Shown here one piece after another: positions 1 to 64,000 of a stretch of DNA of 64,000 nt. How positions within the stretch are numbered: the stretch's first letter is position 1; each line of letters starts with the position of its first letter. The stretch lies in NCBI GenBank assembly GCA_965215265.1, contig OZ244048.1:2944001-3008000 (forward strand), written 5' to 3'. Under the pieces are notes generated by a model. It ran no database searches. It was not told where the DNA came from and saw only the letters and a program-made list of their open reading frames with translations. Both the position numbers and the translations under genes were made by a program. Source of the stretch: Candidatus Poribacteria bacterium (GTDB taxonomy: Bacteria; Poribacteria; WGA-4E; WGA-3G).

Positions 1-187
1 CCACTCTTCAAGATGAATGTCTGCTTCTTTTTTCTCTTTCATGAGCATATGATTAACTTTTCGAGTGACTTTCAACCCTTTCTAACTTTGACTCTCTCGG
101 AGGCTCCGGGCGAGACGGACCCAAGGCGGGGGCACGAAGACATCGCGCACATCACTCGTTCCAGGACGGACTTGTCTACTATAAGAC

Positions 188-328
188 TTAACAGATGTGA
201 ATGAGGGGGGGGGTAAAATCAGTCAAAAACACTCGCATATATCCCAACAACAGCAGCAATACACGCACAGCACAGGTGACACCGGATACGCACGGTTTTC
301 GGAGACGCTTTATCCAGCGAGACTTCAT
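188..328 (-). CDS. putative 46-aa leader ORF with C9 tract (MKSRWIKRLRKPCVSGVTCAVRVLLLLLGYMRVFLTDFTPPLIHIC)
   Basis: Translated by hand; RBS AAAGGGGG upstream of ATG 328; consensus promoter at 416-444; too short for the ORF track. Confidence 0.45.
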   Translation of the reverse strand: MKSRWIKRLRKPCVSGVTCAVRVLLLLLGYMRVFLTDFTPPLIHIC

Positions 329-415
329 TTTCAATCCCCCTTTGGATGAGAACTAACGCTAGTCGTTCTAGTCGTTTGACTAGAAACGGACACCAAGTTT
401 ATATCAAATATTATA

Positions 416-444
416 ATTATACCCAAATTCGCAAAAAATGTCAA
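416..444 (-). promoter_or_regulatory. sigma70-type promoter TTGACA-N17-TATAAT
   Basis: Plus strand ATTATA 416-421 and TGTCAA 439-444, 17-nt spacer. Confidence 0.75.
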
Positions 445-547
445 CCTCTTTTTCACAATCCCAAATAAGCTGTGCCATTTTTTCTTTCAGGTCAGTAAAC
501 ACGGTTTTCTGAGGCTGGATATCTAAAATATTATACCCGAATTCGCA

Positions 548-616
548 TTTTTGTATATTTCAGCCCCATCAAGGGTTATGTATTGTTAAATCCGATGTAC
601 ATCTCGTCGGAGCCCT
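548..616 (+). repeat. dispersed repeat family PR1 (working name) copy
   Basis: TTTGTATAT...CCATCAA...GTACATCTCGTCGGAG; matches the reverse complement of the 154-bp tandem unit at 31922. Confidence 0.75.
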
Positions 617-624
617 TCGTTGTG

Positions 625-693
625 CCGGTGAAAAGCGGTGAAGACTTAACTCAAATTATACCACTTTTGGTAGTAAAGATGCCACCCTTTTTT
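625..693. repeat. ~70-bp direct repeat, copy 1 (copy 2 at 2043-2112)
   Basis: GCCGGT(G)AAAAGCGGTGAAGACTTAACTCAAATTATACCACTTTTGG(T/C)AGTAAAGATGCCACCCTTTTTT in both; contains minus-strand extended -10 TGGTATAAT. Confidence 0.9.
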
Positions 694-719
694 CTTCGGG
701 CGATTTCGTTTTCGCTTCT

Positions 720-884
720 GACACCGGAGAATCGCTTAAGCGGCTCACTGCGCATAAGTATAATGTCTATACCGTTGTGTTCAGCCCCGATGGTCGCACA
801 CTCGCTACTGGGAGTTCGGACAACACCATTCGACTCTGGGATGTCAACACAGGTAAACCCCTCAAAACTCTCATGTCTCTCTAA
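720..884 (+). pseudogene. orphan single WD40 repeat fragment
   Basis: DTGESLKRLTAHKYNVYTVVFSPDGRTLATGSSDNTIRLWDVNTGKPLKTL, no start codon; homologous to the repeats in 2259-3473. Confidence 0.8.
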
Positions 885-2002
885 GTGTGCAAGGCTTGTA
901 GGAACGCTTCAAAACAGGGTGTCTCAACGGCGATGAGATGCAGCTGCTTGAGCCGCGCCAGGTCTGGTATCGCTTCAAGCCGCGGTTGAGTCGTCTGCAC
1001 GTCGCTCTGCGGGAACCGTGCGGTGAGCACCGCGATGACGTTTTCTATCGCATTCCGGCGTGCACCTTGTTCAATGCCTTGTTCAATGCCTTGTTCAATG
1101 CCTTGTTCAATGCCTTGTTTGAGTCCTTGTTGCACGAGGACTTCTGCCATGGTTTCTGCCATCTGTTTTACCTCCATCTTATCTTCTGCGAGTTGTTCCA
1201 CTAATGCTACTAAGCCACTTTGTTCTGATAGCGGCCGACGATGCAAGATGAGCAGCAAGAAATAGACTATCGCCTCACGCCGCTGTTCGGCACCAACCGT
1301 ATCAAACTCATCAAGGTGCGCTATCGCCGTGCGTAACGCACCCCGTATCTCCGCCTCGTCTGCTCTCTCTTTTTGCAGCACCGTCAAAAGCCACCCGAAC
1401 GGATGATGCGTTTGAGTCAGCGTGGCGACATCGGTTTGCTTCACGCTCAGAAACAGCGTCTCAAAAGTCGGAACGAACCGGGCGAGTTCAGCCGGGATGT
1501 CCATCAGTGCCTCAAGTGTCAGCGGGGTTTTCCATTGCTGCTCGCCGGTATAAAACACTATCGGCAGTATCGGGGGCAACCGCCGCGCCGGTTTGGGCAT
1601 CTTGTCGTGTTCCCATTGCCTGCGATGTGCGTCCCAAATCAGCATCATATAAAACAGCACCCGAAACCCCATCGTCGCATCCACCGTCGATTGATGTTCC
1701 ACGAGCAGATAGATGAGCAGCGCCTCCGTGGCTGTCTCGGTTCTAAAGGGGACGCGGAACACGCTATCCGCCTCTTGCTCCCGCAGCACTTCCGGCAGCA
1801 GGCTTCTCGGGAGTGGAACAAGTTGGCTAAAATCTATGCGTTCTGCGATGTCAGCGGCGACGATTTCTAGCACGCCTCGGACGTTTTCGCCGTTTTGTAG
1901 CAAGCGCCGCACACTTCTGTCGGCGAAGTGTTCAACGCGTCCATCAAGGAGCGCACGGATGTGCTGCATCTGCGTGTCCACGTCTTTGGTTTCTTGCGTC
2001 AT
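881..2002 (-). CDS. Rpn/YhgA-like recombination-promoting nuclease (PD-(D/E)XK)
   Basis: EAD..F, YLLVEHQS, LPPILPIVFYTG motifs; C-terminal QGIE repeats. Confidence 0.9.
   Translation of the reverse strand: MTQETKDVDTQMQHIRALLDGRVEHFADRSVRRLLQNGENVRGVLEIVAADIAERIDFSQLVPLPRSLLPEVLREQEADSVFRVPFRTETATEALLIYLLVEHQSTVDATMGFRVLFYMMLIWDAHRRQWEHDKMPKPARRLPPILPIVFYTGEQQWKTPLTLEALMDIPAELARFVPTFETLFLSVKQTDVATLTQTHHPFGWLLTVLQKERADEAEIRGALRTAIAHLDEFDTVGAEQRREAIVYFLLLILHRRPLSEQSGLVALVEQLAEDKMEVKQMAETMAEVLVQQGLKQGIEQGIEQGIEQGIEQGARRNAIENVIAVLTARFPQSDVQTTQPRLEAIPDLARLKQLHLIAVETPCFEAFLQALHT
1074..1120. repeat. 12-bp tandem repeat (CCTTGTTCAATG, ~4x) encoding QGIE units in Rpn
   Basis: Seen directly in sequence. 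Confidence 0.9.
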
Positions 2003-2042
2003 TTCTCTCCTCTATGCCGGCGGACTGTCGTTTGGGCAGCCC

Positions 2043-2112
2043 GCCGGTAAAAAGCGGTGAAGACTTAACTCAAATTATACCACTTTTGGCAGTAAAGATG
2101 CCACCCTTTTTT
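2043..2112. repeat. ~70-bp direct repeat, copy 2; probable promoter of rpn
   Basis: Near-identical to 625-693. Confidence 0.9.
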
Positions 2113-2258
2113 TTAGGTTGTGTTCAGCCAAACCTCTAAAAAAAAGAGTGACTTTTTTTACAATCTGTGGTATACTTCTTTATGAGCCAAGTGGAAAACT
2201 GGAAAAAACAAGCAGCGTGCACCCATGCAGGCAAACAAAAATGACTGGAGGAAGTCAA

Positions 2259-3473
2259 ATGAAAAAGAGGTTAACGGTATTCGGTTTATTAACTCTTCTG
2301 GTAACGAGCGTTTTTCTCCCAGTTGCGTCGGGTCAGTTTCTGGCAGAGACGCAGTGGGGTTTACCCGATGGGGCGATTGCGCGCCTCGGCAGAGGCTCGG
2401 TAGGTGAGGTAGCATATTCGCCGGATGGTTCTCAGCTTGCAGTGGTAAGTAGCATCGGTATTTGGCTGTATGATGCGGAGACGGGTGAGCCGCTCGACCT
2501 ACTCACGGGGCATACGTCTTTTATCTTGAGCATAGCGTTCAGTCCAGATGGTAGCACGCTCGCTAGTGGGAGTATGCGAACCATTCGGCTCTGGGATGTG
2601 AACACGGGCGATACACTCAAAACTCTCACGGGGCATACGGCGCCTGTCTTGAGCGTAGCGTTCAGCGGAGATGGCAGAACACTCGCAACTGGGAGTAGGG
2701 ACAGAACCATTCGTCTGTGGGATGTGAACACAGGCGAGACTCTCAAAACTCTCACCGGGCATACGGATTGGGTCAGGAGCATAGCGTTCAGTCCAGATGG
2801 TAGCACCCTCGCTAGTGGGAGTTGGGACGGCGCCGTGCTGCTCTGGGACCTCCGTCCTCCTACTGCCCCTGCTGCAGCGGAGGACATCAACGCGGATGGG
2901 CTTGTCAACATTCAAGACCTCGTTTTAGTCGCCGCAGCGTTTGGGGAGACAGGCGAGAGCCGTGCAGATGTCAACGGCGATGAACTCGTCAATATCCTGG
3001 ATCTCACGCTCGTGGCGGCGGCATTCGGGAAAGCACCGGCAGCAGGACAGCAGGGCCAGGCGCTGATGCGAGCAGAAGTGCAGCAATGGCTCACTGAAGC
3101 ACGGCAGCTGAATCTCACAGACGCGGGTGTCCAGCGTGGGCTTGTGGTCCTCGAGCAGCTCCTCGCCGCACTCACACCGCAAGAGAACGCCCTTTTGCCA
3201 AACTACCCCAACCCGTTCAACCCCGAGACGTGGATGCCGTATCAATTGGAAAAACCGGCAGCCGTGTCGGTGCATATCTATTCCGCACACGGCATGCTCG
3301 TTCGGACACTGTCGCTTGGGCATCAGCAGGCGGGGTTTTACCGGACTCGGGCGCGTGCCGCGTATTGGGATGGCAGAAACGCCGTCGGGGAGCCGGTGGC
3401 GAGCGGTGTCTACTTCTACACGCTCACCGCTGGGGACTTCGCCGCTACACGCAAAATGTTGATTCGCAAGTAA
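2259..3473 (+). CDS. secreted WD40-repeat protein with dockerin-like (EF-hand) module and C-terminal FlgD-Ig/T9SS-type-A-like domain
   Basis: GGAGG RBS then MKKRL signal peptide; GH...WD repeats; DINADGLVNIQDLV and DVNGDELVNILDL; LLPNYPNPFNPETW...ASGVYFY...TRKMLIRK. Confidence 0.9.
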   Translation: MKKRLTVFGLLTLLVTSVFLPVASGQFLAETQWGLPDGAIARLGRGSVGEVAYSPDGSQLAVVSSIGIWLYDAETGEPLDLLTGHTSFILSIAFSPDGSTLASGSMRTIRLWDVNTGDTLKTLTGHTAPVLSVAFSGDGRTLATGSRDRTIRLWDVNTGETLKTLTGHTDWVRSIAFSPDGSTLASGSWDGAVLLWDLRPPTAPAAAEDINADGLVNIQDLVLVAAAFGETGESRADVNGDELVNILDLTLVAAAFGKAPAAGQQGQALMRAEVQQWLTEARQLNLTDAGVQRGLVVLEQLLAALTPQENALLPNYPNPFNPETWMPYQLEKPAAVSVHIYSAHGMLVRTLSLGHQQAGFYRTRARAAYWDGRNAVGEPVASGVYFYTLTAGDFAATRKMLIRK

Positions 3474-3559
3474 CTTTTCCTTGAACGGGTCTGGTGGGAA
3501 CTTGGCACGTGCCCATTTCGCCAGAGCCGTTTTGGCCATTAATTGACTCAAAATCTTAT

Positions 3560-3702
3560 AGACAAATCCAGAAAATTTGGCAGGTGATCATCAGCAGAAA
3601 CCAAAATTTTATCTGCTCGGAATGCTACCCTATACCTCGGGTAGCGGGCTCCACATGGGACATGCAAAAAACTATGTGCCGACAGATGTGCTTGCCAAGA
3701 AT
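3560..3702 (+). pseudogene. leuS: degenerate 5' fragment of leucyl-tRNA synthetase
   Basis: IQKIWQ, then after a frameshift [34 protein letters not shown] (HIGH-type motif HMGH); similarity ends abruptly. Confidence 0.75.
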
Positions 3703-4009
3703 ATAGACATCCTGCAAGCATTGCAACTCGACTTTGACTTAATTTCCGTTCTCCTTTGCGACTTCAGCGAGTTTAATAAATCCATCTTTCTCTGTCCAAT
3801 GTTGAGCGTAAGAATATTTTACCACAATCTGGTGTTTTGCGACTATCGCTTTTTGGTGCTCTCCCCTGGCGGTATGAACGTTTGCGACTACCAACCAACA
3901 TCGGGCAACCTTGTTCAGGTGCGAATAGCTTCCTCATTGTGCGGGGGGACTGAAGAAATTCGTATATCCCCGTATAAGAAATCTCCCTGCTCGCAGGGAT
4001 AATTCTTAA

Positions 4010-4150
4010 CCGTCAACGTCTATGATTTTGGAAGTGCGTGTGTAAATTTCGTCAGAGACTTCTTAGGTATAGTATAACCTAATGTTTTCTAATCGTATGG
4101 AATTTTGTTGCCCTACTCGTTTTGGGCGATGCTAAGGGCTTTTACATCAA
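4010..4150 (+). repeat. PR1 repeat copy (degenerate, long form)
   Basis: CGTCAACGTCTATG...GTGTGTAAATTTCGTCAGAGAC.TCTTAGG...GGGCGATGCTAAGGGCTTTTACATC resembles the reverse complement of the 154-bp unit. Confidence 0.6.
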
Positions 4151-5079
4151 TTCGGTGTGTTGAAGATGGCGCGGTTGACTCGCATGATTATTTTTCTCCA
4201 GGGTTGTTTCGGCTGTTGATTTTTATCGGTTTCCGACATCTCCAGGGTTGTGGTTTGTGGAAACCAGATCTCGGGTTCAAACTGTTCAAGTTGGTATGTA
4301 TACCGGGTTAATGACCTTCGTTCTTCCGTGTGCCTTTCTTGATGAAGACCGCGTGTCATTAAGATGCTCTGCATTTCTTTCCGATATACCAATATGCGCG
4401 TCGGAAGAAAACTCTTGCATGGATCTCGGTACATTTCAATAGTCCGGGTATTGTCTGAATCGGTGCGGCACAATGTGAGGGCATAGACGGTTTGCTCTTT
4501 TTCGTTGATCTTTTCAACTGTAATGGGTGTAAAGATACGAAAATTCGTGTAGAGGTTTATCCAGTGCATCGGATTGAAAAGGTCATCTAATCGATGCGAA
4601 GGCATTGTCGGTTGCTCTTTCCACTCGGTGCCGATTTTCTCCCAGACATGCACTGTTTTCCCTGTTCTCAGATAGTGGTGATGGGTTTCTTTCCAGTTTG
4701 AAAGCGGAGGCCCGTAGAGTTCCATCTTATAACGGGCTTTCACGTCGTAAAATTGGTGTTCTGCGTCAAATTGATAGGTAATCTCCCACCGCCCTTTTTC
4801 TTCATAAGTGTCTTTACGTCGGGCTGCAGTCGGTATCCGCCTGGGTCCACTGAGGATGAGCGTGAAGTCAATCACGCCGCTTTTGAGTTTTGCCTTGTAA
4901 ATTTGAATACCCACTTTTACCGCTTCGAGCAATTGCGTTGCTTCTGCGGAGAGTTCAACGTTTTCAGGTGTTTTCGGTGTCTGTGGCACTGCAGGTGTGT
5001 CAAACAATAAAGACAGACAGAAGCAGGAAACGGAAAAGAAAAGTGAGAAACGACATTCCAAAATCTGTGTAATCCGCAT
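4147..5079 (-). CDS. secreted hypothetical protein, possible LolA-like beta fold; paralog of 5091-6251
   Basis: N-terminal hydrophobic signal; DPCKSFLPTR and PEIWFPQ match NPQKSYRPER and PDLWFPQ of the neighbour. Confidence 0.7.
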   Translation of the reverse strand: MRITQILECRFSLFFSVSCFCLSLLFDTPAVPQTPKTPENVELSAEATQLLEAVKVGIQIYKAKLKSGVIDFTLILSGPRRIPTAARRKDTYEEKGRWEITYQFDAEHQFYDVKARYKMELYGPPLSNWKETHHHYLRTGKTVHVWEKIGTEWKEQPTMPSHRLDDLFNPMHWINLYTNFRIFTPITVEKINEKEQTVYALTLCRTDSDNTRTIEMYRDPCKSFLPTRILVYRKEMQSILMTRGLHQERHTEERRSLTRYTYQLEQFEPEIWFPQTTTLEMSETDKNQQPKQPWRKIIMRVNRAIFNTPN

Positions 5080-5090
5080 CGGATGTCCTC

Positions 5091-6251
5091 CTACTCAACT
5101 TTAAAGGATTCATGGGTTCGCGTGTCAAAAATAGTAGCCCCGGAGGGTGGTTCTAGGGCAAAACGGCGAGCCGAAATCGGTTCGTTAATCCGCACGTTTG
5201 TAAGGTGCATCGTAGTTGTCTCCAGAGAGGTTTCAGCACCGGTTTCAAGATTCACAAGCGATGTCACGGATTGGGCGGATTGTGGGAACCAGAGGTCAGG
5301 GGCGACTTCCACGAAATCAAAGTCTTTTATCACTTGGTGCCGCTGTTCGGGGCCTTCAGTAGAAAACATAAAGCGTTCAGGACGGTAACTTTTCTGTGGG
5401 TTAAGCCAGAGTTCAACTTCTACGGCTTCTTGCACAGTCCCTTTGATGTGATAAACGGAGGCGTTGTCCCAATTGACAGACTGTATCTGTTCGACATTGA
5501 TAGCATCGATAAGTTCTGCAAAGGGACTACCATCGCTGAGGTTCCATCCCCAGAAACGTGGGTCGTATGCTGTGTTATACCTGATGTCGCTGCCGCGTGT
5601 TAAGACTGTGCCGTTCGGCGTTTCGCGAAGTTCTTCAAAAGTCTCGCCATCATAAGCGAAGTGTTTTGTGTCAAAAACGTGTAGACTTCCGTGCTGCTCA
5701 TTATACTCAGTCGCGTTTTGTGTCACGCTGCCGGTGACTCGGTTTCCAGAAAACGCAAAGGTTCCTTCCCAAGTGCCCTTGGGGGCCTGTAACATGCTGT
5801 CTTCTAGAATAGGGTGACTTGATATCTCCATGAAAAAGTCTACGCTCCCGCTTTCGACGAGGCTATCGTAATAGGAGACACCTTCGCGGACGAGTTGAAA
5901 CATTTCGCCTTGCGTGAGTTCAGTGGAACTGTCTGCGGTTTCATCCTCGGTGAGAATACTGTTTCCCGAGAGGTTTTGTTCTTCCAATGTTGAGAGGAAG
6001 TCGATTGCTTCTGTCACAACGGCAAAATCTGGTGTCGTGTTCTCTATTTGTGTTGTTTCTTCAGCTGTAGTGGCGAGTTCCGTCACGGCTGGCACATCAG
6101 ATAAATGGGCAGATGCAGTCGTTTTTATCACTGTAACAGTTGAGTGAACATCCCGATAAGTTGTATACCAATAGATGATTAAGGCACTCATAAGAACAAT
6201 TGCAATGATTGCTAGTGCCCATGCTTTGGTGTGTCGCGTTTTTTCTCTCAT
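5091..6251 (-). CDS. membrane-anchored hypothetical protein, possible LolA-like beta fold
   Basis: N-terminal TM helix; AYDGE, DPRFWG, WFPQ, VRINEPI...F..P.GATIFD; AAGGA RBS at the ATG 6251 start. Confidence 0.75.
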   Translation of the reverse strand: MREKTRHTKAWALAIIAIVLMSALIIYWYTTYRDVHSTVTVIKTTASAHLSDVPAVTELATTAEETTQIENTTPDFAVVTEAIDFLSTLEEQNLSGNSILTEDETADSSTELTQGEMFQLVREGVSYYDSLVESGSVDFFMEISSHPILEDSMLQAPKGTWEGTFAFSGNRVTGSVTQNATEYNEQHGSLHVFDTKHFAYDGETFEELRETPNGTVLTRGSDIRYNTAYDPRFWGWNLSDGSPFAELIDAINVEQIQSVNWDNASVYHIKGTVQEAVEVELWLNPQKSYRPERFMFSTEGPEQRHQVIKDFDFVEVAPDLWFPQSAQSVTSLVNLETGAETSLETTTMHLTNVRINEPISARRFALEPPSGATIFDTRTHESFKVE

Positions 6252-6390
6252 GGTGAGGTGATCCTTTTGTTTGGGGTGACGCGTATTAAAACGCGTCACC
6301 GTTGGTTTTTCCGGGCGTTCCGGAAAGAATCATGAGGCAACCTGCCCCTCGTCGTTTATGAGTATAGCGAGGCCGTTGTCTTCATGACGA

Positions 6391-6822
6391 CTAACATGAG
6401 CTCTGCGTCTCTATCGTATAAACCCCATTTGTCCATATTCTAGTGATATATGAAGTTCGGAACCACGATATACAGTAGGGACCCACATAATCATACTGCT
6501 CTGCACATTGTTGGTTGTTTTCAGTAGTTGTAATGCAATCTGTGGATGAACTGTTTGTTCCACAAACAGCGTGGCCCCCACCCGATCGTTTGGAAGAGAT
6601 CCATCCGGAGCCGCTCCAAGACGTTTCGCAGTCTGAGGAGGCACAGACACCAGATGTGGGATAAACCTGCGCGTAGGTTTCGCACGGCCCCGCTCCCCGT
6701 GTTGCAAGCATTTCTGCTTGACTGAGGGTTTGGAAGGGAGCGTCGGGGTGAAAATTCACCTCCAATAGAGTGAGTCCTGCAATGAGCATGAGGAAGAGTA
6801 TCGGAAAAACTGTTGATTTCAT
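6391..6822 (-). CDS. Cys-rich precursor with signal peptide and double-glycine-type leader
   Basis: ACAGGAG RBS; hydrophobic N-terminus; LSQAEMLATRGA motif; 8 Cys in a Ser/Thr/Gly-rich core ending in Cys. Confidence 0.75.
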   Translation of the reverse strand: MKSTVFPILFLMLIAGLTLLEVNFHPDAPFQTLSQAEMLATRGAGPCETYAQVYPTSGVCASSDCETSWSGSGWISSKRSGGGHAVCGTNSSSTDCITTTENNQQCAEQYDYVGPYCISWFRTSYITRIWTNGVYTIETQSSC

Positions 6823-6907
6823 TCTGAAATTCTCCTGTAAGTCTGCCGAGCCGTCCGGCCTCGGCGGTTTGTGTCGTATTCCCACACGCTGTTGTGTGGG
6901 AATCTTT

Positions 6908-8344
6908 CTATTTTGTAACTAAAGCAAAGACTTGTATTTTGATAATATGCATTTTCGGATGATTTGTGTGTATCCTAACCTCACCTTTTAGAATGCCAGT
7001 CGGTAGCAGCGGTGGCAACGTCAAACGCAGCTCGTAGCGATTTTCGTCTGTGAATGCGTCCACCTGAACTGTGCCGACATCGGTTTCTACCTTCTCAATC
7101 TGGATGTCGGTGTCGCTGTAGTTGTGAAGCACCACCACTTTTGTATTTCCTTCAGTGGCTTTGATGCGTCCGAAAAAAAAGCGTTTGGGAGTCAGTGTGT
7201 ATCGCGGGTTCACTTTCCCAGAAATCGGTAAGGTGATGCTCTTTGTTTTCCCATCGCTTTCTTCGTAGTGGACGGTGAGCGTTTCATCAACTCTTTTATC
7301 TCTCGGCATCTGCTCTGTTTCAAAATAGAGTTCAATGTTGGCGTGCCGCCAGGGCGAAATGACAGCGTCACTTCGAAGAACAGGTTGTATCCAGGCTTGT
7401 GAGGGCTCGATTTTGAGGATTTTCGCAGCAGTCTCATTCAGGTTTTGGATCGCTACGGTTCTTTTGATCTGAGATGTGCTGGTACCTTGAATAGAGAGGG
7501 TTTCAGGGATGCAGACGAGGGAAAACTCACGGATGAGACCAAGAGAAATAAAAGTATGTGGGCGTTTCGGGGCCTCTGTTTCAAGATGAATAGTGGTAAA
7601 GAGCGAACGGTTAGCGGCATTCGCATCCCATGTTACATCTAAAAAGGTGGAGCCCCTTGCGCGGATGACGGCACTCTGTTTTTTGGTAATGGTGCAGTTG
7701 CAATTCGCGGCAATGTTCAGGATTTTTAGTGGGGTAATACTGACATTTCGGAGCTGTACAGGTATACCGTATTCGCCAGTTTTTCCCTTTCCAAAGTCAA
7801 ACAACGTAGGGGATGCGACTAAAGCCGGCTGCCAATAAGACTGCTGTTTTTGTGAAAGGACAAGGATTTTGCCCGTCCAAAGTTCCAAAAAGCGATCGCA
7901 TGAGATAACGGTGGCGGCGTCACGTAAAGTATTCCGAGGTGTGTCAAACATTCGAACCCACTTGTCAGTTGCATGTTCAACCACAATGAAGTGCCCAACC
8001 GTGCCATCAGCTGCAGATGGATTTTCATCCGCAAACGTAGTCTTGAGATGTGCGATGACGGGTGTGTTCAACATTTGTAGCTCGGCGTAGGTGAGTTTGG
8101 CACCTTGGAGTTCAAGACCTATCGCGTTGCCACAGTCGATCAATTCCACAAAACTCGCGATGCGACCGCCTTCCTGTTTCGCTTTTACGGCAGTGTTGGC
8201 TGTGTCCAGCGATACCTCAAGACCTAAGAGCGTAGCAAGGTGATAGAGACTCGCGGCACCGCAAGCGTGTTTGGCATCGGTTTGCGCGTAGGCGACCGGA
8301 AGTATCAACAATATGATGAGAAGTAGGGTGGCTAAAAATTTCAT
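6908..8344 (-). CDS. secreted C39-family cysteine peptidase with DUF1573/Ig-like domains
   Basis: Signal peptide ending AYA; ACG, GHFIVV, MFD triad pattern; LRN....LKI.NI.ANCNCT DUF1573-like motif. Confidence 0.85.
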   Translation of the reverse strand: MKFLATLLLIILLILPVAYAQTDAKHACGAASLYHLATLLGLEVSLDTANTAVKAKQEGGRIASFVELIDCGNAIGLELQGAKLTYAELQMLNTPVIAHLKTTFADENPSAADGTVGHFIVVEHATDKWVRMFDTPRNTLRDAATVISCDRFLELWTGKILVLSQKQQSYWQPALVASPTLFDFGKGKTGEYGIPVQLRNVSITPLKILNIAANCNCTITKKQSAVIRARGSTFLDVTWDANAANRSLFTTIHLETEAPKRPHTFISLGLIREFSLVCIPETLSIQGTSTSQIKRTVAIQNLNETAAKILKIEPSQAWIQPVLRSDAVISPWRHANIELYFETEQMPRDKRVDETLTVHYEESDGKTKSITLPISGKVNPRYTLTPKRFFFGRIKATEGNTKVVVLHNYSDTDIQIEKVETDVGTVQVDAFTDENRYELRLTLPPLLPTGILKGEVRIHTNHPKMHIIKIQVFALVTK

Positions 8345-8371
8345 GATTGTTTCTCCAAGCCTAGAGATGAT

Positions 8372-8968
8372 TTATAAATCGTGCTTAATATCGGTTTCCG
8401 GTTTTCCAAGGTTTCCAGCCCCAAAGGGCGAGCGAAGCCTGAGATATTGTTGTTTACCTTCTTTATTGGTGTAAGTGATCTGGTGCACTTGAATCTGCGT
8501 GAGTGTCAGCTCTTCTAAAAAGCGGTCACCGTTCTTGACAATGAGCCTGCGATATTTCGGGTGGTTGCTCTGTAAAATCGCGGTGTTCTTCTCGGTATCA
8601 GCGTATATCACTGTCCCAATGAGTTCGAGTTTGAGTGTCCATTCGTATTTGCGATATCCGAGCGGACGGAACAGATTATTGTCTATAATCACCTGACAGT
8701 GGGGCGGCAGTTTCACAAAAGAACGCTGGGGCATCTGTCGCTGGATGTGCAGTTTGGGTGCACGTTTGCCTTGCATTTGATAGAGGTGCTGTCGCAACTG
8801 CTCTCGGAGTGCGGAATCCGTCTGGAGATCCGCGAGAGTCGCCCCTTCTTTTTTGAGTAACGTTTGTATTAATGCAGGCGGTGTATCCTCATTATTACCA
8901 AAGGGAGTAGGCACTATAAGGAGCGATAAGATTCCTAAAAAACTGAAAAGTCTAATGCTTCGTTTCAT
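8372..8968 (-). CDS. GspC/type II secretion protein C-like periplasmic-domain protein
   Basis: N-terminal TM; IIDNNLFRPLG..LELIGTVI..TAIL..VKNGD..I....ITY pattern. Confidence 0.6.
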   Translation of the reverse strand: MKRSIRLFSFLGILSLLIVPTPFGNNEDTPPALIQTLLKKEGATLADLQTDSALREQLRQHLYQMQGKRAPKLHIQRQMPQRSFVKLPPHCQVIIDNNLFRPLGYRKYEWTLKLELIGTVIYADTEKNTAILQSNHPKYRRLIVKNGDRFLEELTLTQIQVHQITYTNKEGKQQYLRLRSPFGAGNLGKPETDIKHDL

Positions 8969-10127
8969 GAGTCTTCTCTATCGTATGCACGATCTTCAGA
9001 AAATAGACATCTCCGTCAAAATGCGGGCTATTTTCTGCGGTGTGGCATGTCAGGCAATTCATCTGTGGCACCTGCCCATACCCACCCAGGCTTGGGTTCT
9101 TCACGTGATTGCCACCGACACCATGACAGGTTTCGCAGCCGACATCCATAAGCATCGGTGTCTGCAACTCGCTGAGAAACCCCGTCTGAAACCCAAACCC
9201 AACGGTATGACACGGCAAACACTCCGGGTCTTTTTCCCGTCCCTTTTCAACAAGTGTGTGATACGCATGTGCATGCTTTGTTTTTTTCCAACTGACGTAT
9301 TCCGAGGCGTGACACGTTTGACAACTTGCGTTCCCAGCATACATTCCCCCGGTTGAAAGCGGTTCTTGTTCCACATCTACTACCAGATTTTCAGCGGAGA
9401 GCATCTGTTGATACAACGCGAGCAGCTCCATCATCCGAGGCGAGTCAGGGATGCGCTCTGAAAGTGTCTGTAACTGAAAACGAGAATCTCCCTGGTTTCC
9501 ATTGTTATCCCAATAAAGGTCAAGCCGTCCCAAGGCTTTTCCCTTCGTGCCGGGGTTGAGTAACAAGGTATTCCCAATAGAGATGGGTTCCATCAGTGCT
9601 TCTGAGTGTTCATCTCCAATGAGTATCACGTCAATTTTCGGAAAAGCTGTTGCCAATGCCTTCGCTTCGTTGACAGGCGCGTGCGCCAGCAAGACGATGA
9701 AATCACATTCCGCAGAAAGTTGGAGAATGAGTTCTCTCAGCACGTCCACTGGGGGTTTCAACGTTAAATCCGCACCTGTGTTTTCAGCATAGACATCAAA
9801 TCGTTGGGAGGTAACCCCGACAATGCCCACCTTTCCTTGACGTTTATTCAGCACCACGTTATGAATCACATAAGGATGAAAAACACGCACGTCGCCTTCA
9901 AACAGATTCGCGGACAGAAAAGGAATATCAGAGGTTTCTGAGAAATACTTTAACGTCTCTATTCCTAAAAGTAAGTCACGCGGTCCAACATTAAAGGCAA
10001 CATATTCCATCTCTTTGAGTGCCGTAAATCCGATTTCTGCTTTCATCTCATTCGCCCTTTCTTGATATGAACCAAAAAGGATTGTTAGGGCTTCAGGCAC
10101 AGGTTGACTCGACTCGCAATGCCTCAA
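8952..10127 (-). CDS. truncated 5'-nucleotidase-like domain fused to tetraheme cytochrome c (c554-like)
   Basis: PFLSAN, VGIVGV, VLLAH, IDVIL.G; four CxxCH motifs (CQTCH, CLPCH, CETCH, CLTCH); start uncertain. Confidence 0.8.
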   Translation of the reverse strand: MRHCESSQPVPEALTILFGSYQERANEMKAEIGFTALKEMEYVAFNVGPRDLLLGIETLKYFSETSDIPFLSANLFEGDVRVFHPYVIHNVVLNKRQGKVGIVGVTSQRFDVYAENTGADLTLKPPVDVLRELILQLSAECDFIVLLAHAPVNEAKALATAFPKIDVILIGDEHSEALMEPISIGNTLLLNPGTKGKALGRLDLYWDNNGNQGDSRFQLQTLSERIPDSPRMMELLALYQQMLSAENLVVDVEQEPLSTGGMYAGNASCQTCHASEYVSWKKTKHAHAYHTLVEKGREKDPECLPCHTVGFGFQTGFLSELQTPMLMDVGCETCHGVGGNHVKNPSLGGYGQVPQMNCLTCHTAENSPHFDGDVYFLKIVHTIEKTHETKH

Positions 10128-11379
10128 TGGGTGACATCCGCATCGCTTTTATAGCAGGATACAGCCCGAACCCGATACCGAGTAACACTGAAAAGCAAAC
10201 TGAAATCAGCACCCATTGAGGCGAGAGAACTGCCGGCCATTGAGGGACGATTTTCACAATCTGCACGGCGAGATGGGCCATTCCTGCCCCGGCGAAGATG
10301 CCGAGGCCAATGCCGAATAACCCACCGATACCACACAGGATCACCGATTCACTCAAAAACTGCAACAGAATATCCGAATGTTTCGCACCGAGTGCCTTTC
10401 GCAATCCGATTTCGCGCGTGCGTTCTCCGACAGCCACCAACATCATGTTCATAATGCCGATACCCCCGACGAGGAGGGAAAACCCGGCGATGCTGCCCAA
10501 TCCGATTTTAAGAATCGTGCTGATTTTCGACAGTCGTTTTACCCCGCCTCGCACGTCAAAATGACCGAAGAACGTTTCGTTTCGGTGTCGTTTTTGGACG
10601 ACGGCGTAGACCTCTTCAATGGCCCTGGGCATGTCGGCTACGGTGTGTGCTTGCACCGCAATCTGCGGAATCCGATCGTTGCCAATGAAACGTTGTTGCA
10701 CCGTGGTCATCGGGAGAAAGGCCAGATCATCGAAACTAAAACCGAATTTCAAGCTGCGTCCGCGCGGCATGAGCGTTCCGATAACCGTGAACCGTTCGCT
10801 TTGATGTGCGTATTGCCCGCTGCCACGAAAAATTTTAATCTCTTTTCCAAGTGGCGATGCTGCGCCGAACAGTTCGGTAGCGACATTTGCACCGAGCACG
10901 ACGACTTTCGTGGCGTTTTCAACGTCTTCATCCGAAATAAAACGTCCGGTTTGCAAGTCCCATTCCATCGCTGCAGTGTAGGCAGCATCCACGCCGTTAT
11001 AGCCGGCACGGATGTTCGAGCCATCTGGGGCTCGCATCAGTACGCGCGTCCATTGCGGTATCCGCGGGCTAACCACTTTCACGGACGGGCAGTCTGCCGC
11101 AATCGCCAATACATCGCCATAGTTAAAATGTTCCCGGCTCCGGAACGGGACACGGCGGCCGTTCTCCCGTTTGGCATTGAGACGTAAAAGGGTAAAGGTG
11201 TTCATCCCGCCGATTTTTTCAAGATCCTGGATAATAATCTGTTTCGCACCATCGCCGATAGCAATCATCGCCTGTACCGCCGCGATGCCGATGAGAATGC
11301 CTAGCATCGTGAGCAACGAGCGAAGTTTGTGCTGAAGCAGCGAGCGGATTCCGATGGCAATGCCTTCCGATAGGCGCAT
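10093..11379 (-). CDS. MacB-like ABC transporter permease
   Basis: RSLLTMLGILIGI, VGGIGIMNMMLVAV.ERTREIGLRKALGA, GLYPA..A..MSPIEALR. Confidence 0.93.
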   Translation of the reverse strand: MRLSEGIAIGIRSLLQHKLRSLLTMLGILIGIAAVQAMIAIGDGAKQIIIQDLEKIGGMNTFTLLRLNAKRENGRRVPFRSREHFNYGDVLAIAADCPSVKVVSPRIPQWTRVLMRAPDGSNIRAGYNGVDAAYTAAMEWDLQTGRFISDEDVENATKVVVLGANVATELFGAASPLGKEIKIFRGSGQYAHQSERFTVIGTLMPRGRSLKFGFSFDDLAFLPMTTVQQRFIGNDRIPQIAVQAHTVADMPRAIEEVYAVVQKRHRNETFFGHFDVRGGVKRLSKISTILKIGLGSIAGFSLLVGGIGIMNMMLVAVGERTREIGLRKALGAKHSDILLQFLSESVILCGIGGLFGIGLGIFAGAGMAHLAVQIVKIVPQWPAVLSPQWVLISVCFSVLLGIGFGLYPAIKAMRMSPIEALRVESTCA

Positions 11380-13128
11380 TTATGCCTCCTGCTCCTGTCT
11401 GGGCTGCAGTCCGGCGAACTGTTTCTGAAATAGGTTATGGTAGACACCGCTACGTTGAATGAGTTCGGCGTGTGTGCCGGTTTCAACGAGTCTGCCATCA
11501 CTGAGTACAAGGATTTTATCGGCGTTCAAGATGGTGGAGAGCCGATGTGCGATGACGAAGCTGGTACGCCCTTTCATCAGCCGCGTGAGGGCTTCTTGCA
11601 CGAGTGCCTCAGAGTCGGCATCGAGAGACGAGGTTGCCTCATCGAGAATGAGGATTTTCGGATTTCTGAGGATCACCCGTGCAAGCGCAACCCGCTGCTG
11701 CTCGCCGCCAGATAACCGAACCCCTCGCTCACCTACCTTGCTTTCGTACTGGTCGGGGAAATTCATAATGAAGTCGTGCGCGTTTGCCAACTTTGCGGCG
11801 GAGACAACTTCTTCATGGGAGACAGATTCCGGATCTTCTGCACCAAGGCGAATGTTATAGGCGATGCTCTCGGCAAACAGATACGGGGCTTGGAAAACAA
11901 TGCCGATATGGGCTCGCAACGATTGAATTTGTATTTTATGGATAGGGAGGGTATCGATAAAGATGCTGCCCTGTTGCGGTTCGTAGAAGCGTGGAATGAG
12001 TTTCATTAATGTGCTTTTCCCCGCACCGCTCGGGCCAACTATCGCCAATGTGTTGCCGGGGGCCGCTTCAAAACTAACATCCTTCAAAACAGGTAGGGCT
12101 TCGCTATATCCGAAAGAGACATTCGAGAATTGGACACGCCCCACAATCTGTTGAATGGGTACCCCTTCTTGAGCTTCTTCCTCGTGTTCATCGAAAAATG
12201 CGAAAATTCTCCGCGCCGCAACCAGAATGGATGGAATTCTCAGATGAAGGCTAACCAGCCCCTCGAGGGGACGATACACGCAACTAAACCACATGGTTGT
12301 CGCAAAGAGTTCGCCCACAGTAATAGTCCCACTTAGGACATACCTTCCACCGAATAAAAATACTAAAGCTGTGGCTGTCCAGACCAGGACAATAGTGATG
12401 CTCCCTGCCTGCCGGATTGTTTGCTGTTTGACATGGATGGATACAAGCTGTTTGAGTGCCTGCCGGAGGTTCACCAAATCGTAGAGCTCTTTTCCGAGTC
12501 CTTTAAGTTCGCAAGATCCGGCAATGCTTTCCTGCAAGCTGCCGGATAGCGAAGCCGTTTGTTCTTGAACGGCCGCTCCCATTCGCCGGAGCGGCTTGTC
12601 TAAAAATATGGGGATCAGCACATTCACCATGACAAGAAGTAAGGAGAAGACACATAACTGCCAACTAACGAACGTAATAACGATGAGTGTCACACCCAGC
12701 ATGATAGTGTTTACGAGATAGTCGCCGGCAAATACGCGGAACCCCTGGACCGCTTTTGGCGTATCCGAGGTGAATATCGCCATGACTTGCCCAGTTTGGT
12801 GTGTGTCGTAAAATCGAAACCCTAATTTGCGCAGATGGTGGTAGGCTTCGAGTTGGATATCTTTGGACCCATTTTCGGAGATCTTTGTCGGAAAGTGAGC
12901 AAGTCCTAGCGCGAATAAGTACATAACTACTGATGTCAAGATATAGAGTCCACATGCAGGCAGCAGCAGGGCAACATTTTTAGCAATAAATACATCGTCA
13001 ATTAACAGTTTCTTAATCCAGGGCAGAATCAGAAAGCCGCCGGAGTAGCCGAGGGAGGAAATGATAAAGAGCAATTGAAGATGCCAATACGGTCTCAGAT
13101 ATGACAAAAGTCGCAGAACGTCTTTCAT
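11380..13128 (-). CDS. ABC exporter, fused TMD-NBD (MsbA-like), no N-terminal peptidase domain
   Basis: GPSGAGKST, LSGGEQQR, ILILDEATSSLD, IAHRLST. Confidence 0.93.
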   Translation of the reverse strand: MKDVLRLLSYLRPYWHLQLLFIISSLGYSGGFLILPWIKKLLIDDVFIAKNVALLLPACGLYILTSVVMYLFALGLAHFPTKISENGSKDIQLEAYHHLRKLGFRFYDTHQTGQVMAIFTSDTPKAVQGFRVFAGDYLVNTIMLGVTLIVITFVSWQLCVFSLLLVMVNVLIPIFLDKPLRRMGAAVQEQTASLSGSLQESIAGSCELKGLGKELYDLVNLRQALKQLVSIHVKQQTIRQAGSITIVLVWTATALVFLFGGRYVLSGTITVGELFATTMWFSCVYRPLEGLVSLHLRIPSILVAARRIFAFFDEHEEEAQEGVPIQQIVGRVQFSNVSFGYSEALPVLKDVSFEAAPGNTLAIVGPSGAGKSTLMKLIPRFYEPQQGSIFIDTLPIHKIQIQSLRAHIGIVFQAPYLFAESIAYNIRLGAEDPESVSHEEVVSAAKLANAHDFIMNFPDQYESKVGERGVRLSGGEQQRVALARVILRNPKILILDEATSSLDADSEALVQEALTRLMKGRTSFVIAHRLSTILNADKILVLSDGRLVETGTHAELIQRSGVYHNLFQKQFAGLQPRQEQEA

Positions 13129-13298
13129 ATTATGTCCCTTTTAGTCCAGAATAGGCCTTAGAGAACTGGGGGAAACATGTGCGCAACCAAATTTCAACAG
13201 CTAAAGGGGAATCTATGTAAACATAGGGTTGAAAAACTGAAGAAACCAAAGTTTACCTAAAGATACCTTATGCTGTTTTAACCCGTAACGTTTGAAAA

Positions 13299-13709
13299 CT
13301 ATCTCTTGGTATTCTGTGTTGTTAAACCAAGGCGTGTTTGGATCGTAGTAAGAAAAAACATCTTTTGCTCAAGGATTCGGTGCATCCGTTTTGCCAATGT
13401 GGTGGATTTCGCGGTGATGCGTTTCATGCCTTCTTCATACCCATGCGTGTCAATTATCTCCCGTGCCCACATTTCTAGTGCTTTGCGTTTCTGTCTAACC
13501 CGTTCTAGCGAGGTTTTGCAGCAGCCACATCCTTTTTCCTCCAGCGGTGAGTTTTTGGTGGATTGGACGTGCTCTATTCTTGTTGCTGCAGGGTCTTTCT
13601 GTACGTGACGACGATCGGCAGGCAATGTTGATGTCTGTCCTTGGACCCAGTAAAAGGTGATTCCTGTGACAACACTGACAATACAGACAATATATAAGAT
13701 GGACTTCAT
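13299..13709 (-). CDS. membrane-anchored hypothetical protein with CGCC motif
   Basis: N-terminal TM helix; KGCGCCK. Confidence 0.65.
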   Translation of the reverse strand: MKSILYIVCIVSVVTGITFYWVQGQTSTLPADRRHVQKDPAATRIEHVQSTKNSPLEEKGCGCCKTSLERVRQKRKALEMWAREIIDTHGYEEGMKRITAKSTTLAKRMHRILEQKMFFLTTIQTRLGLTTQNTKR

Positions 13710-13712
13710 GAT

Positions 13713-14453
13713 TTATTCTCCTACGTGAAAACGAAGGTTGAATTGGTGTTCAATATCATCTCCGGATTCAAGTAGCAATTGTTTAGATTCCTTTAGGTAT
13801 TCGAGATGGTCGGCAATAACTTGGACGGCTTCTGGAGGACTAATTTTTGACACAAGTCTTATCATTGCCTCTGTATGGTAAATCGCATCGTCAATTGTAA
13901 GGGTGCCTTCATTGTTGCGTCTGACGGTTTCAACGATGATATTAACATCCGGGTCATCGCCATACTGTTCACGGAAAGCCGCGTCAAGCCGTTGGTAGGC
14001 ATATTCGGGCTCGGTTGCGAGATAGGCATTGTAATCGTCAAATCCTGCTTTCACCACTTCATAGTCATAAGGGACCGCCTCGGGAGCTTCACCGATGTCC
14101 CCGGCGGCGATAGCGTCTGTTGCGGCTTCTTCAAGGAGAGTGTCCAAGTCACTGTCAAGATTGGTATCGTCAGGATAAACATCGATATCGTCAGGATAAA
14201 CATCGACCACAGCTTCTGTGAGTTCTACCTCGACATGTGCTGAGTTTTCTACAGAGGTATCTGTGGCAGAGGTGACTTTTTGTCCTTGTTGTGCTGGTTC
14301 TGCCGGGGCCGTCTCACGTGTTTCTGTCTGTGGGGATGGTGCTTTGGGCAGTGCCGCTTCGAAACGTCTGATGTCCCACTGGAGGTAAAACCACAACCCT
14401 GTACAGATGATGATAACAGTAAGTAGTATAGTCATAACGGTTCGCATTTTCAT
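13713..14453 (-). CDS. membrane-anchored acidic hypothetical protein
   Basis: N-terminal TM; internal DVYPDD duplication. Confidence 0.7.
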   Translation of the reverse strand: MKMRTVMTILLTVIIICTGLWFYLQWDIRRFEAALPKAPSPQTETRETAPAEPAQQGQKVTSATDTSVENSAHVEVELTEAVVDVYPDDIDVYPDDTNLDSDLDTLLEEAATDAIAAGDIGEAPEAVPYDYEVVKAGFDDYNAYLATEPEYAYQRLDAAFREQYGDDPDVNIIVETVRRNNEGTLTIDDAIYHTEAMIRLVSKISPPEAVQVIADHLEYLKESKQLLLESGDDIEHQFNLRFHVGE

Positions 14454-14532
14454 AAGTTTCTAATCCTTTAAATCTATAGATTTGAAAATCCGCCGCCGGG
14501 GGTGAGGTCTGGCGCGGTATCTATCAGGGGTT

Positions 14533-15464
14533 TTATTCTTTCTTTTTCGGTAACAACCCCTGAATCTCAAAGCTGAATTTGATTGTATCCGTCTCAAGCG
14601 AGCCTTGTTTTTCAAGCAATTTGCTGATGTTCCGAAGTCTTTTTAAACCCTTTTCGAGGTTTTGAAGCTGATCTTTATGCTTTTCTGGATCTCCATGATT
14701 GAGGATCTGAGTTTGTAATTCCATCAGGGCGATAAGCTCGGGATAGGAGACACGTTTTTTAGCTGAGAAGGCTAGCACGGTGTCAACCAATTCTTCGATG
14801 CGCGGATGATTGTTAAACTCGGCTGCCATGAGTGGGAGGAGTTTTGCGCGGGCTGCTGCTGGATCGGTCTCGAAAAGTGTTTTTAAATCGGATTCAGAGT
14901 TCTGAGCGTGCGATTCATCGGTGCTTGCTTTGCGATCTTCTCCTCGGGAAGAATCGCCCGTCTTTGGCTCAGACGTGTGGTTAGGTTCGTGGCCATGGCT
15001 GTGGTTTTGGTATGATTTTTCCATGGCACCATACTTTTGATATGCTTCTTGGAGACGCTGCATCTCGAAAGGATACTTCTGAGCGTCTCCTGTTTCCATC
15101 ATTCGGGGGGTAAGCATCCGGATTTCCAATTCCGCCAGGCGTTTTACATCCGAGGGGTGTTGCGTGCCTTCGCTGCAAATTCGGAAGTAGAGCGGGACCC
15201 ATTCGTCTACGAGGGGGTGTTCTCCGAATAGTTTTTTCGCGACGTTTTGGAGTTCCGTGCGTGCAGCCTTTTGGTTCGTCTTGAGTCGTTCCTTAAACGT
15301 TGCAAGCGAATCTGCCCAAAGTGCATCGCTAATTGCTTCCAGGGGGGGGCGTGAGAATGAGGCGAAGATACTTTTTCTTTTGCATCCGCTATATAACAAA
15401 AGGGCAGAAAAAATAAATTGTAAAATAGGATCCATCCCAAGAGTCGAAAATTCAAAAATATCAT
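14533..15464 (-). pseudogene. secreted hypothetical protein frameshifted at a C8 tract (15342-15349)
   Basis: AAGGA RBS, ATG 15464 and signal peptide (..CYIADA) are in one frame and the body is in another; C9 would fuse them. Confidence 0.6.
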
Positions 15465-15542
15465 GATTCTATCCTTGTTGTGTGTGCGTGTGCTTGTCGA
15501 TTGAAATCTGAAAATTGCCATTTTGAAATCGAAGTCTTTATA

Positions 15543-15571
15543 ATTATACATCCTAAATCAGGTTTTGTTAA
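15543..15571 (-). promoter_or_regulatory. sigma70-type promoter TTAACA-N17-TATAAT heading the minus-strand cluster
   Basis: Plus strand ATTATA 15543-15548 and TGTTAA 15566-15571. Confidence 0.6.
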
Positions 15572-15867
15572 ATTAAAAATTGAGAAAAAGACTTTTTTTC
15601 GGAGAAATCCTCATTTTTCAACATTTTCTGCTAAAAAAAATGCGAATGAGGAGCATTCAGAGCGATGAGAGTCTCAATTCGTGGAATGTTTATAATTCAT
15701 CACCAAGACGGAGCATTGAAAACTTATGGGTAATAGTAAACTGATAAGGGGTTAGAGCCGTAAATTCCCTTGCTGATCAGGGCGGTTAGCTTTCCTCGCT
15801 TGGTGTACCAATCGATTTGACAGGACAGACCAGACCTCTTTTTGGTGGGACTAAATAGCTAACAAGG

Positions 15868-16734
15868 CTATAAATCGCTAATTTCAACAGCGCGTGCGCG
15901 TTCAATATCGTCCTGATATTTGAAGATGCACCCGAGTGTCTCTGCGACAATCTCGGCATCTAATTGTTCCTTACCGAGCGCAATGAGAGCCAATCCCCAG
16001 TCCAATGTTTCTGCGACACCCGGTTTTTTGTAGTAATCTCCTTGCCGCCAGTGTTGCATCATCTGACACAGCCGCGCCGCCAGTTGTGCATTAATCTGCG
16101 GAAGTTTGGCTTGAACGATGGACAACTCCTTCGCTACGCTCGGATAATCGATCCACTGATAGAGGCATCGTCGTTTAAGTGCTTCGTGTACCTCCCGGGT
16201 TCTATTGGAAGTCAGCACGACGTACGGAATATGCTTCGCGCGGATAGTACCGATTTCTGGGATGGTAATTTGGAAATCTGATAAGATTTCAAGCAGAAAT
16301 GCCTCAAATTCGCTATCGCTTCTATCCACTTCGTCGATAAGCAGCACTGGTGGGGCATCGCCATCGCTTTGGATGGCTTCAAGTAGGGGCCGCTTGAGTA
16401 AGAAAGCCTCACTGAAGAGATCTGTACCCAGCTCTTCCTTGTTGCGCCCACGTGCTTCATCAATCCGGAGCTGCAAAATTTGCCGCGTGTAGTTCCATTC
16501 GTATAAGGCACTGTTTGCATCTAAGCCTTCATAGCACTGTAGGCGGATGAGTTTCGTACCAGTGGCATCTGCGAGCACTTTGGCGACTTCTGTTTTCCCG
16601 ACACCGGGTTCACCTTCAAGAAAGATCGGTTTTTTGAGGTGGTGCGCGAGGTAGAGGGTAGTCGCTAAGCCTTTATCGGCAATATAAGCATATTTCTCAC
16701 ACACAGTCTGGACGTTTTCAATAGATTTAAACAT
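15868..16734 (-). CDS. MoxR-family AAA+ ATPase (CoxD-like)
   Basis: LEGEPGVGKTE, RLQCYEGLD, LLIDEVD, TSNRTREVHEALKRRC. Confidence 0.9.
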   Translation of the reverse strand: MFKSIENVQTVCEKYAYIADKGLATTLYLAHHLKKPIFLEGEPGVGKTEVAKVLADATGTKLIRLQCYEGLDANSALYEWNYTRQILQLRIDEARGRNKEELGTDLFSEAFLLKRPLLEAIQSDGDAPPVLLIDEVDRSDSEFEAFLLEILSDFQITIPEIGTIRAKHIPYVVLTSNRTREVHEALKRRCLYQWIDYPSVAKELSIVQAKLPQINAQLAARLCQMMQHWRQGDYYKKPGVAETLDWGLALIALGKEQLDAEIVAETLGCIFKYQDDIERARAVEISDL

Positions 16735-16741
16735 ACGCTGG

Positions 16742-17362
16742 TTATCTGTTTTCCTGAATAGCCCGTTCGTAATCTGCGCGGTAATCAATGTCCTGCAATA
16801 CCTTATCAGTGTCTACGATGACGTAGTGAATATCGGTGGCATACTGTTTGAAAAGCGTTCGGACACCGCCGCTTTCTGGTTCAAGGGCGAGAATTTCGTT
16901 TGCATACTGGCGTTGAAAGATAACCGGATGTCCACGCCGGTAGTTATAACTGGGCAAGGCAATGCGTTTTGCTGTCTGACTGTAGGCATCTATGACACTA
17001 TCAATGAGCTCTGCTGTAATAAACGGCTGATCGACTAGCATGAGCGCGAAGGCATCAGTTGTTTCAGTAAGAGAGCGAACGCCTGCTTGCGCGGAGGTTA
17101 ACATTCCTTCACGGTAATTCGGGTTAAAAACGGTTTTAATCGATCGCATGCCAAGTTTCTGTTGAACTTTCTCGGCTTGATGTCCAATAACGACAATCAC
17201 CTCATCCAGTTTTGAGTTGAGCATACTGTCAACCACTGTTTCGATGATGGTGCTTTCGCCAAACGGGAGTAACTGCTTTGGAGAACCCATCCGCGTTGAG
17301 AGCCCTGCAGCGAGCAGAATGCCCGAAATAATAGTTTTTGAAGTCCGCGCCATGTGCATCAC
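16742..17362 (-). CDS. molybdenum cofactor cytidylyltransferase-like nucleotidyltransferase (MocA/CoxF-like)
   Basis: LLAAGLSTRMGSPKQLL, LVDQP, GHPVIF, DID. Confidence 0.85.
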   Translation of the reverse strand: MMHMARTSKTIISGILLAAGLSTRMGSPKQLLPFGESTIIETVVDSMLNSKLDEVIVVIGHQAEKVQQKLGMRSIKTVFNPNYREGMLTSAQAGVRSLTETTDAFALMLVDQPFITAELIDSVIDAYSQTAKRIALPSYNYRRGHPVIFQRQYANEILALEPESGGVRTLFKQYATDIHYVIVDTDKVLQDIDYRADYERAIQENR

Positions 17363-17964
17363 GCCTTTTGCTCTACCATACTTGCAAGAATAGCGAGGAT
17401 TTTATCGCACCGCTCAATAGTGTAAGTTGCCATATCAATGTGTAGATTCCTATCCACTAATTTGAGGAACAACCAATCAATCCCTGTCGTGACAGCACCA
17501 TAAACGTAAGGGATGTCATTCTGTTGTTCAGTATTAAAACGTTGCGCGGCAAGCATCTCGGCAACACATTGTCCCAGGCCAAGTTTAACGTCAGCATTTT
17601 TTGCCTCCACAAGGAGGATGACAGGTGCCTCCAAATAAAATTGGTTTGGCGACAGGCTTATCAGAAAATCGCACACACCAACCAAGCCGTTTTCAGCATC
17701 AACGCTAAACTCAATTCCTGAAAAGAGGCTAATCCGCCGATTAAAGTGCACGCGAAGTTCAAACAGAATTTCGGAAACAATTAATTCCGAACGGGCTTTT
17801 TCTGTCCCTATAGCAACGGCTAGCGGTGCCTTTTCTGTTAATACCGTAGTAAGACGTGGATTCAGAACAACTGGCTCAACTTCTGAAAAGGTGCCTATTG
17901 ACTGCACCGTTTCTAGTTGAAACGTCTTCCTGACTGCATCCAAGGTCCAATTGCTATAAGCCAT
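17359..17964 (-). CDS. hypothetical PD-(D/E)XK nuclease-fold protein
   Basis: EKARSE, G.CDF, VEAK, GQC.AEM.AAQ, YGAVTTG..W.F. Confidence 0.75.
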   Translation of the reverse strand: MAYSNWTLDAVRKTFQLETVQSIGTFSEVEPVVLNPRLTTVLTEKAPLAVAIGTEKARSELIVSEILFELRVHFNRRISLFSGIEFSVDAENGLVGVCDFLISLSPNQFYLEAPVILLVEAKNADVKLGLGQCVAEMLAAQRFNTEQQNDIPYVYGAVTTGIDWLFLKLVDRNLHIDMATYTIERCDKILAILASMVEQKA

Positions 17965-18041
17965 GTGCGGTACCCCGGTTTGAGGAGTCGTTCCTAACGA
18001 AGCCGTACCCAGTTTCCGCAGAGTGTGCGGAAATTGCGTGA

Positions 18042-19067
18042 CTACTCTTTTCTAAATCGGATTTCAAAGGTTTCATATTCCCCGGTGAAAGGTCGCTCAT
18101 CAATATTGAGTGCGTCAACGTGCGCGAAACGCGGTCCCTGCTTTAACAATTTCACGAGTGCATCTAGCTGCGTTTTATCGGCCTCTGCGACAACTTCGAC
18201 TTTACCGTTTGATAAGTTCATCGCGTAGCCGTTCACGCCGAGCTGTTTTGCGTTTCGCTGCGTAAAATTACGGAAGCCGACTCCTTGCACCTTGCCACTG
18301 ATGAGAATGTAATACTGCATCTTTTGGACGATATCAAAGGTCACTGTCACAGGCGTTCCTAACGGTGGTAACAGTTCCTCATTCTTTTTATAGATATTTT
18401 CCTCTGAAGATTCCGGTAGCGGGTTTTGGAAAAGTGCGCCGCCATCAAAACGTCTCAGAGCGACAATATCATTGCTCATGAACGCCTGCGGTAACATTGC
18501 ATCCTCATCTTCGCTGTCCAAGTCTGGAATGATGCGTGAGCCGGAGTAAACCCAAGCGACATGTTTCATCGTTTTTTGGGTTTTGACGTTACGGACTAGG
18601 TCTTCCGCGCGAACCTTCTGCGTTTTATCGCCAACGGTCCATTCAACGGAGATGACAACTCCAGGTCCTTTCGCGTCTGTCGGTTCATCTGTTTCTACGT
18701 CGTAGCCGGGTGGACTTCCATGTTTAACCCCGAGTGCACCTAATGCATCGTGCAGGTGCTTCGCGGTTGCCTCTACAACGATAATGCTTTCGTATTCCTT
18801 GCCCTCACGTCCGCAGATGAGATATTCAACTGCCCCTTGTAAATGTTCATCGTATTCACCAAGTGCCTTGGAAATTTCTCCCTTTAAGACGATTTGCTTC
18901 GCTTCTTCGATAACTTTGAGATGGCTATCTGTCCAACCGATATTATGCATCACGAGCAGACATAAACCGGTGCCAAAAATTACCGCCGTTGTCTTGCCCT
19001 GGCGCGATATTTGCAACCACGTTTTTGATTTAACGAGCTGTAGAACGTTCATACAGAAAGATTTCAT
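18042..19067 (-). CDS. YdjY-like domain protein fused to C-terminal acylphosphatase
   Basis: VEYLIC...GKEYES, LHDAL..LG, WVYSGS, LPPLGTPV; then SGKVQGVGFR...GYAMNL.NG.VEV. Confidence 0.8.
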   Translation of the reverse strand: MKSFCMNVLQLVKSKTWLQISRQGKTTAVIFGTGLCLLVMHNIGWTDSHLKVIEEAKQIVLKGEISKALGEYDEHLQGAVEYLICGREGKEYESIIVVEATAKHLHDALGALGVKHGSPPGYDVETDEPTDAKGPGVVISVEWTVGDKTQKVRAEDLVRNVKTQKTMKHVAWVYSGSRIIPDLDSEDEDAMLPQAFMSNDIVALRRFDGGALFQNPLPESSEENIYKKNEELLPPLGTPVTVTFDIVQKMQYYILISGKVQGVGFRNFTQRNAKQLGVNGYAMNLSNGKVEVVAEADKTQLDALVKLLKQGPRFAHVDALNIDERPFTGEYETFEIRFRKE

Positions 19068-19098
19068 AAATGTGCTCCTTTTTTATCAAATCAGTCTA

Positions 19099-19887
19099 CT
19101 AAAAAGTATAGCGTACTCCATTAAAGATTTCCATATCATATTTTTGAATGCCGCTTGGTGGTTCATTATCGTATCGGAAATTCAACCGCAATGGAACCGC
19201 TAATTTCGTTGTGAGGCGGATTGTAATGTTCCCTTGAAAAAGGATGCGATAATCTGCAGCGCTGTTGATGCGGACCTGATAATAGCCTGTCGCTGTCGTA
19301 GCAATACGCTCATCTAATTGTCCTGTCCAATTGATGTAGTTGGTTGAGCGAACAATATGCGTTGTAATTTCGCCTGCATCTGCATCGTTAATTCTTTCGT
19401 GTTCCCACATTGCCCCCATACCGAGATAAACATTAAACTTGTATTTACCGGTTGTAGCAGGTCTTTTCGGGCGGAGGCTAAAACGGAGCCCGCCACCAGT
19501 TAAATTCCGATCGTTGAGGAGAATGGATTCGTTGAACTGTTTTTGGCTAAATGACTCAATGAGGAAGTGCGATGTGAGATTTCGGATAATTCGTCCGTGT
19601 ACCATGCCTTTGTTGGTAAAAAACGTGCCGCTTTTTCTTCCTTGCTGCAAACTCCCCAGAACAAATCCGTGATATGTTTTCGCCAAATAATCTGATCGAA
19701 ACTGTGTTCGCAAGGTAAGCAGCTCAGTGTTGCCGCCGCGATAAGTCAAATCGAGGGCGATACTATTGTACCAACCGGGCTTTAATTGCATCTGACTCAT
19801 AGTTTCGACTGTAAAAATGTTCACCTGTGCTGAAATTGGCAGTGTGGAAGCGAATAGGAATATAAAACAGATACGGACATAATTCAT
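19099..19887 (-). CDS. DUF481-like outer-membrane beta-barrel protein
   Basis: Signal peptide; GGNTE, GGGLR, RYDNEPP; C-terminal aromatic YTF. Confidence 0.75.
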   Translation of the reverse strand: MNYVRICFIFLFASTLPISAQVNIFTVETMSQMQLKPGWYNSIALDLTYRGGNTELLTLRTQFRSDYLAKTYHGFVLGSLQQGRKSGTFFTNKGMVHGRIIRNLTSHFLIESFSQKQFNESILLNDRNLTGGGLRFSLRPKRPATTGKYKFNVYLGMGAMWEHERINDADAGEITTHIVRSTNYINWTGQLDERIATTATGYYQVRINSAADYRILFQGNITIRLTTKLAVPLRLNFRYDNEPPSGIQKYDMEIFNGVRYTF

Positions 19888-19939
19888 TGGACAAAACCTC
19901 TGTCTGCAGGATAAAATAATTGCAATCTGGAGGAGAACG

Positions 19940-20917
19940 ATGCAACGAATTTTTATAGACACTGATCCCGGCATAGACGACGCACTGGCAATTTTACTCG
20001 CAATGAAATCGCCAGAACTGCACGTAGAGGCTATCACGAGTGTCTGCGGCAACGTGCCTATTGAGAAAGCGACACAGAACCTCTTGACAATCTTAGGTGT
20101 GCTTGATTTGCCCGAACACCCTATTATTGCCATAGGAGAAGCACAGCCCCTTGTAAAACCTCTCGTCACAGCCTCACACCTGCACGGAGAAGATGGATTG
20201 GGCAATATCAGTCACCTGCGAAATGCTGATAAGACACCGCGTTATCCGATAGCAAACACTGAAGTTGCATCCATATCAGGAGTCGAGTTGATTATTGAGC
20301 AGGTAACGCAATATCCCGATGAACTCCTCTTGGTTGCTTTGGGACCGCTCACGAACGTTGCGAAGGCTATAAAAAAAGCACCAGCCCGTATGCGTAAACT
20401 TCGCGAAATTGTGTTAATGGGGGGTGCTTTTGAGGAATATGGTAACATTACAACGACTGCTGAATTCAATATGTTCGTTGATCCGCACGCTGCACAAGTC
20501 GTCCTTGATTCTGGCCTCCCTATTCGGATTGTCCCTCTGGATGCAACACATCAGGTTGCATTAACGCGCGGACGGCTTCAGGCAGAAACCGATATACAGC
20601 AAAATACTATTGCTCATTTTGTCATAGAAGTGACGCAAGCCTGCATGGAACTTTACCAACAACACGTTGGGTTTTCCGGGTTCTATCTTCACGATCCGCT
20701 GCCTATTGGCATGCTCACACATCCATCCTATTTTCAGTCCGTTGCTGCATACGTGCAAGTTGAAACGGCAGGTACTTTAACGAACGGCATGACGGTCGCA
20801 GACTTGCGCGAAGGGCATCAACCTCAGTATCCAAACGCTCGCGTTTGTGTAAAGGTTGAAGCAGAGAAATTTCTACGCTACTTTTTTGAACGGCTCTTCT
20901 CGCCTATTTCCGCTTAG
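19940..20917 (+). CDS. nucleoside hydrolase (IUNH family)
   Basis: DTDPGIDDA, LGPLTN, AEFN..VDP, LHDP. Confidence 0.93.
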   Translation: MQRIFIDTDPGIDDALAILLAMKSPELHVEAITSVCGNVPIEKATQNLLTILGVLDLPEHPIIAIGEAQPLVKPLVTASHLHGEDGLGNISHLRNADKTPRYPIANTEVASISGVELIIEQVTQYPDELLLVALGPLTNVAKAIKKAPARMRKLREIVLMGGAFEEYGNITTTAEFNMFVDPHAAQVVLDSGLPIRIVPLDATHQVALTRGRLQAETDIQQNTIAHFVIEVTQACMELYQQHVGFSGFYLHDPLPIGMLTHPSYFQSVAAYVQVETAGTLTNGMTVADLREGHQPQYPNARVCVKVEAEKFLRYFFERLFSPISA

Positions 20918-21546
20918 AACAAATTGAGCCCGCCGAGCGGGTGATTTGGAATATAGCGAAGGTCGTTGTAAGGGTCCTCCCGTAGCATCATCGGGATCTC
21001 CAATTCGGGCATTTTCAGTTTTGTTAATTTCGTGCGTTGCTCTGCTGTCAAACCAGCTGCGATTTCCCCAATTAATTGTTTGATTTCTCTGAGGAACATA
21101 TCGCGCTGTCTCAAGAATTTGCGTGCTTCATTCCGGAATGCATTGAGTTCCCGCCGGCTTCGCATATTAGGGAACCCGCCCTGATACCTGTCAAATTGAC
21201 GTTGCGTTAAGCCTGCACGAAACACCTGATAATCCACTTCTAACTGTTTCTTTTCAAAATTGTAATCTACAACAATGTCACGGATGAGTTGCAATTTCGG
21301 TTGAATTATCTGCTTCTGCTGTTCAGTGAGTTTCAGTACGGCAGCACTTTTCGGGACATCGATTAGTTTAAGCCCACCACAGGATAGCTGCAAAAAACAG
21401 CAGGGGAGCAAGACAACCAAAATGGTAGAAACATCTTTGGTGAGATAGGCACAACAAAGTTCACAGTAAGCGTGCCATAAGTGCCTTCCAACGCATTTCC
21501 TGAACGTTTTCATCGACGAAAAAATGAATATCGTTTTATTTTCCAT
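20914..21546 (-). CDS. hypothetical, possible lipoprotein (start uncertain)
   Basis: Hydrophobic stretch ending LSC; L.LTEQQK and LT.EQR helical repeats. Confidence 0.6.
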   Translation of the reverse strand: MENKTIFIFSSMKTFRKCVGRHLWHAYCELCCAYLTKDVSTILVVLLPCCFLQLSCGGLKLIDVPKSAAVLKLTEQQKQIIQPKLQLIRDIVVDYNFEKKQLEVDYQVFRAGLTQRQFDRYQGGFPNMRSRRELNAFRNEARKFLRQRDMFLREIKQLIGEIAAGLTAEQRTKLTKLKMPELEIPMMLREDPYNDLRYIPNHPLGGLNLF

Positions 21547-21598
21547 GATAAATTCTTTCGCTGTAGTAGGCCCGAGGATTAAGTTTGCCTCATCCTTG

Positions 21599-23125
21599 TT
21601 AGACGTCCTCATCACAACCGCCCAAGTCATACAGCTCCCCATATTTTGTCCGGAGATATGCCAAATAAGGGGCGATAGACAAGGAAGTTCCAGTTGCACG
21701 TTCAATGAGTTCCGGTGCTGTGTATTTCGATCCGTGCTGATAAAGGTTCTCTTTTAGCCAACCGTGCAGAGTGTGGAACTGGCCTTTCCGAATTTGATCG
21801 TGAATTTCAGGATGTGCTTCAAGGGCGGTTGCGAAAAATTGTGCCCCTAATATATTGCCCAGCGTGTAGCCTTGAAATGAACCGCCGATGAGCCCAAAGT
21901 ACCAATGCACATCTTGCAAGACACCGTCCTTGTCATCTGGCGGTACGAGTCCAAAGTCTGCTTCGAACCGTTCTGTCCATGCTTTCGGTAGTTCACGAAT
22001 TTCAAGGGTTCCCTCAAGCAGTGCCAATTCAAAATCAAAACGCAGCATGACGTGCAGATTGTAGGTAACCTCATCAGCCTCTGTGCGTATGAGTGAGCGT
22101 TCTACCTTGTTAATTGCGCGGTAAAACTGTTCGAGCGTGACAGCGTTAAGTTGCTCAGGAAAGGTGCTTTGAAGTTTGGGATAGAAGCACTCCCAGAATC
22201 CTTGACTTCGTCCGACGATATTTTCCCATAGGCGCGATTGGCTTTCATGAACACCAGAAGAGGTCCCGCTAGCGAGTGGCGTGCCTTCCAGTTCCATACG
22301 GATGCCTTGTTCATAAAGGGCGTGTCCGGTTTCGTGCAGCGTGCAGAATATCGCATCGCTGAGTTCATCGTCTTTTGAACGGGTGGTAATTCTTACGTCA
22401 CCCAGTGAGAATTTAGTCATGAACGGGTGGTGCGTCTTATCCATCCGTCCACGATTCAGATCGTAACCGAACTGCCGGGCGATATCCATGCCAAATGCGA
22501 GTTGTTTTTCCTCTGAAAAATTTCCGTGTAAACATGCATCGTCGGCAGGCGATTGCGCAGTAATTGCTTTAGCAATGGGGACGAGCGCGCTGCGAAGTTC
22601 CGAGAAAACACGGCTGACATCGCTCGCCTTCATACCGTAGTCACTGCGTTCAATTAGCGGGTCGGCAATGTGTTCGTAATCGGAGAAAAAATTAGCGGCT
22701 TGACGGCTATAGTCCAGCGTTTTTTCTAAATAGGGACGCACCCGCTCAAAATCGTTCGCTGGACGTGCCTCGGTCCAGATTTGGTAAGAGGCGGAGGTAT
22801 GGTTTGTCACTTCTGCCATGAAATCCGCTGGTATTTTTATGGCGCGCTCATACTCCCGCCGCGTCACCCGAAGCAGACTTGCTTCGTCAGAATCATAATC
22901 AAGATTTTCTTGATACGGCACCAACGCATCAAGCAATTTCCCGATGCGAGCGTCTGTAAACTTTTCGTGTGCCAGTCGACTGAGCGTCGCCGTTTGGCGT
23001 GCTCGGGCTGCAGCACCCTCCGGTGGCATATAGGTTGACTGATCCCAATAGAGCAGTCCCGCGGCTGACGATAAATCATTTATCTCAATAAGACGGGTCT
23101 TGAGTTCCTGAAATTGTTCCTTCAA
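21599..23125 (-). CDS. carboxypeptidase M32
   Basis: WDQ.T.MP, HPF, DVRITTR, HETGH, HESQ, IRTEADE, GVLQDVHW. Confidence 0.95.
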   Translation of the reverse strand: MKEQFQELKTRLIEINDLSSAAGLLYWDQSTYMPPEGAAARARQTATLSRLAHEKFTDARIGKLLDALVPYQENLDYDSDEASLLRVTRREYERAIKIPADFMAEVTNHTSASYQIWTEARPANDFERVRPYLEKTLDYSRQAANFFSDYEHIADPLIERSDYGMKASDVSRVFSELRSALVPIAKAITAQSPADDACLHGNFSEEKQLAFGMDIARQFGYDLNRGRMDKTHHPFMTKFSLGDVRITTRSKDDELSDAIFCTLHETGHALYEQGIRMELEGTPLASGTSSGVHESQSRLWENIVGRSQGFWECFYPKLQSTFPEQLNAVTLEQFYRAINKVERSLIRTEADEVTYNLHVMLRFDFELALLEGTLEIRELPKAWTERFEADFGLVPPDDKDGVLQDVHWYFGLIGGSFQGYTLGNILGAQFFATALEAHPEIHDQIRKGQFHTLHGWLKENLYQHGSKYTAPELIERATGTSLSIAPYLAYLRTKYGELYDLGGCDEDV

Positions 23126-23514
23126 AATTGGTTCTCCTTCGGGATGTGTAGTATATTGTATACGGATTGCCTTTTTATGTTGTTTCCTCAGGAATATTCA
23201 TGATTATAGCATAATTGCTTTTTTTAATCAACTCAAATTGAACAGCGGAGAGCCTCAGGTGAATTAACCGCAATCCCTATATAATAAATCTATTGGGGCT
23301 TTCATTCTTTGCTAAGATTTGGGATAATTAGGCCCGGTAGTTGCGGTTTGCAACCGCGCTGGAATAGAAAAAGAATGTGCAAAATCCAAACAATACAATA
23401 AATGACTTAAAACTAAATGCTTCCGCTGGTATAATAAAAAAAACTTGATTATTATTTTAAATCCATATATACTATATTGAGAACAAACTGTTAAAGTATA
23501 CACAAGGAACTGTC

Positions 23515-24387
23515 GTGCGAATTCAGAACGTAACAGATTTTAATCTGAAAGATACTCTGGAATCTGGACAATCGTTTCGATGGCACCGCGTTGAGAATTC
23601 CTACTACGGGGTTGTCGAAGGTCGGATACTCAAATTGAGCGCACTTTGTAGCGAGAGCCGGGGCAAGACTACGTTGTGTGTTGAAAGTTCTCGCGATGAG
23701 GATGAGGAGTTGTTAACAGAATCTGTTCGGCACTACCTTGATTTATCGCGAGATCTGCCCAGGCTGCTGACTTCTGTTGACGTTGATGTCTATATCCATC
23801 GCGCCATTGAGAAGTTTTGGGGAATGCGGATCCTAAACCAAGAACTATGGGAGACGATTGCATCATTCATTTTATCGCAGAACAACAATGTACCGCGCAT
23901 TCGAGGGATTATCCGCCGGCTTTCGGAACGTTTTGGCGAAAAATTGACACTCAACCGGTACGTTGATTATAGTTTTCCCACGGCTGCTGCATTCGCAACA
24001 GCAGAAGTAGACGAACTTTTGGCATGCGGGACCGGGTATCGAGCAAGTTACCTCAAAGATGCAGCCGCTGCAATCGTTAGCGAGCAACTCGTACTCACAA
24101 CGCTGAAACAATTGCCCTACCTTGAAGCCAAACACGCATTAATGCAACACAAAGGCATCGGTGAAAAAGTAGCGGACTGTATCTGCTTGTTTTCGCTTGG
24201 GCATCTTGAGGCACTGCCTATTGATGTGTGGGTGAAACGGATTTTTGAGACACTCTATCTCCGGCGGCAGGCTACGCATCGTGAGATACGTGAATTTGCA
24301 CAGAATCATTTTGGGGACGGTATCGGATACGCGCAGCAGTACCTTTTTCATTATGCTCATGAATATCCGAATTGGGCAGATGTTTAA
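23515..24387 (+). CDS. 8-oxoguanine DNA glycosylase (OGG1-like, HhH-GPD)
   Basis: TLESGQSFRW, SQNNN, GYRA, GIG.KVADCI.LF, PIDVW, YAQQYLF. Confidence 0.9.
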   Translation: MRIQNVTDFNLKDTLESGQSFRWHRVENSYYGVVEGRILKLSALCSESRGKTTLCVESSRDEDEELLTESVRHYLDLSRDLPRLLTSVDVDVYIHRAIEKFWGMRILNQELWETIASFILSQNNNVPRIRGIIRRLSERFGEKLTLNRYVDYSFPTAAAFATAEVDELLACGTGYRASYLKDAAAAIVSEQLVLTTLKQLPYLEAKHALMQHKGIGEKVADCICLFSLGHLEALPIDVWVKRIFETLYLRRQATHREIREFAQNHFGDGIGYAQQYLFHYAHEYPNWADV

Positions 24388-24455
24388 CGACCGAATTTCT
24401 GGGGATCAGTACATGCCACTGTGCACACCACTAAATGAATCCTCTGGGAGGTAAT

Positions 24456-24869
24456 ATGTCTGAGGCAACGAAGCTAAGTGTTGTAGCCCTTTTGGAAGAA
24501 CATGTTGAACTCGCCATTTCAACTGTTCAGGAATTACGTGCGAGAAAATTAGAACTTGAGGCTGAGATCGCTCGACTCAGCAGCGATTTGCTACAGCGGG
24601 ACGCACAAATTGAAGAACAAGAAACCCGATACAACGAACTGAGTAAAATTTACGAACGTGAGAAATTATCTGCGGAGAATGAACGCGCTGAAATCCGTCA
24701 GCGGCTTGAGGATTTGATGGCGGTCCTCGCCAACGTCAGTGAAACGCCGGAGGTTCATACAGAGTCAGAATCTACCGATGTCAGTGAAACCACAGAGGAT
24801 GCGCAAACTGATGAAACCGCAGAGGATGCGGAAGCTGAAATTGTTTTTACGGCGCAACGCACCGAATAG
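24456..24869 (+). CDS. coiled-coil protein, ZapB-like
   Basis: GGAGG RBS; LEE.V..AI.T..ELR...ER.EIR.RL heptads; acidic tail. Confidence 0.6.
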   Translation: MSEATKLSVVALLEEHVELAISTVQELRARKLELEAEIARLSSDLLQRDAQIEEQETRYNELSKIYEREKLSAENERAEIRQRLEDLMAVLANVSETPEVHTESESTDVSETTEDAQTDETAEDAEAEIVFTAQRTE

Positions 24870-24994
24870 GATACTAATGCCTAACGGTTGTCGAACCATC
24901 GGAAACACGCAGCCGTTTGGAAAGAGGCCGGAGAGGTGAACACAGTACTCATCGCAGCATCAAGCATGATGGGATTGGGTTATATAGGAAACTT

Positions 24995-26209
24995 GTGCGT
25001 ATCTTAGTGCTTTCCCATTCCTATATTATGAAACCGTATCGACGGAAGTTCGCGCTCATCGCAGCACGGTCTGATGTTACACTCCGCGTTATCACACCGG
25101 AACGGTGGTATGAAAGTTTTCAAGAAATTATCTTTGAACCGGATATTGACACTGACTGTGAGGAATTTCCACGTCCAATCCGGTTTTCTGGTTACGGTAG
25201 CCGCTTTTACTACCGTGGTCGGTTGAAGCACCACTTCCGTGATTTTCAACCGCATATTATTCATCTTGAGGAGGAAGCTTGGAGTCTTAACGCCTTACAA
25301 ACGATTCGGCTGAGGCGAAAGTATTGCCCGAAGAGCGGCTTTATCTTCCGGACATCTCTCAGCATTCCTACAAAACAACGGTTTGGGGGGTTGCCGATAT
25401 GGATAGAACGGCGTGTGTTTCGAGAAACCGATGTGGCGTTACCGCTCAGCGTAAATGCTGGCAAAATTTTAAGCCAACGCGGTTACACCGGAAGGCAGAT
25501 GCCGTTTCCAAACGGTGTTGACACGCGCCACTTCTATAAGATGGATGCAAAGAAGCTCACGGAGTCCCTCGAACTGACAGGCTGTTTTGTGATTGGGTAC
25601 GTAGGCAGACTCCTGCACATGAAGGGAATTGATACGTTACTTCAAGCAGTAGCAGAGATTGAAGCAGTATCGGAAATCAGTCAGGGTACGTTTCCCAATG
25701 CTACAGATACGTCTCATTCTCCGCCATCACCAAAACAGGATATTGTCTATAAACTTCTAATTGTAGGGCAAGGCGAGGATAAACCGATATTACAAAAAGT
25801 TGCTGAAACCCTTGGAATCGCTGACCGGATTGTGTGGATTGATGCTGTTCCTCCGGAAGAAGTACCTGCCTATATCAATTGTATGGATACACTGGTTCTA
25901 CCGTCGCGAACAACACCCGGCTGGGTAGAATTTTTTGGGCGAGTGCTCATAGAGGGGATGGCATGCGAAGTACCAGTTATTGGTTCAGATTCCGGTGAAA
26001 TTCCGCACGTCATTGGAGATGCAGGTCTAATTTTTCCGGAAACTAACGCAACCGCTTTGGCTGCGTGCATCCACCGAATCGCATCCGATAAGACACTCCG
26101 GGCTCGTCTCGTTGAACGTGGCCTGGTACGGGTTAAAAATTTTACGTGGGAGACGATTGCGGACCGAACTTATAAGGTTTATCAAGAGTTATTTGAGCAG
26201 AAGTTTTAG
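24995..26209 (+). CDS. glycosyltransferase family 4
   Basis: PNGVD, GYVGRL..KG, E.FGRVLIEGMACEVPVIGSDSG. Confidence 0.92.
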   Translation: MRILVLSHSYIMKPYRRKFALIAARSDVTLRVITPERWYESFQEIIFEPDIDTDCEEFPRPIRFSGYGSRFYYRGRLKHHFRDFQPHIIHLEEEAWSLNALQTIRLRRKYCPKSGFIFRTSLSIPTKQRFGGLPIWIERRVFRETDVALPLSVNAGKILSQRGYTGRQMPFPNGVDTRHFYKMDAKKLTESLELTGCFVIGYVGRLLHMKGIDTLLQAVAEIEAVSEISQGTFPNATDTSHSPPSPKQDIVYKLLIVGQGEDKPILQKVAETLGIADRIVWIDAVPPEEVPAYINCMDTLVLPSRTTPGWVEFFGRVLIEGMACEVPVIGSDSGEIPHVIGDAGLIFPETNATALAACIHRIASDKTLRARLVERGLVRVKNFTWETIADRTYKVYQELFEQKF

Positions 26210-26268
26210 GGTTGGGTATTTTGAAGTGGTGATTGATGAAAGTCGGCACACCGGATTCATAGGAAAGA

Positions 26269-26352
26269 TGCCCCCGACTGGACTCGAACCAGCATGCCAA
26301 TTAAGGCACAGGCCCTCAACCTGCCGTGTATACCAAATTCCACCACAGGGGC
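26269..26352 (-). tRNA. tRNA-Leu(GAG), CCA not encoded
   Basis: Cloverleaf: GCCCCTG/CGGGGGC acceptor, GCAGG-TTGAGGG-CCTGT anticodon arm, long variable arm, GGTTCGAGTCC. Confidence 0.95.
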
Positions 26353-26364
26353 AATCTAATATTA

Positions 26365-26393
26365 ATTATACTCTATTTCCGTTGCAATGTCAA
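26365..26393 (-). promoter_or_regulatory. consensus sigma70 promoter of tRNA-Leu
   Basis: TTGACA-N17-TATAAT 12 nt upstream of the tRNA 5' end. Confidence 0.8.
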
Positions 26394-26431
26394 ATCTTTT
26401 TTATAATTTTAAGAATTAAAACACGAAAAAT

Positions 26432-29368
26432 ATGAGCACTTCCAACCCGGTACTTGAACAGTTATTATCCGATTCCCTTGAAGGCGAAGTCCGTTTTGAC
26501 CTGTATTCCAAGGCACTCTATAGTACAGACGCGAGCCTCTACCAGATGCAACCGATCGGCGTTGTTATTCCGAAGCATAAGCAAGACGTTAGCACGACAA
26601 TCCAAATTGCTGCAGCGCACAACGTTCCTATCTTACCGCGAGGGGGTGGCACGAGCCTCGCTGGACAAAGTGTGGGCGAAGCCATCGTCATCGATATGTC
26701 CAAGTACATGAATCAAATTCTTGAGGTGAACGTTGCTGAACGCTGGGCGCGCGTCCAACCCGGCATCGTTCTTGACGAATTGAACCACTCCCTCAAACTG
26801 CACGGCTTGATGTATGCCCCGGATGTCGCCACCAGCAGCCGTGCCAACGTCGGCGGTACTATTGGGAACAACTCTGCCGGGTCACACTCCCTTATCTACG
26901 GCAAAACGATCGACCACGTCATGGCACTTGAGCTCATTCTCGCTAACGCTGATGAGATACATGCTGCCCCAATATCATTCGCCGAATTGACGATGAAACA
27001 GCAAGGAAATTCGCTGGAGGCCAATATCTATCGTGAGCTCTGCCGTATCTGTGAGCACAATCAAGCAGAGATTCAGAAACGCTACCCACGTATTTTGCGG
27101 CGCGTCGCAGGTTATAACCTGGACGAGTTCGTTCCGGATGCTGGTTCAACTTCCGTAACCCCGTACCGCAGAGATGGCTGCGATTCCGAACACCCGTTTA
27201 GCCTCACAAAAATCCTTGTCGGCTCTGAGGGCACACTCGCCACCACCGTTGCAGCAAAAATCAATCTCGTCCCTGTTCCTAAAATGACAGCACTCTGTGT
27301 CGTCCACTTTGAGACACTCGTTGCCTCTATGGAGGCGATGCAAGCGATTCTTGAATGCCAGCCAACGGCGGTTGAACTGATTGACAAAACGATACTTGAT
27401 ATGGCTCGTGGTTCTCTAGAGTTCTCAAGGCACACCACCTTTATTCAAGGTGAACCGGCTGCCCTTTTAGCCGTTGAATTCTACGGGGAGACGGAATCAG
27501 AACTACACGCACACTTACACAGGCTTGAGAAGGCATTAAAACAGGGAAGATTTGGATATGCATTCGTTCGCTGTTTCACCGCGGAGGAAAAGGCACGTGT
27601 CTGGGAAACAAGAAAGGCAGGACTCGGCTTGCTGATGGGCATGAAAGGCGACGCAAAACCGGTCGGTTTCGTAGAAGATGCAGCCGTGCCCATTGAAAAC
27701 TTGCCTGAATATGTCCGCCGTTTTGATGAAATTGTCACAGCACATGATACGACTGCTGCCTACTATGCACATGCCAGTGTCGGGCTTCTCCATAACCGTC
27801 CCATTGTCAATCTCAAATCCGAGGCGGATATCCAGAAAATGCACAATATCGCCCGCGAAGTCCGCGACCTGCTGATGGAACTGGGCGGGGCGATGAGCGG
27901 TGAACATGGCGATGGCCTGGTTCGCAGTGAATGGATTGAGAGCATGTTCGGTCCCCAGATTTATCAGGCACTTCGCGAGGTGAAAAAAGCCTTCGATCCG
28001 GCCGGCATTATGAACCCCGGTAAAATCGTTGATGCCCCGCCTATGACAGAAAATCTACGGTTCGGAACAGCATACAATACGATTAAAATTGATACCTACT
28101 TTGATTTTTCGAGCCAAGACGGTTTTGCAGGTGCGATTGAAATGTGCAACGGGGTCGGTGCATGCCGAAAAACGCTCACCGGTACCATGTGCCCCTCTTT
28201 TATCGGTACCCGAGAAGAAGAACATTCAACGCGTGGACGTGCGAACGTCCTACGTTCGATTATTGCTGGAGACTTGCCACATACAGAATTCACCGGCGAA
28301 CGGCTTCACGAAGTGCTTGATTTGTGTCTCGGTTGTAAAGCATGCAAGGCTGAATGCCCATCTAACGTTGATATGGCGAAAATCAAATACGAGTTCCTTG
28401 CCCACTATCATAAAGCGAATGGGCTGCCGTTGAAGAAACGGCTCTTTGGAGAGATTGCCTCGCTGGCTGTTTTCGGTTCAGCGTTCGCACCTTTTTCCAG
28501 TTGGGCAGTTAATAACACTTTGTCTAGGTGGGTAGCAGAGAAGCTGCTCGGTGTTGACAAACGAAGGCAGATGCCGACTTTTGTTAAACCGACGTTCTCG
28601 CAGTGGTTCCGAAAACGCCGCAGGCCTGTAGTTTCAGAGAAATCGGAGTCAGTGGTGCTTTTTCATGATACGTTTATGAACCACAGTGAACCGTCTATCG
28701 GGAAGGCGGCAGTTGAGGTCCTGGAAGCAGCTGGATGGACAGTCATCCTTCCTGATAAACGGTGTTGCGGCCGTCCGCTTATATCTGAGGGGATGCTCGA
28801 TAGAGCTATTGAAAATGCTCAACACAACATTGAGTGCCTGCACGCCTATGCCGAGGAAGGCATCCCTATCATTGGGTGTGAGCCTAGTTGTACGTCCACC
28901 CTGACCGATGACTACGTTGAACTTATAGGTACACCGGAAGCAAAGCGCGTCGCCGAGGCGACGTGTTCAATTGAGGAATTTATCACACGGATTGCCGAGC
29001 ACGGGAAACTGAACTTCACGGATGAACCACGTGAGATTTTGCTGCACGGCCACTGTCACCAAAGGGCGCTCGTCGGTATCGAACCCGCTGTGCAGATGCT
29101 GAGTTTACCTTATGGAAACGATGTGTCGGTTATTGATTCGAGTTGCTGCGGGATGGCTGGTTCTTTCGGTTATGAAAAGAGGCACTATGAACTCTCTATG
29201 AAGATAGCAGAACTCCGTCTATTTCAAACTATCCGGGAAAAACAGGCAGCGCGCGATATCACGCTCTGCGCGTCCGGATTCTCTTGTAGACATCAGCTTG
29301 AACATGGAACAGGCATTCAGCCGAAGCACCCTATTGAACTGTTGCGTGAGGCACTGCTGCAAGATTGA
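26432..29368 (+). CDS. FAD-binding / Fe-S oxidoreductase (YdiJ-like, D-2-hydroxyacid dehydrogenase family)
   Basis: RGGGTSLAGQ, GSEGTL, SGEHGDG, NPGKI, CNGVGAC, CLGCKACKAECP, CCG, HGHCH. Confidence 0.92.
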   Translation: MSTSNPVLEQLLSDSLEGEVRFDLYSKALYSTDASLYQMQPIGVVIPKHKQDVSTTIQIAAAHNVPILPRGGGTSLAGQSVGEAIVIDMSKYMNQILEVNVAERWARVQPGIVLDELNHSLKLHGLMYAPDVATSSRANVGGTIGNNSAGSHSLIYGKTIDHVMALELILANADEIHAAPISFAELTMKQQGNSLEANIYRELCRICEHNQAEIQKRYPRILRRVAGYNLDEFVPDAGSTSVTPYRRDGCDSEHPFSLTKILVGSEGTLATTVAAKINLVPVPKMTALCVVHFETLVASMEAMQAILECQPTAVELIDKTILDMARGSLEFSRHTTFIQGEPAALLAVEFYGETESELHAHLHRLEKALKQGRFGYAFVRCFTAEEKARVWETRKAGLGLLMGMKGDAKPVGFVEDAAVPIENLPEYVRRFDEIVTAHDTTAAYYAHASVGLLHNRPIVNLKSEADIQKMHNIAREVRDLLMELGGAMSGEHGDGLVRSEWIESMFGPQIYQALREVKKAFDPAGIMNPGKIVDAPPMTENLRFGTAYNTIKIDTYFDFSSQDGFAGAIEMCNGVGACRKTLTGTMCPSFIGTREEEHSTRGRANVLRSIIAGDLPHTEFTGERLHEVLDLCLGCKACKAECPSNVDMAKIKYEFLAHYHKANGLPLKKRLFGEIASLAVFGSAFAPFSSWAVNNTLSRWVAEKLLGVDKRRQMPTFVKPTFSQWFRKRRRPVVSEKSESVVLFHDTFMNHSEPSIGKAAVEVLEAAGWTVILPDKRCCGRPLISEGMLDRAIENAQHNIECLHAYAEEGIPIIGCEPSCTSTLTDDYVELIGTPEAKRVAEATCSIEEFITRIAEHGKLNFTDEPREILLHGHCHQRALVGIEPAVQMLSLPYGNDVSVIDSSCCGMAGSFGYEKRHYELSMKIAELRLFQTIREKQAARDITLCASGFSCRHQLEHGTGIQPKHPIELLREALLQD

Positions 29369-29441
29369 AGTAACGTCTTTCCTGCCGACTACAAGTGGGT
29401 AGCGGGCTGTACAGAAGCATAAGGGCATCAAAAACCAGGTC

Positions 29442-29547
29442 TTTTTGTATATCTCCGTACCATCAACGTTTATGTCATGAGTACTCGTGTGTAAATCTCG
29501 TCGGAGATTCCTTAGGGATAGCATAAAGCGGCTCTGGCGAGATTTTC
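29442..29547 (+). repeat. PR1 repeat copy
   Basis: TTTGTATATCTCCGTACCATCAACG...GTGTAAATCTCGTCGGAGATTCCTTAGG. Confidence 0.85.
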
Positions 29548-29631
29548 ACAGGGTTGTAAATAGCAGCAGCCTTTATTGGGCTGAAATATACGAAAAAACT
29601 GGAAATAGACAAAAGAACTAAGGAGATATCC

Positions 29632-31062
29632 ATGTCCAAGATTTATCAACCGCTTGACGATTTTAAAATCGTCGTGTTACCTGAAAAAAGGTTACCTTTC
29701 TGGAAGATTGCTGGTCCTGGTGCTATTTTAGTCGGGTTGTCTATTGGTGCTGGTGAGATTGTTATCTGGCCTCGTATTGCAGCACAGTATGGGGGCAGCA
29801 TGGTGTGGGCGGCGGTTCTCGGTGTATTTCTCCAGCTCTGGATTAACTTTGAGGTGGGCCGCTGGACGATAGCTACGGGCGAAACTGTGTATACGGGTTA
29901 TAGCCGCATCTGGCGTGGCTTTGCACCTGTGTTCATACTGTTGACTGTGGTGGGCTGGATTGCGCCGGGCTGGGCGCGTGCATCGGGCCTCGCGCTCAAG
30001 GCACTCGTGCTCAAGCACGATGGGTGGGGTTCCGACACTTTTTGGACGATAATCACCTTCGCCGCGGTTGCCCTGATACTATTCGGTCCCAAAATGGTGT
30101 ACCACTCTGTAGAACGAACGGTAGAGTTGCTTGTGGCGATGGTAACGGTAGGACTGATTTTAGTGGCCATTGCGGTGGGTTCGTTAGATACGTGGAAAGA
30201 ATTAGGTTCAGGCTTAATCAACGTTGGTTATAAAGAGCCCGGTATGTCTGTCAAGGCGCTGTTTATTGCGTTGGTATTCGCGGGCGCGGGTGGCACTGCC
30301 AATCTGTTCTATACCTTCTACCTGCGGGATAAAAATATTGGGATGGGCGCGCAATTGCCGGGGCTTCAGAATCCGCTCCGTGGCAGAAGTGAGAAAATTC
30401 CTGCTACGGGATTTCTGTTTGAAGATACGGAAGAGAACCGCAAACGGTTCACAGATTGGTGGCAGTATATAAAACGTGACCAGATGCTCTTCTTTTGGGC
30501 GCTGAACACCTTCACAATCCTGCTCTTCATTTTCGGGGCTCTGGCAGTTTTACATCCAAAAGGGATTGTGCCTGAGTCAGGAACGCTTATCTATGATGAA
30601 GCGAACATCTTAGGTCAAATCTGGGGTGAACCGGGGCGACGTATCTTTCTGCTGGTGGGCGTTGCCACTCTTTTCGGTACGCAACTTGCGCTGGTTGATG
30701 GGGTGTCGCGCTCCATTTCTGATATTATCTACACCAATTTCCGAGGGGCACAACGCCGCCCCTTGAGTTGGTGGTATCTGCTCATCGCCGGTATCTGGAT
30801 TGTCGGCGGCTGTGTCATTACATTTGTGATGGAACAGTTAAATGTCAGCGAATTGGGATTTCTTTTTAACGCCGCGTACATGGGCGGGTTTGCGATGGCA
30901 CTTTATGTACCGCTCACCTTGTATATGAACCGTCGGTTTTTGCCTAATTTTGCAAAGCCTAAAGCACTCTCCACCGTTATGATGTTGCTTGCTTCATGTG
31001 TCTATATTGGGTTCGCAATGTCAAGCATTATTTGGGAAGTAAAAAGATTGATTGGAGGATAA
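29632..31062 (+). CDS. Nramp-like / APC superfamily secondary transporter
   Basis: GPG.I..G.SIG.GE...WP, E.GRWT.ATGE; many TM helices. Confidence 0.8.
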   Translation: MSKIYQPLDDFKIVVLPEKRLPFWKIAGPGAILVGLSIGAGEIVIWPRIAAQYGGSMVWAAVLGVFLQLWINFEVGRWTIATGETVYTGYSRIWRGFAPVFILLTVVGWIAPGWARASGLALKALVLKHDGWGSDTFWTIITFAAVALILFGPKMVYHSVERTVELLVAMVTVGLILVAIAVGSLDTWKELGSGLINVGYKEPGMSVKALFIALVFAGAGGTANLFYTFYLRDKNIGMGAQLPGLQNPLRGRSEKIPATGFLFEDTEENRKRFTDWWQYIKRDQMLFFWALNTFTILLFIFGALAVLHPKGIVPESGTLIYDEANILGQIWGEPGRRIFLLVGVATLFGTQLALVDGVSRSISDIIYTNFRGAQRRPLSWWYLLIAGIWIVGGCVITFVMEQLNVSELGFLFNAAYMGGFAMALYVPLTLYMNRRFLPNFAKPKALSTVMMLLASCVYIGFAMSSIIWEVKRLIGG

Positions 31063-31063
31063 A

Positions 31064-31882
31064 ATGGACCTAAAAACTACAAAATTTTTTTTTGAGAAGG
31101 AAGGCTATCTGGTTGTTGAAAACCTATTGTCGTCTACCGAAGTTGCAACATGCCAAGCCGAAATCCAGCGCATTCATCAGTTCTCCGCAGGACAGGAATC
31201 TAGTTCGGAGAAAGCAGTAGCGGACCTTGCACGCCGGCATGTGCAACGTGAGCCGTTTGCGAAAGACAAGGCTCAGGGCGACAGCCTGCCTGTGCTCCGG
31301 AAAGCCGAAAACACCCGCGAGTACTCTGAAGTCTTCCGGAACTTAGCGCAACATCCGAAACTCATCCAGGTAGTTCAAAATTTAATCGGGACAGATCTGT
31401 TGTTGTTTAGAAGTACGCTGATGTTCAAGCCGGCATTCCATGGCTCCTCGCACGGCTTGCATCAAGACTCAGCTTACTGGCCAATGGAGCCGCCGAATCT
31501 TATCACCGTGAGCATTGCGCTCAACGATGCCACACCAGAAAATGGGTGTTTTAAGGTGATTCCGAGAAGCCATTTGTGGGGTATGCAGGAATGGGGCGGA
31601 ATTGCTCGCCAACAGGACGCAGCATTAACAGACAAACCAGAGGTTGCTAAGCAGCAGATGGACGTGCCACTTACAGCTGGAAGCGCGCTCTTTTTTCATA
31701 GCCTCATGGTGCATGGTTCGGGCCCAAATACTTCACCAAACCCCCGGAATACAGCGCTTTATGCATACTTCTCACCGAACGTCCGGTATGCACCCAATGG
31801 GGGCAAACCGGCGGAACGTACATTCCCTGTTGTTGCTGGCCTCGGAGGTAAAACGGAGTTGACGCTTGTTGCACAAAATTAG
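31064..31882 (+). CDS. phytanoyl-CoA dioxygenase (PhyH) family
   Basis: HQD..YW, ENGC..VIP.SH, HGSGPN....R. Confidence 0.92.
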   Translation: MDLKTTKFFFEKEGYLVVENLLSSTEVATCQAEIQRIHQFSAGQESSSEKAVADLARRHVQREPFAKDKAQGDSLPVLRKAENTREYSEVFRNLAQHPKLIQVVQNLIGTDLLLFRSTLMFKPAFHGSSHGLHQDSAYWPMEPPNLITVSIALNDATPENGCFKVIPRSHLWGMQEWGGIARQQDAALTDKPEVAKQQMDVPLTAGSALFFHSLMVHGSGPNTSPNPRNTALYAYFSPNVRYAPNGGKPAERTFPVVAGLGGKTELTLVAQN

Positions 31883-31921
31883 GAGTTTGCTTTATTCAAA
31901 ACAGATTTTTGTATACAGGAG

Positions 31922-32691
31922 CCCTATCAAGGCGGATGCAATGTTAAAACCCTTAGAAATCTCGCCCGAGCCGCTCTAGGTATCGCCTTTAAAGTCAAAA
32001 CCTAAGGAATCTCAGACGAGATGTACACAGGTATTAACAATACATAATCCTTGATGGGGCAGAGATATACGAAAACCCTATCAAGGCGGATGCAATGTTA
32101 AAACCCTTAGAAATCTCGCCCGAGCCGCTCTAGGTATCGCCTTTAAAGTCAAAATCTAAGGAATCTCAGACGAGATGTACACAGGTATTAACAATACATA
32201 ATCCTTTATGGGGCAGAGATATACGAAAACCCAATCAAGGCGGATGCAATGTTAAAACCCTTAGAAATCTCGCCCGAGCCGCTCTAGGTATCGCCTTTAA
32301 AATCAAAACCTAAGGAATCTCAGACGAGATGTACACAGGCATTAACAATACATAATCCTTGATGGGGCAGAGATATACGAAAACCCAATCAAGGCGGATG
32401 CAATGTTAAAACCCTTAGAAATCCCGCCTGAGCCGCTCTAGGTATCGCCTTTAAAGTCAAAATCTAAGGAATCTCAGACGAGATGCACACAAGCATTAAC
32501 AATACATAATCCTTGATGGGGCAGAGATATACGAAAACCCTATCAAGGCGGATGCAATGTTAAAACCCTTAGAAATCTCGCCTGAGCCGCTCTAGGCATC
32601 GCCTTTAAAGTCAAAACCTAAGGAATCTCAGACGAGATGCACACAAGCATTAACAATACATAATCCTTGATGGGGCAGAGATATACGAAAA
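31922..32691 (-). repeat. tandem array, 5 x 154 bp of PR1 long form
   Basis: Unit starts at 31922, 32076, 32230, 32384, 32538; only a few SNPs between units. Confidence 0.95.
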
Positions 32692-32693
32692 AA

Positions 32694-32751
32694 CGAGATT
32701 TACACACGAGTACTCACGACATAAACGTTGATGGTACGGAGATATACAAAA
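32694..32751 (-). repeat. PR1 copy, near-exact inverted partner of 29445-29502
   Basis: CGAGATTTACACACGAGTACTCACGACATAAACGTTGATGGTACGGAGATATACAAAA. Confidence 0.9.
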
Positions 32752-32753
32752 AT

Positions 32754-33710
32754 ATGAAAAATCCTAACACCACAGACACTTCTGACGAGAAAAATGAGCA
32801 CGGGCTGCTTTCAGAAACACCGGGTGGGACGAAAATCGAACTATCTGACGCGCTGGTTGTTTATGACGAACACGAAGCGACACAGCAGAAGCGAGGCTTC
32901 TTTAGACGTTTAAAACGGAAGAGCATGCCCTCTCGTGAACAATTGGGCCACCTGCTTATGGAGAATATTCAGGCGTTTCCGGAAAAGGAAGCCCGACTGC
33001 TTCGCGCCGTTTTCTCTTTGACAACCATGTCAACGCGCGAAGTGATGGTACCTCTGTCAGAGATTGTTGCGTTGACTTTAAACTCCTCCTCTGCCCAAGT
33101 TCAAGACCTTTATCATAACTTTAACTATCGTTACATACCTATCTACAATGAACGGATTGACTGGTTACTCGGCATTATTAACACTGTTGAAGTACTCTCA
33201 ACCGGGCAGCATTTTTCCGATTTATCGGCGTTCGTTCAGAAAGCGTATTATGTCCCTGAAGTCAAACCTGCTATTGAGTTGATGGACGAGCTGAGACAAG
33301 CGGATCAACCTGTTGCAATTGTGATTAACGAGCATGGGAGTTGTATCGGGTTTGTGGAATTGATTGATATTTTAGAGAAAATTGTGGGCGATATAGCCGA
33401 CAACAGAAAACGCGAGGCACCGAGGGTAGAAAAAATTGGAAAAGGTGTCTGGCAATTGGATGCCCGGGCATCAATTGACGATGTCAATACAGAACTCGGC
33501 ACCGATATTAACACAAGTCAGTGTGATACGATAGGGGGCTTTATACTCATGCTGCTGGGCAAATTGCCGAGCGCAGGTGAAACTGTAGGATATGATGGGT
33601 TTGAATTCAATATAGAGGAAGTCTTTGATTACGGGATTGCTACCATCAAAGCTGTTAAAGGCGGCATTTCAACGCCGTGGAAGAACGGGTTGAGCCGAAA
33701 AGCAAAATGA
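32754..33710 (+). CDS. CBS-pair / CorC-HlyC transporter-associated protein
   Basis: REVMVP, VPE.K, NEHG..G...IDILEKIVGDI.D, DTIGG. Confidence 0.85.
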   Translation: MKNPNTTDTSDEKNEHGLLSETPGGTKIELSDALVVYDEHEATQQKRGFFRRLKRKSMPSREQLGHLLMENIQAFPEKEARLLRAVFSLTTMSTREVMVPLSEIVALTLNSSSAQVQDLYHNFNYRYIPIYNERIDWLLGIINTVEVLSTGQHFSDLSAFVQKAYYVPEVKPAIELMDELRQADQPVAIVINEHGSCIGFVELIDILEKIVGDIADNRKREAPRVEKIGKGVWQLDARASIDDVNTELGTDINTSQCDTIGGFILMLLGKLPSAGETVGYDGFEFNIEEVFDYGIATIKAVKGGISTPWKNGLSRKAK

Positions 33711-33841
33711 AATTGAAACGGCATCGCCGGCACATTTTCAAAAAGAAGAACATCCGCGCATTAATTATCTGGTACCTGATTTTGCTTATTGGTATCATCA
33801 CTCTCGTTTGGAAGATGCCGGCTATTGTTTCACGCCTCTAA
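33707..33841 (+). CDS. 44-aa small membrane protein (MKLKRHRRHIFKKKNIRALIIWYLILLIGIITLVWKMPAIVSRL)
   Basis: ATGA overlap with the upstream stop; basic N-terminus plus one TM helix. Confidence 0.65.
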   Translation: MKLKRHRRHIFKKKNIRALIIWYLILLIGIITLVWKMPAIVSRL

Positions 33842-33988
33842 TACCAAAAAAACGGGGTGTCCGGTAACGCTCTGGAGGTGAAAAACTAGGAATGGGCCGA
33901 AACCGTTTCGGCGGGTCCACGAGATATGACGAAACCGCCACAAACACCAAAGATAGAATGGGATGCACTAACATCAACCGCCCAATAG

Positions 33989-34052
33989 GTGGCAGGTAAA
34001 AGGTAATCTTATCTCTCCTGAAAGGAGCGATAAAGAATACCTATCCTGCCAC
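33989..34052. repeat. hairpin repeat family PR2 (GTGGCAGG...TCTCCT-GAA-AGGAG...CCTGCCAC)
   Basis: Imperfect palindrome; related copies at 36588-36652 and 38196-38260. Confidence 0.85.
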
Positions 34053-34091
34053 TTTATCTACACGTTACCTAAACACTAACACTCTCAAAAT

Positions 34092-35069
34092 ATGAATGTC
34101 GTTCCAAAAGAATTTATCCGCGTTATGCCAGATGCACTCCGCGGCTTCATCCGTGAAGTTTTCCGGAGTGCAGGGACCTCGGCGGATGACGCTGCGCACA
34201 TGGCTCATCTGCTAGTTCTCACGGATCTGCGCGGTGTGTTCAGCCATGGCACGTCCCAAACGCCGGGATATGTCGGTATGATGCTTGATGGCAAAGTCAA
34301 TCCACGTCCGAACGTCCGCTGCGTTGATGATTCCCCGGCGACGGCTGTCTACGATGGCGACGGCGGTATGGGACATTTTGCCTCGTATCAGGCTGCAAAG
34401 GCAGCCGTCAAAAAAGCGAAAGAGATGGGCCTAGGTGCCGCGACGAGCCGGAATCACTTCCACTTTGGGAGTGCTGGCAAGTACTCACGGCTCGCACTTG
34501 AAGCAGATTGCGCCGGGTTTGCGGTCTCTTGCCACCGTTTTCGACACAGCCCGAACGGAGTGATTGCCACCGCAACGGGTGCCTCGCCGATGAGTTTTGC
34601 GATGCCGGCAGGCAACCAGCCGCCGATAGTTATCGATATGGCAACCGGGATTGATGCGAAGCTGCCGTTCGACCAAGCGTTTGAACAGAGTCCTGCAGCC
34701 TTCTTCAAGATGTTGGGGTTGAGTCATGTGAGTCATGCACTCGGGGGAATCATGGCAGGCATCTGGCTATTCGATAAGCCACCGGATCCTCCTACAATCT
34801 GGGAGGGTGCCAATCAAGGGGCTTTCATCGCAGCGATTCACATTGCCCGGTTCCGACCGGTTGACGCGTATAAAGCGGAAATCGATCAACATATCCACGA
34901 TGCACGACAGATGCAACCGGCCCCGGGTTATGACCGAGCGCATCTACCCGGCGGCTTAGAATGGGAGCGCGAACGCGAATGGACTGAAATTGGCATACCG
35001 GTTGGTAAAGCACATCAGGAACAGTTGAAAAGCGTTGCTGAACGAGTTGGCATTCCTCCTCCATTCTAA
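34092..35069 (+). CDS. Ldh_2 family oxidoreductase (ComC/AllD-like)
   Basis: DLRGVFSHG, DGDGGMG, HFG, IDMAT, PG..E. Confidence 0.88.
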   Translation: MNVVPKEFIRVMPDALRGFIREVFRSAGTSADDAAHMAHLLVLTDLRGVFSHGTSQTPGYVGMMLDGKVNPRPNVRCVDDSPATAVYDGDGGMGHFASYQAAKAAVKKAKEMGLGAATSRNHFHFGSAGKYSRLALEADCAGFAVSCHRFRHSPNGVIATATGASPMSFAMPAGNQPPIVIDMATGIDAKLPFDQAFEQSPAAFFKMLGLSHVSHALGGIMAGIWLFDKPPDPPTIWEGANQGAFIAAIHIARFRPVDAYKAEIDQHIHDARQMQPAPGYDRAHLPGGLEWEREREWTEIGIPVGKAHQEQLKSVAERVGIPPPF

Positions 35070-35181
35070 ATGTTGCGAGATAGGTATGGCAGGATAGCCC
35101 CGCCACTCGCAACCCACTGGGCAGCATCCAATTATCTATCTTTACATAAACACTCTCAAATATTGAAAGGAAATTAAAACT

Positions 35182-36519
35182 ATGTACTATTTCAAAACTT
35201 TGTTGGCAGGAGTCGTGCTTTGTCTTTTAACGCTATCTACTGTCTTGTTTGCACAGGATGAACTCATCATTATTTCGCCGCATCCGGAGGGCATTGAAAC
35301 CGAGTTTGGTAAAAATTTTGAGGCCTGGTACCAGGAGCAGACAGGCAGAAGCGTCAAGACTGATTGGCGTGATGTGGGAGGGACTTCTTCCAACTACCGA
35401 TTCATTGAATCGGAATTTAAGCGGGTCCCCGATGGAATCGGGATTGACATTTTCTTTGGCGGTGGAACGGATAGTTACCTTCGGCTTGCAAACAATGAAC
35501 TATTAAGCCCCTACAAGCTGCCTGAAGCACAATTGGAACAAATTCCACAAACATTCTATGGGATTCCAGTCTATGACGCGGCATATCGGTGGTACGGTGC
35601 TGCTTTATCCAGTTTTGGCATCATGTACAATGAGGAGTTACGGACGCTACTTCAACTTCCGGAAGCAAAAAGGTGGGTGGATTTAGGGGATCCGGCGTTG
35701 CTTGGTAAAATTGGTACTGCAGATCCGAGGGAAAGTGGTTCTGCACACATGATGTACGAAATTATCCTTCAAACCCACGGATGGGAAGACGGATTTGCGC
35801 TTCTGACGAAAATTGGTGGAAATATAAAAACATTCTCCGCAGGGGCTAACGCTATTCCGAAAGATGTCGTCACAGGACAAGTCATTTATGGATTGGCCAT
35901 TGATTTTTACGCATACGGTCAGATTGTTGTCGTCGGTGAGGATAAAATTAAATATGTGATGCCCAGTGACGGCACGGTAGTCAATCCGGATGCCATTGCT
36001 ATTCTCAAAGGCGCGCCGAATATGACGGTCGCGCAAAAGTTTTTGGAATTCGTGCTGTCTGAACGTGCACAGAAACTCTGGATGCTTCGCGATACCGATG
36101 CGGAGGGACCCACCTGGAAGGGCGGTTTGAACCGCTCAAGCGTGCTACCAGGGCTCTACGATAAACTCGGAGAAAGAGCTGTCGTTACAAACCCATTTAC
36201 ACTTCCGTTCACCCCCTTTCAATATGACTCAGATAAGGGTGGCACGCGCTGGGATATCATTAACGAACTCTTCGGCGTGCTGATTATTGACTCACACAAA
36301 GACCTGGTTAACGCGTGGAAGGCAATTCGGCAGTGTTCAGATCAGCAAAAGCGTGATGCAGCAATTGCAGCATTTACCCGGATGCCTCTCTCTGAAGAAG
36401 AGGCGATGCAGCTGGCTAAGACTGAATGGAAGAATGCGGTATTCCGCAACCAAAAGATTAAAGAGTGGGGTCAATTCGCCAAGGCGAAGTTCAAGGAAGC
36501 ACGTAATCTGGCGAAATAG
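35182..36519 (+). CDS. ABC transporter extracellular solute-binding protein (Fe3+/AfuA-like)
   Basis: Signal peptide; DIFFGGG, DPRESGS, D.IAILKGAPN..A.KF.EFVLS. Confidence 0.85.
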   Translation: MYYFKTLLAGVVLCLLTLSTVLFAQDELIIISPHPEGIETEFGKNFEAWYQEQTGRSVKTDWRDVGGTSSNYRFIESEFKRVPDGIGIDIFFGGGTDSYLRLANNELLSPYKLPEAQLEQIPQTFYGIPVYDAAYRWYGAALSSFGIMYNEELRTLLQLPEAKRWVDLGDPALLGKIGTADPRESGSAHMMYEIILQTHGWEDGFALLTKIGGNIKTFSAGANAIPKDVVTGQVIYGLAIDFYAYGQIVVVGEDKIKYVMPSDGTVVNPDAIAILKGAPNMTVAQKFLEFVLSERAQKLWMLRDTDAEGPTWKGGLNRSSVLPGLYDKLGERAVVTNPFTLPFTPFQYDSDKGGTRWDIINELFGVLIIDSHKDLVNAWKAIRQCSDQQKRDAAIAAFTRMPLSEEEAMQLAKTEWKNAVFRNQKIKEWGQFAKAKFKEARNLAK

Positions 36520-36529
36520 TTTTTTCGCG

Positions 36530-36685
36530 TTTTTGTATATTTCAGCCCGATAACGCCTGATGTATTGTCAATGACTGTGTAAATCTCGTGGCAGGCTAGG
36601 TATTCTTTGTCTCTCCTGAAAGGAGAGACAAGATAACCTTATACCTGCCATCTATAGATCGGAGATATCTTAGGCATAGCGTAGC
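36530..36685 (+). repeat. 156-bp direct repeat copy 1 (PR1 with nested PR2); identical to 38138-38293
   Basis: Compared base by base. Confidence 0.93.
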
Positions 36686-36694
36686 ATAAAGCGG

Positions 36695-36958
36695 CTTTTT
36701 CGTCTACTAGAGTACCTTCAACGCTTATGCTTTTGATCGCTCGTGTGTAAATCTCGTCGGAGATATCTTAGGTATAGCATAAGGAACCTCCGACGAGATT
36801 TGTAAAGGCGTTAACATTGCAGCAGCCTTTATGGAACTACAGTAGACAAAAAACGAGATTTGTATAGGCCTTATCAAAGCAGCAACCTTTATAGTACTGC
36901 AGTAGACGAAAACACAGGTCATTGCGACATAAGTGATGACGGTACGGAGATATCCAAG
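36695..36958. repeat. cluster of further PR1 copies (one forward, about three reverse)
   Basis: GTGTAAATCTCGTCGGAG forward; CTCCGACGAGATTTG, CGAGATTTG, GGTACGGAGATAT reverse. Confidence 0.75.
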
Positions 36959-38089
36959 TTAACGCCGGGATGCCATATCAAACCCTACCGCTGCCACCAA
37001 TACCAGCCCTTTAATAATATCCTGCCAAGATGCATCCATATTCGCCATGCTCATTCCGTTGTTGAGGCTTTCCATGACGAGCGCGCCTAACATGGCCCCG
37101 AAAATACTCCCGCGTCCGCCCATTAAGCTCGCACCGCCGATGACGCATGCAGCAATAGCATCTAATTCCAATAAGCGCCCGGCCTCTGGTCCCGCACTCC
37201 CGACGCGTGCTGTTAGCACAACGCCGGCAATTGCCATCAATGCCCCCATCGTTGCGAACACCCGCAGCGTAATACTGCGCACGTTGACACCGGATAAATA
37301 CGCTGCATCTGCATTGCCACCTACGGCATAGACGTAACGCCCGAAACGGGTGTAGTTTGCAATGAAATGGAAGGCGAACGCTAATATGAACAAAATGCAC
37401 ACCGGAATCGGAATGCCTTTGTGCGTATTCATCACCGTGGTGAATGCCACAATCAGCAACCAGGTCCCGCCCAATTTCACGAGAAATAGGGAACGGGGCG
37501 GGCGAAAACTGGCATCTGAAAATCCATCAAAGCCATTCTGACGCGTGGCGTGCTGCCGATAAAAACCGTAACCACTCACGCTTAACGCAATCAGCATCAG
37601 TACCCATCCCGGTGTTTGTGGGAGGTAGGCGTTCCCGATTGCTTTTAACCAATTGTCCGGTAGAAGAATCGTCTCCCCTTTTGTCAGTGCCAGCATCACT
37701 CCGCGATAGACAAGGAATCCGCCTAAGGTGACGATAAACGCCGGTATCCGCTGATAGGCGACAAGGTAGCCTTGGACGATGCCGAATAAAATGCCAACGC
37801 AGATGACAACCGATAGTGTCACCGCGACCGGTTGTCCCCACCAAACGTGCAGGATTGCTGCAAGTGCCCCGAGCAGCCCCGCACCATATCCGACGGACAG
37901 ATCTATGTTCGCAGATACAATTACGAACACCATGCCGATGGCGAGGATTGCTGTTACTGCGCCCTGACGTGAGAGATTAGATAAATTCCGGGTGCTGAGG
38001 AAGGTTCCGCCTGTGAGTAGTGTGAAGATTGCCCAGACACAGAGAAGCGCTATTAGCATCGCATAGGTGCGGAGATTTAGATGCTTCAT
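36959..38089 (-). CDS. sugar ABC transporter permease (XylH-like)
   Basis: IDLSVG, PAFIVTLGG, TRFGR..YAVGGN, ELDAIAACVIGG.S..GG.G. Confidence 0.9.
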   Translation of the reverse strand: MKHLNLRTYAMLIALLCVWAIFTLLTGGTFLSTRNLSNLSRQGAVTAILAIGMVFVIVSANIDLSVGYGAGLLGALAAILHVWWGQPVAVTLSVVICVGILFGIVQGYLVAYQRIPAFIVTLGGFLVYRGVMLALTKGETILLPDNWLKAIGNAYLPQTPGWVLMLIALSVSGYGFYRQHATRQNGFDGFSDASFRPPRSLFLVKLGGTWLLIVAFTTVMNTHKGIPIPVCILFILAFAFHFIANYTRFGRYVYAVGGNADAAYLSGVNVRSITLRVFATMGALMAIAGVVLTARVGSAGPEAGRLLELDAIAACVIGGASLMGGRGSIFGAMLGALVMESLNNGMSMANMDASWQDIIKGLVLVAAVGFDMASRR

Positions 38090-38137
38090 TTTTTCTAAAG
38101 TGGGACATTCAACCTATTGCATATCTTGACATTCAAA

Positions 38138-38293
38138 TTTTTGTATATTTCAGCCCGATAACGCCTGATGTATTGTCAATGACTGTGTAAATCTCGTGGC
38201 AGGCTAGGTATTCTTTGTCTCTCCTGAAAGGAGAGACAAGATAACCTTATACCTGCCATCTATAGATCGGAGATATCTTAGGCATAGCGTAGC
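38138..38293 (+). repeat. 156-bp direct repeat copy 2
   Basis: Identical to 36530-36685. Confidence 0.93.
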
Positions 38294-39102
38294 GGAGAGC
38301 GGCTCCCAGCGGGTGATGACGGTACGGAGATATCCAAGAATAAGTTATGAAAATTTTGGCTCGTGCTTTTGCCGATTGCTTCTGCTGAGGTGCCGCGGAG
38401 CTCCGCTATTTTTTGTGCGACAGCGGCGACATACGCAGGTTCGTTGCGTTTGCCGCGTCGAAATTGCGGTGCCAGCCACGGACAATCGGTTTCAATGAGC
38501 AGACGTTCTTCGGGGACTTCGCGTGCCACTCCATGAACTGCAGCAGCATTCCGGTATGTAACGATTCCACCAATGCCGATGTACATTTCACAAACAGGAC
38601 TGAGTTCCAGGCTCCTACGCATCAGCTGTACGTCACCTGTAAAGCAGTGCAACACGCCGCGCACCTTTTCCTGCTGCGCCTCTAAAATCGGTAGGATATC
38701 CATATATGCATCACGGTTGTGGATGACTATTGGAAGGGCAGTCTCCACAGCGAGCGCTAACTGTTGTTCAAATACCTTTTTTTGGAGTAGCGGTGAACAG
38801 CGGTTGCGGTAGTAATCCAACCCCATTTCACCGAGGGCGAGGACTTTCGGATGAGCTGAGAGTTCACGAAACGTTTTTAAGACATCTGACGTGAAATATT
38901 CTGCATCATGCGGGTGCATCCCGACAGTGGCGTAGACGTTCTTGTGTTTTTCAGCGACATCTATAGCGCCGAGGCTAGTTTCAAGATCAAAGCCAATAAC
39001 GAGGATTGTGTCAATTCCGGCATCTCGTGCGCGACGTATCACCGCACCCCGGTCGGCATCAAACTGGGCGAGTTGGATGTGTGCATGCGAATCAATAAAC
39101 AT
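38278..39102 (-). CDS. tatD: TatD family hydrolase
   Basis: DSHAH, G.HPH, GE.GLDY, IHNR, LHCF, ETDCP.L.P, NEP. Confidence 0.93.
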   Translation of the reverse strand: MFIDSHAHIQLAQFDADRGAVIRRARDAGIDTILVIGFDLETSLGAIDVAEKHKNVYATVGMHPHDAEYFTSDVLKTFRELSAHPKVLALGEMGLDYYRNRCSPLLQKKVFEQQLALAVETALPIVIHNRDAYMDILPILEAQQEKVRGVLHCFTGDVQLMRRSLELSPVCEMYIGIGGIVTYRNAAAVHGVAREVPEERLLIETDCPWLAPQFRRGKRNEPAYVAAVAQKIAELRGTSAEAIGKSTSQNFHNLFLDISVPSSPAGSRSPLRYA

Positions 39103-39114
39103 GTTTTCCTTTTG

Positions 39115-39825
39115 CTACATCAACGGCGTTCTAATCACAGTTTCAAGGGTGTGCGCACGGCGGGGCTGCGTGACTAGAAATAGAATCAGATCTGCAACAT
39201 CTTCAGGGAGTGTGAGATGCTCAATTACATCGTCTGGATGGTTATCCTGCCGCATTTTGGTATCTACGGGTCCCGGACAGACAACGGATGCTTTCACACC
39301 GTGCGCTCTTCCCTCATTATTGGTCGTCTCTGTGAAACCGACGACAGCAAATTTAGAGGCACAATACGCACCGCCGTTCACATGTCCATATTTGCCGGAA
39401 ACCGATGAGACATTGACGATATGCCCATAACTCTGCTGGCACATGTGGCTGAACACGGCTTGCGTGCAGAGGAACACACCCTTGAGGTTGACTGCCATCG
39501 TCATATCCCACTCCTCTTCGCGAATTTTTGGAATCGGGTTGTGAATCGCTACACCAGCATTGTTGACGAGGATGTCCACTTTCCCGAAGGTATCAACTGT
39601 TTTTTTCATCATCATATCAACGTGCGTTTTATGCTGCACATCGGTTGGGATAGCGACAGCACGTCTACCTAACTGTTTTATTTCCTCTGCGACGCCTGTG
39701 ATTTCGGTGTTTGTCCGTGCGGCCAGGGCGATATCGGCACCTTCCTTCGCGAAGGTTAAAGCGGTCGCACGTCCGATGCCGCGTCCACCGCCGGTGATAA
39801 TCGCTACATGATTTTCAAGTTTCAC
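39115..39825 (-). CDS. SDR family oxidoreductase
   Basis: TGGGRGIG, NNAG, YCASK; GTG start inferred. Confidence 0.9.
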   Translation of the reverse strand: MKLENHVAIITGGGRGIGRATALTFAKEGADIALAARTNTEITGVAEEIKQLGRRAVAIPTDVQHKTHVDMMMKKTVDTFGKVDILVNNAGVAIHNPIPKIREEEWDMTMAVNLKGVFLCTQAVFSHMCQQSYGHIVNVSSVSGKYGHVNGGAYCASKFAVVGFTETTNNEGRAHGVKASVVCPGPVDTKMRQDNHPDDVIEHLTLPEDVADLILFLVTQPRRAHTLETVIRTPLM

Positions 39826-40365
39826 AGATTGTTCCTTTCTTGTATTTCCGTAGTCGGAGGAGACTATTGTACGGGTTTTGTCTGGAGATGAACCTGGGAA
39901 AATAGTATTACAGATTAGTTTCATTGTCAAATTGCGTTTAAGGCGGAAACAGATGTCAAAAAGCACGGGTTAAAAATCCGGAGGTGGCGAGGGCCTCGGT
40001 GACGTGTAAAAAATGGGTTTACGAATCAGTGACAATTCACGAAATGTTTCACGAAGGATTTTCTTGAAAGTAGATGGCCACTGCTTTCTCATCATGCAAA
40101 AGCGATTTTCTTCGTGAAAATCATCACTCGTTTGGGAACTTCTCCCTGCTCGCAGGGAAGAATCCCCTTTCGTGCTATCTCATCGGCTATCATGTGATTA
40201 TATGCCTGCGGCGTGCTACGGCTGCCCGATATAGTGCAGCAGCAAGCGTGAGGGTAGTCTCAGCATCATCAAGTGCCTGCTTCGCGTCAATGGAGAAGTG
40301 ATCTTAAAACTCGGTCGGATGAAACCTAATCTCATGACTGAAAGCAAACGCTCAAAATAGAAGAG

Positions 40366-42933
40366 CTAAACCTTATTTAAGCGGGCCGCTATCTCCCCAA
40401 ACTCGTGCTCATTGAACACCAATTGAAAGATACCGACGCGTTTCGGTCCTTCCCGTACCATGAGTCTGCCTGCGGTGTTAAATGCGCCCTCAAGCGTTTC
40501 TAATACTTTTCGCTTGTATTCGGTATCAAGGTTACCGCTGAGATGTTGCCCCTTTGTGTCAAAGATTAGGACGCGCGTCACGCCTCCTATTTCGTTTGCG
40601 ATGGCGACGAAGTCCGGGTAGATACGCCCCGGCTTCCACCCCTGAAGGTAATATTCACCGTGTTGCCGCGCAGCGACACGATGCCACCAACGTATTGCCT
40701 TCTCCTCATCGAGATAATACGCAAATTTCTTTTCTAACTCGTTATCAAATTGTTGTTCAAAGACCGGCTCAAACAGGCTTAACTGTACAGGTTCGCCATA
40801 CTTTGCGAGAGGGTTGGCGGCAGCATCAACCGGTATCTCATAGCTATCTACGATGCGATAATTAGGTTCTCGTGCCTCTAAGTCGAACCGGATCTCACCT
40901 TGTTCCAGCTTTCTCTGAAACACTTGCTCTGCCTGTTTCTCTACCTGACTTTTGACATGTTCCCGTAGTGCGTGCGCGAGGTAAGCGCGGCGATCGTAAA
41001 TGTCCGCTTCGGTTTCCCCCTCGGCTTTCAAACATGCGTCCATTTGTGCTGCAAGTCGTGCAGCTTGCCAAAGATTCGGTACAATGTCTGACAACCGGCG
41101 TGCAAAATCGGAGATGTCTACTCGCTTTTCGATTGGGAGGTCTTGATCTGGGTGGAAGACAGGTTTTGTTTCATCGACATCAACCGTTGCAGATTGCCGT
41201 TTGACGTGCTGCGGCATAGATGCCTTTGGATCTGGGGGCTCCAGCGCGGGCCAGTCTATGTGCGGTAGAATATGTGCCCGATAATTGAGCTGGACCCACT
41301 GATCATTGTCCTCCTCTCTATGGAGTACCATGGGCAGGTAAATCTCCTGATTTTGGAACGGCTGACGCCGTTGCACCGTCCGCTGCTGTGCCATTCGTGC
41401 CTTGCCGCTGCCTGCCGGGGCACTGGATCCTCCGATGACTTCATCATCTAAGCCTGTCAACCCTTCTGCTTCTAGCCCGCGTTTGACCTGCTGAACGACG
41501 GCACCGACCTCGGTGTTATTGCAATAGACGTAACACTGATCAAGTAAGGTGTTGCCGGTGAGCTGCGCGTGTGGTTGCCGCATGACCCGCCCTACCAGTT
41601 GTGTGATCGCTTTTTGTGCCTGCGTATTGTCGAGCATCACTAAGATATAGGCAAACGGGCAATCCCAGCCCTCCATCAATGCGGCTTTAGTGATGATCCA
41701 ACGCACGTTTGAAAATTCGGAGAGGAGATTTTCGCGTCCGAGTTCGTCATTTTCTGCGGATTTAACGCGAATTGCAGCAGGCGGTACGTTTAGGTTTTGG
41801 GTGAGGTACTCCCGTACATCTTCGGCATGGATGCGTATGCCGTCGCGCTGCTTTTTGCCGGTGCGTTCTACACGGACCACGGCGATCGGGCGGATATACC
41901 GGCCGGTGGTGCTCTCCAACGCTCGTGCCGTATCGTCAAGTCGGGCCAGTTCGTCTGCGGCCTGGCTGAGGGTCAATTGCCACTCTGCATTCGGGAAGGA
42001 TGTTACCTGTACTGGCAGCTTTATCATCTCCTCTTTTTTCAAGTCAGGTCCTTCCACGTCGACGAGGAGGTTGCTAATGCCGCGGTTTGGGGTGGCAGAG
42101 AGCTCGATAACCAGTCGTGGGTCGAGACGATTGATGGATTTAGCAAACTCTTCATTGGACTGCCGGCTCTTCGCGCCGTAGGCTTTATGTGCTTCATCGA
42201 GTACGATGACGGGCTGCAGCATTTTGAACACATTAAACAGGCTCTCTTTGACGAGTCTGCCATCGGTTGTATCCAGGTCTGGATATTGATTGAGCAGACG
42301 GGCATCGCTGAAGACGACATCCTTGTCTGGAAAAAAACTGGGGTAACGTCCGGAATCTTTAAACATCCGCAGGAACTCTCTGCCCTTTTGTCGGTTCGCT
42401 GCTGGTAACATGAGCAGCATGACGCAGAGATAGTTGTCGATGTCGTCTGCGTTGAAGTTATCCTCTTTCTCGAGCATTTTGAGACGGCCGGCGGCTGCGC
42501 GGTTCAACATTTTACGATAGGGGTGCCGCTTATCCCACAAAGCGTTTTTCGTCTGCGTGTAGATGGCCTTACTCGTTACAACCCACAAGACTAATCCTCG
42601 CTGCCAAGGGATCCGTTCCAATGCAGCTGCGGCAAGCAGCGTTTTACCGCCGCCCGTCGGTACTTTGAAACAGATATGCGGAATAGGGCGATGGGCCTCA
42701 TCGGTGCGTTCAACGTACTCATTCGTCCGCGCTGCAATTATCCCGTCTTCTGATAGTTTTTTCCACGCAGCTTTCGGATAATTCCGTAACTCATCCGGAA
42801 TCGGCATAGTAGTTGGGTTCTGTTTAATCACCCTAATCAGGGTTTCTGAGTCACGTTGTGTCTCTTGAAGGGTTTCCAACCATTGGCTGAAAGTGTCAAG
42901 TGTGTTACGTTGATACTGCTTTAATTCCATCAT
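40366..42933 (-). CDS. res: type III restriction enzyme Res subunit (SF2 helicase + nuclease)
   Basis: VPTGGGKT, DEAH, SATP, EGWDCPFAY, Q.VGRVMRQP, YPDF...DTKG. Confidence 0.9.
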   Translation of the reverse strand: MMELKQYQRNTLDTFSQWLETLQETQRDSETLIRVIKQNPTTMPIPDELRNYPKAAWKKLSEDGIIAARTNEYVERTDEAHRPIPHICFKVPTGGGKTLLAAAALERIPWQRGLVLWVVTSKAIYTQTKNALWDKRHPYRKMLNRAAAGRLKMLEKEDNFNADDIDNYLCVMLLMLPAANRQKGREFLRMFKDSGRYPSFFPDKDVVFSDARLLNQYPDLDTTDGRLVKESLFNVFKMLQPVIVLDEAHKAYGAKSRQSNEEFAKSINRLDPRLVIELSATPNRGISNLLVDVEGPDLKKEEMIKLPVQVTSFPNAEWQLTLSQAADELARLDDTARALESTTGRYIRPIAVVRVERTGKKQRDGIRIHAEDVREYLTQNLNVPPAAIRVKSAENDELGRENLLSEFSNVRWIITKAALMEGWDCPFAYILVMLDNTQAQKAITQLVGRVMRQPHAQLTGNTLLDQCYVYCNNTEVGAVVQQVKRGLEAEGLTGLDDEVIGGSSAPAGSGKARMAQQRTVQRRQPFQNQEIYLPMVLHREEDNDQWVQLNYRAHILPHIDWPALEPPDPKASMPQHVKRQSATVDVDETKPVFHPDQDLPIEKRVDISDFARRLSDIVPNLWQAARLAAQMDACLKAEGETEADIYDRRAYLAHALREHVKSQVEKQAEQVFQRKLEQGEIRFDLEAREPNYRIVDSYEIPVDAAANPLAKYGEPVQLSLFEPVFEQQFDNELEKKFAYYLDEEKAIRWWHRVAARQHGEYYLQGWKPGRIYPDFVAIANEIGGVTRVLIFDTKGQHLSGNLDTEYKRKVLETLEGAFNTAGRLMVREGPKRVGIFQLVFNEHEFGEIAARLNKV

Positions 42934-42945
42934 ATCGTTGCCTCT

Positions 42946-44472
42946 CTATCTTTCGTGCAGGGCATCGGGCAGTTGGCAAAATGTAATGCCCAAGTTTGTG
43001 AGTTCGCGTTGCCCGATGTAAGTGCCCGCTCCATACACAACCGCCCGCCTATTCTTATCACGGCTGGCATCGTGGATTTGGCGCGCCCGCTCTAAGGTGA
43101 GCATAGCCGCATCGCTCTGCAGGTAGTCGAGAGCCGGTTTGTAGAGGAGATAGTAGTCCGTTGTGTCGTCGCTATGAAAAAGTCCGTTCTCATTTTTCGC
43201 GGAGAGTGCATCAGTTGGGACGGCAACGCCGGAGGCGGTATAGAGGAGGTTTGCGGCGAGTGTTGCATACGGGGGTAAGGCTTCTCCTGTGAGCATTGTG
43301 TCGGCTGTGATGGGTTCGCCGAGGGTGCAGTAGGTAAAGGAGCCGCCTAATCCGTCCCGGAGTGGTGCGTTGCGTGCTGTGGGGATGCCGTTGATGACGC
43401 GTCTGACACGTTCAGCGGTGATGGTATCGGCATAATCTTCGCATTCAATGAGGATGAACTTTCGGTTGCCGTTATCTGCTTTGTTGAGGGCGAGGACAGC
43501 ATGGGCGGTGGTACCGCTGCCGGCGAAGGAGTCTAAGATGATGGCAGACTGATCATCCAGCATCCCTATCATTCTCTGAATGAGATTGACATTCTTTTCG
43601 CCATTAGGAAAATTGAAACGAGTATCGTATTCTTGAATATCTGTCCAATTAGAATCCAACATTTTGCTATTACTAGCATCAATCAAGTATTGAGGTTTCC
43701 CAGTACGCGGATTGGCACGTAGTCTCCCGTTGGCGATTAGCTTCGCCGCCCTTTCCTTAGAATACATCCAATGTCTTCCCTTTGGAGGTTGCATACCAAA
43801 AAGTTCATACGCTGTTGAAGTTTCACCAGGAGCATCAAAGGCATGCCAGCGTTTTCCTTTTTCCTGAAATGTTGTTGGTGGCTTAATTAACCCCGATGAG
43901 GATTTAGCATAAAATAAAACGAAATTGTATCCACGATTTAAGGCGCGGATGTGCTCGCCTGCTCTGATACTTTTCTTCACCCTGGCGACAGCGAAAATGT
44001 TGCGAAAGTTCTCCTCCCCAAAAATCTCGTCCATCAACATCCGCAGGTGGTGTTGCTCATTATCATCAATAGAAATAAAAATGATACCATCTTCGGCAAG
44101 CAGTTCTTTGAGCAGATGCAATCTCGGCCACATCATACACAACCATTTATCGTGCCGTTCTAAGTCTTCACCGTCAACAGGCTGGTTAGCCATAAGCCAG
44201 CCTTTCATCAGCGGACTGTTGACGTTGTCGTTGTAAACCCACCCTTCATTGCCGGTGTTGTAGGGCGGATCGATATAGATGCACTTAATACGGTTGGCAT
44301 ACCGGGGCAGCAATGCTTTGAGTGCATGCAGGTTATCGCCGTGGATGATGAGATTATCATCTGCTTGGGCAGGGTTACAGGAACGGTTAGTGTCCTGTTC
44401 CAGTGGGCGGTATGGGACGGTGAGGTGGTGTGCATAGATATGCTGTTTGCCTTTGAACTCAAGTGTGGGCAT
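42946..44472 (-). CDS. mod: type III modification methyltransferase Mod (beta class), copy A
   Basis: IHGDNL.ALK, YIDPPYNTG, ILDSFAGSGTT. Confidence 0.93.
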   Translation of the reverse strand: MPTLEFKGKQHIYAHHLTVPYRPLEQDTNRSCNPAQADDNLIIHGDNLHALKALLPRYANRIKCIYIDPPYNTGNEGWVYNDNVNSPLMKGWLMANQPVDGEDLERHDKWLCMMWPRLHLLKELLAEDGIIFISIDDNEQHHLRMLMDEIFGEENFRNIFAVARVKKSIRAGEHIRALNRGYNFVLFYAKSSSGLIKPPTTFQEKGKRWHAFDAPGETSTAYELFGMQPPKGRHWMYSKERAAKLIANGRLRANPRTGKPQYLIDASNSKMLDSNWTDIQEYDTRFNFPNGEKNVNLIQRMIGMLDDQSAIILDSFAGSGTTAHAVLALNKADNGNRKFILIECEDYADTITAERVRRVINGIPTARNAPLRDGLGGSFTYCTLGEPITADTMLTGEALPPYATLAANLLYTASGVAVPTDALSAKNENGLFHSDDTTDYYLLYKPALDYLQSDAAMLTLERARQIHDASRDKNRRAVVYGAGTYIGQRELTNLGITFCQLPDALHER

Positions 44473-44588
44473 TGGACAACTCCAGTCAGTATGATTTGAA
44501 AAAGTCATTTACCTCAATTAGCATATCACATATCACGTGGAAAGTCAAGAGAATATTCAATCTTTTAGGAGGATATTTGGTTTGAGTT

Positions 44589-46250
44589 TTACCTTTCGTG
44601 CAGGGCATCCGGCAGTTGGCAAAATGTAATGCCCAAGTTTGTGAGTTCGCGTTGCCCGATGTAAGTGCCCGCTCCATACACAACCGCCCGCCTATTCTTA
44701 TCACGGCTGGCATCGTGGATTTGGCGCGCCCGCTCTAAGTTAAGCATAGCCGCATCGCTCTGCAGGTAGTCGAGGACCGGTTTGTAGAGGAGATAGTAAT
44801 CCGTTGTGTCGTCGCTATGAAAAAGCCCGTTCTCATTTTTCGCGGCGAGTGCATCAGTTGGGACGGCAACACCGGATGCAGTATAGAGGAGGTTTGCGGC
44901 GAGTGTTGCATACGGGGGTAAGGCTTCTCCTGTGAGCATTGTGTCGGCTGTGATGGGTTCGCCGAGGGTGCAGTAGGTAAAGGAGCCGCCTAATCCGTCC
45001 CGGAGCGGTGCGTCGCGTGCTGTGGGGATGCCGTTGATGACGCGTCTGACACGTTCAGCGGTGATGGTTTGGGCATAATCTTCGCATTCAATGAGGATGA
45101 ACTTTCGGTTGCCGCTGTCTGCTTTGTTGAGGGCGAGGACAGCATGGGCGGTGGTACCGCTGCCGGCGAAGGAGTCTAAGATGATATCATCTTCGCCGCA
45201 AACCATGTTAATCAGATATTTTATTAACGAAGTTGGCTTGGGATAGTCAAATTTATCAGTACCAATAATGGAAACCAATTCTTTATTTGCTTCTTCATTA
45301 GTACCTACTTGACATTCCTTATGCGTGATGAGGTTCGACGGGATCTTCACCCGTTGGTTCTGTTTACGCTCATAACGGATAGAAAACTGATGGCTCTTTA
45401 TGAGGAACTGCGTTTCGGCTGCAATCTCGCGCGTGACAGTCTCTTGCACCCATTTAAATCGGCCTTCCACCTTTAGATTATTCAGGAGCTTCCCATTTTT
45501 CACCCGAACTTCCTTAAGGAGCCTCACTCTTCCATAATTTCCGGGGTTATAGGCTCCATCTCTAAGATTGACTGTGCCAAATGCCTCCTTTGGGAATTCG
45601 AGGGAGCGAACGGTATTTGACTCATTGAGTAACGGCATGTCTCCCCCTGCCGTTTGCCCACCGAAGAGCTGGAGTTTTTTATCGGCCGATTTCCTGTAAC
45701 AAATCAACGGTTCCAGTTTTCGGCGGATAGTCTTTGACAAACTAGGTGGGGTTGCCGTTCGCATCCAAGCGAACTGTGCAGCGAAGTTGGTTTTGCCAAA
45801 AATCTCATCCATCAACATCCGCAGGTGGTGTTGCTCATTATCATCAATCGAAATAAAAATGATACCATCTTCGGCAAGCAGTTCTTTTAACAGATGCAAT
45901 CTCGGCCACATCATACACAACCATTTATCGTGCCGTTCTAAGTCTTCACCGTCAACAGGCTGGTTAGCCAGAAGCCAGCCTTTCATCAGCGGACTGTTGA
46001 CGTTGTCGTTGTAAACCCACCCTTCATTGCCGGTGTTGTAGGGCGGATCGATATAGATGCACTTAATACGGTTGGCATACCGGGGCAGCAATGCTTTGAG
46101 TGCATGCAGGTTATCGCCGTGGATGATGAGATTATCATCTGCTTGGGCAGGGTTACAGGAACGGTTAGTGTCCTGTTCCAGTGGGCGGTATGGGACGGTG
46201 AGGTGGTGTGCATAGATATGCTGTTTGCCTTTGAACTCAAGTGTGGGCAT
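44589..46250 (-). CDS. mod: type III modification methyltransferase Mod (beta class), copy B
   Basis: Same motifs; F.YPKP; central region unrelated to copy A. Confidence 0.93.
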   Translation of the reverse strand: MPTLEFKGKQHIYAHHLTVPYRPLEQDTNRSCNPAQADDNLIIHGDNLHALKALLPRYANRIKCIYIDPPYNTGNEGWVYNDNVNSPLMKGWLLANQPVDGEDLERHDKWLCMMWPRLHLLKELLAEDGIIFISIDDNEQHHLRMLMDEIFGKTNFAAQFAWMRTATPPSLSKTIRRKLEPLICYRKSADKKLQLFGGQTAGGDMPLLNESNTVRSLEFPKEAFGTVNLRDGAYNPGNYGRVRLLKEVRVKNGKLLNNLKVEGRFKWVQETVTREIAAETQFLIKSHQFSIRYERKQNQRVKIPSNLITHKECQVGTNEEANKELVSIIGTDKFDYPKPTSLIKYLINMVCGEDDIILDSFAGSGTTAHAVLALNKADSGNRKFILIECEDYAQTITAERVRRVINGIPTARDAPLRDGLGGSFTYCTLGEPITADTMLTGEALPPYATLAANLLYTASGVAVPTDALAAKNENGLFHSDDTTDYYLLYKPVLDYLQSDAAMLNLERARQIHDASRDKNRRAVVYGAGTYIGQRELTNLGITFCQLPDALHER

Positions 46251-46546
46251 TGGACAACTCCAATTCAGAAGTGCGGTTGATCCAAAATTTGCTGTGAAAA
46301 TATCCAAATATGTTGAATTTCAGCGGAGCAGCGTGAGCAACCTTTTTAAGAGTTTAGCATAAATTAGTAGCGGATGTCAAGCAATTTCTCTACTTGTCTC
46401 TTGACATTCATGCTACATTACCCGGTAGGAGTTGGCTTTTGCCTATAAGTTTCGGTTTGTCGCCTTGAGATTCGGCGTGCCCCCACAGGTCTTCCGGGCG
46501 ATGTGATGCAGGGGAAAGAGAAGTTTTGAAGAGTGGTTAAGTTGTG

Positions 46547-47329
46547 TTATTTCCCCTGTATGGTACTAATCTCATCTTCAGAGATTTTGTGGACGCTTTT
46601 GGGGTTGAAGGTCTGGGTTGTGTCTATGCGGAGTGCTACCTCTATTCTGCCCCCGGTGAGTACAAAGAATTGGATTAAGAACCCGCCGCCTTGCATGGCT
46701 TCGACCTGATATTCATCCGGGTCAAGTCCGTCCATCCAGGTTGGGAGTGCTGCGTCAAAGCGGGTGTCAGTGATGACTTCGTAGGGCAGTGCAATGATGA
46801 GGGTGCCGGGTGCATCGCCGATGGCATTTCCGATAATGTGCCGTTTATCTACCATGAAGGGTACAACGCGGCTGGCGTATTCAAAATCGTCGGCTGTGGT
46901 TCTTTCTGGTGGGACAATTCCCCAGGTCAAGTGGTGGATAAAAGGGTTTCCGTATCCCTGCGCGAGCATATGTTGGCGTGCTATTTTGTCAACCGGATGT
47001 ACGACAGCGACATAGTCAAACCAACCATCGTATCGAGCCGGATTGTCTGATGGCAGCTGCGCGGAGACGTTGATGTAGTCACATCCATCAACTGGGGAGG
47101 GATAACAACGTGCATCCCATCCGTTAATATAACCGAGTTGTTTCAGTCCGTCTGCGACGAGGTGTGGTGGATCACAGAAAATTGCAGCGTGATCCATGTT
47201 AGGGCGGAGTTGGATGCCGGCCTGGGTAACGTGCGTTGCCACCTCGGTCGCCTCTGCGAAACGTTGTTCTGCGTTTTCAATTGTTAGGTAGTTATTGAAA
47301 TTGGTGGGCAATATAATTGTGCGTTGCAT
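46547..47329 (-). CDS. hypothetical protein, possible VOC/HPPD-like metalloenzyme fold
   Basis: GGAGG RBS; DH.A, IHH, G.LIQFF, IE pattern. Confidence 0.6.
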   Translation of the reverse strand: MQRTIILPTNFNNYLTIENAEQRFAEATEVATHVTQAGIQLRPNMDHAAIFCDPPHLVADGLKQLGYINGWDARCYPSPVDGCDYINVSAQLPSDNPARYDGWFDYVAVVHPVDKIARQHMLAQGYGNPFIHHLTWGIVPPERTTADDFEYASRVVPFMVDKRHIIGNAIGDAPGTLIIALPYEVITDTRFDAALPTWMDGLDPDEYQVEAMQGGGFLIQFFVLTGGRIEVALRIDTTQTFNPKSVHKISEDEISTIQGK

Positions 47330-47488
47330 GAAGGACCTCCTACAACAGAATTTTAGCAAAAATTATCTTTGGGTGCAACTGTTTTTTTTGTCCGCGATTC
47401 GTGGCATTAAGTGTTATAGATGTTTTACAGTTTTCTGAGTTAGGATTTATGGATTTATGAGTTTTCAGGTGCGTAGGAGATGAGGTTC

Positions 47489-47515
47489 GTAGTAGCGCGA
47501 TGAATTGCGCGTTAC
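47489..47515 (+). repeat. GTAG-type REP-like palindrome
   Basis: GTAGTAGCGCGATGAATTGCGCGTTAC; single copy in window. Confidence 0.35.
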
Positions 47516-47727
47516 GGGGTTATAGAAAATGGGGTGCCGTGTTATTTTCGTTCAGCGGAGCGATAGGTGTATAGAAACGCGTGTCTCTCCACTTAACTGC
47601 TCCGTTAGAAGCACAATGTTTATACAAAAACGATTCATCGCACATTTTTGTAGGGGAATCTGCTGTGCCCGGTGTGCGGCGGTATACTTTCTGTTCGTTG
47701 TGGGGTGATTCATCGTAAGGCTCTATT

Positions 47728-49650
47728 TCAAGCGTTAGATGCGTGTTCGGTGCGAATCCAAACAGCCATCTGCCCTTGTTCACGATTGCACCATGCATAG
47801 TAAGGAATCGCGGTGACTTCTATGGATTTGCGTTTGTGTGGGGTTCTCCGATAGAGCTGGTCTTTCCAATCCGTGGGTTCGGTTATCATACCTCTGCCTC
47901 GGATCTGGGTGATGCCGCCCAAGCGATCAGCGGTAAACTCTGCTTCCAATTCGGCGTTTTCAGGAATGGACAACGTCTGGAGAATCCCATCAGGATTGTC
48001 ACATTCCTCAAAACAGTAAACAAGTGGTCCTCGCCGTAAAGCAAATCTTCCGAGGTTTTCTGTAACAAGCGGATGTGCATAAATTCGAACCGTCGGCATT
48101 GACAAAATTAATTCTACAGTATCGTTTGGCTGCCATTCGCGAGAAATTGAGAGATATCCGTTGGTATCCATCCGCTGTGAGTTGTCTAATTTGCCGTTGA
48201 TACGGACGGTGAACTCGTCGCACCAACTTGGAATTCGCAGGTTGAATGCAAAGGGAACGGGGGCTTTTGGTGTAAGGGTTAGCTTGATATCACCACTCCA
48301 CGGATAGTCAGTTTCTTGTCTGATTTCGACACCGGTATTTCCTGCGACGGTGGCTAAAGCCGTCCCGCCGATATATAAGTTAACCCAGATGCCTTCGTCA
48401 TCTTGGGCGTAGATGTACTGCCCCAAAGAGGCGAGAAGTCGGGCGATATTGGGTGGACAACATGCGCATCCAAACCAACTGTGGCGGTGCCGGTCGCCGT
48501 GGCTACCGAGCGGATTTTGGTAAAAGAAGCTTGTACCATCTAACGCGAGCCCGGACAGGATGCCGTTATAAAGGGCAGTCTCTAGGACATCAATGTAGCG
48601 TGATTCTCCGTGCAGTAGGAACATGCGCTGTGCCCAGAATACTAGCCCGATAGAGGCACAAGTTTCCGCGTAAGCCGAGAAGTTTGGCAATTCATAGTCA
48701 GTGGTGAATCCTTCATTGTGGGCAGAGGGGCCGATGCCGCCGGTGATATAAAACCGTTTCTCTGTTACATTGCGCCACAGTTGTTCCAATGCGTCAATGA
48801 GTGCTGGATTTCTAGTCTTCGCAGCGATGTCAGCTGCAGCAGCATAGAGGTACATGGCGCGTACTGCATGCCCGACACACTCTGTCTGCTGCTCTATCGG
48901 GAGATGTGCTTGTGCATAGCACCCATCAAACTTCCCGTTGCGTGTAAAGTGATGCCGGTAAGCCGCAATTCCACCGCAAATATCCGAATTCTGCAATTCT
49001 TTTTCAAAAATTGAAGGCGATTGCCCGCGTCGTGTGAGAAAGAATTGGGCGAGTTCGAAATAGCGCGATTCGTCTGTTGCCTCTGCCAACTTGACAAGTG
49101 CGAGTTCAATTTCCTCGTGTCCCGGAGTACCGTCCCGCTTTCCGTCGCCAAAAATGCTGTCAATATGCTCGGCGAACTGAGTAGCAACATCCAGGAGGGT
49201 TGTCTTTGCTGTTGCTTGGTAGTGGGCAACGCCTGCCTCAAACAGATGCCCGGCGCAGTATAATTCGTGCATCATACCGAGATTCTGCCATCTTTTGGTC
49301 GGTTCAACTAATGTGAAGTAGGTATTGACGTACCCGTCGGATTGTTGACTTTTGGCAATTTTGGTGATAAGCTCCTCAAGCTCACTCTCCCATGGTGGGT
49401 GTGGATGGGTGTACAACGTGTAGGAGGCGGCCTCTACCAATTTGTAAACATCTGAGTCGTTAAAAAAAATGCCCTCAAATTCGCCGTCCATTAAACCGCC
49501 TGCTTTCGCGAAGTTATCAATTCGCCCAGTTATACGGCACTGCTTGAGTTGGTGTGGAATGGTCTTCTGTGAGTTTGTTAGTTGACGGGGTGCCCAAAAC
49601 CCGTCGGCGATAGTGACAGCAGTAAAGGGCAACGGCTTCAAAACGGACAT
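47728..49650 (-). CDS. glycoside hydrolase family 127 (beta-L-arabinofuranosidase-like)
   Basis: DSDVYK..E, HELYCAGH, GHAVRA.Y, YAETCA, CACCPPN, RGPLVYC.E, IPYYAW. Confidence 0.93.
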   Translation of the reverse strand: MSVLKPLPFTAVTIADGFWAPRQLTNSQKTIPHQLKQCRITGRIDNFAKAGGLMDGEFEGIFFNDSDVYKLVEAASYTLYTHPHPPWESELEELITKIAKSQQSDGYVNTYFTLVEPTKRWQNLGMMHELYCAGHLFEAGVAHYQATAKTTLLDVATQFAEHIDSIFGDGKRDGTPGHEEIELALVKLAEATDESRYFELAQFFLTRRGQSPSIFEKELQNSDICGGIAAYRHHFTRNGKFDGCYAQAHLPIEQQTECVGHAVRAMYLYAAAADIAAKTRNPALIDALEQLWRNVTEKRFYITGGIGPSAHNEGFTTDYELPNFSAYAETCASIGLVFWAQRMFLLHGESRYIDVLETALYNGILSGLALDGTSFFYQNPLGSHGDRHRHSWFGCACCPPNIARLLASLGQYIYAQDDEGIWVNLYIGGTALATVAGNTGVEIRQETDYPWSGDIKLTLTPKAPVPFAFNLRIPSWCDEFTVRINGKLDNSQRMDTNGYLSISREWQPNDTVELILSMPTVRIYAHPLVTENLGRFALRRGPLVYCFEECDNPDGILQTLSIPENAELEAEFTADRLGGITQIRGRGMITEPTDWKDQLYRRTPHKRKSIEVTAIPYYAWCNREQGQMAVWIRTEHASNA

Positions 49651-49781
49651 CTATTTATCTCCTTTCTCTGGGTTCCGGCAAGACTTACCGGCTTCTTATT
49701 GCAATCCGATGCAACGTCTGATTCGGGGCGTAACGTTCTAAACCTTGCCGTTAATTGTGGCATATTTATAGCGATTCATAT

Positions 49782-50867
49782 CTACAAGATTTGATGCTGT
49801 GCGAGTTTCTGCTTATTGAACATGATACCGTGTCCTGGGCGATTGGGCGGTGAAAAGTGCCCGTCTCTGAGCGTCAACGTGTCATCAAGGATTGGATCTA
49901 ATGATGGGATGTATTCCACAAAGAGGGAGTGTGGTACAGCGGCAGACAGATGTACGTGCAAATCCATCAAAAAATGCGGTGAGACCGACAGGCCAAAGGA
50001 TTCAGCTGTATGTGCGACTTTCATCCATTCGGAGATCCCGCCGACGCGAACAGCATCTGGCTGCAGGATATCCGCTGCGCCTTGTGCAATATACTCTTGA
50101 AATACATACTTATTGTAGAGTGTCTCACCGACCGCGATAGGGATAGTGGTTTTCTCACGGAGGAGGGCGTGGCTATCTACATCGTCAGCCTCAATCGGTT
50201 CTTCGAACCAGAAAAGGTCAGCATCTTCTACGCGACAAGCGAGTTGTATGGCTTCGCGGGCGTTCCACTTCATATTGGCATCTATCATCAAAAAGGGCTG
50301 CTGCCCGATCGCTTTTCGGACTGCGTAGATTCTGGCGACATCTTCGTGGAGGCTGTCTCTGCCGACTTTAATCTTAATGCCTTTGAAGCCTTGCTGCACA
50401 AATTCCACAGATTGGCGGACCAGTTCATCCTCAGAGAGGTGGAGCCATCCGCCGTCAGTGTTGTAAACAGGAACGGCGGGTCTAGCGCCGCCGAGGAGTT
50501 GATAGAGCGGCAAATCGGCGCGCTTTGCCATCAAATCCCACAACGCAATATCGACAGCGGCGATGCCCAAACCGACAATGCCTCCCCTACCGACCCAATG
50601 TGTCTCCATCCACATCCTGTTCCAAATTCGGTCAATGTTCGCTGCATCCTCTTCAAGCAAGATAGGCGTGAGATAGGCATCCATAATAGATTTTATGGCT
50701 TCTCCACCCTTGCCGATGGTGTAGGAAAAGCCTGTGCCTATTACGCCATCGGCATCTTCGAGCTCGATGAAGGGGAATTCCATAGACACAAAAGTCTGGA
50801 TAGCATCAACCCGCTTGACTTGTGGTGGGATATCGTAAAGTGCAGTGCGAACTGCTTTGATTTTCAT
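49782..50867 (-). CDS. mandelate racemase/muconate lactonizing enzyme family (probable acid-sugar dehydratase)
   Basis: DIALWD, KIK, DAN, WFEEP, GE, QPD. Confidence 0.9.
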   Translation of the reverse strand: MKIKAVRTALYDIPPQVKRVDAIQTFVSMEFPFIELEDADGVIGTGFSYTIGKGGEAIKSIMDAYLTPILLEEDAANIDRIWNRMWMETHWVGRGGIVGLGIAAVDIALWDLMAKRADLPLYQLLGGARPAVPVYNTDGGWLHLSEDELVRQSVEFVQQGFKGIKIKVGRDSLHEDVARIYAVRKAIGQQPFLMIDANMKWNAREAIQLACRVEDADLFWFEEPIEADDVDSHALLREKTTIPIAVGETLYNKYVFQEYIAQGAADILQPDAVRVGGISEWMKVAHTAESFGLSVSPHFLMDLHVHLSAAVPHSLFVEYIPSLDPILDDTLTLRDGHFSPPNRPGHGIMFNKQKLAQHQIL

Positions 50868-51033
50868 CTTTTTATCTCCGGATTTGGTTAGGTATCGGCA
50901 TTAAGGTAGAATGCCGGTGAATAAAAAATGCCTTTATGAATTCGTGAATGGGTTTCCGCGGGTATCAGTGCCTTAATAGTCGTGTCTGGGCATTCTGCAG
51001 CGTGTCTCCTAAGAGACTTTGGTCTGATGCATT

Positions 51034-51915
51034 TTATGTGTCTAAGTTGTCAATCATCAGTAATAATTTCTGGATACAGATACGAGATGCTTCTTCGCCG
51101 GCTTCCGAGAATGCGTGCCCTGCGGGCCGGTTGAGAATTGCCTCGTCAATTTTGAGAGAGGGGCGCCAGTGTGTTTCCAAACAGAGATGTCCGTCGTAGC
51201 CATCATCAACGAAGGCTTGGAGCTGCCCTTGCCAATCAATAATTCCGTCGCCGACTGGAACTGACTCTATCTCGCCGGTCTGCGGATTTGTGCCAGCATC
51301 CTTAAGATGTGCATGAATCATTGTCGGTTTGAGATGATTGTAAGCGTCAGGATAAGGAGTTTCGCCGCCTTTCGCGTGTGCTTCATTGGCGGGATCCCAG
51401 ATGCCACGGACGTTTGGAGAGTCAATCTCCTCAATAAATTTTGCGGTGAGTTTTGCGGTCCGCAGCGAGGTTGTCGATTCGTTTTCCATGCCGAGAATCA
51501 TGCCTTCTCCATCCGCTATCCGTCGAGGTTCATCGTAAGCTGCGATAATTTCATTCCACCGCTCCTCTGTTTTCCCTGTATCCCAAAAGACAAACGTCCG
51601 GATGAGGTTCGTGTTGAACGTTTTCGCTGTTTTGATACATCCGTTCAGAATGTCCAGATGTTCTTTCCGCTCTGCAGCGTTGTCCATATCGCATTTGAAA
51701 AATGGAGATGCGATGCCGATAATCTCAATGCCGGTATCATCTAACAACCGCTTCATCTGGTCAATGTCGGTATCGTCGAGTTCGTGCGGTAGTTTATCCC
51801 ACACCGAACGGATTTCGATGGAGTGTAGATTGAATTCTTTGACAAAGTTGACGACAGTCGCGAAATCTTGGGAGACTTCATCGCCAATAACACCGAGTTT
51901 AAACATAGTTATCAT
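51034..51915 (-). CDS. sugar phosphate isomerase/epimerase (TIM barrel)
   Basis: ENE, WDPAN, HLKD, G.G.IDW, LETH. Confidence 0.88.
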   Translation of the reverse strand: MITMFKLGVIGDEVSQDFATVVNFVKEFNLHSIEIRSVWDKLPHELDDTDIDQMKRLLDDTGIEIIGIASPFFKCDMDNAAERKEHLDILNGCIKTAKTFNTNLIRTFVFWDTGKTEERWNEIIAAYDEPRRIADGEGMILGMENESTTSLRTAKLTAKFIEEIDSPNVRGIWDPANEAHAKGGETPYPDAYNHLKPTMIHAHLKDAGTNPQTGEIESVPVGDGIIDWQGQLQAFVDDGYDGHLCLETHWRPSLKIDEAILNRPAGHAFSEAGEEASRICIQKLLLMIDNLDT

Positions 51916-52068
51916 GACTCCTTTGCAATGTGAATGTGTACGTGAATGATAGCAGAGAACAGCGTTAATATCAAGGAAGATTCTATTTTTTTTTCGGAAT
52001 AAGTCGTTTTGAACTTACAAAAAGTTGTTCAAAAGTGCTATAGGAAATATAACGGTTTTTAGCGGGTT

Positions 52069-52356
52069 TCAGAACAGCGGTTTGAGGCGTAGCGTCTGCT
52101 TTTCTCCGTCTGTTAAAGGCGCGACCTGCTTGGGTTTTATCTCAACCACTTCAGTCGATTCGTCAAGTGTTTCCCCGGCGGGCACGATATAGGTTCTCGC
52201 GTCTGCGGTCGTTTGGAGAATGGCAGTCGGGGGTGTGCTGTCATCTGTCGGGTGAATTGTACCTAGTGAGCGGTACGGTTCACGAGGGACGGGCGGTGTC
52301 CAACCTAACGGACGAAAAAGGTTATTGTCTAGGATGGTTCTATTCTGTTGGCACAC
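52069..52356 (-). pseudogene. truncated GspC-like paralog of 8372-8968
   Basis: ILDNNLFRPLG..GTI..TAILQ; no TM N-terminus. Confidence 0.65.
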
Positions 52357-52417
52357 ACTTTCATCCTCATCGTCGCTGTGTTCTATAAAGAATCCTCCTT
52401 TGCGGGGTTTGTAACCG

Positions 52418-52798
52418 CTATGGGTCCATGAGGATGTAACTTTGACCCTGAGATTCTATCATCTGCTTGACGTGTTCTCGCAGGGATTGTTGATTTTCCA
52501 CTTCGTGCTCCACCCAGTGTCGTGTCCCAGGATGTTCTGTCCCGGTATATTCAGAGTATTTGCGTCGCCACTGAGCTTGCTCTTTTAGGAGATTTTCTGA
52601 TCCGATGCGGAGACACTCTAACTCGCGGTGCACTTGAGAGATAGGAAGTCCACTGCCTTGTATGACTGTGCCGGGGTGCATTTGAGTGGGAGTGATTCTA
52701 CTGCCCTGTACTGCGGAGATGTGGTCTACTAACATGTCATTTAATTCCGCTTGGCGTTGCAGGAGTTGGAGTCTTTCTGCATTCAACTTGGCGAGCAT
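52418..52798 (-). pseudogene. hypothetical ORF, probably 5'-truncated
   Basis: Frame continues upstream towards the repeat at 52862. Confidence 0.4.
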
Positions 52799-52861
52799 AG
52801 GGTCTTCAAGCAGAGGAGCGCCGCCTGCAGCGTTATCTCCTGCTTTGATTGGGTTTCTTCA

Positions 52862-52972
52862 CCAAAAGTTTCACGAGGGGTTTTCGTGAACTTCACACAT
52901 TGTGCACAAGCGAATTTTCTTTCCTGATTACGCGCAGAAAAAAAACACTTGAATAAGGAAGGGAGATTTATA
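52862..52972. repeat. imperfect direct repeat with TTCACGA/TCGTGAA palindrome (partner 53215-53342)
   Basis: AAAAGTTTCACGAG.GGTTTTCGTGAACTTCACAC...ATTACGCG...CTTGAATAAGGAAGGG.GATTTA in both. Confidence 0.8.
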
Positions 52973-53214
52973 AGTGAAAACCTTACTTCCGGATGAGCAT
53001 CTTCCGCTTGATTGTGAAACTCCTTTTATTGGATGTTGTCATCCCGCCTTTATCCTCTTGTAAGCAGTGGAGGTAAAGGAGGCGACAACATTTTTCAAAT
53101 CTTCAAAATTAAACAGAGACAGCATTTTGCCCTTTGTAAGTAATAAGATAATTATACAGGTAGCCGAGCAGAAGTTAAGTTTTTTTGGCTTCAAACGGTT
53201 TGGTTAGTGGTATG

Positions 53215-53342
53215 CAATTCACGAAAAGTTTCACGAGAGGTTTTCGTGAACTTCACACATCGTGCACAGACATCACCAGCTGCCCAAAACTTAATTACGC
53301 GTAGACAAAAAATCCTCCTTGAATAAGGAAGGGGGATTTATA
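53215..53342. repeat. second copy of the TTCACGA repeat
   Basis: See 52862; core also at 40033-40068. Confidence 0.8.
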
Positions 53343-53359
53343 TCCGTGAATTATCTTTC

Positions 53360-54448
53360 TTATAGTTCCAACGCCTGTAGGAATGCTTGAAAACTGTCTG
53401 TTTTGACGGCTATCAGCAGCAATTGCTCGAGGTGTTCTAGGTTAGAAAGCGTTTCGAGTTTCTGCGTGGCAGGCTCTATATCACGGTCAGGGAATCGCGC
53501 GTTGAGGACGGCGGTTATATTTTTGATAGCCGTCTGGCACGCCCCTTGTTCTCTCCCTCGTTCAATGCCTCGTTCAATGCCTTGTGCTATGCCTCGTTCG
53601 AAGAGGAATTCGGCCATTGTCTCTGCCATCGGTGCTACCTCCATATCACTCGTATGCCGGTCTACCAGTTCTATCAACTCTTCTTGCTCTTCCTTTGGAC
53701 GCCGATGCTGAATCAGCAACACCAGATACATTATCGCTTCCCTACGCTGCCCGGAATCGACTGCATCAAGCGTCTCCAGCTGCGTCAAAGTCTCTCGTAA
53801 CGCGCGGCTTATAGACGCTTTGTCCGAATCTCCTTGTTGCAGCACTCTCATCAGCCACCCGAATGGATGCGCCGCCGCCGTCAGCGTCGCCTTGTCTGTG
53901 CCTGTCAGATTCAGAAACAGGATGTCAAATCTCGGAACGAATCGAGAGAGCGCCGCAGGCAGATTCATCATCGCCTCAAGTGTCAGAGGCTTTTCCCACC
54001 GCCGCTCCCCTATGTAAAACACCACAGGCAGAATCGGCGGCAATACATGCTCTCTTCTCGGCATCTTCTCGGCCGCCCACCGCCGCCGCTCCGCGTCCCA
54101 AATCAGCATCATGTAGAAAAGCACCCGAAACCCCATTGTCGCATCTACCGTCGATTGATGTTCAATCAGCAGATAGAGGAGCAGCTCTGCCGCATCCTCA
54201 TCACCATCACTTTTGAAGGGCACCCGATATACAATGTCTGCCTCTTGTTCTCGGAGTGTCGCGGGCAGTAGACTCCTATTCATTGGAACCAGATGCGCAA
54301 AATCAATCAGTTCGGCGAGTTCTGCCGCAACGATTTCTAACAAGCCCCGGACGTTTTCCCTGTTTTCTAATAAGCGGCGTATACTCCGATCGGAAAAGTT
54401 CGCAACAGACATCTCGGACAAAAAGTCGTGGATGTCCTTCTTCTGCAT
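53360..54448 (-). CDS. Rpn/YhgA-like recombination-promoting nuclease, paralog of 881-2002
   Basis: EADIVY, LIEHQSTVDATMGFRVLFYMMLIWD, PILPVVFY. Confidence 0.9.
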   Translation of the reverse strand: MQKKDIHDFLSEMSVANFSDRSIRRLLENRENVRGLLEIVAAELAELIDFAHLVPMNRSLLPATLREQEADIVYRVPFKSDGDEDAAELLLYLLIEHQSTVDATMGFRVLFYMMLIWDAERRRWAAEKMPRREHVLPPILPVVFYIGERRWEKPLTLEAMMNLPAALSRFVPRFDILFLNLTGTDKATLTAAAHPFGWLMRVLQQGDSDKASISRALRETLTQLETLDAVDSGQRREAIMYLVLLIQHRRPKEEQEELIELVDRHTSDMEVAPMAETMAEFLFERGIAQGIERGIERGREQGACQTAIKNITAVLNARFPDRDIEPATQKLETLSNLEHLEQLLLIAVKTDSFQAFLQALEL

Positions 54449-54572
54449 ATTAGACTCCTAAAACGTATCAGTTGTCAAGTGCTTTTTTCTCAAAACTTAT
54501 ACTTTTTATTTATGATAACACATCAGGGAATCATTGTCAAGCAGAGATAAATCAGGCTGAGAAAAAAGAGAA

Positions 54573-54620
54573 AGAGGTGTGATAGCATTCGGCACACGGC
54601 CGACTCACCATCACACCTCT
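54573..54620. other. inverted repeat / hairpin upstream of rpn
   Basis: AGAGGTGTGAT ... ATCACACCTCT. Confidence 0.5.
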
Positions 54621-54955
54621 GCTTTTATCTTTCGCTGCTCATAAAACGAGCCGCACAAGATACGGGGTGGCCCAGCACAAAACCGAACCGGGTTCAGCAC
54701 GCACCAAGCAAAAAATAAGCAGATTATTAACATATAGTTAATATTTTTACCCTATTTCTAACTGATTTTTAACACATAGTTTAAAAATTGTATAGACCCG
54801 ATCTGCGTGCAGCTCGGAAGAGGTAAAGGGGTAAAGATTTAAGGCGTGACAGCCCTCGCACACCGGAACCCGAAGACATCGAACGCGAACTATTTACCAC
54901 AATGTCCGCTATAAATATTCTTAATCCTGATAATTTAGACGCTCATAAACACTTT

Positions 54956-55630
54956 TTATTTGATATCGGGCGCATAAAGCACTTCTGGCGGAACAATCTG
55001 TTCTGGACTATCGGGAGGCCACCAATACCATTGCACTCCCATACCAATAGCCCATTGAAAATACCGAACTTCCACATCGTGCAATCCTGCCGTGAGCGTC
55101 GTGCGCCCTTGTGCAGTTGTCCATGCTTGAAGGCCGTCATTATCTACGATAAGGTCTCCATTGACATATACCTGAGCACCATCATCGGATTGGATTTTAA
55201 AGATGTGGATGCCAGGGTTTTCAACCATCAGCTTCCCGCGGAACCGAATTGCGAAATGTTCACGTGGGTCTATTCCTAGTTCAATAAAGCCTATGTCCGA
55301 ATTTCTCAATGGGAAATCTATATTCGCTGTGGTTAAAGTTTGAACTGGCGTTATCGTGTCGAAATCTGGTAAGGACTCAAGCCAGCCACCGGGAATATAT
55401 ACCTCGGCAAGTAAACCATTAACTGGCTCTGGAACTGGTTCTGGTATTGTCTCGGCTGGTGGTTCCGGTATTTCTTCGGTTGGTGACACTACGGTCGCCA
55501 AAGTCTTTTGGTTTCTATCGCAGCTTGTGATAGAAACGCAGAGTGCCACAGCAAACAATAGGGTCAAAATCGATACAAACTTTCTATTCATTACCACGAT
55601 GCCTTTTTTCGCGTTCTTCCAATCTTTCAT
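54956..55630 (-). CDS. PA14-domain lipoprotein
   Basis: Lipobox ITSC; F.IRF.G, F...SDDG, DNDG, L.AG.H...V.YFQ, W.PP; alternative start at 55591. Confidence 0.85.
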   Translation of the reverse strand: MKDWKNAKKGIVVMNRKFVSILTLLFAVALCVSITSCDRNQKTLATVVSPTEEIPEPPAETIPEPVPEPVNGLLAEVYIPGGWLESLPDFDTITPVQTLTTANIDFPLRNSDIGFIELGIDPREHFAIRFRGKLMVENPGIHIFKIQSDDGAQVYVNGDLIVDNDGLQAWTTAQGRTTLTAGLHDVEVRYFQWAIGMGVQWYWWPPDSPEQIVPPEVLYAPDIK

Positions 55631-56063
55631 TTCAAAATATCCTTTCGGACAATGTGTCCGTTGTCGATGCGGTTATCGCACCGGTTAGGTTCATAAAGAG
55701 TTATCGGTTTGATTGCGGGCGGGTCGGCGCACAGAGGCAGCCGGAACCCCGCCCACAACACGGAGAAGCTAACACAAGCGCACTTATGGCTGTTTTTCGT
55801 AAACGTGCGAAAGACAGAAGAAGGAGTGAGTGCACTTGTGTTATCAGGTAAGGTGTCGAGGCAACTGGCATACCGGCACCGTTGGCATAAGCCAACTGGG
55901 TCCGCACGCAGGTGCCCGGGGGCCCTGCAACTGAACGCCGCATGCATCAGAAAAAAAGCCTGCAACGGCCTCCACCGTCCGAGACGGGAGGCGTGCAGGC
56001 GTGAGAAAGCAGCGACTAAGGTAGATGCTGCTTGAGTTAATAAGAGGGTTAACGGACGTGAAG

Positions 56064-56204
56064 TTAGGGGGGGGTCAATCGTCTTAACAGGGACTTAAAA
56101 CACACGACAGCACGGCATACGCACGCGTTCGCGCCAAAACTACAACCCCGCAACACGGGGCCAGGCACTCTGCTCTTCTGGGACACGGACTCTTGGTGTT
56201 TCAT
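56064..56204 (-). CDS. putative 46-aa leader ORF ending at a C8 tract (MKHQESVSQKSRVPGPVLRGCSFGANACVCRAVVCFKSLLRRLTPP)
   Basis: Translated by hand; TAA immediately follows the C8 tract at 56067-56074. Confidence 0.45.
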   Translation of the reverse strand: MKHQESVSQKSRVPGPVLRGCSFGANACVCRAVVCFKSLLRRLTPP

Positions 56205-56430
56205 CTTTTTGATTTTTCCCTGTCTGATTCAAGTGAATGCATTTTATTAGAAAACAACGTTTTTTGGCAAACTTTTTTTTGCATCACTCAAAAGTTGTTT
56301 TGCATTATCGCATAACGAACGTTTGTTTGTCAACTTTTTTTTCCGAAATAAAAAATCAACGAAAACATTCTATCAGAAAATAACACTTTTTGGCAAACTT
56401 TTTTTTTGCATCACTCAAAGCGTATTTTAT

Positions 56431-56459
56431 ATTATAACACAATCTCTTTTTTTTGTCAA
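56431..56459 (-). promoter_or_regulatory. sigma70-type promoter TTGACA-N17-TATAAT
   Basis: Plus strand ATTATA 56431-56436 and TGTCAA 56454-56459; weaker second candidate at 56304-56333. Confidence 0.7.
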
Positions 56460-56532
56460 GTCTTTTTTCAGATTTTTCGTATTTTTGTATACTGCGGCAC
56501 ATCTCAGTTTGATGAGGTATGCTCCATTTTGG

Positions 56533-57540
56533 CTACTGTGCTTTCGCAAGGTACTCTGTTTCGAGAAACGTTTCTAATTCCTCAAAAGTATCGAAGATGC
56601 GTTCGCATAAGTTTTCGAAGAAGATACTCCGTTCGCCTTTATAGACGGCATAAACAGGTTTGTTATAGCGTGAGGCGTAGTTCATCTCGCTCAGGACCCC
56701 TGGCGATAGTTTATCTGTCGGGTAAATAACAACGACAAAATCGCTCTGGTGCAAAAATTGATAATCCCGCGAGATGGTTCGCGTCTTAATTTGCTCTATA
56801 GTAGATGCATCAATTTGACTAAGGGTTGAAGGTTCGCTCTGTCTCACCCAAGCCATATCTTTAATTGAAAGTGGATCAAACACAATAAAAGCAGTTCTCA
56901 GTTTTTCACCGAGGGTTCGAATCGCTTCAATTTCTTGTGGAGTCTCTTGCAGTATCGTAATAGGATAGCTGAGATACAGTGTCGGTTTTGATGAGAAGAT
57001 GAGTTCATAAAAATTATTAAGTCCGTGTTGTCGTGCGACGGTATAGTAAGGTTTTTCACGCATATTTGCGAGTTGCTTAGTCAGGTACTCCTCTTCGTCA
57101 ATCCAGACGTTGAGCATATCGTGGCCCATTCCACTCCATTGGGGATTGCTTTCCATCCGCTGCGAGATGTCGGCGATATTGTCAACGACGTTAATAAAAA
57201 GGTCTGGTGGAAAACCCTCAATTTCTTTAAAGGAAATTCCCTCAACGAGTTCGCCTCTCCATCGGAAACAAGCGTGTAGTCCAATCACTGCATGTTCGTA
57301 GTTGTCTGCGAGGCTTGCAATTTCATAAAAAGCGGTGCGGCGGGCAAGGGATAAGACCGCTGGATCGGAATCGAGAACCTTTTCAGTGAATCGGACTCCG
57401 GATGCAGCGGCGGTGCGGTGCATATAATCACCTACATTAAAGAAACCGATATTCAGTTCCTTCTCATGGCAGAGTGCTTCAAAATCTGCCACTAATTGTT
57501 TGCGGCCGGAGCAGCTGATACCAGTACAGATAATGTTCAT
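56533..57540 (-). CDS. P-loop nucleotide-kinase-like domain fused to nucleoside 2-deoxyribosyltransferase-like domain
   Basis: N-terminal TGISCSGRK; C-terminal YLSYP, RDY...QSD.VV, S.GVLSE..YA...KPVY. Confidence 0.7.
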   Translation of the reverse strand: MNIICTGISCSGRKQLVADFEALCHEKELNIGFFNVGDYMHRTAAASGVRFTEKVLDSDPAVLSLARRTAFYEIASLADNYEHAVIGLHACFRWRGELVEGISFKEIEGFPPDLFINVVDNIADISQRMESNPQWSGMGHDMLNVWIDEEEYLTKQLANMREKPYYTVARQHGLNNFYELIFSSKPTLYLSYPITILQETPQEIEAIRTLGEKLRTAFIVFDPLSIKDMAWVRQSEPSTLSQIDASTIEQIKTRTISRDYQFLHQSDFVVVIYPTDKLSPGVLSEMNYASRYNKPVYAVYKGERSIFFENLCERIFDTFEELETFLETEYLAKAQ

Positions 57541-57547
57541 TTTTTTT

Positions 57548-57618
57548 GATTTTTGTCTATCTCCGTACCATAAAGGGTTATGTTGTGTTAAATCCGATGT
57601 AAATCTCGTCAGAGCCGT
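57548..57618 (+). repeat. PR1 copy
   Basis: TTTGTCTATCTCCGTACCAT...GTAAATCTCGTCAGAGCC. Confidence 0.8.
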
Positions 57619-57656
57619 TTATGTTTAGATTCATATTATAACAGAGATGGATAGGA

Positions 57657-58469
57657 TTAGGTGACATCGCTAGATTCCTTCTTTTCTTTTAGTTTAGCGA
57701 GTGCTTCCTGCTCTTCAGTCTGCCATGGACGATACGCCGGCTTCTCTAGTTTTTGCGGAGGTCCTCCAAAGACCAGGATATAGGCTCTACGTACCTGTGC
57801 CGTGCTATTCGGTGCCGAATAGTGCAAGGTCCGACAGTGGTGGAAAGTTGCGCCGCCTGCAGGAATTGGACAAGCGACTGCTTCCTCCGTATCAACATCA
57901 TCCGTGACCAAGCCGTGGACGAGCGGGTCGTTGTTAATATGTCGGTGCCACCGCACTTCGGCTTTATGAGACTTAGGTATGAATTGTAAACAGCCGCTTT
58001 CGACTGTTGCGGTATCAAGTGGCAGCCACACGCTGAGGCTATTCGGCAAAATTTCAGGATTCCAGTATGCTTCGTCTTGGTGCCATGGGGTTTCGTTGCC
58101 GTAGTGTGCCGGTTTCAAAATCATGTGCCCGCCGCCGTTTACGGAAGCGAATTCCACACCGAGCAGTTTTGCGGCAAGTCTGCGTGCATTTCGGAAGTAG
58201 ACTGTCTCTCGAAGCGCCGGAAATTGTGCCTCAGGTCCGAGTACTTGTGGCAGCGTTTCGCGTCCGTCGTGTGCACGCGGACCGGCTAAATCAAAATAGC
58301 GTCCCTCTGCCTCTCCGGTGCGTTCTATGAATAGCTCGTCGTAAATACCTTTTAGCCATTCTATCTCTTCATCTGTTGTGATGCGAGGAATGCTGAGGTA
58401 CCCATTCTCCTGAAAAAAGGCGATTTGTTGCTCTGTCACGTCAACGTGAAAGTTATTATTGGATTGCAT
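57657..58469 (-). CDS. phytanoyl-CoA dioxygenase (PhyH) family
   Basis: WHQDEAYW, GCL.FIP.SH, H...PN....RR. Confidence 0.92.
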   Translation of the reverse strand: MQSNNNFHVDVTEQQIAFFQENGYLSIPRITTDEEIEWLKGIYDELFIERTGEAEGRYFDLAGPRAHDGRETLPQVLGPEAQFPALRETVYFRNARRLAAKLLGVEFASVNGGGHMILKPAHYGNETPWHQDEAYWNPEILPNSLSVWLPLDTATVESGCLQFIPKSHKAEVRWHRHINNDPLVHGLVTDDVDTEEAVACPIPAGGATFHHCRTLHYSAPNSTAQVRRAYILVFGGPPQKLEKPAYRPWQTEEQEALAKLKEKKESSDVT

Positions 58470-58548
58470 CTGTCTCTTCTCTTGCCAGCAGTGATGCGAC
58501 GTTGGCTTCCTCTGCGAGGAAGAAATAGGTCATGGCAGCGTTGTGCTC

Positions 58549-58801
58549 TTTTTCGTATCTCTCCGTACCATCGCCGTTTCTGTTATGCTAACTCGTGTGT
58601 AAATCTCGTCGGAGCCGCACTAGGTTATGATTCCTCTTTTTCGTATCTCTCCGTACCATCGCCGTTTCTGTTATGCTAACTCGTGTGTAAATCTCGTCGG
58701 AGCCGCACTAGGTTATGATTCCTCTTTTTTGTATCTCTCCGTACCATCGCCGTTTCTGTTATGAGTGCTCGTGTGTAAATCTCGTCGGAGCCGCACTAGG
58801 T
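58549..58801 (+). repeat. tandem array of ~3 x 88-bp PR1 units
   Basis: 88-bp period at 58554, 58642, 58730. Confidence 0.92.
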
Positions 58802-58853
58802 ATTGTCAATAAGTCACCTTTCAGTTCTGTCCATTTCTAATCTCCAATACGTT

Positions 58854-60671
58854 TTACCGAATTAAAACGTCAAAAGGTAACATTGTCACAACCTGTTCGT
58901 TTTTAAAGAGATTGAGCATAAGGGCTATCTGATGCCACTGCACTCCTAAGGCAGGTAATGGAAGAAGCTGGTGAGGTGTTACCTGTAACGGAACCGTGAT
59001 TTGGATTTCCGTGTTTTCTACCATGCTCTCAAAAAGTTGTTCGAAAAAGGTTTTCTGCTTGGGCAGTACAATGATATTGAGTTTATCTTCCTCAGAAAAA
59101 CCGGCCTGTTTCTTAGCAATCGCGAGGGCTGTTTCCAGCCCTCCGAGTTCATCAACAAGCCCTAACTCTTTCGCTTGTTTCCCTGTCCAGACTCTCCCTT
59201 GTGCGATTGCGTCAAGTTCAGCATACGGTTTTTTTCGTCCGTTAGCGGCTTTTCGGACGAAGTCTTGATAAACCGTCTGCATCAGTTTTTCAACACGCTC
59301 CCGTTCCGTAGGTGTAAACCCTCCATAATCGGAGTAAAGTGTGGCGCTTTTGCCCAACGTGATAATCTCCTTTGTTAAACCCACCTTATTATAGAGTCCT
59401 TTGAGATTGAGTTTTCCGCCGAAAACACCAATAGAACCGGTGAGGGTTCCGGGCTGTGCAACGATTGTGCCTGCTGCCATAGCAATATAGTACCCTCCGG
59501 ATGCGGCGACATCGGACATTGAAACAACAACGGGTTTTTCGTTTTGTGTTTGAAACACCTCGCGCCAGATAAGATCAGAAGCACGAGCTGAGCCGCCGGG
59601 GCTATCCACGCGGAGGACAACTGCGTGCACGGTTTCGTCTGTACGTGCTTTTTCAAACGCCTTTTTCAGAGTTCGTGGGGTAATAACGGCCGCTGTTGAA
59701 AAAAAATCGTCGGCCCCTGTCATAATTGGACCGCTGGCATAGATGAGCGCGAGCTGCTGCTCTGGCTTTTGCGCCTGTGCCCGTTGAGGCGGACTCAACA
59801 TGGCGAAGAGTTGCATCAGTCCAGCGAAGCTATTCATATTCGGCATCTTTCGCTTATTGCTGCCCGGCTTAACGATCTCAATCTCTTCATCCGAGTCTGT
59901 TTTGATGGACTCAAGCAGTTCATCGTAGTATTGCAATCCATCAACGAGTTTCGCGTCGTATGCCTCTTTTGCGGTGAAGGGACCCTGATCGATTAGAGAG
60001 GCGACTGCCTCCATACTGATTTCGTTGCGCCCATCAGCAATCATAGAGCGGAACTCTTCATAAAATTCATCGAGAATTCCTGTCATCGATTCACGGAATT
60101 CTTCTGACATGCTGTCACGTGTATAAGGTTCGATCCCGGATTTGTATTTGCCCATGGCGAGCATCTCGGCTTGGATGTCTACTTTCTCCAATAATCCTTT
60201 GAAAAAAAGGACTTCAGCACGTAGTCCGATGAGATTGAGGCTTCCGGTCGGCATGAGAATAATGCTATCCATTGCACAAGCCAGGGCATATTCTGCATTC
60301 CCGCCGCCCTCGAGGTAACTAATTGTCTTTTTACCGGTAGCGCGAAATTCGCTCACTTTGTCTTGGATTTCTTGGAGTTTCGCCCACCCTACGCCAAGGG
60401 ACTTAATTTTGAAGATAACGCCTATCACTTCATCATCGTTTTTGAGAGCCTCTAATTTTTTGAAAAGGCTACGGAGCGTGTTGGAGCTTGAGGTTCCAAA
60501 AGCACTACTCGTTTTGACTTCAGGGAAAGCTCCGTCAATTGTGAATTCCACATATTTTTTTGGGGGTGATGCTGTCGCTGCTTGGTGTTCCTCTGCGAAT
60601 GCAGGCAATTCCACAGTGAATAATACAAGCAGCACTATCGCTGCGTACCAGAATATTCGTAACGGTTTCAT
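58854..60671 (-). CDS. sppA: signal peptide peptidase SppA (67K type)
   Basis: GKYKS, RVDSPGG, AASGGY, TGSIGV, GRVWTG, GLVD.LG. Confidence 0.95.
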   Translation of the reverse strand: MKPLRIFWYAAIVLLVLFTVELPAFAEEHQAATASPPKKYVEFTIDGAFPEVKTSSAFGTSSSNTLRSLFKKLEALKNDDEVIGVIFKIKSLGVGWAKLQEIQDKVSEFRATGKKTISYLEGGGNAEYALACAMDSIILMPTGSLNLIGLRAEVLFFKGLLEKVDIQAEMLAMGKYKSGIEPYTRDSMSEEFRESMTGILDEFYEEFRSMIADGRNEISMEAVASLIDQGPFTAKEAYDAKLVDGLQYYDELLESIKTDSDEEIEIVKPGSNKRKMPNMNSFAGLMQLFAMLSPPQRAQAQKPEQQLALIYASGPIMTGADDFFSTAAVITPRTLKKAFEKARTDETVHAVVLRVDSPGGSARASDLIWREVFQTQNEKPVVVSMSDVAASGGYYIAMAAGTIVAQPGTLTGSIGVFGGKLNLKGLYNKVGLTKEIITLGKSATLYSDYGGFTPTERERVEKLMQTVYQDFVRKAANGRKKPYAELDAIAQGRVWTGKQAKELGLVDELGGLETALAIAKKQAGFSEEDKLNIIVLPKQKTFFEQLFESMVENTEIQITVPLQVTPHQLLPLPALGVQWHQIALMLNLFKNEQVVTMLPFDVLIR

Positions 60672-60944
60672 CTATTTCTCCCTCTATTTTATGTCCATTT
60701 TGATACGGCTATTTTACAATAAAATCTATCTCAAGTCAAATCATTTTTTTTCGTTAACTCACGGTTATCTTAATGCTAAGTCGTGTTGTGCTGAATTTGC
60801 GCGAGCCGAAATTTCCAGATTTTCGCTTGACAGATTTTTCAAATTGCCTTAAAATCGGATATTATAAACTTTCAAAATGGCGAAAATGTCACTGGCGAGA
60901 TAGGCAGCAGATACGCTAAGTCTGCCTTATCGCTTGAAGAGGTA

Positions 60945-61008
60945 TTTGTATATCTCCGTACCATCAACGTCTATGTTTTGATGATTCGTGTGTAAATCTC
61001 GTCGGAGG
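60945..61008 (+). repeat. PR1 copy
   Basis: TTTGTATATCTCCGTACCATCAACG...GTAAATCTCGTCGGAG. Confidence 0.85.
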
Positions 61009-61126
61009 TGCCTGATGTTTAGATTCAATAAAATGGAGAGACGGGAAGTTCGGCAAGGCCCTTGAATTTAACGGGAATGATGTCTATGTTCAAGTCGAGG
61101 CAAACGACAGCATTATCCTTGAAGAA

Positions 61127-61268
61127 TTTTTGTATATCTCCGTACCATCAACGTCTATGTTTTGATGATTCGTGTGTAAATCTCGTCAGAGCCTCACTAT
61201 GCTATGATTCCTCAATCACTTTTCTCGCAAGTTCCTCAATCTCGATAGGATGCCCGCCTTGCTCCCGA
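61127..61268 (+). repeat. PR1 plus coding-fragment direct repeat, copy 1 (partner 62494-62636)
   Basis: Similarity extends ~55 bp beyond the PR1 end. Confidence 0.85.
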
Positions 61269-61309
61269 AAAGCATATCGTTCCACTTGCTTTGCCTCCGC
61301 CAACCTCAT
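61202..61309 (-). CDS. 35-aa ORF or gene remnant (MRLAEAKQVERYAFREQGGHPIEIEELARKVIEES)
   Basis: TGATG overlap with the murB stop; paralogous C-terminus at 62570-62660. Confidence 0.35.
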   Translation of the reverse strand: MRLAEAKQVERYAFREQGGHPIEIEELARKVIEES

Positions 61310-62214
61310 CAAAACCCGAGACGTTTGACCTCAGTTTGAAGGGATACGCCGGTTTTTTCGTGCACGTGCTTTTGAATGTGCGTCACCAAATTCAACACAT
61401 CTTCCGCCGTTGCATTGTCCAGGTTAAGGATAAAATTCCCGTGGACTGTTGACACCTCTGCTCCGCCGATGCGGTGCCCCTTCAATCCACATGCCTCAAT
61501 GAGTCTACCTGCTGAGTCACCGGGGGGATTTTTGAACATGCACCCGGCGTTCTCTTCGGCGAACGGTTGCGTTGCTACCTTCTGCTTGTAGAACTGCTGC
61601 ATCCGTTCTGTTATCATTTCGCCATCTCCCGGTATCAGCGAGAGCGTTGCGCCTACGACACAGAAATAGTCACCCAACGCACTGTGTCGGTATTGGAACC
61701 CGGCTTCGGCGGGAGTGAGTTCGACGAGACGACCGGTGGAGTCCATCACGGTGACATTCGTCACGACATCGCCGAAGCTGCTTCCCCAGGCACCGGCGTT
61801 CATAATCAGCGCGCCACCCACAGAACCGGGGATGCCGAGTGCGAATTCCACGCCGCTCAAGCCGCAACGGGACATCGCTTTTGAGAGCCGCGGCAGCGAA
61901 AGCCCAGCACCGACAGAGACTTTGCTAACGTCAACCTCTAACGCTGCTAATTCACCGATTAACCTGATACAAATGCCCCGGAATCCGGCATCGCTCACAA
62001 GTAGATTTGAACCGCGCCCGATAACTGCAACGGGAACGTCCCACTGCCGGTGCAACTCCGCTAACGCTGCTAATTCTGCTATCGTACTCACTTCAAAGTA
62101 TGCGTCCGCTTCACCACCGATGCCGAAGTAAGTGTGCTTTGACAATGGCTCTCCAAAACGGAGCCTTGAGTTTGGGTGACGGGAGATACCGGAGAGTGCC
62201 GCTTTCCACGCCAT
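61309..62214 (-). CDS. murB: UDP-N-acetylmuramate dehydrogenase
   Basis: HTYFGIGG, G.GSNLL, GIPGSVGGA..MNAGA, AGCMFKNP, HGNF, EV. Confidence 0.96.
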   Translation of the reverse strand: MAWKAALSGISRHPNSRLRFGEPLSKHTYFGIGGEADAYFEVSTIAELAALAELHRQWDVPVAVIGRGSNLLVSDAGFRGICIRLIGELAALEVDVSKVSVGAGLSLPRLSKAMSRCGLSGVEFALGIPGSVGGALIMNAGAWGSSFGDVVTNVTVMDSTGRLVELTPAEAGFQYRHSALGDYFCVVGATLSLIPGDGEMITERMQQFYKQKVATQPFAEENAGCMFKNPPGDSAGRLIEACGLKGHRIGGAEVSTVHGNFILNLDNATAEDVLNLVTHIQKHVHEKTGVSLQTEVKRLGF

Positions 62215-62241
62215 GTTTGTATATCCCTCCTTTTTTGAGGT

Positions 62242-62270
62242 ATTATAGCACATACACCGCAGCCTGTCAA
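62242..62270 (-). promoter_or_regulatory. consensus sigma70 promoter of murB
   Basis: TTGACA-N17-TATAAT; AAGGAGG RBS downstream. Confidence 0.8.
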
Positions 62271-62405
62271 CTTTGGACAACTGAAAAATAGGGCTGTTTA
62301 GTTATCCGTTAAGAACGAGTTCTGAATCGCAATATGGTGCTGGCCCGAACGCCAAAAAAATAGCAAAAATCGAAGAGCTGCTTTTCCGAGCTGCTGCTGT
62401 CGAAG

Positions 62406-62636
62406 TTTTTTGTATCTCTCCGTACCATCAACGTCTATGTTTTGATGGCTCGTGTGTAAATCTCGTCGGAGCCTCACTATGCTATGATTCCTCTTTTTCG
62501 TATCTCTCCGTACCATCAACGTCTATGTTTTGATGGCTCGTGTGTAAATCTCGTCAGAGCCTCACTATGCTATGATTCCTCAATCACTTTTCGTGCGAGC
62601 TCCTCAATCTCCGCTGGATCCCCGCCTTGCTCCCGG
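62406..62636 (+). repeat. 2 x 88-bp PR1 tandem plus coding-fragment repeat copy 2
   Basis: 88-bp period at 62412 and 62500. Confidence 0.88.
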
Positions 62637-62883
62637 ACTGTTTTCTCCCAATCCACACTGATTTTATGTGCCGCTGGCGGGGCCCAGAATAGAGAAAAAA
62701 CGAACCTTTTCTTAAAAGAATTGACTAATGAAACAAAACTGATTTTTAGTTTGGTTATATCCTCCTTCTTGATTGTTAATTAAGAACGGAAATTGTATAA
62801 ATCCCTTTAGCGATATGGGCATAGGCGCTCGCATAATGAGCAGGCTCTATCGCTTCGGGAAAGAAAAAAAAAGGAGAAAAGAA

Positions 62884-63387
62884 ATGAAGCAGAAATGGTT
62901 CGTACTCAGCGCAATCGGTGCAATTGCACTAATCAGTGTTTTTGTTTTTGATCATGTAACGTCAGCACAGCGGCCGGAACGTTCTGGCGGCGGGGAACGT
63001 GCTAATCGCGGCGAAGGGAGACGTGGCGGCATGGGCATGATGGGAACGATGAACCCTGTCTCCATTGTTGAGAACTCTTGGATTGACTTAACGTTTGGCG
63101 TGAAGGTGAACGACGAAACGCTCGTGAAAGCCCGGCCTATCTATCAGGAAATCCGCGACGAAGTAGAAATGGAGATGCAAACGCTACGGGCATCCAGAGA
63201 TCGACAACAGATGATGAACGAGATGAAAGCACTTGTCGGGAAAGTGGGTAAAGAATTCCAAGCATCTCTTAAGGAGATCTTGAGCGAAGCAGAAATGAAG
63301 CAGCTCAATGAATTGACAAAGAAACGCATAGCTGCGAATGAAGAACGTGGGAATAGGTTCCGCGGCGGCGGCAATCGAGGGCGGTAA
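62884..63387 (+). CDS. secreted helical hypothetical protein with Gly/Arg-rich ends
   Basis: AAGGAG RBS; signal peptide; L.EILS..EM..L pattern. Confidence 0.75.
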   Translation: MKQKWFVLSAIGAIALISVFVFDHVTSAQRPERSGGGERANRGEGRRGGMGMMGTMNPVSIVENSWIDLTFGVKVNDETLVKARPIYQEIRDEVEMEMQTLRASRDRQQMMNEMKALVGKVGKEFQASLKEILSEAEMKQLNELTKKRIAANEERGNRFRGGGNRGR

Positions 63388-63419
63388 CAGTCGCTAGGAT
63401 TGCACCAATGCTTAATCCG

Positions 63420-63450
63420 GGTCGGGCGTATTTCGCCCGACCTTTTTTTT
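63420..63450 (+). terminator. Rho-independent terminator
   Basis: GGTCGGGCG-TATTT-CGCCCGACC followed by T8. Confidence 0.85.
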
Positions 63451-63465
63451 GTTGCTCGCAAAAAA

Positions 63466-64000
63466 TTAGCGATCGTGATTGAGTTCTTCGACCCAACGAA
63501 GCATCAATTGCTGGTTTTCTAGGTCATTCCGTTGCAAAAACAGGTCTGCGAGACGTTCGCCGGTTTCTGCGAGCAGTGCAGATAAGTGAGCGGCTTGAGT
63601 TTTCAGTGCTTCTTGGTACTTTGCGATGGCAGCGTTATGTTGTTTTCGGTACATCAGGCAGATAGCCAGCGTGCATCGGACACGGACCAGTTCGGCTGAC
63701 TTGCGTTTATTAGAGCGCCTGCGCGCGAGCTGCGATTCAAGTGCCAGCAGGTTTCTGTAGGCAGGCATATTAAGCCGGTCTTGCTGAAGCACGACTTCAA
63801 AACCTGCGAGTGCTTTCACATGTTCGCCCTGCAAGAGATAGAGATACGCTAGCGTGTTGTTAATCTGTATGTCCCTTTTTCCGGGAGGAATCGCCTCAAA
63901 CTCAGCCAGTGCCTCCCCATAGTTTCGCTGCTGCATCAACTCATTCCCACGCCGGATTTGCAGGTTAATCTGTTCTTGCTTAGCTTGTTCATTGTCGGGC
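63466..64000 (-). CDS. TPR-repeat protein, C-terminal part (runs off the window)
   Basis: NNTLAYLYLLQG....A, AY.NL, LA.......A...Y..AL. Confidence 0.7.
   Translation of the reverse strand, partial: PDNEQAKQEQINLQIRRGNELMQQRNYGEALAEFEAIPPGKRDIQINNTLAYLYLLQGEHVKALAGFEVVLQQDRLNMPAYRNLLALESQLARRRSNKRKSAELVRVRCTLAICLMYRKQHNAAIAKYQEALKTQAAHLSALLAETGERLADLFLQRNDLENQQLMLRWVEELNHDR

Follow-up and report, generated by a model that had tools for sequence, protein, structure and literature searches.

An apparently active, exported C39 peptidase beside a leader-bearing Cys-rich candidate substrate in a five-gene module of Poribacteria

In the window analysed here, a stretch of 64,000 nucleotides from a sponge-symbiont, Poribacteria-like genome, the conserved unit comprises only the five genes g07-g08-g09-g10-g11 (window 4147-8968), a module found so far only in Poribacteria. 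It encodes an apparently active, stand-alone C39 peptidase with the features of an exported protein (g08) and, next to it, the precursor of a small Cys-rich protein (g09), which the peptidase probably releases from the membrane. The proposal as a whole, in which exported g08 frees the anchored g09 domain by leader cleavage within this module, has in our judgement about an even chance of being right. The genes of the module are:

4147..5079, minus strand: g11, putatively secreted LolA-like paralog of 310 aa (phmmer link to the g10 family)
5091..6299, minus strand: g10, 402 aa, predicted membrane-anchored, with acidic linker and LolA-fold domain (hydropathy, AlphaFold2, Foldseek)
6391..6822, minus strand: g09, putative precursor of a small Cys-rich protein, 143 aa (family alignments A3 and A6)
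6908..8344, minus strand: g08, apparently exported C39 cysteine peptidase of 478 aa (signal peptide, C39 and Ig-like DUF1573 domains)
8372..8968, minus strand: g07, 198 aa, with N-terminal hydrophobic segment (orthologs upstream of the C39 gene)

A first-pass annotation had assigned eleven genes to one maturation and export system. All 11 open reading frames are in place on the minus strand of the window. The genes outside the module are:

8952..10127, minus strand: g06, remnant, 5'-truncated, of a gene from the UshA-like, tetrahaem (seleno)protein family (NF041198 match)
10093..11379, minus strand: g05, MacB-type permease without its own ATPase (Pfam MacB_PCD and FtsX)
11380..13128, minus strand: g04, MsbA-like ABC exporter half-transporter (ABC_membrane and ABC_tran in Pfam and NCBIfam)
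13299..15435, minus strand: g03, g02 and g01, hypothetical proteins of 136, 246 and 300 aa (hydropathy script)

The reading of all 11 genes as one system, with g04 and g05 moving the product and the cytochrome as redox partner, draws on the co-directional, closely spaced arrangement (0 bp between g04 and g05, overlaps of g05/g06 and g06/g07) and on the closest genome, G156, which has g01, g02 and an ABC ortholog within 9 kb of its C39 gene. Furthermore, MacB-type pumps expel periplasmic peptides. However, g04, g05 and g01-g03 are missing in four of the five related clade-A loci examined (L038, L039, L040 and L052), which argues against a single system. Orthologs of g01 and g02 were found only in L037, and only there does a g04 ortholog lie near the module (69% identical, opposite strand). 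Of 176 genomes of the phylum, 175 have MacB paralogs of more than 60% identity, whether the module is present or not, with 10 matches in this genome; none of the other cluster genes was found within 1.5 kb of the 11 nearest g05 relatives. A membrane-fusion or outer-membrane partner was not found in the cluster with Pfam. We regard this reading as very improbable. The ABC exporter, the MacB permease and g01-g03 are neighbours through rearrangement, and g05 is no specific partner of the module.

As a description of single genes the annotation fared better. A peptidase-less ABC exporter abutting a MacB permease is indeed present, with no C39 domain in g04 (Pfam, NCBIfam). Of three supposed membrane or secreted hypotheticals, g02 and g03 have one N-terminal helix each, but no clear hydrophobic segment was detected in g01 by the hydropathy script; none of the three gave a Pfam or NCBIfam match. 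The description of g06 as a nucleotidase-like, tetraheme cytochrome agrees with its match to UshA-like NF041198 (260.9 bits, below the cut-off of 275, beginning at profile position 86), its Cytochrome_C554 match and its four CxxCH motifs, but its truncation had been overlooked. About 75 N-terminal residues of the 458-470-aa orthologs, including signal peptide and PCGC motif, are lacking, and the in-frame upstream sequence holds only stops. Contigs from two studies span the g05/g06 junction. Since the signal peptide is lost, g06 as it stands cannot become a c-type cytochrome, which speaks against the suggested role as redox partner here. In other genomes the full-length ortholog is part of the system.

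The description of g08 as a C39-DUF1573 peptidase with signal peptide was borne out. Its features are:

8285..8344, minus strand: putative signal peptide, residues 1-20, ending in PVAYA before Q (hydropathy and small-x-small site)
7844..8287, minus strand: C39 domain, residues 20-167, with Cys28, His118 and Asp134 (aligned to 7n87)
7694..7702, minus strand: CxC, Cys215-Asn-Cys217, in the first DUF1573 domain (conservation in alignment A4)

Peptidase_C39 PF03412 (47.3 bits, cut-off 22, 2.4e-12) and DUF1573 PF07610 (43.8 bits, cut-off 26.1, 2.7e-11) were both matched in Pfam. Among the 47 homologs of g08 the named ones all belong to Candidatus Poribacteria. The N-terminus, MKFLATLLLIILLILPVAYA followed by Q, looks like a Sec signal peptide (hydropathy of residues 3-21, 2.39; small-x-small site ending at residue 20), and a hydrophobic N-terminus with AYA before Q is kept across the relatives in the 44-row alignment A4. 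Signal-peptide and topology calls for all proteins come from a hydropathy script, with no trained predictor behind them. Aligned to 7n87, the peptidase domain of PCAT1, Cys28, His118 and Asp134 fall on the catalytic positions, and the A4 rows retain Cys in 41/44, His in 41/44 and Asp in 39/44. Canonical C39 domains have a Gln before the catalytic Cys; in g08 this is Q21, but only 3 of 44 A4 relatives have Gln there, a point against the proposal. Judged by its sequence, g08 is apparently an active, exported, stand-alone C39 peptidase.

The CxC of g08 is probably a redox motif. Cys215 and Cys217 are kept in all 41 A4 rows having the first DUF1573 domain, a distant C39 version has CSC instead, and in protease-dead orthologs an in-frame TGA is aligned to the first Cys. 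The NCBIfam OS_HP2 (seleno)protein profile was matched with 1.4e-9, under its cut-off.

For g09 the most likely start is the ATG at 6822, giving 143 aa with 8 Cys; the frame is open up to a GTG at 6885, and homologs begin with MK..TV. The annotation as a Cys-rich precursor with a GA leader fits the following features:

6757..6813, minus strand: predicted signal-anchor helix, residues 4-22 (hydropathy 2.24 and AlphaFold2)
6688..6735, minus strand: putative leader FQTLSQAEMLATRGAG, residues 30-45, candidate cut after Gly43-Ala44
6394..6687, minus strand: predicted beta-rich mature domain with 7 invariant Cys, residues 46-143 (AlphaFold2)

The hydrophobic core has 19 residues, then FQTLSQAEMLATRGA followed by G, and the script detected no small-x-small site before residue 34. 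AlphaFold2 modelled helices at residues 5-24 and 35-41, the latter short and directly before the folded domain from residue 47. Double-glycine leaders have the consensus L-12, S-11, E-8, M-7, G-2, A-1, and the pattern of the g09 helix, LSxxEMLATRGAG, appears to fit it. Among 19 family members Leu33, Glu37 and Met38 are near-invariant, and 17 have Gly at position 43. Position 44 (-1) is A, L, T or E, and G073 and G108 read G-L-G; this position is not always small and departs from the canonical GG/GA/GS rule. Apart from Cys, the leader helix is the best-conserved stretch of the family.

Variable cores had been anticipated behind conserved leaders. The leader is conserved, but so is the core, a domain which keeps only its 7 Cys (residues 51-140, pLDDT 87-95 with AlphaFold2). 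The g09 product is a small protein with a conserved folded domain and not a RiPP-like peptide. No solved fold matched this domain (best E 0.36 with Foldseek, best Z 4.5 with VIA-align), and Pfam and NCBIfam gave neither a leader-peptide family for g09 nor, as noted before, any RiPP-modifying enzyme. Relatives at E<=0.01 amount to 9 proteins among 5.77 billion. The combination of hydrophobic stretch and leader pattern was found for g09 alone in the 28,241 frames of the 4.83-Mb genome, and in 384 kb of related loci it matched only g09-family members.

The linkage of both genes was examined in 176 genomes of the phylum. Strong g09 matches (E<=1e-24) were obtained in nine, and in eight of these a C39-DUF1573 gene directly adjoins; precursor and peptidase travel together. 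g09 adjoins 6/8 orthologs of g08 retaining the catalytic Cys and 0/21 with Cys-to-Ser and Gly-to-Asp exchanges. The only ortholog with the Cys-to-Ser exchange alone (G130) has an adjoining g09 without the 18-residue LSxxEML stretch. In a second version of the locus (G148, G164, G055) the C39 protein is only about 25% identical, and it is accompanied by a LolA-like protein and a presumably anchored Cys-rich protein with LSDxEMxxLxG[AT]x. Against a strict pairing, G108 has a good g09 but no C39 gene within 20 kb; a degenerate, distant-type g09 in G163 likewise stands alone. The metagenome proteins P0016, with the Cys retained, and P0056, a g09 without leader, both derive from 39,293-base contigs. 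If this is the same contig, the tie between leader loss and Cys loss is not strict.

The peptidase-leader complex, suggested earlier as a check by AlphaFold-type modelling, was predicted with the C39 domain and g09 residues 21-62. The score was 0.38, against 0.01 for the best of three controls, with a partner pLDDT of at least 47 and a contact agreement of at least 58%. The pass mark is reached by 58/80 solved complexes and 2/110 mismatches, and passes scoring at most 0.60 comprise only 7/80 solved complexes plus both mismatches. The model thus gives weak support for the pairing.

A further explanation leaves g09 out as a substrate. g08 would be exported and active on another protein, e.g. membrane-anchored g10 or a component of secretion, as has been suggested for FapD, and g09 would just be a secreted protein under shared regulation, its conserved helix serving some other purpose. 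We consider this unlikely. The gene g10 is found downstream of the C39 gene in 15 ortholog loci (L037-L040 and L042-L052, L041 being the one exception among those examined), compared with 5 for g09, and G156 and G077 retain the catalytic Cys although no g09 was detectable anywhere in these genomes. The L, T or E at position -1 of several g09 members and the low complex score point in the same direction, and the substrate of FapD is itself described as still unclear (PMC5557850). On the other hand, g09 tracks the catalytic Cys, the pairing recurs with the distant C39 version, and the leader helix is conserved beyond the rest of the family. Among the g10 linkers an A(I/L)(D/N)FLExL helix is conserved, but sequence comparison showed no Gly pair common to them. 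Moreover, protease-dead orthologs retain g10-like partners, which indicates that g10 needs no cleavage.

Alternatively, the g08 family could chiefly be a periplasmic binding or redox scaffold with secondary or absent proteolysis. The C39 domain would then bind leaders or peptides, like the C39-like domains of RTX exporters, and the Ig domain with CxC/Sec would perform thiol-disulfide chemistry on Cys-rich clients. The 21 orthologs are intact though the catalytic Cys is lost, most with the in-frame TGA at the CxC position, and about 30 Poribacteria proteins consist of a C39-like domain lacking Cys and His, fused to a LolA-like domain. Elsewhere a UshA-like tetrahaem protein with PCGC belongs to the system, and one of the paralogs carries a fused DsbA domain. 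In contrast, g08 and its 40 closest relatives keep Cys and His, and mostly Asp, which argues for selection on catalysis, and g09 is missing precisely at the protease-dead loci. We consider the scaffold quite improbable.

The remaining genes of the module are candidate partners of g08 and g09. g07, upstream of the peptidase gene, is tightly coupled to it: in 5/5 clade-A loci keeping it (L037-L040, L052) an ortholog of 45-63% identity immediately precedes the C39 gene, and the protein bears a conserved ...IIDNNLFRPLGY... motif. The label "GspC-like" is not upheld, as g07 gave no Pfam, NCBIfam or PDB profile match and the language-model hits of the protein atlas (GspN-family 0.90, T2SSC 0.87, PilP 0.85) are leads only. 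A strain variant present in two runs is missing 747 bases across the start of g07, so g07 may be dispensable. g10 and g11, noted earlier as two paralogous, beta-rich secreted proteins, are indeed relatives of one another, with a LolA-type fold, but g10 is predicted to be membrane-anchored by a single hydrophobic helix (residues 26-44, hydropathy script). Its residues 110-402 were modelled with pLDDT 93.2 (AlphaFold2), matching LolA, LolB, LprG, DUF1329 and MucB in Foldseek (best E 4.8e-8, TM 0.37-0.63). For g11 the atlas clusters (MucB/RseB N-terminal and lipoprotein-sorting, 0.94) are leads only. P0045-47 and L056 combine a g11-like domain and a dead C39-like one in a single chain; with L002, from this genome, they are examples of C39-like and LolA-like domains joined in one protein, which supports the proposed module.

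For the cleavage of g09 by g08 we propose the following course. g09 would enter the inner membrane via Sec as a signal-anchored pre-protein without a signal-peptidase site after the helix, and its disulfide-rich beta domain of about 95 residues would fold in the periplasm. g08 would bind the short amphipathic leader helix (L33-S-x-x-E37-M38...) between anchor and domain and cut after Gly43-Ala44, acting as a private signal peptidase which frees the domain. Through the CxC in its first DUF1573 domain, g08 probably adds thiol-disulfide chemistry. Anchored g10, soluble g11 and g07 would serve the same pathway and may keep the hydrophobic anchor covered or transport the product outward.

A comparable release is known from LapG/LapA, where a periplasmic Cys protease cuts a retention module at a di-alanine site. 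LapG does not belong to the C39 family, and LapA, a giant adhesin, is kept back in a pore of the outer membrane. Both LapG and, as proposed, g08 free a retained protein at a small-residue pair, but g09 is small and would be anchored in the inner membrane. The C-terminal domain of g10 shares the open beta-barrel fold of the LolA/LolB/LprG/RseB(MucB) superfamily. g10 and g11 themselves gave no sequence-level membership; 4/46 members of the g10-type family match Pfam LolA_like and 4/46 DUF2092. Unlike that superfamily, g10/g11 show linkage to a C39 domain, which in some proteins is part of the same chain, and their family is small (57 cluster representatives among 1.84 billion).

With the PCATs (ComA, LahT, PCAT1) g08 shares peptidase family and Cys/His/Asp triad, and g09 shares with their substrates the spacing of L, S, E, hydrophobic residue and G. 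In contrast to PCATs, g08 is apparently exported without transporter fusion, and the adjoining ABC exporter g04 is no conserved partner. PCAT substrates have their leader at a free cytoplasmic N-terminus, whereas that of g09 would lie behind a membrane anchor, with position -1 varying beyond G/A/S and a folded cargo of about 95 residues with 7 invariant Cys.

The premise of the first-pass annotation, that C39 domains normally sit in the cytoplasm, has a published exception in FapD of the Pseudomonas fap amyloid operon, a Sec-exported C39 active in the periplasm (PMC5557850). The same paper describes the Fap proteins as free of canonical C39 sequences and the target of FapD as unclear. FapD and, by prediction, g08 are both stand-alone C39 proteins with Sec signal peptide and action outside the cytoplasm, and the candidate clients, g09 by prediction, also use Sec. 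g08 differs by three extra Ig-like domains with CxC and by neighbours which are not Fap proteins; one of them, g09, bears a leader near the classical double-glycine consensus, which Fap proteins do not. Thus, a periplasmic stand-alone C39 was already known with FapD, and g08 is the first of this kind to have an obvious candidate substrate that bears a leader.

The cluster comprises 11 open reading frames, all on the minus strand between positions 4147 and 15435, in a genome that is represented by one contig of 4.83 Mb. In order of transcription the genes are:

g01, 14533-15435, minus strand, 300 aa, without Pfam or NCBIfam family
g02, 13713-14453, minus strand, 246 aa, without Pfam or NCBIfam family
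g03, 13299-13709, minus strand, 136 aa, without Pfam or NCBIfam family
g04, 11380-13128, minus strand, 582 aa, ABC_membrane and ABC_tran, without peptidase domain; top NCBIfam match MsbA-like, below cut-off
g05, 10093-11379, minus strand, 428 aa, MacB_PCD (144.6 bits) and FtsX (70.9 bits)
g06, 8952-10127, minus strand, 391 aa, UshA-like NF041198 (260.9 bits, cut-off 275) and Cytochrome_C554, four CxxCH motifs
g07, 8372-8968, minus strand, 198 aa, without Pfam or NCBIfam family
g08, 6908-8344, minus strand, 478 aa, Peptidase_C39 (47.3 bits, curated cut-off 22) and DUF1573
g09, 6391-6822, minus strand, 143 aa, without Pfam or NCBIfam family
g10, 5091-6299, minus strand, 402 aa, without Pfam or NCBIfam family
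g11, 4147-5079, minus strand, 310 aa, without Pfam or NCBIfam family

The Peptidase_C39, DUF1573, MacB_PCD and Cytochrome_C554 domains named in the first-pass annotation were all matched in the HMM scans (g08, g05 and g06). Scanning the region for promoters and terminators gave counts at the level of shuffled sequence, 11 vs 13.9 and 17 vs 13.2, respectively. A terminator-like hairpin is located at 6334-6348 (minus strand), 43 bases 3' of the g09 stop and ahead of g10; it could lift the g09 transcript over the downstream genes, but the region holds no excess of terminator-like sites over shuffles (17 vs 13.2). In sequencing run X6, positions 13609-15309 were uncovered and no contig spanned the gap.

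In textbook accounts, C39 peptidases act in the cytoplasm as gatekeepers for the export of bacteriocins and quorum peptides. The C39 match of g08 (PF03412) spans residues 20-167 of a protein beginning with MKFLATLLLIILLILPVAYA, followed by QTDAKHACGAASL. A hydropathy script detected a single hydrophobic core (residues 3-21) and a small-x-small site whose last residue is 20, and a hydrophobic N-terminus of this kind was seen all through an alignment of 44 g08 relatives. Cys28, His118 and Asp134 line up with the catalytic residues of 7n87, the peptidase domain of PCAT1; the relatives carry the Cys in 41/44, the His in 41/44 and the Asp in 39/44 rows. The C39 consensus includes a conserved Gln, forming the oxyanion hole, a few residues ahead of the catalytic Cys. 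For g08, Q21 stands seven residues before Cys28, and the same column holds Gln in three and Ala in 34 of the 44 relatives. The first DUF1573 domain contains Cys215-x-Cys217, which is kept in 41/41 rows having this domain. All g08 homologs bearing a source name in word-based searches came from Candidatus Poribacteria. Three C39 matches were found in the window's genome, none of them fused to an ABC transporter.

Outside the window, the same genome encodes a protein of 691 aa (locus L003, 1090-3165) in which a C39/C39_2 domain retaining its Cys is preceded by a hydrophobic N-terminus and followed by an FGE-sulfatase domain at the C-terminus, which is a further non-transporter C39 context. At locus L041 of genome G077, three separate stretches share 56-63% identity over ~65 residues with the final Ig-like domain of g08, and two of the stretches fall within open reading frames of 413 and 427 aa.

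The start of g09 is likely the ATG at 6822, because its homologs begin with MK..TV. The protein consists of a 19-residue hydrophobic core (hydropathy 2.24), a variable stretch, the leader FQTLSQAEMLATRGAG and a Cys-rich domain; no small-x-small site was found before residue 34 with the hydropathy script. Double-glycine leaders have by consensus hydrophobic residues at -12, -7 and -4, an acidic residue at -8, Gly at -2 and a small residue at -1. Assuming a cut after Gly43-Ala44, the g09 leader reads L-12, S-11, E-8, M-7, T-4, G-2 and A-1. In the alignment of 19 family members, five of which belong to a distant form of the system, seven Cys columns are invariant and Gly16, Leu33, Glu37 and Met38 nearly so. 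Position 43 (-2) is Gly in 17/19 members and position 44 (-1) is A, L, T or E. Conserved leaders with variable cores had been predicted; this was borne out for the leader (Leu33, Glu37, Met38), but the core is a folded domain with seven invariant Cys.

Modeling of g09 with AlphaFold2 on the family alignment (mean pLDDT 82) gave a helix at 5-24 and a short one at 35-41, connected by a linker of low confidence, and then a beta domain from residue 47 at pLDDT 87-95. Foldseek against the PDB returned no match at E<=0.001 (top: fetuin-B, E 0.36), and the top Z-score of the domain against 48,161 chains in VIA-align was only 4.5. No Pfam or NCBIfam family, including leader and bacteriocin precursor families, matched g09 at E<=0.01. 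The family is tiny: of 5.77 billion proteins, nine matched at E<=0.01. When hydrophobic stretch and leader pattern were combined, g09 was the single match among 28,241 frames of the genome, and in 384 kb of related loci this combination was matched by g09-family members only. A pilin-like identity, suggested by the N-terminal helix with beta domain and a GspI row at Z 3.9, was rejected: no Gly precedes the helix and the hydrophobic stretch has no Glu at position 5. Neither g09 nor g01 carries a lipobox, and a lipoprotein reading was discarded for both. g09 does not have the short hypervariable core of a RiPP precursor, its core being a domain of ~95 residues with seven invariant Cys and pLDDT ~90.

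The connection between peptidase and candidate substrate was investigated with a g09 profile in 176 genomes of the phylum. Strong matches (E<=1e-24) were obtained for nine genomes, and in eight of these g09 directly adjoins a C39 gene. In the ninth, G108, g09 is accompanied by g10, PD40 proteins and a g11-like gene, but a C39 gene is absent within 20 kb. The residue aligned to Cys28 was then read in each ortholog locus. The catalytic Cys is present in eight loci, with g09 alongside in six; G156 and G077 keep the Cys without g09 alongside, and no g09 was convincingly detected anywhere in these two genomes. Cys-to-Ser together with Gly-to-Asp was found in 21 loci, none of which has g09 alongside. 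G130 (HASGA) is the sole locus with Cys-to-Ser only; here g09 is alongside but lacks the 18 residues holding LSxxEML. The co-occurrence of precursor and peptidase expected in the first-pass annotation holds for 8/9 strong-match genomes, but not for G108, and G156 and G077 have the peptidase without a convincing g09. Among metagenome proteins, P0016 (Cys kept) and P0056 (a leaderless g09) each lie on a contig of 39,293 bases; if they sit on one contig, the correlation between leader loss and Cys loss is not strict. Downstream of the C39 gene in G077 (L041), and of g09 in G108 (L086), lie PD40/TolB-like propeller proteins.

The peptidase-leader complex was predicted from C39 domain residues 21-172 (43 rows) and g09 residues 21-62 (11 rows). 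The score was 0.38 (runs 0.38, 0.32 and 0.40) against 0.01 for the top of three controls, and was graded as 'weak support', with no interface given; the pLDDT of the partner did not fall below 47, and contact agreement stayed at 58% or above. The pass mark is reached by 58/80 solved complexes and 2/110 mismatched pairs, and at scores of 0.60 or below by only 7/80 solved complexes as well as by both of these mismatches.

Some C39-DUF1573 match was present in 75 of the 176 genomes, and 20 loci of 10-19 kb were fetched and compared with the window proteins. One version of the system, called A, comprises the window and L037-L040 and L052, with C39 54-70% identical. Its order is UshA-like cytochrome, g07, C39, g09, g10, g11, a PMT_2-type GT-C glycosyltransferase and a GT4 transferase. 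Both transferases are missing from the window's copy, where their place is taken by:

881-2002, minus strand, YhgA-like transposase
2118-3473, plus strand, WD40-repeat protein

The segment 881-3473 is a repeat-rich rearrangement zone, since contig depth is several-fold higher there and many joints occur. A search for the PMT_2 partner elsewhere in the genome gave fragments only.

A distant version was found in G148, G164 and G055, with C39 only ~25% identical. Here the gene order runs from an UshA-like cytochrome through an LVIVD-like lipoprotein to an anchored Cys-rich protein whose leader reads LSDxEMxxLxG[AT]x; next come an acidic protein with a single helix, a LolA-like protein, C39-DUF1573, an STT3-like GT-C transferase, a GT2 transferase and an ECF sigma factor. 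The same system parts recur despite great divergence.

The ABC exporter and the MacB permease had been proposed as parts of the system. This assignment was not upheld: ABC, MacB and g01-g03 are all absent in L038, L039, L040 and L052, and the ABC ortholog of L037 is encoded on the opposite strand. MacB paralogs of >60% identity occur in 175/176 genomes at about 10 per genome (10 in the window's genome), a strong expansion of this permease family across the phylum. None of the 11 nearest MacB relatives has a cluster gene beside it. g05 is without nucleotide-binding domain, and the sole nearby ATPase belongs to the complete half-transporter g04; a HlyD-type membrane-fusion protein was not found in the cluster by Pfam.

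The cytochrome g06 had been regarded as a possible redox partner, which does not fit the copy in the window. Its NF041198 match begins at profile position 86, and the ~75 N-terminal residues of the orthologs, including signal peptide and PCGC, are missing. Upstream in frame only stops were found. An N-terminal extension by selenocysteine read-through was considered and rejected, as there are several stops and no upstream homology. The g05/g06 junction is not an assembly artefact of a single data set, because contigs from runs of two studies bridge it. In contigs of runs X6 and X8, which also stem from two studies, 8690 is joined directly to 9438, with 747 bases (8691-9437) omitted. The omitted stretch contains the end of g06 that encodes haem binding, together with the first ~93 codons of g07, and marks a strain variant with more advanced erosion of the region.

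g10 and g11 themselves gave no profile match above cut-off (PF17131, PF09865 and TIGR00547 tested; TIGR00547 at E 0.0064, 16 bits), and among 46 family members Pfam LolA_like and DUF2092 each matched four. The model of g10 residues 110-402 (pLDDT 93.2) matched LolA, LolB, LprG, DUF1329 and MucB chains in Foldseek with a best E of 4.8e-8, probability 1.00 and TM 0.37-0.63. The g10 family comprises 57 cluster representatives at E<=0.001 among 1.84 billion. According to the hydropathy script, g10 has a single N-terminal helix and an acidic linker, and g11 a signal-like N-terminus. The GspC-like/PilP label of g07 comes from atlas scores of 0.85-0.90, which are leads only; no Pfam match was obtained, and a PDB profile search gave only chance rows at E<=10.

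Fusions of C39-like and LolA-like domains were detected as well. P0045-47 and about 28 more Poribacteria proteins (P0057-84) of ~470 aa join a C39-like domain to a g11-like LolA-fold part, and the three that were checked have lost Cys and His. A further fusion lies at L056:5065-6483. In the window's genome, outside the window, L002:1414-2820 holds a LolA-like reading frame (245 aa) and, after it, one of 201 aa in which a LolA-like tail at the start runs on into a C39 domain; the pair may be a split C39/LolA fusion.

The protease-dead g08 orthologs, with Ser and Asp in place of Cys28 and Gly29, are encoded at L042:10001-11461, L044, L048 and 18 more loci (L015-L036). Most of them have one in-frame TGA at the first Cys of the DUF1573 CxC (window 7694-7702), in the context ...NT-U-H[ST]...; the L050 ortholog has Gly at this position. 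The TGA appears to encode selenocysteine at a redox site. A second UshA-like tetrahaem paralog of 619 aa with a C-terminal DsbA-like thioredoxin domain is encoded at L052:192-2051, and a frame of 615 aa of the same kind is found in the window's genome near C1:3145362-3146462. The DsbA fusion supports a thiol-redox role for the UshA-like family. Together, the TGA at the CxC, the UshA-like PCGC/haem protein and its DsbA-fused paralog point to linked thiol-disulfide chemistry. In L042 (6602-9616) and nine other clade-B loci, a protein of 1004 aa with ECF sigma regions 2 and 4 and BNR/sortilin-type propeller repeats is encoded directly 5' of the protease-dead C39-DUF1573 gene, with one to three LamG plus LolA-like proteins downstream.

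We put the chance that the exported C39 peptidase g08 cuts the anchored g09 at about even. In this model g09 would enter the membrane via Sec as a signal-anchored pre-protein, and its domain would fold and form disulfides in the periplasm. The exported g08 would then bind the leader helix and cut after Gly43-x44. A private anchor-release step is the most economical reading. Beyond gene content, conservation and folds, we infer what the model contains; the cleavage is predicted, and the -1 residue is non-canonical in several members. The first-pass observation is largely correct. Its proposal, a C39 peptidase outside the cytoplasm whose double-glycine-type substrate depends on Sec, stands at its core, but not in its extent, as transporters and cytochrome lie outside the working unit here.

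The LolA-fold partners and the dead C39-like fusions suggest a module reading a two-part signal of hydrophobic helix and leader helix. A wider reading, which we consider rather unlikely when all its parts are taken jointly, is a dedicated extracytoplasmic maturation of Poribacteria, with small Cys-rich proteins parked in the inner membrane on their signal anchors and the exported C39, which would recognise their double-glycine-type leader, as a private signal peptidase. Where the system is complete, oxidation would be carried out by the CxC/selenocysteine Ig domain and the UshA-like multihaem protein, LolA-fold carriers would bind the hydrophobic anchor, the linked PMT/STT3-type transferases would possibly glycosylate the small Cys-rich proteins, and the dead C39-like/LolA-like fusions would be chaperones reading anchor and leader.

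With g08 and g09, an exported C39 peptidase adjoins a single obvious candidate substrate with a predicted cut site. Specificity and purpose of periplasmic C39 enzymes can therefore be tested directly, and two recombinant proteins suffice. Should the model be confirmed, proteins would be released from the membrane in a new way, by a private signal peptidase specific for a leader, and C39 domains would be tied to LolA-fold carriers and Sec/CxC redox Ig domains in an uncultured phylum of sponge symbionts.

Literature searches for C39 together with DUF1573 gave nothing, those for Poribacteria with C39 nothing relevant, and those for 'periplasmic C39' and variants only the paper on FapD. In PCATs the C39 domain is N-terminal to the ABC exporter and cytoplasmic, whereas g08 has no ABC domains and begins with a signal peptide, and g04 has no C39 domain. 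Classical double-glycine leaders have a free N-terminus without Sec signal; in contrast, the g09 leader follows a hydrophobic helix. The system also differs from RiPP pathways: the g09 core is a conserved folded domain, and no modifying enzyme was found in the cluster by Pfam and NCBIfam, in agreement with the first-pass annotation. A Sec-exported stand-alone C39 peptidase active in the periplasm is already known with FapD of the Pseudomonas fap operon, the one periplasmic example that has been studied, in which a Cys-to-Ala mutation abolished FapC secretion (PMC5557850). The authors state there that the FapD target is unclear and that the Fap proteins are without canonical C39 sequences (PMC5557850). 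g08 resembles FapD in its Sec signal peptide and stand-alone C39 domain (PMC5557850). However, FapD belongs to the fapA-F operon, whereas the 10 neighbours of g08 are without Fap or amyloid family matches and are LolA-like or Cys-rich, and g08 has in addition Ig-like domains and an obvious leader-bearing neighbour.

What the first reader, a model, noticed from the sequence alone, without database searches (positions are those of the whole stretch)
6391..6822. Three-part precursor: signal peptide, double-glycine-type leader, 8-Cys core
Seen: MKSTVFPILFLMLIAGLTLL..., then QTLSQAEMLATRGA matching the LS..E(L/M)....G(G/A) leader consensus. It is followed by a ~99-aa Ser/Thr/Gly-rich core starting GPC, with 8 Cys and a C-terminal Cys. 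Inference: a four-disulfide mini-protein (toxin, signal or host-interaction factor) released by two-step processing.
Basis: partly seen in the sequence, partly recalled or inferred. Interest (0 to 1): 0.75.

Follow-up and report, generated by a model that had tools for sequence, protein, structure and literature searches.

The report
Exported Cys-rich protein with C39-type leader
A sponge-symbiont (Poribacteria) gene encodes a small exported eight-cysteine protein that carries a bacteriocin-style "double-glycine" tag behind its export signal and sits next to an exported protease of the family that cuts such tags, which points to a processing step outside the cytoplasm that has hardly been described.

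Summary
Window 6391-6822 (minus strand) encodes a 143-aa protein with three parts: an N-terminal hydrophobic export segment, LSQAEMLATRGA, and a 99-aa core with 8 Cys.

It belongs to a small family: 28 representatives in 1.84 billion proteins, and 9 of 176 Poribacteria genomes. In the family the first 45 residues are far better conserved (0.49-0.58 mean identity) than the core (0.26). L33, E37, T41 and G43 are invariant, with the spacing of a double-glycine leader.

In 8 of 9 loci the gene lies directly downstream of a Sec-exported C39-peptidase/DUF1573 protein (6908-8344). The catalytic Cys is intact in 7 of 7 loci that have a leader-bearing neighbour. The one genome whose precursor has lost the leader also has Cys->Ser in the peptidase.

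The core folds with high confidence (pLDDT 95.6) into a long-stranded beta sheet. No solved structure matches it (best Z 4.5).

Best reading, confidence 0.55: Sec export, then leader removal outside the cytoplasm by the neighbouring C39 domain, releasing a four-disulfide protein. No cleavage is shown, and the function of the core is unknown.

The closest precedents are GG-leader/PCAT systems and periplasmic FapD. I rate it a new variant of a known kind.

The parts
6391..6822 (-). Precursor gene, 143 aa plus stop (P0001)
   Evidence: Homologues.
6832..6836 (-). Ribosome-binding site AGGAG, 9 nt before the ATG
   Evidence: Read. The same element lies before the start codon in 5 other loci.
6757..6822 (-). 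Residues 1-22: MK plus a hydrophobic helix. Sec signal or signal-anchor. G16 is invariant.
   Evidence: helix 5-22. (G16 in 29 of 29). (sub-threshold Conotoxin-prepro matches to residues 1-57/70 in 4 homologues).
6691..6735 (-). Residues 30-44: double-glycine-type leader FQTLSQAEMLATRGA. Proposed cut after G43-A44.
   Evidence: conservation. (helix 35-41). (PF16934 leader positions 4-23 match this stretch in 5 of 27 homologues scanned, below the cut-off).
6394..6690 (-). Residues 45-143: 99-aa core with 8 conserved Cys, all-beta
   Evidence: pLDDT 95.6. (no structural match).
6845..6903 (-). Two RNA stem-loops in the spacer between the peptidase gene and the precursor gene
   Evidence: z = -5.3 here; two hairpins in all 6 loci folded.
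6908..8344 (-). Exported C39 peptidase / DUF1573 protein, 478 aa (P0002). Signal peptide ...VAYA|QT. C39 domain at residues 20-167 with Cys28, His118, Asp134. DUF1573 at residues 182-264 with an NCNCT motif.
8372..8968 (-). Conserved 198-aa exported protein of unknown family (p4). Its gene overlaps the peptidase gene by 4 bases in 5 other loci (L020, L021, L024, L025, L026).
8952..10127 (-). UshA-like phosphoesterase plus cytochrome c554 gene. Here it lacks about the first 91-98 codons found in its orthologues.
5091..6299 (-). Conserved membrane-anchored 402-aa protein (p3). Its C-terminal domain is possibly LolA-like.
   Evidence: (lolA E 0.0064).
4147..5079 (-). Conserved 310-aa exported paralogue of the p3 domain (p310)

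Best explanation
P0001 is a precursor that is processed outside the cytoplasm. Its N-terminal hydrophobic segment takes it through Sec, so that the leader and core lie in the periplasm. There the 15-residue leader (F30...G43-A44) is recognised by the C39 cysteine-peptidase domain of the neighbouring, likewise Sec-exported, protein P0002. That domain cuts after G43-A44 and frees a 99-residue core, which folds into a long-stranded beta sheet held by four disulfides. The core is an accessory, fast-evolving cargo of a conserved envelope gene module of Poribacteria, so it most probably acts outside the cell, in competition, signalling or host contact. What is shown: the gene, the family, the conservation pattern, the synteny, the peptidase's residues and the fold prediction. 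What is inferred: Sec export, the cut and its position, the disulfides and the destination.
For: (1) Leader. In alignment A2 (29 rows), L33, E37, T41 and G43 are each 28 of 28. Position 38 is M/L/I in 28 of 28, position 30 is F/I/Y/L in 28 of 28, and position 44 is mostly Ala (15). Counted back from A44 these fall at -12, -8, -7, -4, -2 and -15, which is the spacing of double-glycine leaders; that consensus is recalled, not taken from a call. Mean pairwise identity over 25 full-length rows is 0.49 (residues 1-22), 0.54 (23-45) and 0.26 (core), or 0.19 for the core without Cys.

(2) Independent models see a GG-type leader at this spot. PF16934 (type-2 lantibiotic precursors) positions 4-23 match residues 29/30-45/48 (57-73 in N-terminally extended P0021) in 5 of 27 homologues scanned, E 9.4e-5 to 0.039, all below the 27.6-bit cut-off. 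TIGR03893 matches P0011 residues 30-56, E 0.0023, also below its cut-off.

(3) Peptidase. P0002 matches Peptidase_C39 at 47.3 bits against a cut-off of 22. The A3 profile aligns Cys28, His118 and Asp134 with the CGAACL, HFVV and DP motifs of PCAT1 (4ry2), E 6.6e-4. P0002 has its own signal peptide.

(4) Synteny. In 8 of 9 genomes with a family member, the gene lies directly downstream of the P0002 orthologue.

(5) Co-variation. The catalytic Cys is intact in 7 of 7 loci with a leader-bearing neighbour (G000, G163, G108, G149, G103, G153, G152). In G026 the precursor lacks the 20 residues that hold the leader, and the peptidase there has Ser for the Cys.

(6) Domain boundary. AlphaFold2 gives helix 5-22, a low-confidence linker, helix 35-41, and a core that begins at residues 46-47 with pLDDT about 97.

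(7) Complex prediction of the C39 domain (residues 21-175) with precursor residues 24-62 gave weak support only. The score was 0.40 against 0.01 for the best of 3 controls. That mark was reached by 116 of 157 solved complexes and by 2 of 215 mismatched pairs. At 0.60 or under, only 18 of the 157 reached it, as did both mismatches that passed. The runs agree in at least 55% of contacts and the partner's pLDDT is at least 50. My own alignments were used. The pass may reflect likeness to solved C39-leader complexes.

(8) Precedent. FapD of Pseudomonas is a Sec-exported C39 peptidase that is active in the periplasm (PMC5557850, passages read).
Against: No cleavage product, transcript or protein was seen, and no RNA run holds the locus.

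Position -4 is Thr rather than the usual hydrophobic residue.

Position -1 is Leu, Val, Phe or Thr in 10 of 28 homologues, which is unusual for C39 sites.

The peptidase is not dedicated to this cargo. P0002 homologues occur in 75 of 176 Poribacteria genomes, against 9 of 176 for the precursor. G161 and G033 keep a Cys-intact orthologue without any precursor.

A large sister clade has Ser for the Cys (4 of 4 examined). The domain may therefore bind rather than cut in much of the family.

G124 has a leader-bearing precursor with no adjacent peptidase. It has only a differently built C39-DUF1573 fusion elsewhere in the genome.

The co-variation rests on one leaderless case, and the genomes are related, so they are not independent.

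The complex prediction is weak, by the tool's own verdict.
Confidence: 0.55

Rival explanations
1. P0001 is an ordinary Sec-secreted, disulfide-rich protein. Signal peptidase alone matures it. The conserved stretch 23-45 is a pro-region or docking element, for example for binding by the C39-like or DUF1573 domain or for folding, and is not a cleavage site.
For: At position 24, 26 of 28 homologues have Ser or Ala, after V/M at position 22. That is a possible signal-peptidase site. Many C39-like domains in this protein family lack the catalytic Cys (clade B 4 of 4, plus the G165 fusion), so binding without cutting is common among them. The peptidase gene occurs far more widely than the precursor.
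Against: The stretch has the exact spacing of a double-glycine leader, with an invariant Gly at -2. Lantibiotic-leader models pick it up. Leader-bearing precursors sit beside Cys-intact peptidases in 7 of 7 loci, and the leaderless one sits beside a Cys->Ser peptidase. The window's own protein has Phe at the putative signal-peptidase -1 position.
Confidence: 0.2
2. P0001 is the subunit of a surface fibre, pilus-like filament or beta-pore. The leader is removed by the periplasmic C39 peptidase, as in the best explanation. The purpose of that step is to license assembly, as proposed for Fap-type systems, and not to release a soluble effector.
For: The core model has very long strands, 19 and 17 residues. 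The weak structural neighbours are fibres, pili and pore hairpins: 9xfv pilus-like filament at Z 3.6 (rmsd 8.5 A, 86 aligned) and Z 3.8 (rmsd 8.9 A, 84 aligned), phage tail fibres at Z 4.0-4.2, and gasdermin/RCD-1 pores at Z 3.2-3.5. The core is 39% Ser, Thr and Gly. Earlier notes of this scan describe Sec-signal-plus-GG-leader subunits beside periplasmic C39 peptidases in Fap-like and pilus-like loci. Those notes are leads only.
Against: All structural matches are below Z 5 and tied with unrelated folds. No outer-membrane channel or usher was recognised in the conserved cluster. There is one copy per genome and no minor-subunit paralogues. Four disulfides and a compact, confident monomer model fit a soluble protein equally well.
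Confidence: 0.15
3. P0001 is a classical cytoplasmic double-glycine bacteriocin, exported and cut by the ABC transporter encoded at 11380-13128 together with the MacB-type permease at 10093-11379.
For: An ABC exporter (582 aa) and a MacB/FtsX permease lie on the same strand 3.3-6.3 kb upstream.
Against: The ABC protein has no C39 domain; its transmembrane region starts at residue 21. Neither gene is found in the 8 other precursor loci. The precursor has a hydrophobic N-terminal segment before the leader. The only nearby C39 domain carries its own signal peptide.
Confidence: 0.03

Closest known systems
Double-glycine (GG) leader peptides and the C39 peptidase domains of PCAT/AMS ABC transporters (PCAT1, ComA)
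   Same: The leader has conserved residues at -15, -12, -8, -7, -4 and -2/-1 in the same spacing (the consensus itself is recalled). A C39 domain whose Cys, His and Asp align with PCAT1 is encoded next door. The leader is conserved and the cargo varies.
   Different: The leader follows a Sec-type hydrophobic segment and is not at the N-terminus. The peptidase is a stand-alone exported protein fused to DUF1573/Ig-like domains, not the cytoplasmic N-terminal domain of an ABC transporter. No ABC transporter is conserved in the locus. Position -4 is Thr. The cargo is a folded 99-aa, 8-Cys protein.
FapD, the periplasmic C39 peptidase of the Pseudomonas Fap functional-amyloid system (PMC5557850, passages read)
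   Same: Both are Sec-exported C39 peptidases acting outside the cytoplasm on a product of the same operon.
   Different: According to that paper FapD's substrate and site are unknown, and Fap proteins lack a canonical C39 motif. Here a single neighbour carries a near-canonical leader. No FapF-type channel or amyloid-repeat protein was recognised here.
Type-2 lantibiotic precursors (Pfam PF16934 Mersacidin; NCBIfam TIGR03893)
   Same: The leader parts of these models match residues 29-48 of 5 of 27 homologues, and residues 30-56 of one homologue.
   Different: All matches are below the curated cut-offs, and the window's own protein gives no match. There is no LanM-type or other modification enzyme in the cluster. 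The core is 99 aa with a disulfide scaffold.
Animal prepropeptides of Cys-rich toxins (conotoxin precursors, PF02950): signal, pro-region, Cys-rich mature part
   Same: The three-part layout is the same. Four of 27 homologues give sub-threshold matches to the Conotoxin precursor model from residue 1.
   Different: This is an analogy of layout only. The matches are below the cut-off (best E 0.0058, 18.0 bits against 25.1). The core is unrelated, and the processing enzyme differs.

Membership tests
Double-glycine leader peptide (C39 substrate) | Leader consensus with conserved hydrophobic residues at -15, -12, -7 and -4, Glu at -8, and Gly-Gly/Ala/Ser at -2/-1 | tested here: met
   F30, L33, E37, M38, T41, G43 and A44 are conserved across 28 homologues. 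Thr stands at -4, and -1 is not small in 10 of 28. The consensus itself is recalled.
Double-glycine leader peptide (C39 substrate) | The leader is the extreme N-terminus of a cytoplasmic precursor, with no Sec signal | tested here: not met
   Residues 1-22 are MK plus a hydrophobic helix that comes before the leader.
Double-glycine leader peptide (C39 substrate) | A cognate C39 peptidase is encoded in the same locus | tested here: met
   P0002 lies directly upstream in 8 of 9 loci.
Double-glycine leader peptide (C39 substrate) | Cleavage after the GG/GA pair | not testable with these tools
   This needs mass spectrometry or N-terminal sequencing. Only a weak complex prediction is available.
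Double-glycine leader peptide (C39 substrate) | Export by a peptidase-containing ABC transporter | tested here: not met
   The nearby ABC protein lacks a C39 domain and is absent from the 8 other loci.
Peptidase C39 (for P0002) | Match to PF03412 above the gathering score | tested here: met
   47.3 bits against 22, residues 20-167.
Peptidase C39 (for P0002) | Catalytic Cys, His and Asp | tested here: met
   Cys28, His118 and Asp134 align with the PCAT1 motifs. They are conserved in clade A.
Periplasmic stand-alone C39 peptidase (FapD type) | Sec signal peptide before the C39 domain | tested here: met
   MKFLATLLLIILLILPVAYA|QT is followed by the catalytic Cys 8 residues later. No signal-peptide predictor was available.
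Periplasmic stand-alone C39 peptidase (FapD type) | Fap-type partners: an outer-membrane FapF channel and amyloid-repeat subunits | tested here: inconclusive
   Neither Pfam nor NCBIfam recognised any in the cluster. The neighbours p3, p310 and p4 are of unknown family.
Type-2 lantibiotic precursor (PF16934) | Score above the gathering cut-off, and a LanM-type enzyme nearby | tested here: not met
   Best score is 22.5 bits against 27.6, in a homologue and not in P0001. No such enzyme is in the cluster.
Cystine-knot growth-factor fold (PDGF/VEGF/IL-17) | Structural superposition of the core | tested here: inconclusive
   Foldseek E values are 2.0-5.3 and TM 0.13-0.32.

The most novel reading that the evidence does not exclude
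The locus is a maturation machine outside the cytoplasm that couples two steps in one exported protein. The C39 domain removes the leader. The DUF1573 domain then carries out oxidative folding through its C-x-C site, the position where paralogues carry selenocysteine. The product is a hypervariable, disulfide-locked beta protein of a fold not yet seen. The sponge symbiont would release it as a ligand or pore directed at the host or at competing symbionts. The recurring weak likeness to cystine-knot cytokines and to pore hairpins would then be meaningful.
Probability: 0.12. Interest if true: 0.85.

Novelty: new variant of a known kind. Interest (0 to 1): 0.6.

Why it matters
C39 peptidases are textbook cytoplasmic leader-cutters of bacteriocin and pheromone exporters. 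The one studied periplasmic member, FapD, still has no defined substrate or site (PMC5557850). Here there is a single cargo with a near-canonical leader, next to an exported C39 domain. There is also a natural case in which the leader and the catalytic Cys are lost together. Together these give a simple system for defining what a periplasmic C39 peptidase recognises. The cargo is also a new, confidently folding 8-Cys protein family confined, as far as searched, to sponge-associated Poribacteria. It is the fastest-evolving gene of its locus, which makes it a candidate for symbiont-host or symbiont-symbiont interaction.

Tried and rejected
Contig scans. Scans of metagenome contigs with P0001 and with A1 and of genome contigs with P0001 found no relative. 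A further genome-contig scan with A2 was not run, because the alignment has no stretch conserved enough.

Weak hits in relatives. Matches of residues 5-89 to 740-990-aa proteins in relatives are signal peptide plus low-complexity regions of cohesin/spondin-type surface proteins. They are not homologues. P0031 (705 aa, repeats) was dropped as spurious.

Expression. No RNA holder is listed. Laying contigs of 4 runs showed only near-identical copies of the same strain and a single change in the precursor, at 6747.

Fold of the core. Foldseek against PDB gave no match at E <= 0.001 for the whole model or for the core. VIA-align wide gave best Z 3.6 for the whole model and 4.5 for the core, the latter a 45-residue beta-meander. 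The ESM Atlas gave no usable hit. Sequence and profile searches against PDB gave nothing for A2, P0002, P0003, P0004 or A6.

Cystatin idea. Fetuin and cystatin rows appear at E 0.6-2.4 with TM 0.1-0.2. I did not pursue this.

ABC transporter link. Rejected; see the rivals.

Other substrates. A search of the genome for further proteins with this leader found none (the first attempt had a spacing error in my pattern).

Literature. "C39"+"DUF1573" gave 0 papers. "Poribacteria"+"peptidase C39" gave 0. "DUF1573" gave 4 papers, none on function beyond a selenoprotein table. For "FapD"+"C39"+"cleavage" (4 papers) and "Poribacteria"+"cysteine-rich"+"secreted" (4 papers) I saw only the listings.

Full report
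THE GENE. Window 6391-6822, minus strand, encodes a 143-aa protein, P0001. The longest ORF begins at GTG 6885. Three things favour ATG 6822 as the start. AGGAG lies at 6832-6836, 9 nt upstream. All homologues begin at the matching Met-Lys. The other loci also have AGGAG or AAGGAG just before their start codons. The protein has three parts. Residues 1-22 are MK plus a hydrophobic run. Residues 23-44 contain TLSQAEMLATRGA. The remaining 99 residues form a core with Cys at 47, 60, 65, 87, 96, 106, 117 and 143, of which 39 residues are Ser, Thr or Gly. Neither Pfam nor NCBIfam recognises it.

THE FAMILY. A word-indexed search found 2 close relatives, at 77% and 74% identity. A full phmmer pass over 1.84 billion representatives found 28 proteins at E <= 0.001, of which 16 were at <= 1e-10. 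One of them, P0031, is a 705-aa repeat protein and was dropped. I aligned 29 sequences as A2: P0001, P0005 and 27 of the 28 hits, leaving out P0006, a near-duplicate of P0005. G16 is invariant in 29 of 29. L33, E37, T41 and G43 are each 28 of 28. All eight Cys are conserved in 90% or more of rows. Seven Cys are invariant in a second alignment of 32 rows. Mean pairwise identity over the 25 full-length rows (4 fragments left out) is 0.49 for residues 1-22, 0.54 for 23-45, 0.58 for 30-45 and 0.26 for the core, or 0.19 for the core without Cys. So this is a conserved N-terminal module on a fast-changing disulfide scaffold. Many members end in a Gly-rich tail followed by T/S-S-S after the last Cys. 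The window's protein ends at that Cys.

THE ORGANISM AND DISTRIBUTION. Source names on homologues of the neighbouring protein read Candidatus Poribacteria. A profile of A2 found the family in 9 of 176 genomes of the phylum. All 9 are in one family-level group, across three genera, with one copy each. The other genome of the window's own genus has none. Contig scans outside these genomes gave nothing.

THE NEIGHBOURHOOD. P0002 lies immediately upstream on the same strand, at 6908-8344. It has a signal peptide (...VAYA|QT), a Peptidase_C39 domain (47.3 bits against a cut-off of 22) and a DUF1573/Ig-like domain. A profile of 28 orthologues aligns its Cys28, His118 and Asp134 with the catalytic motifs of the PCAT1 peptidase domain (4ry2, E 6.6e-4). 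BLAST of the window's proteins against 8 fetched loci shows a conserved gene order: UshA-like/cytochrome c554, then p4 (198 aa), then C39-DUF1573, then the precursor, then p3 (about 400 aa, membrane-anchored), then p310. The precursor lies directly downstream of the peptidase gene in 8 of 9 loci. The exception is G124. The ABC exporter and the MacB-type permease of the window (10093-13128) are absent from all 8 other precursor loci. The ABC protein also has no C39 domain. They are therefore not part of the system.

THE PRECURSOR IS AN ACCESSORY CASSETTE. P0002 homologues occur in 75 of 176 genomes. G161 has an orthologue at 69% identity. There the flanks align with the window, but the roughly 550 bp holding the precursor are missing cleanly. 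Between genomes the core is the most diverged part of the locus. It is 27-42% identical, against 53-79% for the peptidase. For G108 against G103, for example, the peptidase is 79% identical, p4 73%, the leader 45% and the core 34%.

CO-VARIATION OF LEADER AND CATALYTIC CYS. In the 7 genomes where a leader-bearing precursor follows the peptidase gene, the catalytic Cys and His are present in 7 of 7. For G152 the N-terminus lies on another contig. In G026 the precursor (L027:10119-10475) keeps the hydrophobic segment and the Cys scaffold but lacks the 20 residues that contain L33-E37. The adjacent peptidase there reads Ser in place of the Cys. Against a strict pairing, G161 and G033 have Cys-intact peptidases and no precursor. 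G124 has a leader-bearing precursor without an adjacent peptidase. Its only C39 gene encodes a different fusion, with a p310-like domain, a C39 domain with Cys, and a DUF1573 domain with an in-frame TGA. A sister clade at about 50% identity has Ser for the Cys (4 of 4 examined) and no precursor. It is followed by p3-type proteins with an added N-terminal domain. These genomes are related, so the counts are not independent.

DOES THE MOTIF LOOK LIKE A C39 LEADER TO INDEPENDENT MODELS? Counted back from A44, the conserved residues fall at -15 (F/I/Y/L, 28 of 28), -12 (L), -8 (E), -7 (M/L/I), -4 (T) and -2 (G). That is the spacing I recall for double-glycine leaders, except that Thr stands at -4. 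Position -1 is A (15), L (5), T (3), S (2), V (1), F (1) or G (1). PF16934, a model of type-2 lantibiotic precursors whose leaders are of this type, matches exactly this stretch in 5 of 27 homologues scanned (E 9.4e-5 to 0.039). TIGR03893 matches one homologue (E 0.0023). All of these are below the curated cut-offs, and none is in P0001 itself. In the whole genome only P0001 combines the motif with an upstream hydrophobic run in a short ORF.

STRUCTURE. AlphaFold2 with A2 gave mean pLDDT 85.8. It shows helix 5-22, a poorly defined linker, helix 35-41, and from residues 46-47 a beta domain at about 97. The core alone gave pLDDT 95.6 and pTM 0.79, with six strands, two of them 19 and 17 residues long. 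Foldseek found nothing at E <= 0.001. VIA-align against 48,161 representative chains gave best Z 3.6 for the whole model and 4.5 for the core. The top rows are a propeller-blade meander, phage tail fibres, a pilus-like filament (9xfv, Z 3.8, rmsd 8.9 A, 84 aligned) and pore hairpins. The tool notes that a best Z of 7-8 is typical even for models without clear matches. The fold therefore has no recognisable solved relative by these searches, though that does not prove it is new. Weak Foldseek rows for PDGF, VEGF and IL-17 (E 2-5) are a lead only.

COMPLEX PREDICTION. I ran the C39 domain (residues 21-175, alignment A3) with precursor residues 24-62 (alignment A2). The score was 0.40 against 0.01 for the best of 3 controls, and the tool's verdict was "weak support". 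The mark was reached by 116 of 157 solved complexes and by 2 of 215 mismatches. At 0.60 or under, only 18 of the 157 reached it, as did both mismatches that passed. The runs agree in at least 55% of contacts, and the partner's pLDDT is at least 50. The pass may reflect solved C39-leader complexes.

MECHANISM PROPOSED. Step 1: Sec export by the N-terminal segment (inferred). In 26 of 28 homologues a small residue at position 24, after V/M at position 22, could allow a signal-peptidase cut. That would leave a leader of about 20 residues, the usual length. The window's protein has Phe there, so it may stay anchored. Step 2: the exported C39 domain of P0002 binds the leader helix and cuts after G43-A44 (inferred from the motif, synteny, co-variation and the domain boundary). 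Step 3: the core forms four disulfides (inferred from 8 conserved Cys). The DUF1573 domain carries N-C-N-C-T at the place where the sister clade has N-T-U-H-T with an in-frame TGA. A review table lists DUF1573 (UGC motif) and UshA-like (CxU motif) proteins among prokaryotic selenoprotein families (PMC9312934, table passages read). A redox role of this domain in folding the cargo is a speculation that fits, but I did not test it. Step 4: release. The destination and function are unknown. Fast divergence, patchy presence and cassette-like gain or loss suggest a role in conflict or communication.

COMPARISON WITH WHAT IS KNOWN. The closest mechanisms are two. One is GG-leader cleavage by the C39 domains of PCAT transporters, which has the same motif and protease family but a different compartment and architecture. 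The other is FapD, a Sec-exported C39 peptidase shown to act in the periplasm. Its substrate was unknown, and the authors noted that Fap proteins lack canonical C39 motifs (PMC5557850, passages read). Earlier AI notes of this scan report Sec-signal-plus-GG-type leaders beside periplasmic C39 peptidases in Fap-like and pilus-like loci of several phyla. One of those notes was later marked as partly fallen. They are leads, not evidence. They do lower the surprise of the arrangement as such, and they raise the fibre-subunit rival. I found no paper describing this family, the C39-DUF1573 architecture or such a cargo (listings only, apart from the two papers named).

VERDICT. I rate it a new variant of a known kind, with interest 0.6.

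Noticed in passing
window 8952-10127 (-): The UshA-like/cytochrome c554 gene lacks about the first 91-98 codons present in its 458-470-aa orthologues. The missing part includes the membrane segment and the P-C-G-C motif. The gene abuts the 3' end of the MacB-type permease gene. The ABC and permease genes seem to have been placed into the operon here, truncating it.
   Followed up: partly
L030-L033 (G172, G154, G147, G160) and about 25 further genomes: A sister clade of the C39-DUF1573 protein has one in-frame TGA inside the DUF1573 domain (N-T-U-H-T, where the window has N-C-N-C-T). It also has Ser in place of the C39 catalytic Cys. It is probably a selenoprotein with a non-catalytic C39-like domain.
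   Followed up: partly
L034 (G165), L029 (G033), L036 (G124): The p3/p310-type domain occurs fused to an inactive C39-like domain (L034), to an ECF sigma factor plus a membrane segment (L029), and to C39 plus DUF1573 with TGA (L036). This points to a functional tie between this domain and the C39 module, and possibly to envelope signalling.
   Followed up: no
window 6845-6903 (-) and the matching spacers of L020, L021, L022, L024, L025: The spacer between the peptidase gene and the precursor gene folds into two stem-loops in all 6 loci (z -2.4 to -5.3), although the sequences differ. This could be a transcript-processing or attenuation element that sets the precursor-to-enzyme ratio.
   Followed up: partly
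window 6275-6300 and L028 about 10960-10990: A perfect 10-bp inverted repeat (GGTGACGCGT...ACGCGTCACC) lies just upstream of the p3 start. It is conserved between G000 and G161, with a different loop.
   Followed up: no
window 2118-3473 (+); L002, L004: Surface proteins (WD40 plus dockerin-like, cohesin/spondin-like) end in the same C-terminal sorting-type domain (...NFPNPFNPETW.PYQL...). This is a common secretion tag in this genome.
   Followed up: no
alignment A2: Many family members carry a tail after the last Cys that ends in Gly-rich sequence plus T/S-S-S (for example ...GGGTSS). The window's protein has no such tail. Its meaning is unknown.
   Followed up: no
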